Of a stretch of DNA of 64,000 nucleotides, positions 1 to 64,000 are shown piece after piece. Every line of letters starts with the position of its first letter. Position 1 is the first letter of the stretch. The stretch lies in the NCBI GenBank assembly GCA_030390025.1, contig CM059431.1, positions 138,076,001 through 138,140,000 of the forward strand, in the 5' to 3' direction. The translations under genes and the position numbers were made by a program. The notes below the pieces were generated by a model. The model made no database searches. It was not told the origin of the DNA and was given only the letters and a program-made list of their open reading frames with translations. The stretch comes from Squalus acanthias. Taxonomy: Eukaryota.

Positions 1-194
1 TCATTAATATATATCAAGAAAATCAGTGGTCCGCGAACGGACCCCTGGGGAACACCACTATATACCGTCCTCTGGTCCGAAAAAGAACCGTTCACCGCTA
101 TTCTCAGTTTCCTTTCACCTAGCCAATTTAGTATCCATGCTGCCAATGTCCATTATATTCCATTAGCTTCAACTTTCTACAAAGCCTATTATGT
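1..194 (-). mobile_element. Old CR1-like LINE RT fragment (host element O, left part)
   Basis: Minus strand encodes a GVPQGSVRGPLIFLIYIND-like RT motif; the element resumes at 10557 after TSD ctattatgt (186-194 / 10557-10565). Confidence 0.8.
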
Positions 195-2117
195 AATGAG
201 AAAGGATTAATTAGCAATCTTGTTGTGCGAGGCCCCTTGGGGAGGGGCGATCATAATATGATAGAATTCTTCATTAAAATGGAGAGTGAAGTAGTTAACT
301 CAGAGACTAGGGTCCTGAATTTGAATAAAGGAAACTACGATGGTATGAGGCACGAGTTGGCTAGGATGGTATGGGAAAGGTTACTTAAAGGGTTGACGGT
401 GGTTAGGCAATGGCAAACATTTAAAGATCGCATGGATGAACTACAGAATTGGTTCATCCCTGTTTAGCATAAAGATAAAACAAAAACGGTGACACAAACG
501 TGGCTAACAAGGGAAATTAAGGATAGCATGAAATCCAATGAGAGGACATATAATTTGGCCAGAAAAAGCAGCAAACCTGAGGACTGGGAGCAGTTTAGGA
601 TTCAGCAAACGAGGACAATGGGATTAATTAAAAGTGGGAAAATAGATTGTGAGAGTAAGCTTTCAGGGAACATAAAAACTGACTGTAAAAGCTTCTATAA
701 ATATGTGAAGAGAAAAAGATTGGTGATGTCAAGTGTAGGTCCCTTGCAGTCAGAATCAGGGGATTTATAATGGAGAACAAAGAAATGGCAGACCAATTAA
801 TTACATACTTTGGTTCTGTCTGAACAAAGGAGGACACAAATAACCTCCCAGAGATGTCGGCGAACATAGGGTCTAATGAGCGGGAGGAATTGAATGAATT
901 CAGTATTTGTAGGTAAATGCTGTTAGGGAAATTGACGGGATTGAAGGCCGATGAATCCCGAGGGCCTGATAATCTACATCGGGATTGATAGTATGGTACT
1001 GTCTTGGATAGAGAACTGATTGGCAGACAGGAAGCAAAGAGTTGGCCCTCGAAATAGTAGATGGATTGCTGCTCATCTTCCAAAATTCTATAGACTCTGG
1101 AACAGTTCCCATTGATTGGAGGATAGCTAATGTTACCCCACTATTTAAAAAAGGTGGTCGAGAGAAAACGGGGAATTTTCGACCGGTAAGTCTGACATCG
1201 GAAGTGGGGAAAATGCAAGAGTCCATTATAAAAGATGTAATAGTAGAGCGCTTGGAAAACAGTGACAGGATCGGACAATGTCAACATGGATATACAAAAG
1301 GTAAATCATGCTTCACTAATCTACTGGAATTTTTTGAGGATGTAACTGATAGAATAGATAAGGGAGAACCAGTGGATGTGGTGTATTTGGACTTTCAGAA
1401 GGCTTTCGATAAGGTCCCGCAATATAGATTAGCGTGCAAAGTTAAAGCACACGGGATTGATAGTATGGTACTGTCTTGGATAGAGAACTGATTGGCAGAC
1501 AGGAAGCAAAGAGTTGGAATAAACGGGACTTTTTCCGAGTGACAGGCAGCGACTAGTGGGGTACCGCAGGGATCGGTGCAAGGACCCCAGCTATTCACAA
1601 TATATATAAATGATCTAGACGAGGGAAGTAGATGTAATATCTCCAAGTTTGCAGATGAAACAATGCTGGTTGGGCGTGTGTGCTGTGAGGAGGATACAGA
1701 GAAACTCCAGTATGATTTGGACAGGTTGGGTGATTGGGCAGATACATGCCAAATGCAGTATAATGTGGATAAATGCGAGGTTATCCACTTCGTTGGCAAA
1801 AACAGGAAGACAGATTATTATCTGAACGCCAATAGATTGGGAAAGGGGAAGTACAAGGAGACCTGGGTGTCCTTGTGCACCAGTCGCTGTAAGTATGCAT
1901 GCAAGTGCAGCAGACGTTTAAGAAGACAAATGGTATGTTGGCTATCATAGCGAGAGGATTCGAGTACAGGAGCAAGGACCCTGCAGTTGTACAGGGCCTT
2001 GATGAGATCACACCTTGAGTATTGTGTGCAGTTTTGGTCACTTTATTTGAGGAAGGCTGTTCTTGCCATGGAGAGAGTGCAGCGAAGATTCACCAGACTG
2101 ATACCTGGGATGGCAGG
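195..2117 (+). mobile_element. 5'-truncated CR1 LINE (element A, 5' part), degenerate ORF2
   Basis: ORF pieces with SDHNMIEF-like, [13 protein letters not shown] and FADE motifs, plus stops and frameshifts; breaks at RLIPGMAG and resumes at 10098. Confidence 0.9.
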
Positions 2118-3066
2118 CAAAAAATACTATGGAGGAGGAATTCCTACAGTGTTTACGGGATGGTTTTATGGAACAATATTTCGAGGAACCAAACAGAGAT
2201 CAGGCCATCTTAGACTGGGTATTATGTAACGAGAAAGGATTAATTAGCAATCTTGTTGTACGAGGCCCCTTGGGTCAGAGTGATCATAATATGATAGAAT
2301 TCTTCATTAGGATGGAGAGTGAAGTAGTTGAATCAGAGACTAGGGTCCTGAAATTAAATAAAGGAAACTGCGATGGTATGAGGCTTGAATTGGGTAGGAT
2401 TGATTGGGGAATGTCACTCAAAAGGTTGACGGTGGATAGGCAATGGCAAACATTCAAAGACTGCATGGATGAACTACAGAATTTGTTTATCACAGTTTGG
2501 CATAAGAATAAAACTAAAAGGGTGACTCAACCGTGGCTAACAAGGGAAATTAGGGATAGCATAAGATCCAATGAGAGGGCATATAAATTGGCCAGATAAA
2601 GCGGTAACCCTGAGGATTGGGAGCAGTTCAGGATTCAACAAAGGAGGACAAAGGGATTAATTAAGAAGGGGAAAATAGAATATGAAAGTAAGCTTGGAGA
2701 GAACATAAAAACTGACTGTAAAAGCTTTTATAGATATGTGAAGAGAAAAAGATTAGTGAAATCAAATGTAGGTCCCTTGCAGTCAGAAGCGTGGGAAGTT
2801 ATAATGGGTAACAAAGAAATGGCAGACCAATTAAATGCATATTTTGGTTCTGTCTTCACAAAGGAGGACACAAATAACCTCCCAGAGATGTTGGAGAACA
2901 TAGGGTACAATGAAAGGGAGGAATTGAAAGAATTCAGTATTTGCAGGGAAATGGTGTTAGGGGAATTGACGGGATTGAAGGCCGATAAATCGCCAGGGCC
3001 TGATAATCTACATCCTAGGGTACTTAAGGAAGTGGCCCTAGAAATAGTAGATGCATTGCTGATCAT
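2118..3066 (+). mobile_element. 5'-truncated CR1 LINE (element B, 5' part) inserted in A
   Basis: ORF2 fragment from the end of the endonuclease to VDALLI; resumes at 8583 after TSD atcat. Confidence 0.9.
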
Positions 3067-6000
3067 AGAAACATAGAAACATAGAAAATAGGTGCAGGAG
3101 TAGACCATTCGGTTCTTCGAGCCTGCACCGCCATTCAATGCGTTCATGGCTGAACATGCTACCTCAGTACCCCATTCCTGCTTTCTCGCCATACTCCTTG
3201 CTCCCCCTAGTTGTGAGTATTATATCTAACTCCCTTTTGAATATATTTAGCGAACTGGCCTCAACAACCTTCTGTGGTAGAGAATTCCACAGATTCACCA
3301 CTCTCTGGGTGAAGAAGTTCCTCCTCATCTCAGTCTTAAATGGCTTCCCCTTTATCCTTAGACTGTGACCCCTGGTTTTAGTTTTCCCTAACATTGGAAA
3401 CATTCTGCCCGCATCTAATTTGTCTAAACCAGTCAGGATTTTAAACGTCTCTATAAGATCCCCCCTCATTCTTCTGAACTCCAGAGGATACAAGTTCAGT
3501 TGATCCAGTCTTTCTTGATATGTCAGTCTGGCCATCCCAGGAATCAATCTAGTGAACCTTCGTTGCACTCCCTCAATAGCAAGAATGTCCTTCCTCAAGT
3601 TAGGAGACCAAAACTGCACTCATTACTCCAGGTGTGGCCTCACCAAGGCCCTGTACAACTGTAGCATCACCTCCCTACTCCTGTACTCAAATCCCCTTGC
3701 TATGAATGAAATCATGCCAATTGCTTTCTTGACTGCCTGCTGCACTTGCCTTCCCACCTTCAGTGACTGATGCACCATGACGCCCAGGTCTCGTTGCACC
3801 TCCCCTTTCCCTAATCTGCCACCATTCAGGTAATAGTCTGCCTCCCTATTTTTACCACCAAAGTGGATAACCTCACATTTATCCACATTGTACTTCATCT
3901 GCCATACATTTTCCCATTCACCCAACCTGTCCAAGTCACTCTGTAGCCTCCTAGCATCCTCCTCATTGTTCACACTGCCTCCCAATTTAGTGTCATCCGC
4001 AAATTTGGAGATATCACAATTAATCCCTTCGTCCAAGTCATTAATATATAATGTAAACAGCTGGGGCCCCAGCACCGAACCCTGCGGTACCCCGCTGGTC
4101 ACTGCCTGCCATTCTGAAAAGTACCCATTTACTCCTACTCTTTGTTTCCTGTGTGCCAACCAGTTCTCAATCCACGTCAACACTTTACCCCCAATCCCAT
4201 GTGCTTTAACTTTGCACACCAATCTCTTGTGTGGGACCTTGTCGAAGGCCTTCTGAAAGTCCAAATACACCACATCTACTGGTTCCCCCCCGTCCACCCT
4301 ATTGGAAACATCCTCAAAAAATTCCAGAAGATTTGTCAAGCATGATTTCCCTATCACAAATCCATGCTGACTTGGACCTATCATGTCGCCACTTTCCAAA
4401 TGGTCTGTTATGACATCTTTAATAATTGATTCCATCATTTTACCCACCACCGATGTCAGGCTGACCGGTCTATAATTCCCTGCTTTCTCCATCCCTCCTT
4501 TTTTAAAAAGAGGGGTTACATTAGCCACCCTCCACTCCTTCGGAACTGATCCAGAGTCTAAGGAATGTTGGAAAATGAATGGCAATGCATCCATTATTTC
4601 CAAGGCCACCTCCTTAAGTACTCTGGGATGCAGACCATCAGGTCCTGGGGATTTATCAGCCTTCAGTCCCATCAATTTCCCCAACACCTTTTCCCGACTG
4701 ATAAGGATTTCCCTCAGCTCCTCCCTCTTACCAGAGCCTTTGATCTCTTTTATTTCCGTAAGGTTGTTTGTGCCCTCCACAGTAAACACCGAACCAAATA
4801 CTTGTTCAATTGATCTGCCAGTTCTTTGTTCCCCATTATGACTTCCCCTGTTTCTGACTGCAGGGGACCAACGTTTGTTTTTACTAACCTCTCTCTTTTT
4901 ACATATTTATAGAAGCTTTTGCAGTCCGTTTTAATGTTCTCCGCAAGCTTCCTTTCATATTTTATTGTCCCTGCACTAATCAAACCCTTCGTCCTCCTCT
5001 GCTGAGTTTTAAAGTTCTCCCAGTCCCCGGGTTTGCTGCTACTTCTGGCCAATTTGTATGCCACTTCCTTGCTTTTAATACTATCCCTGATTTCCCTTGT
5101 TAGCCATAGTTGAGCCACCTTCCCTTTTTTATTTTTACACCAGACAGTGATGTACAATTGCTGTAGTTCATCCATGCGATCTCTAAATGTCTGCCATTGC
5201 CCTTCCACTGATAACCCCTTAAATATCGCTTGCCAATCTAACCTCGCCAATTCACGCCTCATACCCTCAAAGTTGCCATTATTTAAGTTCTGGACATTGG
5301 TCTCTGAATTAACTGTTTCCTTCTCCATCCTAATGTAGAACTCCACCATACTATGGTCACTCTTCCCCAAGGGGCCTCACACCACAAGATTGCTGATTAG
5401 TCATTCATAAGAACATAAGAACATAAGAAGTAGGAGCAGGAGTAGGCCATACGACCCTTCGGGCCTGCTCCGCCATTCAATAGGATCATGGCTGATCCGA
5501 ACCTAGACTCACGTCCACTTCCCTGCCCGCTCCCCATAACCCTTCATTCCCTTATCAGCTAGGAAACTGTCTATCTTCGTTTTAAATTTATTTAATGTTG
5601 CAGCTTCCACAGCTTTCCCAGGTAGCAAATTCCATAGATTTACTACCCTCTGAGTGAAGAAGTTTCTCCTCATCTCAGTTTTGAAACAGCAGCCCCTTAT
5701 TCTAAGATTATGCCCCCTAGTTCTAGTCTCACCCATCAGTGGAAACATCCTCCCTGCATCCACCCGATCAAGCCCCCTCACAATCTTATATGTTTCGATA
5801 TGATCGCCTCTCATTCTTCTGTATTCCAATGAGTATAGGCCCAACCTACTCAACCTTTCCTCATAAGTCAACCCCCTCATCTCTGGAATCAACCGAGTGA
5901 ACCTTCTCTGAACTGCCTCTAGAACAAGTATATCTTTTCTTAAATATGGAAACCAAAACTGTACGCAGTATTCCAGGTGTGGCCTCACCAGTACCCTGTA

Positions 6001-8582
6001 TAGCTGAAGCAAGACTTCCCTGCTTTTATACTCCATCCCCCTTGCAATAAAAGCCAAGATTCCATTGGCCTTCCTGATCACCTGCTGTACCTGCATACTA
6101 ACCTTCTGTGTTGCATGCACCAGGACCCCCCAGATCCCTTTGTACTGTAGCACTTTGCAGTTTCTTTCCATTTAGAAAATAACTTGCTCTTTTGATTTTT
6201 TTCTGCCAAAGTGCATAACCTCACACTTTCCAACATTATATTCCATCTGCCAAATTTCTGCGCACTCACTTAGCCTGCCTATGTCCTTTTGCAGGTTTTT
6301 TATGCCGAGTTTTTTGGATGAGCTCAAGTTTTACGGAGGCCAGAACAAATGGGAGGCCGGGCCAGGAGCGCGTTGGAATAGTCCTGTCCAGCGTTACGAG
6401 TTTCTGTGGCTTCCGAATGCAGCTGTGGTTGCAAGGCTGAAAATATTTCGCATTGAAATGACACATTCCTCATTACACAACACCCAGTCCAGGATGGCCT
6501 CCCCTCTAGTTGGTTCCTCAACATATTGGTTTAGGAAACCATCCCTTAAACACTCTAGGAAATCCTCCTCCACCATATTGCTTCTAGTTTGAGTAGCACA
6601 ATCTATATGCATATTAAAGTCACCCATGATAACTGCTGCGCCTTGTTTGCATGTACCTCTGATTTCCTGTTTCATACCCTCCCCCACCTCACTACTACTG
6701 TTTGGAGGTCTGTACACAACCCCCACTAACGTTTTCTGCCCTTTGGTGTTCTGCAGCTCAACCCATATTGATTCCACATCCTCCATGCTAATGTCCTTCC
6801 TAGCTATTGCATTAATCTCCTTTTTAACCAGCAATGCTACCCCACCCCCTTTTCCTTTTATTCTATCCTTCCTGAATGTTGAATACCCCTGGATATTCAG
6901 TTCACAGCCTTGATTGTTCTGGAGCCACGTCTCTGTAATCCCAATCACATCATATCCGTTAACATCAATTTGCACAGTCAATTCATCCACCTTATTACGG
7001 ATACTCGTTGCATTAAGACACAGAGCCTTTAGGCTTGTTTTATTAACAGCCTTTGTCCTTTTAGACTTATGATTTACTATGGCCCTTTGTGTTTCTTGCC
7101 TTTGTTTACTCGGATTTCCCTTATTGTTTCTCACCCTTCTAACATTTGTTTCTGACTGCATATTACTTCCCCCTGTTTCGCTACATAGGTTCCCATTCCC
7201 CTACCATATTAGTTTAAATCCTCCCGAACTGCCTTAGCAAATATTACCCCGAGGACATCGGTTCCAGTCCTGCCCAAGTGCAGACCGTCCCTTTTGTACA
7301 GGTCCCACTTCCCCCAGAACTGGTTCCAATGCCTCAGGTATTTGAATCCCTCCCTCCTGCACCACTGCTCAAGCCACGTATTTAATCTCGCTATCCTGTT
7401 CATGCTACTCTGATTAGCACGTGGCACTGGTAGCAACCCAGAGATTACTACCTTTGAGGTCCTACTTTTCAATTTAGCTCCTTGCTCCCTAAATTCTGCT
7501 TGTAGGACCTCTTCCCGGTTTTTACCTATATCGTTGGTACCTACATGCACCACGACAGCTGGCTCTTCACCCTCCCTTTCCAGAATGTTCTGCAGCCGCT
7601 CCGAGACATCCTTGACCCTTGCACCAGGGAGGCAACATACCATCCTGGAATCTCGGTTGCGGCCACAGAAACTCCTGTCTATTCCCCTTACAATTGAGTC
7701 CCCTATCACTGTAGCTCTACCACTTTTATCCCGCCCTGCTGTGCAGCAGAGCCAGCCATGGTGCCATGAACCTGGCTGCTGGTGCCTTCCTCTGGTAGGT
7801 CATTTCCCCCAACAGTATCCAAAACGGTATATCTGTTTTGGAGGGAGACGACTGCAGCGGACTCCTGCACTACCTTCCTGATATTGCCCTGCCTCTTGGT
7901 CACCCATTTACTGTCTGACCTAGCCTTTACCCGCGGTGTGTTCAACTCACTAAATGAGTAATCCACAACGTTCTCGGCATCGTGGATGCTCCAGAGTGAG
8001 TCCATCCGCTGCTCCAGTGCCGCCATGCGGTCCGTCAGGAGCTGCAGCTGGACGCACTTCCTGCACACATAGTTGTCAGGGACACTGGAAGTGTCCCTGA
8101 TTTCCCACATAGCACAGGAGGAGCACGACACGGTTCCGAGATTTCCTGCCATGACTTAACCCTTATATTACTTTATTAAGTTAAGTCCCTGAAAACAAAA
8201 TATAAATCGAACCTACCTTTTAAATTCCCTCTACCCCTAAAGGTTAGAGGAGGTGGGAGGGTGGGAGACACTACTAGTGTAGTGTCTCCTGTTTAGCAAC
8301 AGCTCCCCCTATATACGGTTACCAATGAATTGGCCCCGCCCTCTGACTTTGACCCCTGCTGATTGATTAGAAAACTGGTTTCCACTGCCTGCTGTGCCAA
8401 TTTACTGCTACTGCAGTGTAACCTTGTTTTACTCTTCTTAAACCAACAGAATCCCAAATAGTTAACTTTTCCCCTTCACTTAAACTGCTTAAGTACTCTT
8501 ATCAAGAATGATTAAAAGAGAACTAACAATTAAAGAACTACTCCCATTTACCCAAACTCACAGCACTCTCTGCTGACTTGCA
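3067..8582 (-). mobile_element. Near full-length degenerate CR1 LINE (element C) inserted in B, interrupted by element D
   Basis: Frameshifted ORF1 (8152-7209; CxxC/CxxC and GDSI SGNH motif), ORF2 pieces 7161-3164, (TTTCTATG)n tail at 3067-3088, TSD atcat at 3062-3066 / 8583-8587; same family as 13152-17770. Confidence 0.92.
5407..6463 (-). mobile_element. 5'-truncated CR1 LINE (element D) carrying ~160 bp of non-LINE 5' sequence, inserted in C
   Basis: RT C-terminus (RPHLEYCVQFW, RNFFTQRVV), (TTCTTATG)n tail, TSD cattc at 5402-5406 / 6464-6468. Confidence 0.88.
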
Positions 8583-10097
8583 ATCATCTTCCAACATTCG
8601 ATGGAATCTGGAACTGTACCCATGGATTGGAGGGTAGCTAATGTTAGCCCACTATTCAAAAAAGGGTGGTAGAGAGAAAGCGGGGAATTACAGACCGGTA
8701 AGCCTGACATCGGAAGTGGGGAAAATGCTAGAGTCCATTATAAAGGATGTAATAGCTGAGCACTTGGAAAACAGTGACAGGATCGGACAAAGTCAACATG
8801 GATTTACAAAAGGTAAATCGTGCTTGACAAATCTACTGGAATTTTTTGTGGATGTAACTGGGAAAATAGATAAGGGAGAACCAGTAGATGTGGTGTATTT
8901 GGACTTTCAAAAGGCTTTCGATAAGGTCCCGCATAAGAGATTAGCGTGTAAAGTTAAAGCACATGGGATTGGGGCAAGGTATTGACTTGGATAGAGAACT
9001 GGTTGGCGGACATAAAGCAGAGAGCAGGAATTAATGGGTACTTTTCCGAGTGGCAGGCAGTGACTAGTGGGGTACCGCAGGGATCGGTCCTTGGACCCCA
9101 GCTATTCACAATATACATTAATGATCTAGATAAGGGAACTAAATGTAATATCTCCAAGTTTGCAGATGACATAAAGCTGGGTGAGCGTGTGTGCTGCGAG
9201 GAGGATACCGAGAAACTCCAGGATGATTTGGACAGATTGGGTGAGTGGGCAGAAGCGAGCCAGATGCAATATAACGTGGATAAATGCGAGGTTATCCACT
9301 TTGGGGTCAAAAACAGAATGCAGACTATTATCTGAAAGGCAATAGATTGGGAGAAGGGGAACTGCAACGAGACCTGGGGGTCTTTGTGCACCAGTCGCTG
9401 AAGGTAAGCATGCTGGTGTTGCAGACGGTGAAGAACGCAAATGGTATGTTGGCCTTCATAGCGAAAGGGTTTGAGTATAGGAACAGGGATGTCCTGCTGC
9501 AGTTGTACAGGGCCTTGGCGAGACCACACCTTGAGTACTGTGTGCAGTTTTGGTCGCCTTATCTGAGGAAGGATGATCTTGCCATGGAAGGAGTTCAGCG
9601 AAGATTCACAAGGCTGATACCTGAGATGGCAGGAATGACATATGAGGAGAGATTGGGTCGATTGGGCTTATACTTGCTGGAGTATAGAAGAATGAGAGTG
9701 GATCTCATAGAAACATATAAAATTCTGACAGGTCTGGACAAACTAGATGCAGGAAGAATGTTCCCGATGGTCGGAGAGTCCAGAACCAGTGGTCATAATC
9801 TAAGGATAAAGGGCAAGCTATTTAGGACAGAAATGAGGGAGAATTTCTTCACCCAGAGAGTGGTGAACCTGTGGAATTCTCTACCACAGAAGTTAGTTGA
9901 GGCCAAGTCATTAAATATATTCAAGAATGAGTTAGATATATTTCATAAAGCTAAACGTATCAAGGGATATGGGGAGAAGGCAGGTACAGGGTACTGAGTT
10001 TGGTTGATCAGCCATGATCTCATCGAATGGCGGAGCAGGCTCGAGGGGCCGAATGGCCTACTCCTGCTCCTATCTTCTTTGTTTCTATGTTTCTATG
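8583..10097 (+). mobile_element. CR1 LINE element B, 3' part
   Basis: RT with GVPQGSVLGP and FADD, frameshifted; 3'UTR and (TTTCTATG)n tail ending at 10097. Confidence 0.92.
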
Positions 10098-10560
10098 AAT
10101 GACGTATGAGGAGAGATTGGGATGATTGGGCTTATATTCGCTAGAGTTTAGAAGAATGAGAAGGGATCTCATTGAAACTTATAAAATTCTAACAGGACTA
10201 GACAAACTAGAAGCAGGATTGATGTTCCCGATGGCGGGGGAGTCCAGAACCAGGGGTCACAGTCTAAGGATAAGGGGTAAGCCATTTAGGACTGAGATGA
10301 GGAGGAATTTATTCACCCAGGGAGTGGTGAACCTGTGGAATTCTTTACCACACAAGGCAGTTGAGGCCAATTCATGAAATATATTCATGAAGGATTTAGA
10401 TATATTTCTTAAGGCTAAAGGGATCAAGGGATAAGGAGAGAAAGCAGGGACAGGGTACTGAATTTGTATGATCTGCCGTGATCTCATTAAATGGCGGAAC
10501 AGGCTCGAGGGGCCGAATGGCCTAATCCTGCTCCTATCTTCTATGTTTCTATGTTTCTAT
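10098..10560 (+). mobile_element. CR1 LINE element A, 3' part
   Basis: Resumes at MTYEERL, exactly where A broke at 2117; ends in a (TTTCTATG)n tail. Confidence 0.9.
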
Positions 10561-11395
10561 TATGTGGCACTTTCACAAACGCATTTTCGAAATCCATGTA
10601 CCCGACGTCAACCGCATTACCCTCATCAAAACGTTCTGATACCTCATCAATTAACTCAATTAAGTTGGTTAAACACGATTTGCCATTAACAAATCCGTGC
10701 TGGCTTTCCTTAATTAATCGACACCTATCGAAGTTACTGCTAAGTTTGTCCCTGATTACTATTTCTAAATGCTTCCCACTACCGAGGTTAAACGGACTGG
10801 CCTATTGTTGCTGGGTTTATCCATACACACGTTTTTAAAAATAGTGTAACATTTGCAATTCTCAAGTCCTCTGGCACCACCCCCGTATCTATGGAGGTTA
10901 GGAATATTATGGCCAGTACCTCCGCGATTTCTGCACTCAATTCCCTCAATAACGTGGGATGCATCCCATCCGCACCTGGTGATTTATCTACTTTAATAGA
11001 GCCAGCCTTTCTAATTCCTCGTCTTTATCAATTTTTATTATAGCAAATGTTCCACTACCTCCTCCTTCACTATGTCTATGTCAGCAACCTCTTCCTTGGT
11101 GAAGACAGAGACAAAGTACTCGTTTATTACCTCAGCCATACGCTTTGTCTCCATGCCTAGGTCTCCTTTTAGGTCCCTAATTGGCCCCACCCCTCCTCTT
11201 ACTACCCTTTTACTATTTATATGCCTATAGAAGACTTTAGGATTACCTATTATGTTAGTTGCCATTCTATTCTCATGTCGTCTTTTTCCCCTCTTATTTT
11301 CTTTTTCACTTCTCCTCTTCACATTCTATATATAGCCAGGTTCGTTTATGTCTTTGCAACCTGATATCTGCCATACGAGATCTTTTTCTGCATCA
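10557..11395 (-). mobile_element. Old CR1 LINE host element O, continuation
   Basis: Degenerate ORF2 (NPKVFYRHINSKR, NEYFVSVFTKEE); continues briefly after the LTR at ~12529-12595. Confidence 0.8.
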
Positions 11396-12528
11396 TGTAA
11401 GGGGTATCTTAAGTGAGCGGTTCGAATCATCCAACACCCCTCCGGTTCCTAGACTTTGGGCTTATTTAGGGGTTGTGAACAAAATTGCAGTAAACAGGTT
11501 CTGATGAAATAAGTTTACTTTATTGAAAGAAAAAGGTAACAAACCTGAAACACACTTATTACTTAAACACAGATTCGGGGAACACACGGTACAAGCGAGG
11601 GAAATGAAAATATATCAAACAAAACCTTATCCCTCCCAAATATCCCACTATCTGGCAAGGTTTTTGGTTTCAGGAGATCAGGGATAATGCTCACCAACGA
11701 GTCCTTGACCGGATATTAGAGTCTTTTTGTTTAAAAGGACTCCGTAAGGCCCTTGGTACTGCGAGGTGTCTGATGGCCACTGCGGCAGTCGCTCTGTTTT
11801 CTTCTTGCGTGCTGATATCCTGGCCTCCTTCCTCGTGGCTTGTGGTAAGTTTTGCTGGAGCAGGGAGAGAGAGCTGTGTTTGCGTGGTCAGTCAGTCCGA
11901 AAAGAGAGAGATTATGGCCCAGGCTTTCAAATTATACTGTATCCTTTTTCGCGCTCAAAACCCCCTGCTAAAACGAATTCCTTTTTGAATGTAAATGACC
12001 CTTTGTCTCGTTTTTGGCGGGCTGGCCAGCTCCGATCATTTTTGCATAGTGTTAATCGCTTTCCGATTTAAACACCGCCTTATCTACGCGCCAAATCTTC
12101 ACTCTATTGTCCTTCTGTTGGCGGGCTTTTAAAACGGTTCTCTGGCTTCCTGGTTGATTGTTTTTTTGGATGGGATAATGGCTATGAAACTGTGTGATCG
12201 GTTTTATATTATCAATGAATCGTTTTTAGATTTCCAGCATTTTGTTTGCCCCTGGGGATCCATATTTGAATGTGTTTCTGAGGTTATTTTGTCGACAGTT
12301 TACTGCACTGCCTGGCCACGCCCCTCTGCAGCCTGTGTGTCTGTGGAGGCGTCTTTCCCCAGTAAGATTCGAAAAGTCAGTTTCCTCAGGTTTTCTTCTT
12401 GTGATCTTTAGGTTTTTACATCAAATCACTTCACTGAGGTCCCATCATCCCAAGTTTGTATGAAAAGTCCAAAAATCACTCCCTTTAGGGCTCTGTTCGA
12501 GTTTCTGGGGGATTTTGCGAAGCCTACA
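11396..12528 (-). mobile_element. Solo LTR (~1133 bp)
   Basis: TGTA...TACA termini, 4-bp TSD atca (11392-11395 / 12529-12532), interrupts a CR1 sequence; AATAAA on the minus strand at 11519-11524 (orientation tentative). Confidence 0.8.
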
Positions 12529-12599
12529 ATCATCATATTCTCTATCTCTTTCGTCATCTCGGGAGCCCTGATTTTATTGGCCCTGCCCAGTCCTAGACT

Positions 12600-13085
12600 C
12601 GCCAACCATCCGAAATAGTTTATCTTTATCTACTCCATCAGTTCCCCTTAATATATTGAAAACTTCTATCAAATCGCCCATTAACCTTCTAACTTCTAGG
12701 GAATCCAACCGTAGTTTGTGTAATCTCTCCTAGAAATTTAACACTTGTAGTCGATATATCATTCGAGTAAATCTACGCTTCAGTCTAAAAGGCTAATACA
12801 TACTTCCGAAGGTGTGGTGGAGAGAACTGAACAGTCTAAACAGGGGTTGTATAGCTGTAGCATAACTTCTACCCCTTTCAGTGTAGTCCTCTAGATATAA
12901 ATACCAGCATTACATTAGTCTTTTTTGATTATTTTCTGTACCTGTCCACGATAATTTAATGATATATTTGCAAGGACCCTTAATTCTCTTTCGACCTCCA
13001 CTGATTCCAGCTTTTCACCATTTAGAATATATTCTGATCTATTGTTTTTAGGTCCTAACTTGATACCTCACACTTGCCTATATTG
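12600..13085 (-). mobile_element. Old degenerate CR1 3' RT fragment
   Basis: Recognisable remnants of the KCEV.HLG, PHL.K and RGDLIEVF regions. Confidence 0.65.
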
Positions 13086-13249
13086 AAAATTGGTCAGTAC
13101 TCGTGTTCCAGCAGTAGGTTTTCCACCAGTGCTGCAAAGGTTGGGTCATCATAGAAACATAGAAACATAGAAAATAGATACAGGAGTAGACCATTCGGTC
13201 CTTCGAGCCTGCACCGCCATTCAATGCGTTCATGGCTGAACATGCTACC

Positions 13250-16186
13250 TCAGTACCCCATTCCTGCTTTCTCGCCATACCCCTTGATCCCCTTAGTTGT
13301 GAGTGTTATATCTAACTCCCTTTTGAATATATTTAGCGAACTGGCCTCAACAACCTTCTGTGGAAGAGAATTCCATAGATTCACCACTCTCTGGGTGAAG
13401 AACTTCCTCCTCAGCTCAGTCCTAAATGGCTTCCCCTTAATCCTTAGACTGTGACCCCTGGTTCTAGTTTTCCCTACCATTGGGAACATTCTGCCCGCAT
13501 CTAATTTGTCTAAACCAGTCAGGATTTTAAACGTCTCTATAAGATCCCCCCTCATTCTTCTGAACTCCAGAGGATACAAGTTCAGTTGACCCAATCTTTC
13601 TTGATATGTCAGTCCGGCCATCCCAGGAATCAATCTAGTGAACCTTCGCTGCACTCCCTCAATAGCAAGAATGTCCTTCCTTAAGTTAGGAGACCAAAAC
13701 TGCGCACAATACTCCAGGTGTGGCCTCACCAAGGCCCTGTACAACTGTAGCATCACCTCCCTACTCCTGTACTCAAATCCCCATGCTATGAAGGCCATCA
13801 TTCCGTTTGCTTTCTTGACTGCCTGCTGCACTTGCATTCCCACCTTCAGTGACTGATGTACCATGACGCCCAGGTCCCGTTGCACGTCCCCTTTCCCTAA
13901 TCTGCCACCATTCAGGTAATAGTCCGCCTCTCCATTTTTACCACCAAAGTGGATAACCTCACATTTATCCACATTGTACTTCATCTGCCATACATTTGCC
14001 CATTCACCCAACCTGTCCAAGTCACTCTGTAGCCTCCTAGCATCCTCCTCATTGTTCACACTGCCTCCCAATTTAGTGTCATCCGCAAATTTGGAGATAT
14101 TACATTTAATCCCTTCGTCCAAATCATTAATATATAATGTAAACAGCTGGGGTCCCAGCACCGAACCCTGCGGTACCCCGCTGGTCACTGCCTGCCATTC
14201 TGAAAAGTACCCATTTACTCCTACTCTTTGTTTCCTGTGTGCCAACCAGTTCTCAATCCACGTCAACACATTACCCCCAATCCCATGTGCTTTAACTTTG
14301 CTCACCAATCGCTTGTGTGGGACCTTGTCGAAGGCCTTCTGAAAGTCCAAATACACCACATCTACTGGTTCCCCCCTGTCCACCCTATTGGAAACATCCT
14401 CAAAAAATTCCAGAAGATTTGTCAAGCATGATTTCCCTTTCACAAATCCATGCTGACTTGGACCTATCATGTCGCCACTTTCCAAATGGTCTGTTATGAC
14501 ATCTTTAATAATTGCTTCCATCATTTTACCCACGACCGATGTCAGGCTGACCGGTCTATAATTCCCTGCTTTCTCCCTCCCTCCTTTTTTAAAAAGAGGG
14601 GTTACATTGGCCACCCTCCACTCCATCGGAACTGATCCAGAGTCTAAGGAATGTTGGAAAATGATCGTCAATGCATCCACTATTTCCAAGGCCACCTCCT
14701 TAAGTACTCTGGGATGCAGACCATCAGGCCCCGGGGATTTTTCAGCCTTCAGTCCCATCAATTTCCCCAATACCTTTTCCCGACTAATAAGGATTTCCCT
14801 CAGCTCCTCCCTCTTACCAGATCCTCTGACCCCTTTTATTTCCGGCAGGTTGTGTGTGTCCTCCGCAGTAAACACCGAACCAAAGTACTTGTTCAATTGA
14901 TCTGCCATTTCCTTGTTCCCCATTACGACTTCCCCTGTTTCCGACTGCAGGGGACCTACGTTTGTTTTTACTAACCTCTTTCTTTTTACATATTTATAGA
15001 AGCTTTTGCAGTCCATTTTAATGTTCTCTGCAAGCTTCCTTTCATATTTTATTTTCCCTGCCCTAATCAAACCCTTCGTCCTCCTCTGCTGAGTTTTGAA
15101 GTTCTCCCAGTCCCCGGGTTTGCTGCTACTTCTGGCCAATTTGTATGCAACTTCCTTGGTTTTAATACTATCCCTGATTTCCCTTGTTAGCCATGGTTGA
15201 GCCACCTTCCCTTTTTTATTTTTACGCCAGACCGGGATGTACAATTGTTGTAGTTCATCCATGCGATCTCTAAATGTCTGCCATTGCCCTTCCACTGATA
15301 GCCCCTTAAATATCGCTTGCCAATTTAACCTCGCCAATTCACGCCTCATACCCTCAAAGTTGCCCTTATTTAAGTTCTGGACCATGGTCTCTGACTTAAC
15401 TGTTTCCTTCTCCATCCTAATGTAGAACTCCACCATACTATGGTCACTCTTCCCCAGGGGGCCTCGTACCACAAGATTGCTGATTAGTCCCTCCTCATTA
15501 CAAAACACCCAGTCCAGGATGGCCTCCCCTCGAGTTGGTTCCTCAACATATTGGTTTAGGAAACCATCCCTTAAACACTCCAGGAAATCCTCCTCCACCG
15601 TATTGCTTCCAGTTTGAGTAGCCCAATCTATATGCATATTAAAGTCACCCATGATAACTGCCGTGCCTTTTTTGCACGCACCTCTGATTTCCTGTTTCAT
15701 ACCCTCCCCCACCTCACTACTGCTGTTTGGAGGTCTGTACACAACTCCCACTAACGTTTTCTGCCCTTTGGTGTTCTGCAGCTCAACCCATATTGATTCC
15801 ACATACTCCAAGCTGATGTCCTTCCTAGCTATTGCATTAATCTCCTCTTTAACCAGCAATGCTACCCCACCCCCTTTTCCTTTTATTCTATCCTTTCTGA
15901 ATGTTGAATACCCCTGGATGTTCAGTTCCCAGCCTTGATTGTTCTGGATCCACGTCTCTGTAATCCCAATCACATCGTATCCGTTAACATCTATTTGCAC
16001 AGTGAATTCATCCACCTTATTACGGATACTCCTTGCATTAAGACACAGAGCCTTTAGGCTTGTTTTATTAACATCCTTTGTCCTTTTAGACTTATGATTT
16101 AGTATGGCCCTTTGTGTTTCTTGCCTTTGTTTACTCGGCCTTCCCCTATTGTTTCTCACCCTTCTAACATTTGTTTCTGACTGCAT
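13250..16186 (-). CDS. CR1 ORF2: apurinic-like endonuclease plus reverse transcriptase (978 aa)
   Basis: Endonuclease motifs LNARS, ITETW, VYRPP, GDFN, SDH; RT motifs [30 protein letters not shown]; no interruption. Confidence 0.95.
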   Translation of the reverse strand: MQSETNVRRVRNNRGRPSKQRQETQRAILNHKSKRTKDVNKTSLKALCLNARSIRNKVDEFTVQIDVNGYDVIGITETWIQNNQGWELNIQGYSTFRKDRIKGKGGGVALLVKEEINAIARKDISLEYVESIWVELQNTKGQKTLVGVVYRPPNSSSEVGEGMKQEIRGACKKGTAVIMGDFNMHIDWATQTGSNTVEEDFLECLRDGFLNQYVEEPTRGEAILDWVFCNEEGLISNLVVRGPLGKSDHSMVEFYIRMEKETVKSETMVQNLNKGNFEGMRRELARLNWQAIFKGLSVEGQWQTFRDRMDELQQLYIPVWRKNKKGKVAQPWLTREIRDSIKTKEVAYKLARSSSKPGDWENFKTQQRRTKGLIRAGKIKYERKLAENIKMDCKSFYKYVKRKRLVKTNVGPLQSETGEVVMGNKEMADQLNKYFGSVFTAEDTHNLPEIKGVRGSGKREELREILISREKVLGKLMGLKAEKSPGPDGLHPRVLKEVALEIVDALTIIFQHSLDSGSVPMEWRVANVTPLFKKGGREKAGNYRPVSLTSVVGKMMEAIIKDVITDHLESGDMIGPSQHGFVKGKSCLTNLLEFFEDVSNRVDRGEPVDVVYLDFQKAFDKVPHKRLVSKVKAHGIGGNVLTWIENWLAHRKQRVGVNGYFSEWQAVTSGVPQGSVLGPQLFTLYINDLDEGIKCNISKFADDTKLGGSVNNEEDARRLQSDLDRLGEWANVWQMKYNVDKCEVIHFGGKNGEADYYLNGGRLGKGDVQRDLGVMVHQSLKVGMQVQQAVKKANGMMAFIAWGFEYRSREVMLQLYRALVRPHLEYCAQFWSPNLRKDILAIEGVQRRFTRLIPGMAGLTYQERLGQLNLYPLEFRRMRGDLIETFKILTGLDKLDAGRMFPMVGKTRTRGHSLRIKGKPFRTELRRKFFTQRVVNLWNSLPQKVVEASSLNIFKRELDITLTTKGIKGYGEKAGMGY

Positions 16187-16233
16187 ATTACTTCCCCCTG
16201 TTTCGCTACATAGGTTCCCATTCCCCTGCCATA

Positions 16234-17178
16234 TTAGTTTAAATCCTCCCGAACTGCTTTAGCAAATATTACCCCGAGGACATCGGTTCCAGTCCTGCCC
16301 AAGTGCAGACCGTCCCTTTTGTACAGGTCCCACTTCCCCCAGAACTGGTTCCAATGCCTCAGGAATTTGAATCCCTCTCTCCTGCACCACTGCTCAAGCC
16401 ACGTATTCAATCTCACTATCCTGTTCTCTCTATTCTGATTAGCACGTGGCCCTGGTAGCAATCCAGAGATTACTACCTTAGAGGTCCTACTTTTTAATTT
16501 AGCTCCTAGCTCCCTAAATTCTGCTTGTAGGACCTCTTCCCGCTTTTTTCCTATATCGTTGGTACCTACATGCACCACGACAGCTGGCTGTTCACCCTCC
16601 CTCTTCAGAATGTTCTGCAGCCGCTCCGAGACATCCTTGACCCTTGCACCAGGGAGGCAACATACCATCCTGGAATCTCGGTTGCGGCCACAGAAACTCC
16701 TGTCTATTCCCCTTACAATTGAGTCCCCTATCACTATAGCCCTACCACTCTTTTTCCCGCCCTGCTGTGCAGCAGAGCCAGCCATGGTGCCATGAACCTG
16801 GCTGCTAGTGCCTTCCCCTGGTAGGCCATCTCCCCCAACAGTATCCAAAGCGGCATACCTGTTTTGGAGGGAGATGACCACAGGGGACTCCTGCACTACC
16901 TTCCTGATATTGCCCTGCTTCTTGGTCACCCATTCACTGTCTGTCCTAGCCTTTACCTGCGGTGTGGACAACTCACTAAATGAGCGATTCACCGAGTTCT
17001 CGGCATCGTGCATGTTCCAGAGTGAGTCCACCCGCAGCTCCAGCACCGCCATGCGGGCTGTCAGGAGCTGCAGCTGGACACACTTCCCGCACACGTAGTT
17101 GTCAGGGACACTGGAAGTGTCCCTGGTTTCCCACATGGCACAGGAGGAGCATGAAACGGGTCCGAGACTTCCTGTCAT
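16234..17178 (-). CDS. CR1 ORF1: N-terminal Cys zinc-finger/coiled-coil plus SGNH esterase (314 aa)
   Basis: CSSC...CGKC, leucine heptads, GDSIVRG, HVGTND, DGLHL. Confidence 0.92.
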   Translation of the reverse strand: MTGSLGPVSCSSCAMWETRDTSSVPDNYVCGKCVQLQLLTARMAVLELRVDSLWNMHDAENSVNRSFSELSTPQVKARTDSEWVTKKQGNIRKVVQESPVVISLQNRYAALDTVGGDGLPGEGTSSQVHGTMAGSAAQQGGKKSGRAIVIGDSIVRGIDRSFCGRNRDSRMVCCLPGARVKDVSERLQNILKREGEQPAVVVHVGTNDIGKKREEVLQAEFRELGAKLKSRTSKVVISGLLPGPRANQNRENRIVRLNTWLEQWCRREGFKFLRHWNQFWGKWDLYKRDGLHLGRTGTDVLGVIFAKAVREDLN

Positions 17179-17462
17179 GACTTAACCCTTATGTTACTTT
17201 ATTACTAAAATTTAAACTTATTTATCTTAGGTCCAGGAGTTAAGTCCCTGAAAACAAAATATAAAATCGAACCTACCTTTTAAATTCCCTCTACCCCTAA
17301 AGGTTAGAGGAGGTGGGAGGGTGGGAGTCACTACTAGTGTAGTGTCTCGGGTTTAGCAACCGCTCCACCTATATACGGGTACCAATGAATTGGCCCCGCC
17401 CCCTGCCTTTGAAAAAGCCCGCGAAGCTCTTTCCCCGCTGGGGAAAAGGCCACGTAGGTGAG

Positions 17463-17772
17463 TTTAATGACTCACCTCAGGCCTCTGCCGCTCCAACCAG
17501 GTCCGCCCCTCCTTCCCCGCTGCCGACCGCTCTGTGGGAGAGAGAAAGAAAGAAAGGCTCCTCCTCCCCCACTGTCGACGCTGGTCTGAGGCCTACCTGA
17601 GCCTCGGGCCTCCCTTTAATGACTCACCTCAGGCCTCTGCCGCTCCAACCAGGTCCGCCCCTCCTTCCCCGCTGCCGACCGCTCTGTGGGAGAGAGAAAG
17701 AAAGAAAGGCTCCTCCTCCCCCGCTGTCGACGCTGGTCTGAGGCCTACCTGAGCCTCGGGCCTCCCTTTAAT
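17463..17772 (-). repeat. Two tandem 152-bp monomers forming the LINE 5'UTR
   Basis: tttaat recurs at 17463, 17615 and 17767; the two units differ at about one base. Confidence 0.95.
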
Positions 17773-17859
17773 CACCAGTAATGCAGTAGTTGTGTCCCCA
17801 ATAGTGCAACAATAGTGGGGCCTCGAACAGGAATACATTCCCTGATAGCAGCGGAAGAG

Positions 17860-18255
17860 CATTGTCACCTCTGGTGTAACTGTAGACACCCTATTACCAG
17901 AGGAACATGGTCACGTCTAGTATATGTGGAGGAGTAACACTTGTACCATAGGAGCAGGGTCACCACTGGTGTACGATTATGGAAAGACCAGTACCGGACG
18001 ACTACGTTCACCACTAGTTTAAGTGGAGGGCCACCACTAGTGCTGGAGGAGGACAATCACCTCTCCTGTAAATGTAGATTGCCACTAGCACCGTAGAAGC
18101 TCTTTCTCCACTAGTGTAAGTGCAGTGCTCCCACTAGTACAGGAGTAGTACGGTGAACTCCAGTTTAAGTGTAGGGTTTCACTACTGCAGGAACAGCACG
18201 CTCACCTCTACTCTAAGTGTAGGTTTACGACAACTACAGGAGTAACACCGTTACT
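17860..18255. repeat. Degenerate ~49-bp tandem array (~8 units) upstream of GPCR copy 1
   Basis: Reverse complement of the array at 46479-47345 (recurring ...ctagtgtaagtgtagg...cactactgcagga motifs). Confidence 0.75.
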
Positions 18256-18723
18256 TTTAATGCTGCAGAATTGGGGTCATCAACAATATTGCAAGACTTG
18301 TTTCCCGCCTGTTCTGGAGGAGTTGGAGCACTGGGACTGAGTCAAGCGCAGGGTCAGGGTTTGAAGTGCAAGGGGACCTGCCATCACTACTCCAGTGGGA
18401 AGAGAGTCAGCACATTTACCGGAGAGGTGACTGTCTGCCTCCAGCACCAGTAATGCGAGATTACAATTTCTACTTGCAAATAACGTTTTTTAAACATTTC
18501 CAATAACAATTTCAAACATTTCTCTTAATCTGACATATGACATAAAAGAAAACTTGCCTGATTCTATTTGTTAAATGACCGTAACTAATGCTAATTATGA
18601 CTTAACCTCATTGACTCGCTGGAGGATTGATTTGTGGATAAATATAGGTTCACTTCCATTGCCTCAGCCGTGCGCCAGTCAGAATCTTTTAGCTCCGACA
18701 CTATTCATCCATTCTCACAGAAA

Positions 18724-20158
18724 ATGGGGCGATCAACTATTCTTCTGATCAAAGAGATTTACTACCCGATTCTCGCAGCAGTCGGTATCCCCGGTGAGCC
18801 ATTGTAACCTGTTTGTTGTTAATCGGTGTTAATTATCTCCTTGTTCTTACTGCCTGTTGGTTAACGTAACTCGTTTTCTGGATGTCAGCATTACACAGTC
18901 AGTAGTGACTGGACCTACTAGTGAACCGCCTGTCCGCACTTCCGTGTTCTCCTTAATATGATCAAGTTAATGATGTTATAAAGCTCTTAGAAGCTCCAAC
19001 ACAAGGATTTTAGCGGACTTTCAAACCGTCTTGTCACCCCGTGCAGAGTGAGCGCTGCAGCAGCTCATTAACATGTCTGGGTGGGTTCCCCCGGTAATGG
19101 CTCCAAAACTAACTCTCTTCTCACACTGCTCCGTGTGGATAATCACACTGAATAGAGTGAAATGCTCTCCACAGGTATCTCCATATATATTTCAATCAGA
19201 CATTGCAACATTATTTATCTCCTCTCTCTTTATTACAGCAAACTTGGTGACAATGGTGATTATCTCCCGAGGAAACTGCGGCCTTTCCAAGTGTATATCT
19301 GTCTACATGGTGGCCATGGCAACAGCAGATCTACTGGTCATGATCTTCAATGTAATGGTGTATTATATCTTCAGTTATCACTTTCCACTTTCATTCCTGT
19401 TCCACACTCCCGTCTGTAAGTTCATTCTATACATCACCACTGTCAACCTCGAATTGTCTGTCTGGTTCACCGTCTCCTTCACATTTGACCGATTTGTAGT
19501 TATCTGCAGCCAGAAGTTTAAAACAAAGTATTGCACCAAGAAAACCGCGGCCGCGATTATAACTACGTTCTCTGTTCTGATCTTGTGAAATAACATCCCC
19601 TTGATGTTTGCATATAAACGTCAGCAAATAATGAACAAGGTGCAGTGGGGCTGCCGGCCAAGTGTGGCCTTCTTTACCTCACCTCCAGGTGTAGCGTACT
19701 CCTGGTTTCACACAGTCTGGCTAGTTTGGCTTCCTTTTACTTTAATCGCTTTGTGTAATTCTTTGACAGTCAGACGTATTTTAGTGGCCAGCAGAGCCCG
19801 CAGAGGACTCCGTGCTCAGAGGAGTGAGAATCAGTGTGATCCAGAGATGGAGAGCAGAAGGAAATCCATCATTTTACTCTTCGCTATATCGGGCAGTTTT
19901 ATACTGTTGTGGTTGACAGCTGTAGTGAGTTTTGCAACTACCGGACTGACAAACATCAATTATTACCGAGGCGACCGCACAAACCCAGCCTATATCGCCA
20001 CTGAAACCGGAGCCATGCTGAAGCTTTTGAGCTCCTGTATAAACCCGTGTATTTTTGCAGCTACCCAGAGGAAATTCAGAGAAGAGCTGAAGAAATTGCT
20101 GAAATCTCCCTGGACACTGATTCTAAGACTGGTTAACAATGAAAGAAATACGAACTAG
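18724..20158 (+). pseudogene. GPR139/GPR142-like class A GPCR, two exons (18724-18793, 19239-20158), one in-frame TGA at 19586-19588
   Basis: Exon 1 encodes MGRSTILLIKEIYYPILAAVGIP, followed by a GT-AG intron of 445 bp; AMATADLL (TM2), SVWFTVSFTFDRF (TM3), INPCIF (TM7); ~329 codons. Confidence 0.88.
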
Positions 20159-21319
20159 AGCTCGCTTTGGAACATTAGAATTCACTGTTAGTTCCTATTG
20201 CAACTTAGATTTGGGGTTCTCTCTCCATACATATACATCAAGATGGTTCTTGTTAAGTCTCTCAGGTACGCGACTATATATGTGCCCCCTGTGGCACTTA
20301 ACCCAACATTGACCCTGCGTTTCAACAGTTCGTTAACTGATGACCCCTGCCCAATGAGGACATTCCGCCTTTCGTATGAAAAGTGTCAGTGATGAATGAA
20401 GTTTAATAATGAAGCAGAATATTTGATCAACGTGTTTAATATGTGACAGAGCGAGGACTTTAATTTAATTCTACCGTGTAATTGACAGGAATATCCGCCA
20501 GATTTAGGATAAGATTCGGGTTTTTTGAACTCCTGGTGACCTTACTTTTTCTCACAGGTTTGCTGAAAATGTTGATTGGACTGATTGACGCTGCACCGAC
20601 CGCCTCGTCCCGTCTCCTGGGAATAAGGAGCGGTGCCGCTGTCTCATTCACAGTGTCGCGATGGTTCTCCATTTCTTTGAATGTTAACTGGCGTTGCGTC
20701 GTTTTACCTGTTTTTTCTGATGTCTCTCTTACTGAGAATTAGTTGAAGGCTTTGCAGCTACATTAAAGTAAAGCTGATATTTGCTTTTACTAATTTTGTC
20801 ACAGGGAACCTGATTGCAGTTAATCTGAATCAGCGACCTGGTTACACAGGTAACGCTCTGTAAGAATTCATAATATCTTAAATAATAGGGGCAGTTAATT
20901 CAACTATCTGCACAATGTAATAGTCAGGTATTGAGATGAAACAATCCTCTGCCTGTATTTGCACAAATACAATAATATGTAATACCCCCTGCCTTTTACC
21001 AACTGGTGTTGACCGGGTATCCCCAGTGAAAGGCGGTGTATTGGGAGCTCCGCCCGGGCCCACTGGGGACCTGGGTTTGAGAGCGTTGCTCAGTGCAAAG
21101 ACACCAGATGAATACTTGAGCCAATTACCTTACATTTTTTCCGCCCTCCTGTAATGACTCACCTGAATTTTTTTTCCAACATAAGCAGCGGTGTTTGGGT
21201 TAGTGATTGGAAGATGTGGATGAGAGGCTGCCCCTGGGATTGGTCAAATCCACCGTTCACACTGCAGGATGTGTAAGATCAGCAGAGGGGATGCCACGGA
21301 CTGCTTCCACTCTCCTTCA

Positions 21320-21360
21320 ATATACCCGGTTACACATAGAATATGTGTAACCGGGTATAT
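21320..21360. repeat. Perfect 19-bp inverted repeat with 3-nt GAA loop
   Basis: atatacccggttacacata-gaa-tatgtgtaaccgggtatat. Confidence 0.97.
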
Positions 21361-23474
21361 AGTGTCCACTCGATGTTTAAACGCCTTCTGTGATTGATAG
21401 GCATCACATATATAGGTTATTCTGTTGTTTCAAATTTCTTTCGAAATTTATTTGCTGGAATGTGTTTTATTTTTCATAGAAGGTTTGTGCGCTTTCTCCC
21501 AACTACTGATGCCTGCAAATCTCTGCATGGCGTTATTTTGCGCCCAGTTGGGCATTTGCAGATGGTTATACAACATGCCCGATATTCAGCTCTCGTGACG
21601 TCAATGCACCTGAATATTGGGCTCAGTGTATAACAGGTGATCGATGCGAGACCGATCGTTTCGTGTCCCCCGCCCATGTCCAATGTTGTCCTATTTGGTG
21701 ATTTATCTTATTGTTTTTTGTGGGATCTTGCTGTTCGCAAATTGGCTTAGGAATTTCCTGACATTACTGCAGTGACTATACTTTAAAAGTATTTTATTCG
21801 CTTTGAGGCGCGTAAGGACGTCCTGAGGCCTTGAAAGGCGTTATATAAATACAAGGGGTGGAAACTCAACTTGGGGATAAGCAAAATCACATCGCTTCCT
21901 GTTATAGGCACCGTCCAATATTCAGTTCCATAGCAGCGTGTAACAGTCGAGCGATATGACGCCGTCGGTTTGGCCACTCCTCCCATGATTAATTTCACCC
22001 CAAGTTCTTTATTTTCATCCAATCCTCCAGGATTAGTTGTAAAGAACATTTCAGCGACCCCAATTTAAGCTGTTTTAAACACAAGTTGTAAAGTTACTTA
22101 TCGATCCATTTGGGTTTAATGGAAACTGAATATCCTGAAGCTAAACTTATTTTCAATTTCGGTCTGGACGGAAATCTATCTGGAGCGGACTGTCCGCCAG
22201 TCATACACAGCGCCGAATTCCCCTCCATTGACTCTGATGAAAAAGACAATTGGGCGGTGTGCAAAATATCCCACCGGCATTTTACACGCATCGAGGTTGG
22301 AATGTTCACATGAACCTGTGGCTTATTCGGCAGAATTAACTGAAACGGAGGGAAGTTCAGTAGATACGGAGTTATTATCTTATTCCATTTGTTCCGAATA
22401 CTAATTGATAAAGTGCCTACACTGGTGAAGAAGCCCTCGAATGTTTCAAGATTCTGCTATCAGAGTCAGCTGGGCAGTGGCAGCATTTCGATTGTGGTTC
22501 AGATTTGAGTTCCTGTAGATGAAACCGACTCTAATAAATTCTTACACACAGCAACAGATTTAAATGTTTGCTGTAAATCTATTGCATAATGAGGTAGAAA
22601 GAAAGACTGGAATTGTTGGGGTGTAACTGGCGCGAGGTTCCCCGTTGTGTATCTATAAGTCGCAACACGATGATCACGTTGGATGTGTTTGTATAACAGT
22701 GCAGAGAGTTCTGTGGTTGTAGACAGTTAGTGGAGGATTATAGAGCTCCGTCCTGCATCTGACGGCAGCACTTAGCGTTGGAATCTGCTTGTTCCATTCA
22801 ATGTTAGAGGAATCTAAAGAGATCTTAACCTTGGCCGGAATTAATACATTTTACGTTAGATTAAAGGTACAAATCAATGTACAGAGCCGATGTCCACAAT
22901 CAAATGATCTCGAAAAAATGGTACGCAGAAATATTAGCAATGTATTTTTATCCTTGAAATACAAAAAATAAAACAAAACTGCTGAACAAACAAACTGCAG
23001 GGAGTGAAAGATTTAGAAGGTACTGAATATAATTCGTGTCACGTCACAGAATCGCCTGAGCGTTGCACCCATTGGCTGTTAGTGTCAGAAGTGTGGCGAA
23101 CCAGATTCAACTTTGAAAGTCCCCCTTTGTCATCATGAGCCCCGACTCCAGACTGTGGCGCTCTTCACAATGGGCCGCAGGAAGTGAGGTCACAGCCTGA
23201 TTGTCTTAGAACAGGAAATGCCGCCGCCGATCAGTGTCTGTGTCAGAATGCGTCGGCTTTCTCAGTGACCAGATGTCAGTTTTCTCAGTCCCGGAATTCC
23301 GCCGGAGAACCAATTTCGGGGAGTAAAACCCAACACCAAGTCCGTCAGCCCCAGGATATCAGTTCACTCTGCAACTCTACAAGCAAAGAACACGAGAATT
23401 GAATCAATTGTCATTGGGCAATGCAAATCGGACAGTAGTTCTATAATGCCTAAAGTGCCATATAACAAACTAGA

Positions 23475-23572
23475 TTTCATTTAATGTAATTAATTTAACA
23501 TCGTTTAATTTAATTTATTTCAATTTAATTTAATGTACTCTCGTTTAATTTAATTTAATGTTATTTCATTTT
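23475..23572. repeat. AT-rich (ATTTA)n-like low-complexity repeat
   Basis: Repeated tttaatttaa units. Confidence 0.75.
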
Positions 23573-23714
23573 CAAACTCTCTTTAAGCTGCCATTGTGAT
23601 TTCTGTCACTGTTGTATTTAAATGCTGCAACTTACATTGATAACAACAGTGGATATTCCTGAGACATGTTGGAACGCTAGGGCGCTTCACGTGTCCATGA
23701 TAATCACGTGTCCA

Positions 23715-24875
23715 TGAAGTGCCTCCATCTGCTCGAACTTTAGCTCAGAGTTTCTGAGCTTAAGGAGCGGCTGGAGTCACTGCAGGACTGATAATTTGCT
23801 CGACCACATGTTCCAGGAGGTGGTAACCCCGCAGCAACAGTGAGTTCAGGAGGATAGTAAGTTGGCAGTTTGCGAAGATGTAGGTGGTGCTGGGATCCTC
23901 CGGGAGTATGGCACTCTCAAGAATGGGGCCTATTATGGGCCAAAAAGGAGATCTGCTTGTGCAAGCAGGGGGCAAGACTTAAGTACTAAATGAGTACTTT
24001 GCATGTGTCTTCACTAAAGAAAAGGATGCGGCCCATGTCACAGTAAAAGAAGCGATAGATGAGAAATTGGATAGGAAAAACATAAATAAGAGGAGACATA
24101 TAAAAGGTTGGCAGCACTCAATGTAGCAAAGTCACCCGTCCCAAATGGGCTGTATCCTAGGTAGCTGATGGAATTAAGGGTTGAAATTGCAGAGACTCTG
24201 TACAAAATCTTCAAATCCTCCTTAGATATGGGAGTGCTGTCAGAGTAGTAAAGGATTGCAAATATTACACCCGTTCAAAAAACGGGAGAGGGATAAACCC
24301 GACAAATATAGGCCAGTCAGCCTAACGTCGCGCGGAAACATTTGGAGACAATAATCCGACATAAATGTGGGTTAATCAATGAAAGCCAGCACGGATTATT
24401 TTACTAACTTGATCGAGTTCTTTTATGAAGTAACTGAGAGGGTTGATGACGACAGTGCAGTTGATGTTGTGTATATCGACTTTAAAAAGACGTTTGATAA
24501 AGTACTACATTATAGAACTGTAAGCAAAATTGAAGTCAGAATTTTAATCAGAATTGAAAACAGAAAGCAGGAAGCTTAAGATAAATGTTACGTAAATAAA
24601 TCAGTGAAGCACCTGGATGAATGCAAATTAGGAAGGATTTTCATAAAGTCAATATGGAGAAATTATTTTCAGTGACAGACTGCTCGGTAACCAGAGGAAA
24701 CCGATTTAAGGTAATAGGCACAAAACCCAGCGGGGACATAAGGAAAAATAAGTGAAAAAAATGAGTAGCAGAGGAGTGGGACGAATTGGTTATCTCTTTG
24801 AAAGAGCCGGCACAGGCACAGTCGGACAAATGGCCTCCTTCTGTACTGTATAATTCGAGGATGCTATGATTGTAT
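23715..24875 (+). mobile_element. Old, internally deleted CR1 LINE remnant
   Basis: NEYFACVFTKE, LTNLIEFFYEVT-like and VYIDFKKTFDKV motifs plus a decayed 3' end. Confidence 0.75.
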
Positions 24876-25398
24876 GATCTTCCGTGCCATTGTTCGTAGT
24901 GAGTCGCAGTCTAGAGTGTAAATTTAACAAATTCTGCACAAAGAAAGCGAAGATACTGATTGTTGGGAGCGGATATGGGGTCCTGAAGTATTTTGGGAGA
25001 AGTGGGCTCACAGTGAGGAGCTCAGACTGCAGAGAAAGACACAAATTCAGTGAACCCTTTGCGAGGCCTTTCTCACCATTTAACGCTAACAGTTAAGTAA
25101 GTGTTATTTCCCTCAAGAGAAATTTGAATCAATCAGAAAAGTATAGCATTGTTTGAACTATTGCTAGTGGTTCAATTGAAGCGTATCACACACTATATCC
25201 AATCATTACAATACATTAGTGAAGCTATTAAATTCATAACAAATCATTTAAAATTGGAATTGAAACTAAACATTGGGAGTTTAGCAATTATCTGTGAGAA
25301 ATACCTCTTGTAGTTTCACCCCAAACGTGCATCTCTTTCTGGAGCCGGATCCTTATATTTTGTTAAATTTTTAAAAAGAAGCTCAGCCGAGTACCGGT

Positions 25399-25452
25399 CT
25401 CCCATAATGCATCAGTTCAGTTGGCGTCTCTGTCACGGGTGGACTACAATTC
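25399..25452 (+). promoter_or_regulatory. ZNF143/Staf-type motifs; the second is split by a LINE
   Basis: CTCCCATAATGCATCAG at 25399; ACTACAATTC (25443-25452) joins CCAGAATCC (26201) to give ACTACAATTCCCAGAATCC; GC box at 26266-26275. Confidence 0.55.
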
Positions 25453-26200
25453 ATAAGAACATAAGAACATAAGAAATAGGAGCAGGAGTAGGCCAATCGG
25501 CCCCTCGAGCCTGCTCCGCCATTCAATAAGATCATGGCTGATCTGATCCTAACCGCCAATCTACTATCTATCACAGAACCATCTCCTGCATCTAACAGAA
25601 TTGCACACACGAAATAGGAGCAGAATCAGGCTACACAGTCCCTGGGCCCGCTCCACTACCCACAGGGCCATGACCGATCCGAACCTAGACTCATGTCCAA
25701 ATTCCTGCCCGCTCCCCGTAACCCTTAATGCCCTTTACTTCTAGGAAACTGTCTATTTCTGTTTTAAATTTAATTAATGTTGTAGCTTCTACAGCTTTTT
25801 GTGGCAGCATATTCCATGGACCTACCACCCTCTGAGTGAAGTAGTTCCTCCTCATCTCAGTTTTGAAAGAGCAGCCCCTTATTCTAAGACTATGTCCCCT
25901 AGTTCTCGTCTCACCCGTCATCGGGAACATCCTCCCCGCATCCACCCGATCCAACCCCTTCACAATCTTATATGTTTCAATAAGATCGCCTCTCATTCTT
26001 CTGAACTCCAATGAGTAGAGTCCCAATCTACCCAACCTCTCCTCATATGACCACCCCCTCATCCCCGGGATTAACCGAGTGAACCTTTTTTGCACTGCCT
26101 CGAGAGCAAGGATGTCTTTCCTTAAGTAAGGACACCAAAACTGTATGCAGTATTCCAGGTGCGGTCTCACCAATACCTTGTACAACTGAAGCAATACCTC
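25453..26200 (-). mobile_element. 5'-truncated CR1 LINE (TTCTTATG-tail family) with doubled 3'UTR
   Basis: RT C-terminal ORF 26194-25691; tail at 25452-25476. Confidence 0.92.
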
Positions 26201-27303
26201 CCAGAATCCAGCAGGGTATCAGTGCACGGCAGTTCGTGTAACTCTCAATTTTGCAATTGAGCATAGCCCCGCCCCATCTCCTCTTTCGACCAATTCTTTA
26301 GTAAGGAGGTAAAGGAGTGAATCTTCTTCCTCAGTATTTATGCTTCAGGATAATGCAATCCAGCATTTCAACAATGGGATCTCCACGACGTGGGAAAATA
26401 CTTGGATTAGCAACACAGGAGATTCCGTGTATTTGATGCTGTGTAGGGCCCCTTCAACACAACACAACCGAATTCCTCTGTCTGTACTTCAGTGAAGTAG
26501 ATATAAGTGCATTGCCAGCTTTTTATTTCTTAACATAGGGACAGGCACCACAGACTATCCCATTAACAAGTGCGCATATGATTAGGATAAATTGGGAATT
26601 TAACAAAATAATGTTAAATTATAGAGTTCCTGTTATTGCCTCATAAACTGCAGTATATGGATTGACAGGAGTTTCCACTTAAATGTGTACTTTTTGATAA
26701 TTATCCCTTCTTTCAAGATAATTTTGTTGCTGCTTCGTTGTATATCTTGACAGTTTAACTCCTCAGATCGAAATTCATCAGTTTACCTTTGCCTGTGTCA
26801 TGCAGCACATGGATGTTGCAGTTTGTTTACAGAAGGTTATGTTTGGCATGTGATAAACTTTCGCTAATATAGTTGTCAACCTCAGAGCCAGATAAATAGG
26901 TTTGTGCTGAATGAGCCTCCTGGTAATTCAGTAAATATAGAATACAGTTACCCACTGAGCTGAAATGTTCCACCCGGCGCCCCTGCTTACCCCTAATTTC
27001 ACATTTTTAACTTAAAGAACTTTATGATTGAACTCCTTGATACAGTGAAGAATTTGGGTAATTTGTGCATTCTCCTGGTAACATTAAAATTGACATTAGA
27101 TCAGCTGGAGGTTTCCTCTTTTCTAAAGATAGAAAGCAGGAATTTCTATAATTTCTTCAAACGTGGAATTGTGAATCCCTGGAATTTCTGGTACTGAGCG
27201 GTGTGACCTATAAAGTGCAGAAATATCCTTTCCATTATTAGCTTACCACAACTGCCCACACAGCCCAAATGATGTAAACCCAACACTTCTTCTGCCAACA
27301 ATA

Positions 27304-27986
27304 ATGGCCCGAAAATTAGACCTAATACGCGAGAGTACGCACTGTGGTATTAGGTCTCCAATTGCCGGTTTCCTGCATGCACTGCGCATGCGCGGGAAAC
27401 AGGCACTTCGTGAATTCAAAAGGGTGCGGTCCCTAAGTGAACCACGTGCGCGCTACAGGCTGTGCGCACGCAGTGCACTTAGTTTTTTTTCCAGCTTTGA
27501 ACGCGCAGGTAAGTGGTGAAGATTTTACACACAAAGAAAGCAGGCGTAGGACCCCCTTTTAACAAGGTAAGTTTTTAATTAAGTGTTATTTTAATTTTTT
27601 TTCAACAGATTTATCTTTTTTAGAGACTTTAAAGAAAGGTAAGTTTATTTTTATAACTTTTAAAAAGATTATAAATTTTTTCAAAAATTAAATTTTTTGT
27701 TTAAAGTGGTTAATTTATTTAACTATACTTATTTTATTAATGTGATGGCTTTTTTAAATTTAATTAAAGTTTAGCTGTTCTTTTCGGGGGGTGTAGTATT
27801 CATAGCTTTGACAGGTCTTCCTGTCAAAACTATGAATGAAAGATGGTGTGCTGCCATTGGCTCTAACTGAATCACATGTTGCATGTGGGAGAGGCTTTGA
27901 AACTAAAGTTCGTGTGGGCCCGGAGTGCGATATCGCGGGGAATCCTAACCCCCGCGGGAACCCTCACTGTTTAATTTCTGGGCCAC
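27304..27986. mobile_element. Non-autonomous DNA transposon/MITE-like element
   Basis: Imperfect terminal inverted repeats (TIRs) tggcccgaaaatta / taatttctgggcca; internal similarity to 52725-53418. Confidence 0.6.
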
Positions 27987-28099
27987 TATATTTCATTGGA
28001 ACTCTATTCCTCTGATATTCGAGGGACCATTGTTGAACAAAGGGGAGATCAGGAACTGGCAGAGGGAGGGAACCCGTGGTACTGGAAACTGGCAGTGAA

Positions 28100-31000
28100 A
28101 TATAGTAACATAGAAGGTAGGAGCAGGAGTAGGCCATTCGGCCCTTCGAGCCTGCTCCGCCATTTAATGAGATCATGGCTGATCATTCAAACTCAGTACC
28201 CTGTACCTGCCCTCTCCCCATATCCCTTGATCTCTTTAGCTTTAAGAAAAATATCTAACTCATTCTTGAATATATTTAATGACTTGGACTCAACTATCTT
28301 CTGTGGTAGAGAATTCCACAGGTTCACCACTCTCTGGGTGAAGAAATTCTCCTCATTTCTGTCCTAAATGGCTTACCCCTTATCCTTAGATTATGACACC
28401 TGGTTCTGGACTCTCCGACCATCGGGAGCATTCTTCCTGCATCCAGTTTGTCCAGACCTGTCAGAATTTTATATGTTTCGATGAGATCCCCTCTCATTTT
28501 TCTATACTCCAGCGAGTATAAGCCCAAACGACCCAATCTCTCCTCATATGTCATTCCTGACTTCCCAGGTATCAGCCTTGTGAATCTTCGCTGAACTCTT
28601 TCCATGGCAAGAACATCCTTCTTCAGATAAGGCGACCAAAACTGCACACAGTACTCAAGGTGTGGTCTCACCAAGGCCCTCTACAACTGCAGCAGGACAT
28701 CCCTGTTCCTATACTCAAACCCTTACGCTATGAAGGCCAACATACCATTTGCCTTCTTCACCACCTGCTGCACCTGATTGCTTACCTTCAGCGACTGGTG
28801 CACAAGGACACCCATTTCTCGCTGCACTTCCCCTTCTCCCAATCTACTGCCGTTCAGATAATAGCCTGCCTTTCTGTTTTTGACACCAAAGTGGATAACC
28901 TCGCCTTTATCCACGTTATCCTGCATCTGCCACGCTTCTGCGCACTCACCCAACCTGTCCAAATCATCGTGGAGTTTATCGGTAACCTCCTCGCAGCACA
29001 CATGCCCCCCCAGCTTTGTATCATCTGCAAACTTGGAGATATTACATTTAGTTCCATTATCTAGATCATTAATGTATATCGTGAATAGCTGGGCTCCAAG
29101 GACCGATCCCTGCGGTACCCCACAAGTCACTGCCTGCCACTCGGAAAAAGACCCATTAATTCCTACTCTCTGCTTTCTGTCCGCCAACCAGTTCTCTATC
29201 CAAGTCAATACCTTGCCCCCAATCCAATGTGCCTTAACTTTACACGCTAATCTCTTATGCGGGACCTTATCGAAAGCCTTTTGAAAGTCCAAATACACCA
29301 CAACTACTGGTTCTTCCTTATCTATTTTCCCAGTTACATCCTCAAAAAATCCAGTAGATTAGTCAAGCAGGATTTACCTTTTCTAAATCTATATTGACTT
29401 TGTCCGATCCTGCCACAGTTTTTCAAGTGCTCAGCTATTATATCCTTTATAATGGAATCTACCATTTTCCCCAATACCGATGTCAGGCTAACTGTTCTGT
29501 AATTCCCCGCTTTCTCTCTACCACCTTTATAGAATAGTGGGGTAACATTAGCTACCCTCCAATCCATGGGTACTGTTCCAGGTTCCATCGAATGTTGGAA
29601 GATGATCAGCAATGCATCTACTATTTCTAGGGCCACTTCCTTAAGTACCCTAGGATGTAGGTGATCAGGCCCTGGGGAGTTATCGGCCTTCAATCCCATC
29701 AATTTCCCTAACACCATTTCCCTGCAAATACTGATTTCTTTCAGTTCCTCCCTTTCATCAGACCCTATGTTCTCCAACATCTCTGGGAGTTTATTTGTTT
29801 CCTCCTTTGTGAAGACAGTACCACAATATGCATGTAATTGGTCTGCCATTTCTTTGTTCCCCATTATAACTTCGCCTGATTCTGACTGCAAGGGACGTAC
29901 GCTTGACTTCACCAATCTTTTTCTCTTCACATATCTATAAAAGCTCTTACAGTCAGTTTTTATGTTCCCTGCAAGCTTACTTTCATATTCTATTTTCCCC
30001 TTCTTAATTAATCCCTTTGTCCTACTTTGTTGAATCCTTAACTGCTCCCAATCCTCAGGGTTACCGCTTTTTCTGGCCAATTTATATACCCTCTCCTTTG
30101 ATCTTATGCTATCCCTAATTTCCCTTGTTAGCCACGGTTGAGTCACCCTTTTTGTTTTATTCTTATGCCAAACTGGGATAAACAAATTCTGTAGTTCATC
30201 CATGCAGTCTTTGAATGTTTGCCATTGCCTATCCACCGTCAACCCTTTGAGTGACATTCCCCAATCAATCCTACCCAATTCGCGCCTCATACCATCGTAG
30301 TTTCCTTTATTTAAATTCAGAACCCTAGTCTCTGATTCAACTACTTCACTCTCCATCCTAATGAAGAATTCTATCATATTATGATCACTCTGACCCAAGG
30401 GGCCTCGTACAACAAGATTGCTAATTAATCCTTTCTCGTTACATAATACCCAGTCTAAGATGGCCGGTTCTCTGGTTGGTTCCTCGACATATTGTTCCAG
30501 AAAACCATCCTGTGTGCATTCTAGGAATTCCTCCTCTACAGTATCTTTACTAATTTGGTTAGCCCAATCTATATGTAAATTAAAGTCACCCACGATGACT
30601 GCTGTGCCCTTACTGCATGTTTCTCTAATTTTCCTTTTAATGCCGTCCCTAACCTCCGTATTACTGTTTGGAGGTCTATATACCACTCCCACTAACGTTT
30701 TCTGCCCCTTGTTATTTCTCAGTTATATCAATACAGATTCCGCATCATCAGAGTTACTATCCTTCCTTTCAATTGTGTTAATCCCCTCTTTAACCAGCAA
30801 TGCTATCCCACCTCCCTTTCTTTTTTGCCTATCTTTCCTAAATATTGAATACCCCTGGATGTTGAATTCCCAGCCTTGGCCACCCTGGAGCCATGTTTCG
30901 GTAATCTCAATCAAATCGTATTAATTTACCTCTATTTGCGCAGCTAATTCATCCACCTTGTTCCGAATGCTCCTTGCATTCAGACACAAAGCATTCAGGC

Positions 31001-32558
31001 TTGATTTTTTAATGCTCTCACACCTATATGAATTATTATTTACTTTGACCATGTTTGATTTAAACCGTTGAGTTCTTTGCCTTCTACTTTTGTTTTTCTC
31101 CTTCCTGTCTTTTGCTTTTATCCTTGTTTCCCTTTATTCTGTCTCCCTGCTCAGGTTCCCAACCCCTTGCCACTTTAGTTTAAAACCTCCCCAACAGCAC
31201 AAGCAAACACTCCCACTAGGACATCGTTCCCGGCCCTGCCCAGGTGCAGACCGTCCCGTTTGTACTGGTCCCACTTCCCCCAGAACCGGTTTCAATGTCC
31301 AAGGAATTTGAATCCCTCCCCCTTGCACCATTCCTCCCCCACGGATTCATTTGAAATATCCTCCTATTTCTACTCTGACTAGCACATGACACTGGCAGCA
31401 ATCCTGAGATTACTACCTTAGAGGTCCTATTTTTAAATTTACCTCCTAACTCCCTATATTCTGCTTTTAGGACCTCATCCCGTTTTTTACCTATATCGTT
31501 GGTGCCTATGTGCACCACGACAACTGACTTTTCGCCCTCCCCCTCCAAAATGTTTTGTAGCCGCTCCGAGACGTCCTTGACCCTTGGACCAGCGAGGCAA
31601 CACACCATCCTGGAGTCTTGTTTGCGGCCGCAGAAACGCCTATCTATTCCCCTTACAATTGAGTCCCCTATCACTATAGCTCTTCCACACTTTTTCCTCC
31701 CAGCCTGTGCAGCAGAGCCACCAATGGTGCCAGGAAGTTGGCTGCTGCTGCCTTCCCCTGACAAGTCATCACCCCCAACAGTATCCAAAGTGCTATATCT
31801 GTTTGAGAGGGGGATGGCCACAGGGGAGCCTTGCACTAGCTGCCTGCACCTCTTACTCTGCCTGGTGGTCACCCATTCACTTCCTGCCTGTACACCCTTT
31901 AACTGCGGTGTGACCAACTCGCTAAACGTGCTATCCACGACGTTCTCAGCGTCGCGAATGCTCCAATATGCATCCATCCGCAGCTCCAGAGCCGCAATGT
32001 GTTCTATCAGTAGCTGCAGCTGGATACACTTCCCACACACATGGTCGTCAGGGACACAGGAAGTGTCCCTGCTTTCCCACATATAGCAGGAGGAGCATAT
32101 CAAGGGGCGGAGCTCTCCTGCCATGACTTACCCTTTAATTAATTAATTAAAATTAAATTAAATGAATCCCACCAATTTCACTTCAATTAAATGATATACT
32201 CAAGGTCCCTTTCTTAACAGTAGTCCCCGCTACACAACAGAGACCCTAGAAACCGCAAAATTTTAAGTTCAGAAAAATTTAGAAGGAAAATACTCACCAA
32301 CCAATCACTTACCTGCTTCTTGGCGACGTAACAGTTAGATTGTTTTTTGCTTCCCTCTCCCGGACCTGGATTAGGGAAAATCCCCCTGGCTCACCGCCGC
32401 TTGCCGCTCCTAGGGCTGCCTCCGCTGCTCTGGGCCTACCACGCCTCGGGGCTCACCTTTATACCGCCGCTCGCCGCTCCTCGGGCTGCCTCCGCTGCTC
32501 TGGGCCTACCACGCCTCGGGGCTCAACATATACCGCCGCTCGCCGCTCCTCGGGCTGC
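28100..32558 (-). mobile_element. Full-length degenerate CR1 LINE (family of elements A/B)
   Basis: ORF1 from 32124 (SGNH, frameshifted), ORF2 pieces 30914-28324, 3'UTR and decayed tail near 28100, repeated 5'UTR. Confidence 0.92.
32393..32558 (-). repeat. ~70-bp GC-rich tandem monomers (2.4 copies) at the LINE 5' end
   Basis: accgccgc recurs at 32393, 32463 and 32532. Confidence 0.9.
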
Positions 32559-32723
32559 GGGAACCCGTGGGACTGCAATCTGGCAGAGTGTGGGAACCCG
32601 TGGGACTATGTTCTGGCAGAGTGTGGGATCTCGTGCGACTGTGTTCTGGCAGAGTGTGGGAACCCGTGGGACTGGACTCTGGCCGAGGGAGGGAACCCGT
32701 GGGACTGTGCTCTGGCAGAGTGT
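32559..32723 (+). repeat. 33-bp minisatellite (~5 units)
   Basis: gggaacccgtgggactgtgctctggcagagtgt; related units also at ~28053-28097. Confidence 0.92.
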
Positions 32724-33490
32724 TGTAAGATTAGGATCACTGGCCACACACAGATTACCCAAAGGGTTTTAGGTGTTGCAAGGCTTTTATTAAACAGCTG
32801 CAGTTTAAAAGCATAATCAGATATTACATATGGTTTAAGCTGAGTATAATAGACATACAACCCATTACAGTCGAGAGCGATCTACAACTCTCGAAGCGGA
32901 ATGCCACAACCGGATGGACGGTGAGGCAGTACGGTGGTCTCGGATAGGGTGGACTCCTGCAGTCTGCTGCAGCGATCACTTCCGTTGGGTCATCCCTCAA
33001 GCTGTCGGAGGTGTTAGGCCGTCAGCCACCTCAGAGGCTAAACTTGACCAAGGTGCCACCTCGGGGAAGCCTTCGCCCCTAACTGCCTGATTTCCTCTCT
33101 CGGTCATCTATATTTATAGATATTTCGGTGGACTGGTAATCACCTGATGTCAATCATTTAATCCCCCATCCTATTGTCCAAATGTGAAACGGGAAGGCAT
33201 CACTTGCCGTCCCTTTCTGCATGGCTACGAGGCCTCCATCTTATATTTCTGAGGAATGTTTTGTTATGTTTCTTAAAGGACATTTTATGACTTTTCGGCT
33301 CCATTTTTGCTTATTATCGCACCACCCTGTGTTGTTTTGCATTTTACGATTCCCTTATCACTTCTATTTGTGTTTTGATGATTGTTATTCGATCTTGCTG
33401 GCATTTCTGCTTTCTGTTCCCGGTTGCATGTTGTCAGTCCCTGTTCTAAGAATTAAAACCCAACTTTGATTCTAACAGCTATTTCTTACA
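32724..33490 (-). mobile_element. Solo LTR (767 bp) inserted in the minisatellite
   Basis: TGTAAGA...TCTTACA termini, 4-bp TSD gtgt (32720-32723 / 33491-33494); on the minus strand TATAAATA at ~33111-33118 and AATAAA at 32786-32791. Confidence 0.85.
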
Positions 33491-33981
33491 GTGTGGGAAC
33501 CCCTGGGATGGAATCTGGCAGAGTGAGGGAACCCGTGGGATGGAATCTGGCAGAATGTGGGAATCCGTGGGATGGAATCTGGCAGAGTGTGGGAACCCGT
33601 GGGATGGAATCTGGCAGAGTGAGGGAACCCGTGGGATGGAATCTGGCAGAATGTGGGAATCCGTGGGATGGGATCTGGCAGAATGTGGGAACCCGTGGGA
33701 TGGAATCTGGCAGAATGTGGGAACCCGTGGAATGGAATCTGGCAGAATGTGGGAATCCGTGGAATGGAATCTGGCAGAGTGTGGGAACCCGTGGGATGGG
33801 ATCTGGCAGAGTGCGGGAACACGTGGGATGGAATCTGGCAGAGTGTTGGGACCCGTGGGATGGAATCTGACAGAGTGTGGGAATCCGTGGAATGGAATCT
33901 GGCAGTGTGTGGGAACCAGTGGGATAGAATCTGGCAGAGTCTGGGAACTCATGGGATGGAATCTGGGAGAGTGTGGGATCC
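33491..33981 (+). repeat. 32-bp minisatellite (~15 units)
   Basis: gggaacccgtgggatggaatctggcagagtgt. Confidence 0.95.
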
Positions 33982-34344
33982 GACTGAACGAAAGGGAACC
34001 AGGAGAGCGGGGCCAAGATGAGAAGGAGAGCGTGAAGAGTCGAACAAATCAATAGACGGAGAGAGCCCCACTTTGAATTAATAAAATATCAATCATATTT
34101 TGTTTTCAACTTCTAAATACCGATCAGTGAAATTAAATGAAAAGGGATTCGATCAAATCGGTAAAGGAAGAGATTGGATCATTTCAAAACGGGAATTTGT
34201 TAACATATTTAAAATGTGATTCTTAAATTTATGATTATACGACAAAATTTAAGGATAATCTGCTGAACTGAGCAAGGAAGAGATCAAGGCAAGACTGGAG
34301 GTACCCGGATGTGTGGTCTCGGGCGGGCCCTCGCCCACAGCGGG

Positions 34345-35255
34345 TGTAAGATCTAAAAACTGCCGACACGACGAGAAGCTGGGATCGTTTTCCATAGAGC
34401 AGAGAATTTTCAGGGGAGATTTAACAGAGATGTTCAAATTATGAGGGGCTTTGAGTAAATAAGGAGAGAATGTTTCCACTGGCAGGAGGGTCAGTAATCA
34501 GAGGATGCTTATTTAAGGCAATTGGATAATGATCCAGGGAGGAGTTGAGGAGATTTATTTTATGTAGCGAACTGTTATAATCCAGAATGCATTGCCTGAA
34601 AGGGTCATGGAAGCGAATTCAATAATAAAAAATAAATATTACATGTTTACAGCTCCTTTCAGGATTCAAGACATCCTAAAGCGCTTTAGAGCCAATGAAA
34701 TACTTTTGAAGTGTAGACACTGTTGTCATGTAGGAAGTGAGACACCAATTTGCGCAGAGCCAGGTCTCACCAATAACCATGCAATGATGACCAGGGGTGT
34801 TGGTTGATGGATGAATATTGTCCAGGACTCTGTGGAGACCTCCCCTGCTCTTCTTTCAAATAGTGCTGTCGGATCTTTTACGTCCTTCTGACAGGGCAGT
34901 CGGGGACTCGGTTTAATGTCCCATCTGAAAGACGGCACCTCCGACAGTGCAGCACACCCTTTGTACTGCATTGGTATGTCAACCTAGATTTTGTGTTCAA
35001 GTCACTGGAGCGGGACTTTAACCCACTACTATCTGATTCAGAGGCGAGTGTGCTACCACAGAACCACTGTTGACCCTTATAAAAATAGTAACTTTAAAAG
35101 AGAACTGGATATTTACTTGAAAAGGCAAGGTTTGCTGTGCTGAGGGGAAAAAGCAGGGTTGTTGGACTAATTGGATACCTATTTCAAACAGCTGGGAGAG
35201 GCATGATAGGGCGCATGGTCTCCTTATGTGCTTTCTGATTCTATGATTCTATGCT
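34345..35255 (+). mobile_element. Old CR1 3' fragment interrupted by a SINE
   Basis: LGSFSIEQR..GDLTEMFKIMRG remnant; resumes at ~35085 with a KRELDIYL-like segment and (ATTCTATG)n tail. Confidence 0.7.
34640..35075 (-). mobile_element. tRNA-headed DeuSINE-like SINE
   Basis: tRNA-like head at ~35005-35070; core GACGTAAAAGATCC...GAAGAGCAGGGGAG...TCCTGGACAATATT resembles the Deu domain (from memory); paralog at 59560-60005. Confidence 0.7.
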
Positions 35256-35339
35256 GCTTGCATTGTCCGCCCATTAATGTCAATGTAATTAAACTAATGA
35301 AGGTGGGGCGGGGGCGGGAGGGTTCAGGAAAGAGCGCAT

Positions 35340-36083
35340 TTAAAAGCAGTGATATTGCAAAGCTCTAGAACAGAGTAGAGTTTTGAGTAAAAATAAATAG
35401 AGTGGGTCCGGAAGGGAGAGATAGAGTAACAAAGGTAATAAGGCATCAGTGACTAAGGTGACAGCAGGGACAAACAGAAATATGTCAAAGCTAAAACGAT
35501 TATATCTGAAAGTGCAAACATTCGAAACAAAATAGATGAATTAATAGCACAGATAGTAATTAAAGGTTTAATCTACAAGGCATAACGGAGACGTGGTTGC
35601 AAAGTGGCCATGGTTGGGAAATAAATATTCCAGGATATATAACTTTTAGAAGGGATAGGCATAATGGAAAAGCTGGAGGGGTAGCCCTGATAATAAAGGA
35701 TGGGATAGAGACAGTAGAGAGAAAGGATCTGAGATCTGAAAACCAAGAAGTAAAATTAGTTTGGGTGCAGCTAAGTAACAGCAAAGGTCTGAATAAAATG
35801 GTGGGAGTTGTTTATAGGCCCTCAAACATTAGTTGTAATGTAAGACAGAGAATAAATCAGGAAATTAGAGGCGGAGGTAGCAAAGGTAATATAATAATGA
35901 TCTACATATAGACTGGGCAAACCGAATTTGCAGTAATAGCGTGGAGGAAGAATTCATGGAATGTATGCAAGATAGTTTTCAAGACCAGTCTGTTGAGCAA
36001 CCAACCAGGGAACAGGAACGTAGATCTAGTATTGTGCAATGAGAAATTTTGAATTAACAACCTTGTAGTAATATTAGTGACCA
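35340..36083 (+). mobile_element. Degenerate CR1 LINE, endonuclease part
   Basis: ITETWLQ, GGVALIIK, VYRPS; interrupted by the Gypsy element within the SDH motif. Confidence 0.85.
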
Positions 36084-36333
36084 TGTTGAGGTTGCCGCGA
36101 AACACGAATTATGACTGAATCTACGTGTGGAAAACAAAGGCTTTTTAATACAACTGCATGGTTCAAAATGGCTGAAATCCACTGCACCCAGAATTCTCTG
36201 GAAAAACCCTGAGGCCCCGCCCACTCCTTTTCTCCTGCCTTAAAGGCAATGTGCCTCAAAGGCAAGGTGCCCGATTTATTTGTCCACGGACGGAGAAGTG
36301 GAATATGCCCGTTTAGGTTTGCGATCCACCACA
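36084..36333 (-). repeat. Gypsy 3' LTR
   Basis: TG...CA termini; ~90% identical to 40338-40586 by hand count. Confidence 0.92.
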
Positions 36334-37592
36334 CAGCTCCCCACAGAATCCGCTTAGGAGGTGTGGACGAGACGGTGCGGCGGTCTGATGGGCCAGCAGG
36401 AGCGGCTCTTGTACGACGCCAGTGGACGTGGAACGGCCGGGCATGGAGCAGCCGGGTGAACCGGCTTGAGGGCAGGTCGGGCGCATGGTGCTGGACGAGC
36501 CACGGGGACTTGCTTACCGGGCTCCGAGTGTGCTGGCTTGAGTCGGTCAACCGACATTTTTTCGGTCCTGTCGCCCACTTGCAGGGTTAAATATTTGTCC
36601 CCAGCCTGTAGCACCCTGTAGGGCCCGTTGTACTGGGGTTGAAGGGGTCCGTGGTGGGCGTCGTGCCGGATGAAAACGAACCGTGCTTGGTGCAGGCTTA
36701 GTGGGACGTGTGAGGTGGATTCGCCGTGTCGGGCAATGGGCACCGTGTCGAACTGCAGCGCCGGTGAGGCGAAGTCGTGGCGTTGCTGGTCGGCTGACCA
36801 GGGTGTCGTGGCGGTGGGCAGGAACTCGCCGGGTACGCGCAGCGGCTGACCGTACACGAGCTCTGCTGCCGATGCGTGGAGGTCTTCTTTAACCGCAGTG
36901 CGCAGGCCGAGGAGGACCCATGGAAGTCGGTCGGTCCAGGCGCCGGCCTGGAGGCTGGCTTGAAGAGATGCCTTCAAGGATCGGTGGAACCGCTCACACA
37001 GTCCGTTGGCTTGTGGATGGTACGCTGTGGTGCGGTGAATGGTCACCCCGAGATTGCGTGCGATGGCGGTCCAGAGTTCAGAGGTAAATTGCGGACCTGT
37101 GTCCGAAATCATGTCGGAGGGGACGCCAAACCGTGCAATCCAAGTGCTGACGAAGGCTCTGGCGATGTCGGCGGCGGTGGTAGAGGTCAGTGGAATTGCC
37201 TCGGGCCAGTGCGTGGTGCGTTCAACGATCGTCAGCAAGTGCGTGTGGCCTTGCGACGGCGGCAGGGGCCCAACGATGTCCACGTGGATGTGGTCGAATC
37301 TACGCGAGGGTACGGTAAACTCCTCTAGGGGTGCTTTCGTGTGTTGCTGTACCTTGGCCCGTTTGCAGGCTAGGCAGGAGTTGGCTCAAGTACGCACATC
37401 CTTATGAAGGCCACGCCAGACAAAGCGGTTGGCTACCAATTTGATGGATGTGTGGGCGCCGGGGTGTGAGAGGTTGTGGAGAATGTCGGATACCCGGCGG
37501 CGCCAGGACGCTGGGACGACGGGCCGAGGTTGACATAGGGATATGTCACGCTTGACCGTGACTGCGGTCGGGCCACAGGCGACGTCGGCCAG

Positions 37593-37722
37593 GTTCTGAT
37601 GAAAGGTCATCGACCTGAAACGTCAACTCTCTTTCTCTCTCCACGGATGCTGCCTGGCCTGCTGAGTTTTTCCAGCGTTTTCTGTTGTTATTTCGGATTT
37701 CCAGCATCTGCAGTATTTTGCT
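37593..37722 (+). mobile_element. Short Penelope-type non-autonomous element with minimal hammerhead core
   Basis: gtt-CTGATGA-a-aggtc-atc-gacct-GAAAC-GTC-aac; AT-richer insert within the GC-rich Gypsy pol; second copy at 49217-49351. Confidence 0.75.
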
Positions 37723-40322
37723 ATCGTATAGCCTGGTAGGTTGGTAGTTGCGGAGAGCAGATCAGGGTCGGTGATCTGGTCTGCTGCGAGTTGAGCGTAG
37801 TCGACTGCCAGGTGTGAGGCGTGGATAGCGGGGCGGGTGAGTCAGTCGGCTACCACATTGTCTCGGCCGGAGACGTGTTCGATGTCCGTGGTGAACTCGG
37901 ACACTGCCACGAGCTGGCGCTGCTGCCTGGCGGTCCAGGGGTCGGTTGTCTTTGCCATTGCGAATGTCAGGGGCTTGTGGTCGACAAACGAAGTGAAGGG
38001 GTGGCCGTCAAGCAAAAACCGAAAATGGCGGACCGCCAGGAACAGCGCGAGGAGCTCGTGGTCGAAGGTGCTGTACTTGACCTCCGGGGGGTGTAGTTGA
38101 CGGCTGAAGAAGGCAAGTGGTTGCCAGGCGCCGTCGACCCACTGCTCATACCCGGCGCTGACTGCATGGTCGGAGGCGTCCGTGGTGAGCGCTACCCTGG
38201 CATTGGGCCGTGGGTGCGCGAGCGAGGTGGCGTTGGCGAGCGCGGTCTTGGTGGAGTCGAAGGCGGCGGACGTGTCTGCTGTCCATTCGCCCGCCATCTT
38301 GCCGCTCCTGCCCTGGACGGCTTCTTACAGGGGCCTCATGAGGGATGCCGCTTTTGGGATGAAGCGGTTTTAGAAATTCACCAACCCGAGGAACTCCTGG
38401 AGGCCTTTGATGGTGGTGGGGCGGGGAAATTGTTGGATGGTCTGCACCTTGGTGGGCAGGGGAATGGCCCCAGCATGGGTGATGTGGTGGCCGAGGAAGT
38501 CGATCTTGTCCAGGCTGAACTGGCATTTGGCTGGGCTGAGGATGAGCCCGTGGTCACTGAGGCGCCCGAACAGGATGCGAAGGTGTTCGAGGTGTTCCTG
38601 CTTGGAGGAACTGGCTACCAGGATGTCGTCCAGGTACACGTACAGGAACATCAGGTCCCGAACGAACGAGTCCATGAGCCGTTGGAATGTCTGGGCCGCG
38701 TTTTTGAGGCCGAAGGGCATCCGCAGGAACTCGAAAAGGTCGAAGGGGGTGATTACGGCCGTATTGGGGACGTCCGCGGGGTGGACAGGGACTTGGTGGT
38801 AGCCGCGCGCATGGCCGAACTCGGAAAAGACTGAGCGGCCGGCCAGTCTAGCCGAGAAGTCCTGAATGTGTGGCATGGGGTACCGACAGGGGTTGTGGCG
38901 TCGTTGAGGCGGAGGTAATCCCCGCAGGGGCGCCAACCCCCGCCTGGTTTGGGGACGATGTGGAGTGGGGAGGCCCAGGGACTGTTGGAGCGGCGGATGA
39001 TGCCGAGCTGTTCCATGGTGGTAAACTCGGTCTGCGCGATCTCCAGTTTGGCTGGGTCCAGCCTGCGGGCATGGGCGTACACTGGGGGGCCTGTGGTAGG
39101 GATGAATTGTTCTACCCCGTGTTTGGCGTCCTCCGCGGAGAAGGTCGAATTGGTAAGGGCCGGGAATTCAGCCAGGAGAGCCGAGTAGTCATACTGACCC
39201 GGGCGTGGCACTGTGACGCCATGTCGGCGGGTTGACGGGGGGGCCATGGTGCCCAGGATGGGGGGCATGGTGTTCATGTCCATGAGGCGGTGACGAGGGA
39301 TGTCTACCAGTAGGCCGTGGGTGCACAGGAAATCTGTGCCGATGAGAGTGGAAAGCACCTTGGCAGTGATGAACTCCCATCGGTAGCGGCGACCAGCGAG
39401 GTCGAGGGTGACTGTCCGAGTGCTGTACTTCCGGATTTCTGAGCCGTTAGCAGCAGCCAGCGCCGGTCCTCATTCGCCCTTTTGGATGTTGAGGGAGGAG
39501 GCCGGGATGATGCTGTGCTGAGCTCCTAAGTTGCACAGGAACCGGCGGCCGGTTTTGTCATCCGTGACGTAGAGCCGGGAGCCGGCGTGGCCCACGGCCA
39601 TCGCGGGGGCTGGTATGGGGGCGGACTTGAAACAACAGGGAGGTGTGCACCATTGTGTCCTGGAGCCGAACCGCGTGTAGTAGTAACAGCGGCCCAGGTT
39701 AGTGGGGCGTGAAGGCCCCGTGGGCCTGGTGGCTGGTCCTTGTGGCTGCGTGGTGGCCGGTGAGGGGCGCGCCCAGGCATTTGCTGCCAGGTCCGGAGTG
39801 ACGTCCCGGCTGGAGTGAGCGGACAGCAGCTTGTCGGCCTGATTGGCCAGCGCTTCCAGGTTCGTGAGGCCAGACGCCACAATCGCTGTGCGGATGCTGA
39901 GAGGGAGCTGGCGGATGAACAGCGTGCGGAAGAGGAATCCGGGTGGTCTCTCGTCAGTGAGGGAGAGCATGTGGGAGAGGAGGTCTGGCGTTGAGGCATC
40001 ACCGAGGCCTGGAAGGTCGAGGAGGTAGCTGTTTCACTGGTATGCCGAGGCCATAAATGTTTTAAGGAGCGTTGCCTTAAGATGTGCATTCTTGCCTTCC
40101 TCTGGTGGGTTCTTCAACGCTGTCCAAACCTTCAAAACTGTGGCGCTACCGAGTGATGTGACGAGATAGTCATACTGCATCCCATCTGTGGTGAAGTTTC
40201 GCAGCCGGAAGCGTAATTCAGCTTGGAGAAACCAGGCTTCGGGCTGGTTTTCCCAAAACTCCGGCAGTTTCACGGAAACTGCGTTTGTGTTCGCCATTGC
40301 AGTGCTCGGAATACGTTCAGAG

Positions 40323-40336
40323 CGTCGGGGTCACCA
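40323..40336 (-). other. Primer-binding site complementary to the 3' end of tRNA-Trp
   Basis: TGGTGACCCCGACG immediately inside the 5' LTR. Confidence 0.85.
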
Positions 40337-40337
40337 A

Positions 40338-40586
40338 TGTTGAGGCTGCCGCGAAACACGAATTAAGACTGAATCCATGTGTGGAAAACAAAGTCTTTTT
40401 AATACAACTGCATGGTCCAAAATGGCTGAAACCCACTGCTCCCAGAATTCTCTGGAAAAACCCTGAGAGCCCGCCCTCTCCTTTTCTCCTGCCTTAAAGG
40501 TAAGTTGCCTTAAAGGCAAGGTGCCCGATTTTTTGGTCCACGGACGGAAAGGTGGAAAATGCCCGTTTCGGTGGCGATCCGCCACA
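40338..40586 (-). repeat. Gypsy 5' LTR
   Basis: Direct repeat of 36084-36333, adjacent to the PBS. Confidence 0.92.
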
Positions 40587-42770
40587 ACCATAATATTATA
40601 GAATTTTATATCGAGGTTGAAAGTGACTTAGTTTAATACGAAACTAGGGTGATAAATCTAAACAAAGCAAATTATATAGGTATAAGGAGGAAGTTGGCTA
40701 AGGTAGATTGGGAAACTACGTTAAAAGGTTTGACAGTGGACGAGCAATGGCTAGCATTTAAAGAATTAAAACATAATTTACAACAAATATACATTCCTTT
40801 AAGGCATAAAAACCCCACAGGAAAAGTGATCCAACCATGGCTAACAAGAGAAGTTAAACATAGTATTAGGTCAAAGGAAGCGGCTTTTAATGCTGCCAAA
40901 AAGAGTAGTAAGTCTGAGGATTGGGAGAATTTTAAAATTCAGCAAAGGAGGATCAAGAAATTGAAGAAGAAATGGAAAATAGAATATGAGAGAAAACTAG
41001 GGACAGACATAAAAACAGTCTGAAAAGCCTTCTATAGATATGTAAATAGGCAAAGATTAGCAAAAGTAAATGTGGCTCCCTTACAGACTGAGACAGGTGA
41101 AACTATAATGCGGAATAAGGAAATGGCAGAGATATTGCACAAATACGTTGTGTCTGTTTTCACAGAAGAACACACACAAAACTTCCCGGAAATAGTGGAC
41201 AACCAAGGGTCTAGCGAGATTTTGGAACGGAAAGATATTAGGATTTGTGAAAAAGCAGTACTGGAGAAATTAATGGGACTAAAAGTCGATAAATCCCCTG
41301 GATCTGATGGCTTACATCCTAAGGTTTTGAATGAGTTGGTTATGGTGATAGTGGATGCATTGGTTGTCAATTTCCAAAATTCTGTAGATTCTAGAATGGT
41401 TCCCACGAGTTGGAAGGTAGCAAATGTAACCCCACTATTGAGGAAAGGAGGGAGAGAGAAAACGGGAACTACAGAGCAGTTAGGCTGACATCAATAGTAG
41501 GGAAAATGCTAGAATCTGTTATTAATGACGTGGTAACAGGGCACTTAGAAAATAATAATAGGTTTGGGCAGAGTCAACACGGATTTATGAAAGGGAAATC
41601 GTGTTTGACAGATCTGTTAGAGTTTTTTAGGTTGTAACTAGCAGAATAGATAAGGGGGATCCAGTGGATGTGGTGTATTTGAATTTTCAGAAGGTTTCGA
41701 TAAGGTGCCACACAAGAGGTTATTCAACAAAATTAGGGCTCATGGGATTGGTGGTAATATACTAGCATGGACTGAGGATTGGTTAACGGACAGAAAACAG
41801 AGAGTAGGAATAAACGAGTCATTTTCGCGTTTGCAGGCTGTAACTAGTGGGTACCGCAAGGATCAATGCAGGCCCGCAGCTATTCACAATCTACATCAGT
41901 GATTTGGATGAGGGGACCAAAAGTAATATATCTAAATTTACTAATGGCAAATGGAGAAATGTGAAGTTATCCACATTGGTAGGAAAACAGAAAAGCTGAG
42001 TATTTTTAAATGGTGCGAAATGGAGAAATGTTATTGTTCAGAGGGACCTGGGTATCCTTGCACACTAATCACTGAAATTTAACATACAGGTACATCAAGC
42101 AATTAGGAAAGCAAATGGTATGTTGGCCTTTTTTGCAAGAGGATTTGAGTCTAAGAATGAAGACGTCTTCCTGCAATTATATAGGGCCCTGATGAGATCA
42201 CACCTGGAGTATTGTGCACAGTTTTGGTCTCCTTACCTAAGGAAGGATGTATTTGCCATAGAGGGAGTGCAACGAAGGTTCACCATACTGATTTCTGGGA
42301 TGGGGGGATTCTCTAATGAGAAGAGATTGAGTTGACCAGCTCTATATTCTATAGAGTTTAGAAGAATGGGAAGTGATCTCATTGAAAGATACAAATTCTT
42401 ACAGGGCTTGACAGGGTAGATGCATGAAGGATGTTTCCCCTGGTTGCGGAGTCCAGCACCAGGGGTCACAGACTCAGAATAAGGAGTCGGCCATTTACGA
42501 CTGAGATGAGCAGGAATTTCTTCAGTCAGAGTGTGGTGAACCTTTGGAATTCTCTACCCCAGAGGGCTGTGGAGGCTCAGTCGTTGAGTATATTCAAGAC
42601 AGAGATCGATAGATTTTTGAATATTAAGCGAATCAAGGGATATGGGGTAGTGCAGGAACGTGGAGTTGAGGGAGAAGATCAGCCATGATCTTATTGAATG
42701 GCGGAGAAGGCTCTAAAGGACCAAATGGCCTTCTCCTGCTCCTATTTCTTGTGTACTGTTGTTCTTATGA
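40587..42770 (+). mobile_element. Degenerate CR1 LINE, continuation of 35340-36083 to the 3' end
   Basis: Resumes at HNIIEF; RT pieces with a deletion near 41950; 3'UTR ends ~42770. Confidence 0.88.
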
Positions 42771-42949
42771 ATGCAAGCTATGGAAGCGCTTCCCAAATTT
42801 TCCGATAATCTGCTCGCTGTGTGTGTGAGACTCCGGCCGCAGGGCAGGTCTGGGAGATCCCAGCGCTGGAGTTGACAAGCAGAAAGTAGTTAAGAAAGTG
42901 TTAGTGGGTGTGGAATTAAAATGTATTCATCCATTTAATAGAGAATAGG

Positions 42950-43690
42950 AGACAGCGTGGGTAGAAGTCATTATGTAGGGAGCAATATTAAGGATAAAGT
43001 AAATGCCTTATAAATTATCAAAAAAATCTAGCAGGTAGATAGTATGGACAAGCAAAGACTGTTTGGTAAATATTCGGAGTAGTTCACAAGTGAATTACTG
43101 AAGCAGGGCTTGTATGAGTGGCAGCGATCAACTGATTTGAAATGTTATTACAGAATTCAACCAGATAAAATGGGAACCTGGAATCCAGGGACACAGACAC
43201 CCCGAGATAACGAATGGGGTCTGACTTGAGTACCGGTTTATTGACACTTTTGCAAGTTTCCTCAATTAGAGACGATTCCTGAGGATTTGACAATGGCCGC
43301 AATAATCCCAGTGTTTAAAATAAGGTCGGTAGAGATCCAGTGAGTGAGCACCTGGGAAAGGAGGAAAGTAAAACAGAATTATATTGGTTTGAGGGGCGAT
43401 TTGTCATCTTTAACTAACCTGCTGGAGTTTCTGAAACACATCACTGGCCTGTAAGGCAGGGGAAATGAAGTGGGAATGACCCAGTCTGATTTTAATGAAG
43501 CAGCGAACAAGGTTCCACATCTACAAACGGTGAGAAATTATGGGATGGGTGGGAGATCTGGCACTGCACAGACAGCTCATTACAAAATAAAAGTAGATTA
43601 TGGACAAATGGAAACCTGTAAGAGACAGGGTGACTATTGAACCTCTGGAATCTTCCTTGGTACCAATTTATTTAAAATCTTTTGTTCAAT
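42950..43690 (+). mobile_element. Very old CR1-like RT remnant
   Basis: SPGTQTPEI/ DLTMAAIIPVFK and LTNLLEFL-like remnants. Confidence 0.5.
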
Positions 43691-44606
43691 AGAACCAATG
43701 TGCAACCGTATAATAAGACGGTAATTACCAAAGATTCTTTCTGACCGTTTCCAAATGTTCAGCCACAGACAAGAATACTTAATATCAATTTGATTTTACC
43801 TGAATTTCTGGCATTGTTTTCAAAAAGTTACTTGCAACAATTGTAATAGTTAAGAACCTTATGAATAAACATTAATGTGTACATTCCTTAACATTTTGTT
43901 TGGGAGACTGATTGAGACATAGTAGCAATAATATTACCCCTGATACTTTTATCGACAGCACAAAACAACAGCAGGCCCCATCTTTGTGCTGAGTGAGAGA
44001 CTACAGTCAGTGAACAATCGAGATTTTAAATCAGTATCTGGGACAAAAGAGGTGAAAGGTCACATCGATGAGCCGAATATCGACTGTTTCCTACATTCGA
44101 ACATTGATCACGTGACAAGATCCAGCTCCATTTGTCAATGAGGAATGGAGTCCGATAGAGAGACCCGCGCCTGCAATATTCACACCAAACCTGCAGGAAA
44201 GTACCAATATCAGCGATCGCAAGATCTTTGATTGTTTCGGCACCGAATGATTCTTTATTGATGATTTTAAACTGGCGCGCCCGATCCCAGTACCTGCAGT
44301 GTAAGGTGGATTCCTCTTTTGCCCACTTTCCGACTCCACTGCTGAACCTCATCATTGTTATCTATGATCCCTGAATTTGAATTGTGATAAATTCGCTGGA
44401 ATAGGTAATGTTTACTCAGCAAAAGCAGTGTGAAAAACTAAAAAAATGCAGACATCAAACGCATGCTGCAAAATGGAAGAAAGGTTTACACAAGAACTCA
44501 TCCATTTTTCACATTACCAGAAAGAAAGAATTTTTACGGTGGAAAAGGAGTTGAAATTGAGCTTTAGTTACAAGGAAGCTTTTGTTTAACCTGATTCTTC
44601 TTATTC

Positions 44607-46020
44607 TCATTTACTAACTAATCTCAGAATTAGTGTCCAGGGACATTTTACCACATTCTTCAGCTCTTCTCTGAATTTCCTCTGGGTCGCTACATAAATA
44701 CAAGGCTTTTGAAAGCAACTCAAAAACTTCAGCATGACTCCGGTTTCAGAGGCGATATATCCAGGGTCTGTGCGGTCACCTCATTAATAGATGATATTTG
44801 TCTGTCTGGTAGTTACAAAACTCACGGCAGTTGTCAGCCACAATAGTATAAAACTGCCCGATATAGTGAACAGTAAAATGATGGATTTCCTTCTGTTCTC
44901 CATCTCTGGATCGCTCTAATTCTCACTCCTGTGACCCCGGAGTCCCCTGCGGGCTCTGCTGGCCACTAAAACACGTTGAACGGTTAAAGAATTAAACAAG
45001 GCGATTAAAGTTAAAGGAAGCCAGAGGACCCAGGCGCTGTGAAACCAGACGGATGCTATGCCTGGAGGTGAGGTAAAAAAAAGCTATACTTGACCCACAG
45101 CCCACTGCACCTTACTAATTATTTGCTCAGATTCAAATGCAAAACGGGGATGTCCTTTAATAAAATCAGGACCTTGAACGCTGTTATAACCGCGGCCGCA
45201 GTTCTCTCGATGCAATACTTGTCTTTAAATTTCTGACAGCAGATAACTACACATCGGTCAAATGTGAAGGAGACGGTGAACCAAACAGAAACATCGAGGT
45301 TGATAGCAGTGATGTATAGAATGAACTTACACACGGGAGTGTGGGACAGGAATGAAAGTGGAAAGTGATAACCAAAAATATAATAACTATTACATTGATG
45401 ATAATGAAAAATAGATCTGCTGTTGCCATGGCCACCAGGTAGACAGATATACACTTGGAAAGGCCGCAGTTTTCTCGGTAGAGAATAAAATTGTCAACAA
45501 GTTCGCTGTAAGAGAGAGAGAGAGGAGAGAAATAATGTTCCAGTGTCTGATTAAAATATATATGGAGAGGCCTGTGGAGAGCATTTTACTCCATTCAGTG
45601 TGATTATCAACACGGAGCAGTGTGAGAACATGATTTGTATTGGAGCCATTACCTGGGAAACCCACCCACACATTTTAATGAGCTGCTGCAGCGCTCACTC
45701 TGCACGGGGGGACAAGACGGTCCGGAAATCCGGTAAAATCCTTGTATTGGTACTTTATAAAGCATTGCAACATCAGTGAGGTTATTGGATTAAGGGAAGC
45801 GTGGGAAGTGTGCATAGGAGGTTCACGAGCTGGCTCCAGTCACAACCGACTATTTAATACTTACATTTAGTAAACACGTTACCTGATCCAACAGGCTGAA
45901 CAGGGTTACAATTAACACCGATTAACAATAAACAGGTTAGAATTGCTCACCGGGGACACCGACGGCTGCGAGAATCGGGTAGTAAATCTCTGTGATCAGC
46001 AGAATAGTTGAGTGACCCAT
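44607..46020 (-). pseudogene. GPR139/GPR142-like GPCR pseudogene, paralog of 18724-20158
   Basis: Exon 1 46020-45951 (MGHSTILLITEIYYPILAAVGVP), 445-bp intron, exon 2 from 45505 with several frameshifts and stops; SVWFTVSFTFDRC, DPEMENRRKSIILLF. Confidence 0.9.
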
Positions 46021-46478
46021 TTTCTGTGAGAATGGATGAATTCTGTCGGAGCTGAAAGACTCTGGCTGGCGCACGGCTGAGGCAATGGCAGGGAACCTAT
46101 ATTTATCCACAAAACAGTCCTGCAGGGAGTCAATCAGGTTAAATCATAATTAGCGTTAGTTACAATCATTTTACCAATATACTCAGGTAAATTGATTTTT
46201 TTCTGATACGTCAGATTAAAGAAATAGTTGAAATTGTTAATGGAAAGTTTAATAAAAAAACAAAATTAAAGCATTCTTTACAATCAGAGAGTTGAATCTC
46301 CCAGTGCTGCTGCTGCCTCTATTACTACAGGAGCATTGAAGGCAGCTCCCCTAGCATTACACGTCCTGACCCTCTGCTTGACTCAGTTTTATTGCTCAAA
46401 CTCATCCAGAACAGGCGGTATTGACCACAGTCATGCAGCTTTAAAGGTAACCGTGTTCCTCTGGCAGTTGTAGTAAAC

Positions 46479-47345
46479 CTACACTTCCACTAGAGGTGAG
46501 AGTGTTCCTTCTGTGCTTGTGAAAGCCTTACACTTAAACTAGAGGCGCCCGTGCTTCTCCGTTAATAACGGTAGCCCCTACACTTACACTGGAGATGAGG
46601 GTGCTCCTTCAATGCTAGTGGTGAACTACACTGATACTCGAGGTGACCTTGCTCCTCAGGTACTAGCGATACCCCTGCAATTAGACTAGTGCTGGACGTA
46701 AACGTTCTGTTATAGTAGTTCCCCACACTTACACCAGCAGTGCTCCTGCTTCTACTGTACGAGTGGTACCCCTACATATACTATAGTGTTGACCATGCGC
46801 CAGCAGTAGTAGTGGTAACCCCACACTTACAATGGTAGTGATAGTGCTCTACTAGTATTAGTGGTAACCTGCAATTACACACGAGCTGACCGTCCTCGAC
46901 TGGTACTCGTGTTACCGCTACACATACACTAGAGGTGGCCATGCTCCACCTGTACTATTGTTAATCCTATACTTATATTAGAGGTGAACACGCTCCTCCC
47001 TGTCTAGTGGTACCCTACACTTCTATTAGGTGTGACCATGTTTCCCGGTACTAGTGGTACTCACACACTTGCAATGATACTGACATTTTTCTTCTGGTAT
47101 TAGTGGCAGCGTACATTTACACAAGAGCTGACCGTACTCCTCCTGTACTAGCAGTACCCCTCCACTAACACTAATGTTGAACGTGGTCGTACGCTATTCG
47201 TGGTTCCCTACATTTAAACCAGCGGTGATCCTGCTTTTAAGGTACTTGTGCTAAGCCGAAACATACATCAGATGTGACCCTGCTCCTCTGGTATTAGGCT
47301 GCCTACCGTTACACTAGAGGTGACAATGCTCTTCCTCTGCTATTG
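46479..47345. repeat. Degenerate ~49-bp tandem array (~18 units) upstream of GPCR copy 2
   Basis: Consensus ~ctacacttacactagaggtgaccgtgctcctcctgtactagtggtaccc; unit starts at ~46479, 46528, 46578, 46626 and onward. Confidence 0.85.
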
Positions 47346-47519
47346 ATGATTATATTCCTATTGGAGGCCCCACTCTTGTTGCACTGACGGCGACCAATCA
47401 ACTGCACGACTGGCGATGAATCTGCTTTTGCAGCATTGGTGTTATACCAAGTACTCGAACACAAGGACTGACCAGTTTTGCAGCAGCAATGATAGACCTA
47501 CTGCTGGGATACAATAAAT

Positions 47520-47900
47520 AATATAAGAACATCAGAAATTATGAGGGGCCTAGATAGAGTTCACAGCAAGGGCCTATTTCATTTTGCAGAGAGGTCAATA
47601 AACAGAAGGCATAGTTTTTAATTAAGTGGTAGAAGGATTTGACGGGAGATGATGATAACTGTTTCCACCCAGAGGTCCGTTGGGGTCTGGAATTCACTGT
47701 CTGAAATGGTGGTAGAGGTAGAAACCCTCATCGCATTTACAACGTATTGAATATGGACTTGAAGTGCTGTAACCTACAGGCTGCGGCCCAACAGTTGGAA
47801 AATGGGGTTAGGCAGGCAGGCTCTTTCTCGGCCGGCACAGACACGATGGGTCGAATGGCCTCCTTCTCTGCCGTACATTTGTAAGATTCTATGATTCTAT
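47520..47900 (+). mobile_element. Old CR1 3' fragment
   Basis: IMRGLDRV and WNSLSE remnants; (ATTCTATG)n tail. Confidence 0.7.
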
Positions 47901-49630
47901 TCGGCCCTTCGAGCCTGCTCCTCTATTCAATAAGATCATGGATGATCTTATACCTCAACTCCAGCTGGCCGCGCGATCCCCATATCCCTTGGTTCACTGA
48001 TTATCCAAACATCTATCGATTTCTGTGTTCAAAATAGTCAAGGACTGAGCATCGACAGCCCTCTAGGGTAGCGAATTACGAAGTTTCACAGCCCTTTGAG
48101 TGAAGAAATGTCTCTACATCTCAGTCCTAAATGGCCGACCCCTTATTCTGAGATTGTGACACTAGTTGTAGATTCCCCGGCCAGGAGAAACATCCTTCCT
48201 GCATCTACCCTGTCAAGCCCCTCAATAATTGTATACGTTTCAATGAGATCACCTTTCATTCTTCTAAACTCTTGGGATTATAGGCCTAGTCTACTCAGTC
48301 TCTCCTCATAGGCAATCCCCTCATCCCGGGAATCAGTCTAGCGAACCTTTGTTGCACTCCCTCTATGGCAAGTTTATCCTTCCTTAGTTAATGAGACCAA
48401 AACTGTACACGATGCTCCAGTTGTGGTCTCGCCAGGGCCCTACATAATTGCAGTAAGACTTCTACAATTATGCTCCAATCCTTTTGTAATGAAGGCTGAC
48501 AGACCATTTCCTTTACTAATTGCTTGCTGCACCTTCATGTTAACTTTCCGTGATTTGTGTGCAAGGACACCCAGTTCTCTCTGAATACCAACATTTCCCA
48601 ATCTCTCGCCATTTAAAAAATACTCTGCTTTTCTATTATTCCTACCAAAGTGAATAACTTCACATTTCTCCACAGTGGATTCCAGCTGCCATGCGCTTAC
48701 CCACTCACTTAACCTGTCTATATCCACTTGCAGCCTCTTTGCATCCTCGTCACAACTTGCCTTCCCACCTAGCTTTGTATCATCAGCAAACCTGGATACG
48801 TTACACTCGTCCCCTCATCGAAGCCATTGACATAGATTGTAAAAGCTGCGGCCCAAGCACTGATTCTTGCATTACCCCACTATTTACAGCCTGCAAAACT
48901 TAAAATAACCTGTTTATTCCTTCACTCTATTTTCTGTCCGATAACCAATCCTCAATCCATGCTAATATATTGCCCACAACCCCATGAGCCCTTATCTTGC
49001 ATAGCAACCTTTTATGTGGCAACCGATCGAATATATTTTGGAAAACCAAATATACTACCTCCACTGTTTCCCCCTTATCTACCCTGCTAGTTACAACCTC
49101 AAGAAATTCTATTAGATTTGTCAAGCATGATTTCCCTTTCATAACTCCGTGTTGACTCTGCCCAATCATATTTTGATTTTCTAAGTGCCCTGTTACCAAG
49201 TCCCTAATAATAGATTACAAAACCAATAAACTGCGGTTGCTGGAAATCTGAAATAAAAACAGAAAATGCTGGAAATACTCAACAGGTCAGGCAGCATCTA
49301 TGGAGAGAGAAACAAAGTTAACGTTTCAGGTCGATGACCCTTCGTCAGAACATATTCCAAATAAAGATTCCTTCATTAGCATTTTCACTACTACTGATAT
49401 CAGGCGAACTGGCCTGTACTGCTCAATATTCTCTCTTCCTATTTCTTGAATAGCAGGATTATTGTTGAAACTTTCCAATCGGTGGGGACCGTTATTGAAT
49501 CTAAGAAATTCTGGAAGAGCAAAACCAAGGCATCCACTATCTCTGTAGCAACTTCTTTTAAAACCCTAGATTGTAGGCTATCAGGTCCCGGGAATTGTCA
49601 GCTTTTAGTCCCATTAATTTCTCCAGTCTA
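47900..49630 (-). mobile_element. Degenerate 5'-truncated CR1 LINE interrupted at 49217-49351
   Basis: [18 protein letters not shown] and KCEVIHFG motifs plus 3'UTR. Confidence 0.85.
49217..49351 (-). mobile_element. Short Penelope-type element with minimal hammerhead core (copy 2)
   Basis: Minus strand reads gtt-CTGACGA-a-gggtc-atc-gacct-GAAAC-GTT-aac; body homologous to 37593-37722. Confidence 0.75.
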
Positions 49631-49642
49631 TTCCTTTACTCA

Positions 49643-49935
49643 GGGAACGGTAGCGCAGTGGTAATGTCACTGTGCAATAATCCCGAGACATGAATTCAAA
49701 TCCCACCCAGGCAGCTGGGGAATTTAAATTCACTTAATTAAATACATCTGGAATGTGTAATAGTAATGGTCGCTATCGTTTGTCATAAAAACTCGTCTGG
49801 TTCACTAATGTTCTTTAGGGAAGGAAATCTGCCGTACTTAACTGGTCTGGCCCAGACCCACAGTAATGTGGCTGCCTTTTAACTGCCCTCTGAAATGGTC
49901 GAGCAAGCCATTCAAACCGCTACGAAAAACAATAC
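49643..49935 (+). mobile_element. tRNA-derived SINE-like element
   Basis: A-box-like TAGCGCAGTGG and B-box-like AATTCAAATCCC, followed by a repeat core TTCACTAATGTTCTTTAGGGAAGGAAATCTGCC; family not assigned. Confidence 0.6.
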
Positions 49936-50269
49936 AAAGAAAGTCCTTAAAGGGATTGTGGAGGCCGCCCAGAGAAGGTAAACTAAACAGTTTTGGACTT
50001 GGCAGATGTTGCAAGATTGGACCTGGGCTCACCCTCTCAACTTTTGCCTCCCTCCCTTACCCAAGCGCTGGCTTGCTGTCGGTGCCAGCCGAATTTCGAC
50101 AAACCAGCTGCATCAGACGATTGGCGTCTGAAGCTCGCGGATTTTAAGCGGAGAAAGCCGAAAGCCCAATTTTCAGTGAGTTTCTGCCTCACGTCTTTGA
50201 GTGCATGTTCAACTTGTCCAAGACACTTGGCAATCCTTTCCAGCGCTCGACCAAGTTCTTCCCCAGAGC

Positions 50270-50815
50270 CCAAGGCGCTTCACAGGAGCGATTATCAGAC
50301 ACAATTTGACACCAAGCCACATATGCAGATATTAGGACAGGTGACGAAAGGGTTGGTCAAAGTGATAGGTTTTAAGCAGCGCCTTTGTGGAGGAGAGAGA
50401 GAGAGGTAGAGAGCGGTACAGGTTTATGGAAGTTTTACCAGTGTTTAGGGCCTCTGCAGCTGAAGGAACGGCCGTCAATGGTGCAGCGAAAAAATCGGGG
50501 ATGCGCAAGTGGGCAGAATTGGAGGAGCCAAATATCTCGGATGGTTGTAGGGTTGGAGTAGGTTACAGAGATAGAGAGTGTGAGGCCATGGAGGGTTTTG
50601 AAAACATGGATGAGATTTTAAAATTGTTGTGTTTCAGGAGAGGAGGCAATGTAGTTCAGTATATTGAGGGGGTGATGTGTGAACGGGACTTGGTGCGAGT
50701 TAGAATACAGGCAGCGGAAGTTTACCGAGGGTGCAAGGTGGAAGGCCGGCCAGGAGACCATTGGAATAGTCGAATCTTGAGGTAACAATAGCAAGGCTGA
50801 GGGATTGAACACCTC
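50270..50815 (-). mobile_element. Probable L2-type LINE 3' fragment
   Basis: Minus strand gives RLDYSNGLLAGLP, SPITP and LWNS/LPK-like L2 C-terminal remnants. Confidence 0.55.
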
Positions 50816-51714
50816 TTTTAGGCCCCTACAGCAAGCTGAAAAACTATTACAAATAAATAGAAATAGGTCTGTGCAACTGAAAGATGCGCGGTCAGTCTAA
50901 AAATTACTGTTTGCGATATTCGCAGATTAAATCGTAATATTTAGAATGGAATCCCTCCGTACAATTTTAGTGGTGGTTTTGACCTTTCTATCCTGAATGG
51001 TAGGCGAAGTTGCTTGAAATGAGTGAGTTAGTGATTCCGATACCAACAAAAACAGGGCTAATGTTAATCTTCTTTCAATGGAGAGTAAAAACGGGTGGAG
51101 TTTCAAACGAGTGGAAGCCCAGAACCCGCACGTTTACAGTCCGACCGGTTTAGTTAAATTACCTCTCCTGGTGTCTTAACAAATACTTTCATGACACGCC
51201 CGTACCATGTTACTCCTTGTGAATAGCTTAGTTGACTCGCTGGGAGATTCCTACCAAATTACCCAGCACCGTTCCAATTCCACAACCTGCCTGAAGAGTC
51301 CAATCATTTCCCTGTAGAGTCCTGTGTCTCTGTGAGCTGGAGGTCACCGCATGTGATCTTAGAGGAAGAATGCAACCGGTGACATGTCTCTTCTTTAGAG
51401 GAGGTGTTCACCAATTTAAAAGGAAATAACATTTTCCAATCAGGCGTCTGCTGAGTGCAAGGCCTCTCCCCAAGCTTTCAGTCTAGAATCGGAAATCCGC
51501 TACAATTCCTTATAATCGGTGACAGATCCGTGAAATTGGATACAGGGATATGGGCACAACAGGTGCATCAGCTAACGTCTGCATTTGCTATTCCATAGAT
51601 CAGTCCGTTTAAGCAGCTGATTGCTACAGGGCACAGAGTAGGAATGTTGCAGGTTCTAGACTAACGTAGCATTCATTGGGCGGGGGAACAGGAAAATTAT
51701 TACCGCTCTTGCAT

Positions 51715-51911
51715 GCAATTTTAACCTTACCTGACAGTCGGGAAACTGATGAAATCGGGTGTACGCGGATTTTGTACCCCGCCTGCTTTTATTCAAATTG
51801 AAGTCAATGTACAAAAATATAGAGGGGGCGGGGTTGGGGAGGATGTAAAACTGGTTTTCCACCCGATCCTTTCATTTTCCCTCCCGACCTGTTATGTTAA
51901 AATTACCCCAG
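51715..51911. mobile_element. Palindromic MITE-like element
   Basis: caattttaac / gttaaaattac ends; gtcggga / tcccgac and atcgggtg / cacccgat internal symmetry. Confidence 0.6.
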
Positions 51912-52449
51912 TGGGAGGGGTGTGTGTATGTGTGGGGGGTGGGGGGCGGGGGGCGGGGCTGGAGTCCAGGACCAGGTATGAGTGATCACTCTCCGGACAG
52001 GCTGAGAAATGTACAGTTGACACCCACCCGATTGCCCGACTGATCGCCGCCACCAACAAGTAATGAAGCTGATCAGAGGTGAAAAGTGAGGCGGGGGGAA
52101 TTACAGGAGGTGTAGAAAGAAAATAAGTTGGTCTTAGGTCAAGAAAGTAAAAGAGCAGTAATTAGTTTATTTCAATCGTTTAAGCAACACATTCATTACT
52201 GCATCAAAGATCAGCAAGGTTGTTCACTACAGAAAGAACAACGAATCAGAGCTGGAATCTGTTGTATTATAGGGTGATTTTCCCAATCTAATCCGTTGTG
52301 ACAGGTCTCAAGTTTCTCTTTATTCTATTCATTTATGAGCTGGTTTTTGAGGAAATGCTCTTAGCTTCACACGTGTTGTTCGATAGAAAAAATGACGTTA
52401 TGCATGAACTGGATTGTGACGCCACTGCAGCAAATAGTCTTCCTGCTAA

Positions 52450-53975
52450 TCATAGAATCACGAATGATACAGCACAGAAAGAGGCCATTCGGCCCATCGC
52501 GCCTATGCTGACTTCCTGAAAGAACGATCCAATTACACCTACTACCCTGCTCTTTCCCCATAGCCCTGTAATTTTTCCGCTTTAATTTTATATACACTTA
52601 CTTTTTGAAAGTTAATTTTGAAGCTGCTTCCACCGTCCTTTCAGTCAGTGTGTTCCAGATTATAACAACTCGCTGTGTAAATACATTTCTCCTCATCTGC
52701 CCTCATGCACTTTTGCCAATTACAATGGCCCATAATTTACGGCCACGCATGTACCGCGTTTTCGCGCGAGACGCGCATGCGTGAATATCCGGATCCTGCG
52801 AACTTTCAAAAATTTTCTTGACAGATCCAATACATTCCCAGGATAAGGGCATCGCGGCCCGAGAGTTGTGCTATTTGTCCAACTTCTGCCGAGTGAATGC
52901 CCGTGAAATTCTTATCCCGAGTAAAACCTGCGTAAGAGATTTAAAAAATGTTAATTTAATATCCAATCATTCATAAATTTTAAAAAACCTGCAATAAGGT
53001 AAACTTATTTTAGCACCTTTAAAACAGTTAAATTTATTTTTCAAAAAACGAAGTTTTTGTTTCGAATATTTAATGAAATGGCATTTTAAATATATAATGT
53101 TTTTTATTTAGTAATTTGATGTGCAGTTGTATTTTTGGGGTATTCCCATTCATGCTTGTGGGGATTCCGTACAGAAGGAATCCCCATCAGCATGAATGGT
53201 GATTCCTTTATTTTATTGGTTGGGCAAGCTCACGAGATCCCAGGTGCGCTTGAGAATCACGTGCACCCCTAGGATACCTGGGCCTCTACCGCGGGAACCC
53301 CGAGAGGCGCAGGACCTCGAATCTCCGGACTTCCTGGACCACCAGGTACGCGGGCATTTTATTTGCGAATCGGAGACAATTCCCCGCTGGAAGCCCCTGA
53401 CCACAAATTCAGGGCCATTAAATCTGTGTCCTCTGGTTAACGACTCTTCTGTCAGTGGAAATAGCTTCTCCGAATTATTCTATCAAAACGCCTCATAATA
53501 TTGAACACCTCTATTAATTCTCCCCTTATCCTTCCCTGCTTTAAGGAGAATAATCTCAGCTTCTATAGGCTCTTGAAGTAACTGAAACTGCTCACCTCTG
53601 CTAACATTCTAGTAAATCTCGTCTGCATCATCTCCAAGGTTTTCTTATCCTTTCTAAAGTGTGCTATGCCGAATTGGACACAATGTTCCACTGGAGGCCT
53701 AATCAGTGATTTACAAAGATTGAGCATATCTTCCGTCCTTTTGGACACTATGCCTCTATTTAGAAACCAATTTATCCCGTATGCTGTTAACAGCTATATC
53801 AGCTTGTCCTGCCACCATCAAAGTTGAGTGTCCCTGAACCCCCCGGTCTCTCGGTCCCTGTACTGCCTTCCAGTACATAAGGTCGCAGAAATGAATATTT
53901 TATAAAGATTCTCCTCGTCCTACGTTCAAAAATACAACATTTCACACTTCTCTGCATTAAATTTCATCTTTAATG
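52450..53975 (-). mobile_element. Old CR1 3' fragment interrupted by a MITE
   Basis: IRPPVEHCVQF...FRKD remnant; decayed tail at ~52450. Confidence 0.7.
52725..53418. mobile_element. Non-autonomous DNA transposon/MITE-like element
   Basis: aatggcccataattt / aaattcagggccatt TIRs; related to 27304-27986. Confidence 0.65.
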
Positions 53976-55403
53976 TGTCCCATTGTAAGATCTCCATTCA
54001 TACCATTGAAACACTTTCTATAACGGTGGTGACATCAGACTGTTGTCGGTTGGACCGTGGTGATTGGTGTTTGAGACATGCTGTCCTGATCAGTAGGCTC
54101 ATGGGAAGGCTGTGAAGGAATACATAATAGTTGGAAAACAGTAAATAAATAAACAAATAAATAAATATGCAAACATCCAAGCTGAGTTAAATGCGAATGA
54201 TTTCCTCCACATAATGTGTGAAATACCTCGATAAATGAGAATCGCAGTATACGGTATAATGTGCTAGAAATTACTGTCTATTTAACGATGAGGTTAATGA
54301 TACTCACTATTATTTATTTTCAAATCAGACAGCGACTTCCAGCCAGCACAGATGCGCAGTTCTACTCGAAAACCTGGAGTTGCTGTCCGAGACCCACCGC
54401 TATTCGTCAGGCTGCTCGAGAATGGCATCTCGTTGTCTGGCTCCCCATTCAAATGTACTGAGCTGCGTGAATTTCCTGCACTTGCAAGATAGAGCGGGAC
54501 TAATCTCGCCACAGAAAGCTAGGGAATGTCCATATCAGTCTAAGTAGATTTTTTTGAAAGAGTAACAATTTTTAATTACTGCCAAACAACCTCTCCGGCA
54601 TTGATAATTAATGATTACGAATGCGGAACCTTATTCCTACAGATTTTAGTTGTTGACGGAGATTATTTTAAAAAATAAAAAATTTTAATGAATTAGTTTA
54701 TCTTTCTTTCTGTCTCTATTTACTCTCTCTGAATCCAATAATCCTGTCCCTTTCTCTTTTTCGGTTTCAATACCTGATTTGACATTGAATTCACTATTCT
54801 AACTTACAATTCCCATTTCAGAATCTGCGTTGTTCGTACTTCATTCCTTCACTATGATTGGTGAAGGAGATACACAGTTGCTTGCTCGCCGCAACGTTTA
54901 AATCTCTGACTGCAGCTTCCAGTACAAAAGGTCATCGAAATTAAATGGTCATGGCAAGTCTAACGAATGGCGGGCGCCGTTCGTCCGCTGGCTACTGTAA
55001 ATCGTGGCGCCAAATTCCTCATTCCAATACCTTTGGGAGGTTAATACCAATTTCTGAATATTTAGAGTCAATATTCAGCAGAGCCGGGAATATTGATTGT
55101 TAATTTCGTCTTGCAAATACAAACCTTATTGACTTGTATCATTGAATGGCGCCATAAATCCTTGCCTCCAGAAATGGAAACTACAATTGATATTAACATC
55201 TCCAATATTGCCAGCAGGTAGAGAACGAGTACGAGACTGAAACGGTATATCTGTGGAGCAGTGGCAAGAACATGTTCAGGGCAATCAGAAATAAGACGAC
55301 TTCTGGCAACGAGAGATGTCGTTCAGACAGCGACAGCACAATTCAAGGAGAATCTGAAATCGAAGCTCACAAATTAGCCAATTTTGGGCCAATGAAAAAT
55401 ATT

Positions 55404-55541
55404 GGGAGTGAAATTGATCTCGACCAGTAGTGCTAAACGGAGATCGGAAGTCCGTTTTACGCTCCTCCCGATTTTTCTCTACAATTCAATTTAATGGAAA
55501 AGAAAATCGGGAGGAGCGTAAAGCAGGCTAATTTCATCCCC
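55404..55541. mobile_element. Short palindromic MITE-like element
   Basis: Perfect 20-bp IR tttacgctcctcccgatttt / aaaatcgggaggagcgtaaa; gggagtgaaatt / aatttcatccc ends. Confidence 0.65.
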
Positions 55542-55580
55542 ATTGACTCAATTTTAGACGACCGCCCACAGGGATTACAT

Positions 55581-58500
55581 AACATAAGAACATAAGAACA
55601 TAAGAAATAGGAGCAGGATTAGGCCAATTGGCCCCTCGAGCCTGCTCCGCCATTCAATAAGATCATGGCTGATCTGATCCTAACCGCCAATCTACTATCA
55701 CAGAACCATCTCCTGAACCTAACAGAATTGGACACACGAAATAGGAGCAGGATCAGGCTACACGGCCCCTGGGCCCGCTACGCTACCCACAGGGCCATGA
55801 CCGATCCGAACCTAGACTCATGTCCAAATTCCTGCCCGCTCCCCGTAACCCTTAATTCCCTTTACTTCTAGGAAACTGTCTATTTCTGTTTTAAATTTAT
55901 GTAATGATGTAGCTTCTACAGCTTTTTGGGCAGCATATTCCATGGACCTACCACCCTCTGGGTGAAATAGTTCCTTCTCATCTCAGTTTTGAAAGAGCAG
56001 CCCCTTATTCTAAGACTATGCCCCCTAGTTCTAGTTTCACCCATCATCAGGAACATCCTCCCCGCATCCACCCGATCCAACTCCTTCACAATCTTATATG
56101 TTTCAATAAGATCGCCTCTCATTCTTCTGAACTCCAATGAGTAGAGTCCCAATCTACCCAACCTCTCCTCATATGTCCATCCCCTCATCCCCGGGATTAA
56201 CCGAGTGAACCTTCTTTGTACTGACTCGAGAGCAAGTATGTCTTTTCTTAAGTATGGACACCAAAATTGTATGCAGTATTCCAGGTGCGGTCTCACCAAT
56301 ACCTCGTACAACTGAAGCAATACCTCCCTATTTTTATATTCTATCCCCATAGCAATGAAAGCCAACATTCCATTGGGTTTCTTAATCAGTTGCTGCACCT
56401 GCATACTAACCTTTTGAGTTTTGTGCACCAGGACCCCCAGATCCCTTTGTACTTCAGTACTTTCCAGTTTCTTGCCATTTAGATAATAACTTGCTCTACT
56501 ATTTTTCCTGCCAAAGTGCATAACCTCACACTTTCCAGTATTGTATTCCATCTGCCAAATCCCTGCCCACTTACTTAGCCTGTCTATGTCCCCTTGCAGA
56601 TTTTTTATGTCCTCCTCACTCACTACTTTCCTCCCATCTAATATCATCTGCAAACTTTGATATGTTACACTCGGTCCCCTCCTCCAAATCGTTAATATAG
56701 ATTGTAAAGAGTTGGGGACCCAGCACTGACCCCTGCGAAACACCACTAGTTACTGATTGCCAGTCTGAGAATGAACCATTTATCCCAACTCTCTGCCTTC
56801 TGTTAGATAGCCAATCCTCTATCCATGCCAGAATATTACCCCCAATCCCGTGATTTTTTATCTTAAGCAATAATCTTTTGTGTGGCACCTTGTCAAATGC
56901 CTTTTGGAAGTCTAAATACACCACATCCACTGGTTCCCCTTTGTCCACCCTCTGTGTTACTTCCTCAAAGAACTCCAGCAAATTTGTCAAACATGACTTC
57001 CCCTTCATAAAACCATGCTGACTTTGTCCTATTAAATTATGATTATCCAAATGTTCCGTTACTGTCTCCTTAATAATGGACTTCAAAATTTTACCTACCA
57101 CAGATGTTAGGCTAACCGGTCCATAGTTTCCAGCCTTCTGTCTACTGCCCTTTTTAAATAAGGGTGTTACATTAGCAGTTTTCCAGTCTGCCGGGATCTT
57201 TGCTGAGTCCAGGGAGTTTTGGAAAATTATTACCAATGCATCCACAATCCCTACCGCCACTTCCCTCAAGACCGTAGGATGTAAGCCATCAGGTCCAGGT
57301 GATTTATCCGCCTTGAGTCCCATTATTTTACCGAGTACCACTTCCTTAGTGATTTTGATCGTGTTTAGCTCCTCCCCCCCTATAGCCCCCTGTTTGTCCA
57401 GTGTTGGGATATTCTTAGTGTCCTCTACTGTAAAGACTGATACAAAATATTAATTCAGTGTATTTGCCATCTCCATATTTCCCACCATTAATTTCCCGGT
57501 CTCATCCTCTAAGGGACCAACATTTACTTTAGCCACCCTTTTTCTTTTTATATAACTATAAAAACTCTTACTATCTCTTTTTATATTTTTTGCTAATTTA
57601 CTTTCATAATCTATCTTCCCTTTCTTAATCAATCTTTTTGTTATTTTTTGCTGTCTTTTAAAGTTTTCCCAATCCTCTAACCTCCCATTAGATTTTGCTA
57701 CCTTATAAGCCCTTGTTTTTAGTCGAATATTATCCTTAATTTCTTTACTTAGCCATGGATGACTGTCTTTTCTTTTACACCCTTTTCTTCTCAGTTGAAT
57801 ATATATTTTCTGGAAGTTGTAAAATAACTCCTTAAATGTACACCACTGATCAAATATCGTCTTACCCTTTAATCTATTTTCCCAATCCACTCTACTCAAT
57901 TTTGCTCGCATACCTTCATAGTCTCCTTTATTCAAGCTTAGCACGCTTGTTTGAGATCCAACCTTCTCACCCTCTAATTGAATATGGAATTCAACCATGT
58001 TATGGTCACTCATTCCAAGGGGATCCTTTACTAAGACATTTTTAATTAATCCTGTCTCGTTACACAGGACCAGATCTAAGGTTGCTTGCCCCCTGGTCGG
58101 TTCAGTTACATACTGCTCAAGACCCCATCCCTAATACATTCAATGAACTCATCTTCAAGGCAGCCCTGCCCAATTTGATTTGTCCAATTAATATGATAGT
58201 TAAAATCCCCGACAATTAAAGATGTTCCCTTATTACAAGCCTCAACTATTTCCTGATTGATACTCCGTCCAACAGAGTTGCAACTGTTTGGAGGCCTATA
58301 GACTACGCCCACTAATGTTTTTTTCCCCTTATTATTCCTTATCTCCACCCAAACTGTTTCATTATCCTGATCTTTTGACCCAATATCATTTCTCTGTATT
58401 ACAGTGATTCCTTCCTTTATTAACATAGCCACCCCACCTCCCCTTCCTTCCTGCCTGTCCTTCCTGATCGTTAAATAACCTGGTATGTTTAATTCCCAGG

Positions 58501-59453
58501 CATTGTCACCCTGCAGCCATGTTTCTGTAATGGCCACAAGATCATACCCCTTTGTAGTTATTTGTGCCATTAACTCATCTATTTTGTTACGAATGCTACG
58601 TGCATTCAGATAGAGAACTTTCAAATATGTTTTGTGACACTTAGTTCCTGCTTTTGCCCTTTTTATTACTTTACCTTTTACTCCATACCTTCTGCCCCTT
58701 CCTGGCACACTCTGGTTTTTAATTTCCCCACTGCTACCTAAGTCTATGACCTTCTCTGTTGTCATTTTTATTATTTGCTCTCTAGGAACCTCCCCCCCAC
58801 TAGTTAGTTTAAACCCCTCTCTACAGCCCTAGTTATATGATCCGCCAGGACTCTAGTCCCAGCACTGGCCAAGTGAAGCCCGTCCCAACGGAACAGCTCC
58901 CTCCTGCCCCAGTACTGGTGCCAGTGTCCCAGGAAGCAAAACCCATTTCTCCCACACCAGTCTTTGAGCCACTCATTTAAATCTCTAATTTTATTTGTCC
59001 TAGCCAAATTCGCTCGTGGCTCAGGTAATAATCCAGAGATTAATACCCTTGAGGTTCTGTTTTTTAATTTGACCCCTAGCTGCTCATACTCCTTTAACAG
59101 AACCTGCTTCCTTGTCCTGTCTACGTCGTTTGTAACAACATGGAGCACGACAACTGGATCCACCCCCTCCCACTGCAAGTTTCTTTCCAGCCCAGAGGAG
59201 ATGTCCTTAACCCTGGCACCGGGCAGGCAACACAGCCTACGGGACTCTTGCTCTCGGCTGCAGAGAACTCTATCTATCCCCCTAATAATACTATCCCCTA
59301 CCACTACAACATTTCTATTTACTCCCCCCTCTTGAATGGCCCCCCGTTCCACGGTGCTGTGGCCAGGTTGCTCATCCTCCCTGCAGTCCCTGCTCCTGTC
59401 CCCACAGGGAGTAAGAACCTCGAACCTGTTGGACAAGAGCAAGGGCTGCGAGA
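55581..59453 (-). mobile_element. Near full-length CR1 LINE (TTCTTATG-tail family), truncated in ORF1, frameshifted ORF2
   Basis: SGNH ORF1 part to 58804, ORF2 pieces 58765-55916, doubled 3'UTR, TSD acat (55577-55580 / 59454-59457). Confidence 0.92.
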
Positions 59454-59559
59454 ACATGTCTTCAGCTGAAAATATATTTCAGGGTGGGGGAGGCAATTAC
59501 TGGACCAGGGCGTGGAAAAGTTGGTCAGCACCCGTTTGCAAGTCAGAACGTTGCTCTTA

Positions 59560-60005
59560 AAAGAAAGACTTGCATTTATATAGCGCCTTTCACGACCACC
59601 GGGCGTCTCCAAGCGCTTTACATCCAATTAAGTATTTTTTGGAGTGTACTCACTGTTGTAATATAGGAAACGCACAAGTCAAGCTCCCATTAGCAACGTG
59701 ATGCTGACCAGATAATCTGTTTTCTTAAGTTGATTGAGGGATAAATATTGGCCAGGACACCGGGGATAACTCATCTGCTCTTCTTCGAAAAATTCCATGA
59801 GATCTTTGACGTCCACCTGAGAGAGCAGACCTTGCTTTCACATCTCATCTGAAAGACGGCACCTCCGACAGTCCAGCATTCTCTCAGCAATGCACTGGAA
59901 TGTCAGCCTAGATTTTTGTGTTCAAGGTCCTGGAGCGGGACTGTGAACCCACAACCTTCTGACTCAGAGGCGAGAGTTCTACCCACTGAGCAACAGATGA
60001 CACTG
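59560..60005 (-). mobile_element. tRNA-headed DeuSINE-like SINE (copy 2)
   Basis: Homologous to 34640-35075 (catctgaaagacggcacctccgacagt shared); tail (TTTC)n near 59560. Confidence 0.72.
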
Positions 60006-60864
60006 TGGATAGGAAAACTGACCGCAATGTTGGAAGTTTAGAAGAACATTTAATTGAAGCATCTCTGCACTCCTGGTTGAGGAGGGAGCAGCCACAAAAC
60101 GCATGCGCTACAGCGCCGCCTCAGGCCGACTGGCATAACGTCTGGTCGTTACAAACTTGAACAGTTGACAATATAATTGGAAATGTTACAACAACTTGTG
60201 CACATGCAAGGTACGAACAGGCCGAAGATTGCTTTCATCTCTGCAGTACCAATTCATATAATCACAGAATTATACAGTACAGAAGGAGGCCATTCGGCCC
60301 TTCGTGCATATGCTTATACCTTGAAAGTGATATCCAATTCGACCCACTCCCCGGCCCTTTCCCCATCGCCATTTTTTTCCGTTCATGTATTATCAAATTT
60401 CACTTTGAATGTTATTATTCAAGGTTCTGTGATATTTTGCGAATTATCTTCAAACTGTGTCCTTTGGTTACCGACCCTCTGCCACTGGTTAATTCACACT
60501 ATCTATGTAATAAATATTTTTGTTAACTATTTGGAGAATTTAAGCAAATTTGTGTTGACTCTCTAAATATCTACTTTAACTTCAAGCTTGTTTCCTGTAT
60601 AAATGTCTTCACAGGAAGTCCTCTCCTCCCATTGAAACGGTGAATTGACTGCTTTGCGTTTACACTTCGTAAGATGGGAAACAAGACGCCTCCTAAAGGG
60701 ATTTGACACTGCTTTTCTCTCAAGTTGATCCGCCGACCACTGGTTTTATTGCGCCTGTGTTTGCCTGCGAAATGGAAAGCTGAACTGTGAAGGGCAATCT
60801 CGATTGTTTCTTGTAGGAAATTATTTAATTGTGCAACCCACGTAACAAGGCCAAAGAGAGTGCT

Positions 60865-61470
60865 GATTTGAATATTTATATATAAAGTTAGTTATGTTAA
60901 CTCTGTATAAAACATTGCTTAGGCTTTAGCTGCAGTAATGTGGCCTATTCAAGGCACCACACTTTCGGAAGGATGTCAAAGGCTGAGAGGGGGAGCACAT
61001 AGATGTTATAGAAAGGTACCAGGGATGAAAAAAAGTCAGTAATGTGTCTAGACTAGAGAAACTGGGTTGATCTCCTTGGAGCAGAGAAGTTTAAGGGGAC
61101 ATTTGGTAGAATTGTTCAAAATCATGAAGGTTTTTGATAGAGTAAATAAGGAGAAGCTGGTTCCAGTGGCAGCACGGTCGGGACCCAGAGGACATACATT
61201 TAAGGTAATTTGCAAATTAACCAAAGGCGACGTGAGGAAAAAATTATGTAGCGAGTTGTTGTGATATGCAATGTACTGCCTGAACGCGCGGTGGATTCAA
61301 TAATGCCTCTCAAAAGGGAATTGGATAAATACTTCAATCGGGAAAATTTTGCAGAGTTATGGAGAAATAGCAGTGGAGTGAATATGCCTGGATAACTCTT
61401 TAAAGGAGCAAGCACTGGCAGGATGGGCCGAATGGCCTCCCGCTCTGCTGTATTATTCTCTAATTCCGCG
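60865..61470 (+). mobile_element. Old CR1 3' fragment
   Basis: SLEQRSLRGHLVELFKIMK and KRELDKY remnants. Confidence 0.75.
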
Positions 61471-62784
61471 ATTAATATTTAAATTCTGTACTTACAGCCA
61501 AAGAAATGGGCCCAGATTCACAGACTGTTCCGGCAGGGCAGAAAATGAGTGGGGTCATAACCTCGAGGTAAATGCAAAACAGGACCAGATTGGCTCCGCC
61601 CCAAAGGGCACTGATTGCATTTAGCAGCAGCCACGTCGCCACATTCGAAGAATAAGGAAAAGATTACTAAAATATCTGAGTTTAGTGATGTATACACAAT
61701 GCAGTTTTTTGTGTGGGTGGAAAATCAAATTGAAAGCGCGCATCTGAAGATACTAAGGAGTTAAAATTTCCATACAAAACGGATTTATTCCAATAAAAAT
61801 CGAATAATAGAAGCTTACAGCAAAGAAGAAGGCCATCAGGTCCATAAAGTCTGTGCCGGCTCTTTGAAAGAGCAATCAAATTAGAGTCTACTTTTTCTTT
61901 CTGGAAACAACATTTGACCTAGTATGGCAAGATATGTAGTTGGCTTAAAAGAGAAACAGAAGAATTGAGATTTATTTCAATCTAATTTGTAGAAGAAAAT
62001 GTTTTTCTATGTTGGATTCTGCAGTGCAATTTGAATAGTGGGAAACTGCACTGATCAGGGGTAGAGTCTAAAGAACAGATAATGAAATCCCGGCTAGACA
62101 GTCATTAGGAACACAGGAACATAGGAACAGGATAAGTTCATTCAGCCCCTCGAAACTGTTCCGCCATTCAGTTAGATTATTTTTGATCTCTAGCATAATT
62201 CCATCTAGCCGCCTTGGTTCCGAATAGCGTTAATACTCTTGCCTAGTAAAGGTGCAACGAGAGCAATTGTTTGGAATTACAACTGGGCCTAGTGGGTAAA
62301 ACACATTGGTGTAGATGTTAAAAAAGGCTGCCGATTCGTTTTCCTACTAAGGAAGTCCAATTTAATCCCAGTGAGTGTAAAACATTCAATATAGTTTAAG
62401 AAATCAATAGAATTAAATATCGGGCCGGCTGTCTAACGGGCGACCGATGCACTACCGCTTGTGTTACCGCCCTGCAATTTTCCAATGTCATCCCCAAGAA
62501 CTACCCAATTATACGGCTTACCACATATCTAAACAATCCCAGTTAAAGGTTACTTTGTTAATATGTCAATAATCAGCTCAGCAAACAGAATGTCAAATTA
62601 GAGCAGTATTCCGTGCAATGGACTATTTTGTTTAAATGGAGAGTCATTGTGGAGATACTTACAAGGCCTGCAGATGATGTCTTACCCACAATGCACCACA
62701 GGCTCCCAGAAAGTATAAACTGGGAAATAAATGAGAAATATCAATTACACTTGATGAAGCCTGTGTATAATTATTGCAAGACAG

Positions 62785-63250
62785 AATCACGACTAGGTCA
62801 TTCAGCCCCTGGAGCCTGTTCCGCCTGTTAATTAGATCATGGCTGATCTATAATTTGACTTCATCTACCTGCCTTGGTTCCATAGCCCTCAATAACCTCT
62901 TGCATGTGACATACATCGATCAGACTCAGTTTTGAAATTTACAATTGACCCCCACCCTCAACAGCTATTGGAGAGAGACAGGACCAGATTTTCAATACCC
63001 TTTACGTGAAGATGTGATTCCTGCTGTCCTCCCAGAATGGCCTAGTTCTAATTTTAAGGTTATGTTGCGGACTCCCCCACCAGAGGAAATCGTTCCTCTC
63101 TATCAACCATGTTAGATACTTTAATCATCTTAAACACTTCCGTTAGATGACCCCTTAACCTTCTTTTCTCGAGGGTATTCAAGTTAAGACTATGCAACTT
63201 GCCCTCATATTTAAAATTAATTTAACCCCGGTATCATTCTGGTGAACTAT
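62785..63250 (-). mobile_element. Old CR1 3' fragment (smaller 3' stubs also at ~60255-60415, 61800-61885 and 62108-62248)
   Basis: RRLRGHLTEVFKMIK remnant and CR1 3'UTR hairpin region. Confidence 0.7.
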
Positions 63251-64000
63251 AATAACTGTTTTAAATTCTGAAGCGTAATTCACTGGCTAATTGTTCAGAC
63301 TATCACAAGTTGAATACGATAGCAATAAACAAATAACCATCTCGATAAAAAATATTTTAAATAAATCTGGGTGCAGACTTTATTATTTCTGATTTTACCT
63401 TCGGAATTTTCGTTCCTGTAACATCCCATTTGTTCGCCATTTTAACGGGAATGTTATTCGGTTTAGAATAATCGATGCCTCCGATAAAATAGCGACAATC
63501 AGAAGAATATTACAGCAAGGTGCTACAATTCCATGCATAAAATGGCAAAAAAGTTCTAGCATCTCATCTAATCAATTCCAACCGGATTTAAATTCCTCCC
63601 TGCAGTATCTATTACATATATTGCACGGAAACTCACCGACAGTCCGTCACACCAGTGTGTTCTGTGTGCTCCCGGCATCGGTATCGGAATCAGAATTAAA
63701 GTCGTCCAGAATATTATAAAAAATATTCCCAACACAATCTGAGTAAACTAAAAGAGAACAATATTGACCAAGAAAGGTAATATATATAAAATCATACAAA
63801 AAATATCAGTGTGTGTGGGAGCTAGAGAGAGGGGGAAGTAGCGAGAGAGGGGTGAGAAAGAAAGGCAGAGAGGGAGACAGATGTAAGATACAAGTAAAGC
63901 TTTGTTGAAATCTGAATTAGATGATTCGATTAGCACATTGTTAGAATGCTTTACGATCATTTAAATGGTCAAGATGTCCTAGCATTCTTTCATGAGCATA

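Follow-up and report, generated by a model that had tools for sequence, protein, structure and literature searches.

A minimal hammerhead motif in a decayed Gypsy retrotransposon, carried on the probable 3' end of a Penelope-like element

What is the short, hammerhead-bearing repeat that interrupts the pol gene of a Gypsy retrotransposon at this locus, and can its ribozyme still act there? Within the window (the whole stretch of 64,000 nucleotides that was analysed), the repeat, presumably one of cartilaginous fishes, occurs twice. The insert in the Gypsy element, 131-135 bp long, is likely what remains of a Penelope-like element (PLE) truncated from its 5' side, namely the terminal repeat and tail of its 3' end, and it is predicted to be inert at this position. 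The features on which the argument depends are the following:

37592..37628, plus strand: minimal type I hammerhead motif (direct reading, pattern scan, full descriptor, published min-HHR consensus)
37594..37728, plus strand: inserted repeat, copy 1, 131-135 bp (empty-site joint, identity to copy 2)
37695..37728, plus strand: last ~30 nt of copy 1, likely the optional 'tail' of PLEs (missing from many family copies)
49218..49376, minus strand: repeat copy 2, inserted (159 bp) into what is left of a LINE ORF2 (similarity, pattern scan)
36084..40586, minus strand: host Ty3/Gypsy LTR retrotransposon, full-length, with decayed pol (Pfam, homologs, LTRs, TSD)

The hammerhead of copy 1 can be read directly from the sequence. 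Its core, CTGATGA (37596-37602), is followed by an extra A at 37603 and by a 5-bp stem II with a 3-nt loop (37604-37608 paired with 37612-37616). GAAA (37617-37620) then leads into the loop-less pair C37621-G37622, with stem III shrunk to the palindromic ACGT (37620-37623) and loop III missing altogether. The GTC triplet occupies 37622-37624, with the predicted cut after 37624, and stem I pairs 37592-37595 with 37625-37628 through 4 bp (three Watson-Crick pairs and one G.U). The original prediction had named the core, the extra A, stem II, GAAAC, the triplet and stem I, as well as the reduction of stem III to a palindrome, and each of them lies where it was placed. The core pattern matches the window twice, against a mean of 0.01 matches per shuffle over 100 shuffles, and a full descriptor (core, paired 15.2-16.2, stem II of at least 4 bp, stem I of at least 3 bp) returned the same two sites and 0 matches across 300 dinucleotide shuffles. 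The hammerhead search proposed as a check on the prediction was successful in its descriptor form (two window sites) but not with Rfam, as a scan of 36000-39500 up to an E-value of 10 gave four weak, unrelated matches and no hammerhead.

Both window copies keep positions C3, U4, G5, A6, N7, G8, A9, G12, A13, A14, A15.1, U16.1 and H17 intact, and all core-adjacent pairs (1.1-2.1, 10.1-11.1 and 15.1-16.1) form in both, the criteria for an intact core being those given in the accessible part of PMC3088659. In copy 2, stem I has 3 bp and stem II 5 bp. The two copies differ at 20 positions, three of which fall within the core/stem II region: N7, 10.1 (where the pair survives as G.U) and H17. Across these two full copies, the change at 10.1 is one-sided and no compensatory double change is seen. 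The triplet of copy 2 is GTT, and both GUC and GUU fit H17 (PMC3088659, same part). The hammerhead motif of copy 1 is complete and real.

Minimal hammerheads (min-HHRs) of this sort have been found by the thousands per genome, mostly as single motifs that are probably truncated PLE copies (Cervera and De la Pena 2014, PMC4209133). Like them, the window motif combines a CUGANGA core, one extra base before stem II, a 5-bp stem II, ACGU and a short stem I, on copies that are mainly single, dispersed and numerous. The pair 10.1-11.1 sets the window copies apart, being A-U in copy 1 and G.U in copy 2 instead of the usual G-C. In a hand count of Fig. S3 of PMC4209133, 29 of the 56 rows have a loop-less C-G-U-H stem III (13 CGUC, 15 CGUU and 1 CGUA), and 11 of the 56 have either G.U (8) or A-U (3) at 10.1-11.1. 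It therefore appears that no feature of the copy 1 motif lies outside the published range of PLE min-HHRs, and the predicted assignment to a minimal type I hammerhead of the PLE kind, on a short mobile sequence, is upheld by this match to the consensus. The searched part of the PMC4209133 supplement holds no cartilaginous fish; the copy 1 repeat adds one family to the class described in 2014. No paper on this repeat family was found in literature searches, and it may already be catalogued in Repbase or Dfam. According to the available part of their preprint, Li et al. 2026 (bioRxiv 10.64898/2026.07.22.740005) sampled one chondrichthyan, and their supplement may list the family.

The repeat was inserted into its present context, as had been predicted. 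Pfam detects RVT_1, RT_RNaseH and rve (RT, RNase H and integrase) on the minus strand of the host element, which is bounded by LTRs at 36083-36333 and 40337-40586 (TG..CA, ~90% identical) with a 4-bp TSD. Copy 1 is antisense to the Gypsy pol and separates its RNase H region from its integrase region. An empty Gypsy site, with 37593 joined to 37732, was found in 4 out of 4 public runs, and it is because the uninterrupted site occurs in all four that we consider the repeat a true insertion into a pre-existing Gypsy element. The 5' border of copy 1 is 37594, G37593 and the preceding bases being present at the uninterrupted site; host sequence therefore supplies part of the 5' strand of its stem I. 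The 3' end is uncertain and lies at about 37724-37728. Of the element originally proposed at 37591..37722, the size (~130 bp) stands, but both borders have to be moved.

No exact TSD was found at the ends of the copy 1 insert, and some PLE insertions are described as lacking one in the accessible text of PMC3846280. The last bases of the target resemble the CCAG found upstream of the family, and microhomology may therefore have helped insertion, as the same part of PMC3846280 describes for a rotifer PLE. Besides the hammerhead insert, the Gypsy pol contains stops and a frameshift, and the Gypsy element is high-copy in the runs of organism A.

Copy 2 (49351-49216, minus strand) is 85% identical to copy 1 (37593-37728) over 136 nt, with its hammerhead core at 49348-49320 (minus strand). 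It carries 25 extra bases (49376-49352) 5' of the part common with copy 1, and these are unlike the usual upstream consensus of the family. They were rejected as a TSD: 12 of 14 columns match the downstream target, a score reached by 178 of 5000 shuffles in what was one of four comparisons, which is too weak. They may be filler, a decayed duplication or a spliced first exon. In both copies the cut site is ~100 nt from the 3' end. A two-copy profile run over the window gave no third copy (next best match at E 0.9), while pattern scans of metagenome and viral contigs and blastn against phages gave 0 matches and no further full copies. An 8-10-nt direct repeat, its units 29 nt apart, is present in both copies (37669-37676 and 37698-37705 in copy 1; 49276 and 49247 in copy 2).

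The extent of the family emerges from four of 22 public runs (X1, X2, X6 and X9), compared as contigs with 37300-38000 at a match of at least 80%; X9 is from another organism, and the RNA origin of X6 is a guess. Matching contigs number 15,361, 24,862, 1,968 and 108, respectively. Summed depth over 37588-37731 is several-fold to more than 100-fold above the flanks in X1, X2 and X6, such depth not being a copy number. The family is very large. In the four runs, T accounts for 94%, 86%, 96% and 92% of the contig depth summed at 37624; the family triplet is therefore GUU and the GUC of copy 1 a minority state, so that the predicted GTC holds for copy 1 but not for the family. In X9, depth is raised over 37636-37683 only. 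The X9 relatives share mainly the middle 40-50 nt (37639-37686) and differ to either side of it; this suggests a cis-element conserved across families, perhaps an RT binding site.

Two 3' ends, ~28 nt apart, can be recognised in X1, X2 and X6. Among the matches listed, the main one produces loose ends behind 37722 in 191, 306 and 26 contigs, and the second, which falls inside the window copy, loose ends behind 37694 in 109, 153 and 14 contigs; a window-specific difference at 37695 may displace the latter by a few bases. The shorter end falls just ahead of the second unit of the direct repeat. At the other side, the 5' loose ends listed for the same three runs converge on the same last ~16 letters, composed of a branch-point-like TAAC, a pyrimidine run and a CAG that includes 37593, directly before the hammerhead. 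The agreement of this acceptor-like consensus in the three runs is low (0.40-0.52; 0.40-0.61 for the 5' loose-end consensus), and no spliced read was seen. From these letters, part of the family looks as if it continues 5' into a common intron-end-like sequence. The peak of 5' loose ends at 37593 was discarded as proof of a copy start, since it follows from the window copy's own start; copy 2 alone gives independent support for that border. Four single contigs contain joints to the opposite strand at the 5' end (37596 to 37631/37632, 37593 to 37648), and an inverted 5'-truncated neighbour is absent at both window copies. The tandem copies expected under the original prediction are likewise absent from the window, where both copies are solo, but one X2 contig has a head-to-tail joint from 37729 to 37593, with 20 letters between, and small tandems therefore exist.

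On this sequence evidence, the family appears to have ends of the PLE type: two 3' ends, a 5' continuation shared by some copies and a few inverted junctions. PLEs possess an optional 30-40-bp tail, which arises from two internal RT starts in PAc, a Poseidon-type PLE of Anolis carolinensis (Frangieh et al. 2024, PMC11167929). The tail of Pen2a_Av is given as 31 bp in the accessible text of PMC3846280, and an inverted truncated copy is typical of PLEs according to the available part of PMC8557442. As in PAc, ~100 nt separate the hammerhead from the 3' end downstream of it, the two alternative 3' ends are ~30 nt apart, insertions retain the uncut hammerhead and, in copy 1 (37599), an ATG stands 26 nt ahead of the cut. 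The PAc ATG, however, comes after C3/G8, at the start of stem II, whereas that of copy 1 is inside the core, and the RT of PAc starts in an AC-rich stem-loop, whereas the tail here is T-rich. A further likeness is with the Penelope of D. virilis, in which the intron of the terminal repeat reaches up to the 5' end of helix I (PMC4209133; also the accessible part of Schostak 2008, PMC2377424): the upstream consensus of our family seems to resemble a 3' splice site at this same place. The D. virilis hammerhead differs from copy 1 in possessing a small helix III and in the bulge of its helix II.

The GIY-YIG RT partner whose presence had been proposed as a check was not found in the window: two Pfam scans, of 33 and 120 ORF references (153 ORF scans together), revealed no GIY-YIG or PLE protein, and the RT matches of the window belong to LINE copies and the Gypsy element. 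The second of these scans comprised 132 listed ORFs minus 14, plus two Gypsy ORFs, the 14 being those of the arrays at 32283-34088 together with 19052-19585 and 19589-20155 (the latter two scanned earlier).

The repeat could instead be a self-contained, non-autonomous element of ~135 bp (a SINE-like PLE derivative or a retrozyme monomer) using PLE enzymes in trans, which comes close to the separate ribozyme-bearing family or retrozyme first envisaged. In both window copies the shared sequence sets in at one and the same point (37593/49351), many copies may have unrelated flanks there, judging by the low agreement of the 5' loose ends, and the X2 head-to-tail joint would be expected of such an element. 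There are also precedents, as retrozymes derived from PLE terminal repeats are reported, one chondrichthyan included, in the available part of Li et al. 2026, and non-autonomous PLE derivatives from Chlamydomonas in that of PMC8557442. With non-LTR retrozymes, the repeat has in common a short non-coding mobile sequence, a type I hammerhead and kinship with PLE terminal repeats. Retrozymes are, however, described as tandemly repeated sequences of 150-450 bp whose type I hammerheads are canonical (Cervera and De la Pena 2020, PMC7229834); the non-LTR ones are tandem, mostly canonical and form circular RNAs, whereas the window copies belong to no tandem array, have a minimal hammerhead and end off the cut site. 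Insertions carrying bases 5' of the cut are not cut-to-cut monomers. The 5' continuation common to part of the family also argues against a self-contained element, as does the absence of any tRNA gene from the window in an ARAGORN search, from which decayed tRNA heads can escape. A PLE end is preferred over a separate non-autonomous retrozyme family because both window copies are solo, and with ends like those of PLE terminal repeats the idea of a separate family found no support; we regard the self-contained element as unlikely.

A different doubt concerns the hammerhead itself, which could be a relic or look-alike that never cleaves, in a real repeat where it has some other role (splice acceptor, frame start or protein-binding site). 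Rfam gives no hammerhead match, and the best predicted fold of the copy 1 monomer is not the hammerhead (-9.5 kcal/mol versus -5.9 kcal/mol for the hammerhead fold), poor folding of the monomer being expected because the motif has no stem III. The duplex predicted through the palindromic core is weak (-3.1 kcal/mol for copy 1 and -6.2 kcal/mol for copy 2), and a lone copy 1 is predicted not to cut RNA. Published min-HHRs are feeble too: monomers are inactive and dimers cleave at a low level (Cervera and De la Pena 2014, PMC4209133), 8 of 9 Xenopus dimers failed to cleave according to the available part of Li et al. 2026, and in vitro insertion of PAc is independent of hammerhead cleavage, HHR-dead RNA inserting normally and uncut RNA being the main template (PMC11167929). 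Dimer cleavage is also attributed to Lunse et al. 2017 in the accessible part of PMC6765202. Against a relic, all core positions are intact in both window copies despite 15% overall divergence, hammerheads built alike are found in 40 metazoan species (PMC4209133), and the PAc hammerhead cleaves when protein is added, with changes at C3/G8 acting as expected of a hammerhead (PMC11167929). We consider it very unlikely that the hammerhead is such a relic or look-alike.

For the likely PLE end, published work on PLEs suggests how the insert could have arisen. The GIY-YIG endonuclease of the parent element would have nicked the target Gypsy DNA, and its RT would have started inside the RNA at one of two points, ~100 or ~70 nt beyond the hammerhead cut site in the 3' direction, the two starts yielding copies with or without the ~30-nt tail. 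DNA synthesis would then have ended on reaching the 5' edge of stem I. As the insert retains the whole hammerhead, bases 5' of the cut site included, its template was likely uncut RNA. In a tandem transcript of the parent, two hammerheads could pair via the palindromic ACGU to build stem III; alternatively, a PLE protein could aid hammerhead folding in the parent RNA. Hammerheads paired or assisted in this manner would cut weakly after GUH, while a solo copy with neither partner nor promoter would not.

The purpose of PLE hammerheads is the open question of the field, since they are dispensable for insertion in vitro (PMC11167929). The one handle on it offered by this locus is that the 5' border, the edge of stem I and a likely splice acceptor coincide: the two window copies enter the family sequence no more than one base from the 5' edge of stem I, at a 3'-splice-site-like spot. 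Splicing might conceivably set this border, giving a discrete RNA/cDNA end, a swapped outer 5' strand of stem I and a unit-length mini-element, but we consider this improbable. The value of the locus lies mainly in repeat annotation, the insert being probably a dead PLE end in a dead Gypsy element and not a regulatory ribozyme.

Some further candidates were tried and rejected. An open frame of 46 codons (37599-37739, plus strand) has its ATG inside the hammerhead core, 26 nt ahead of the cut. Copy 2 has no such ATG, and a stop interrupts its corresponding frame; as the start of a PLE protein the frame was dismissed, with no homolog among longer proteins and no Atlas match. A tRNA-derived SINE was likewise discarded, no tRNA-like head having been found on an insert that opens directly with the hammerhead, and so was an LTR retrozyme of the plant type, since the repeat contains just one motif, of type I, and has neither a TSD nor paired LTRs that belong to it.

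The window at large is animal DNA, packed with LINE copies (esterase ORF1, APE-RT ORF2). One of them (13250-17181, minus strand) encodes a GDSL-esterase ORF1 of 315 aa and an open APE-RT frame of 1002 aa, and has several related copies, one of which, at about 3060-8180, is 95-98% identical. Two decayed copies of a rhodopsin-family GPCR lie in inverted orientation (17918-20135, plus strand; 46783-44615, minus strand) and are 79% identical over 2.2 kb. Related minisatellite arrays of 33-bp/32-bp units (32559-32723 and 33490-33978) adjoin a LINE 5' end, and a single unit at 28056 resembles them.
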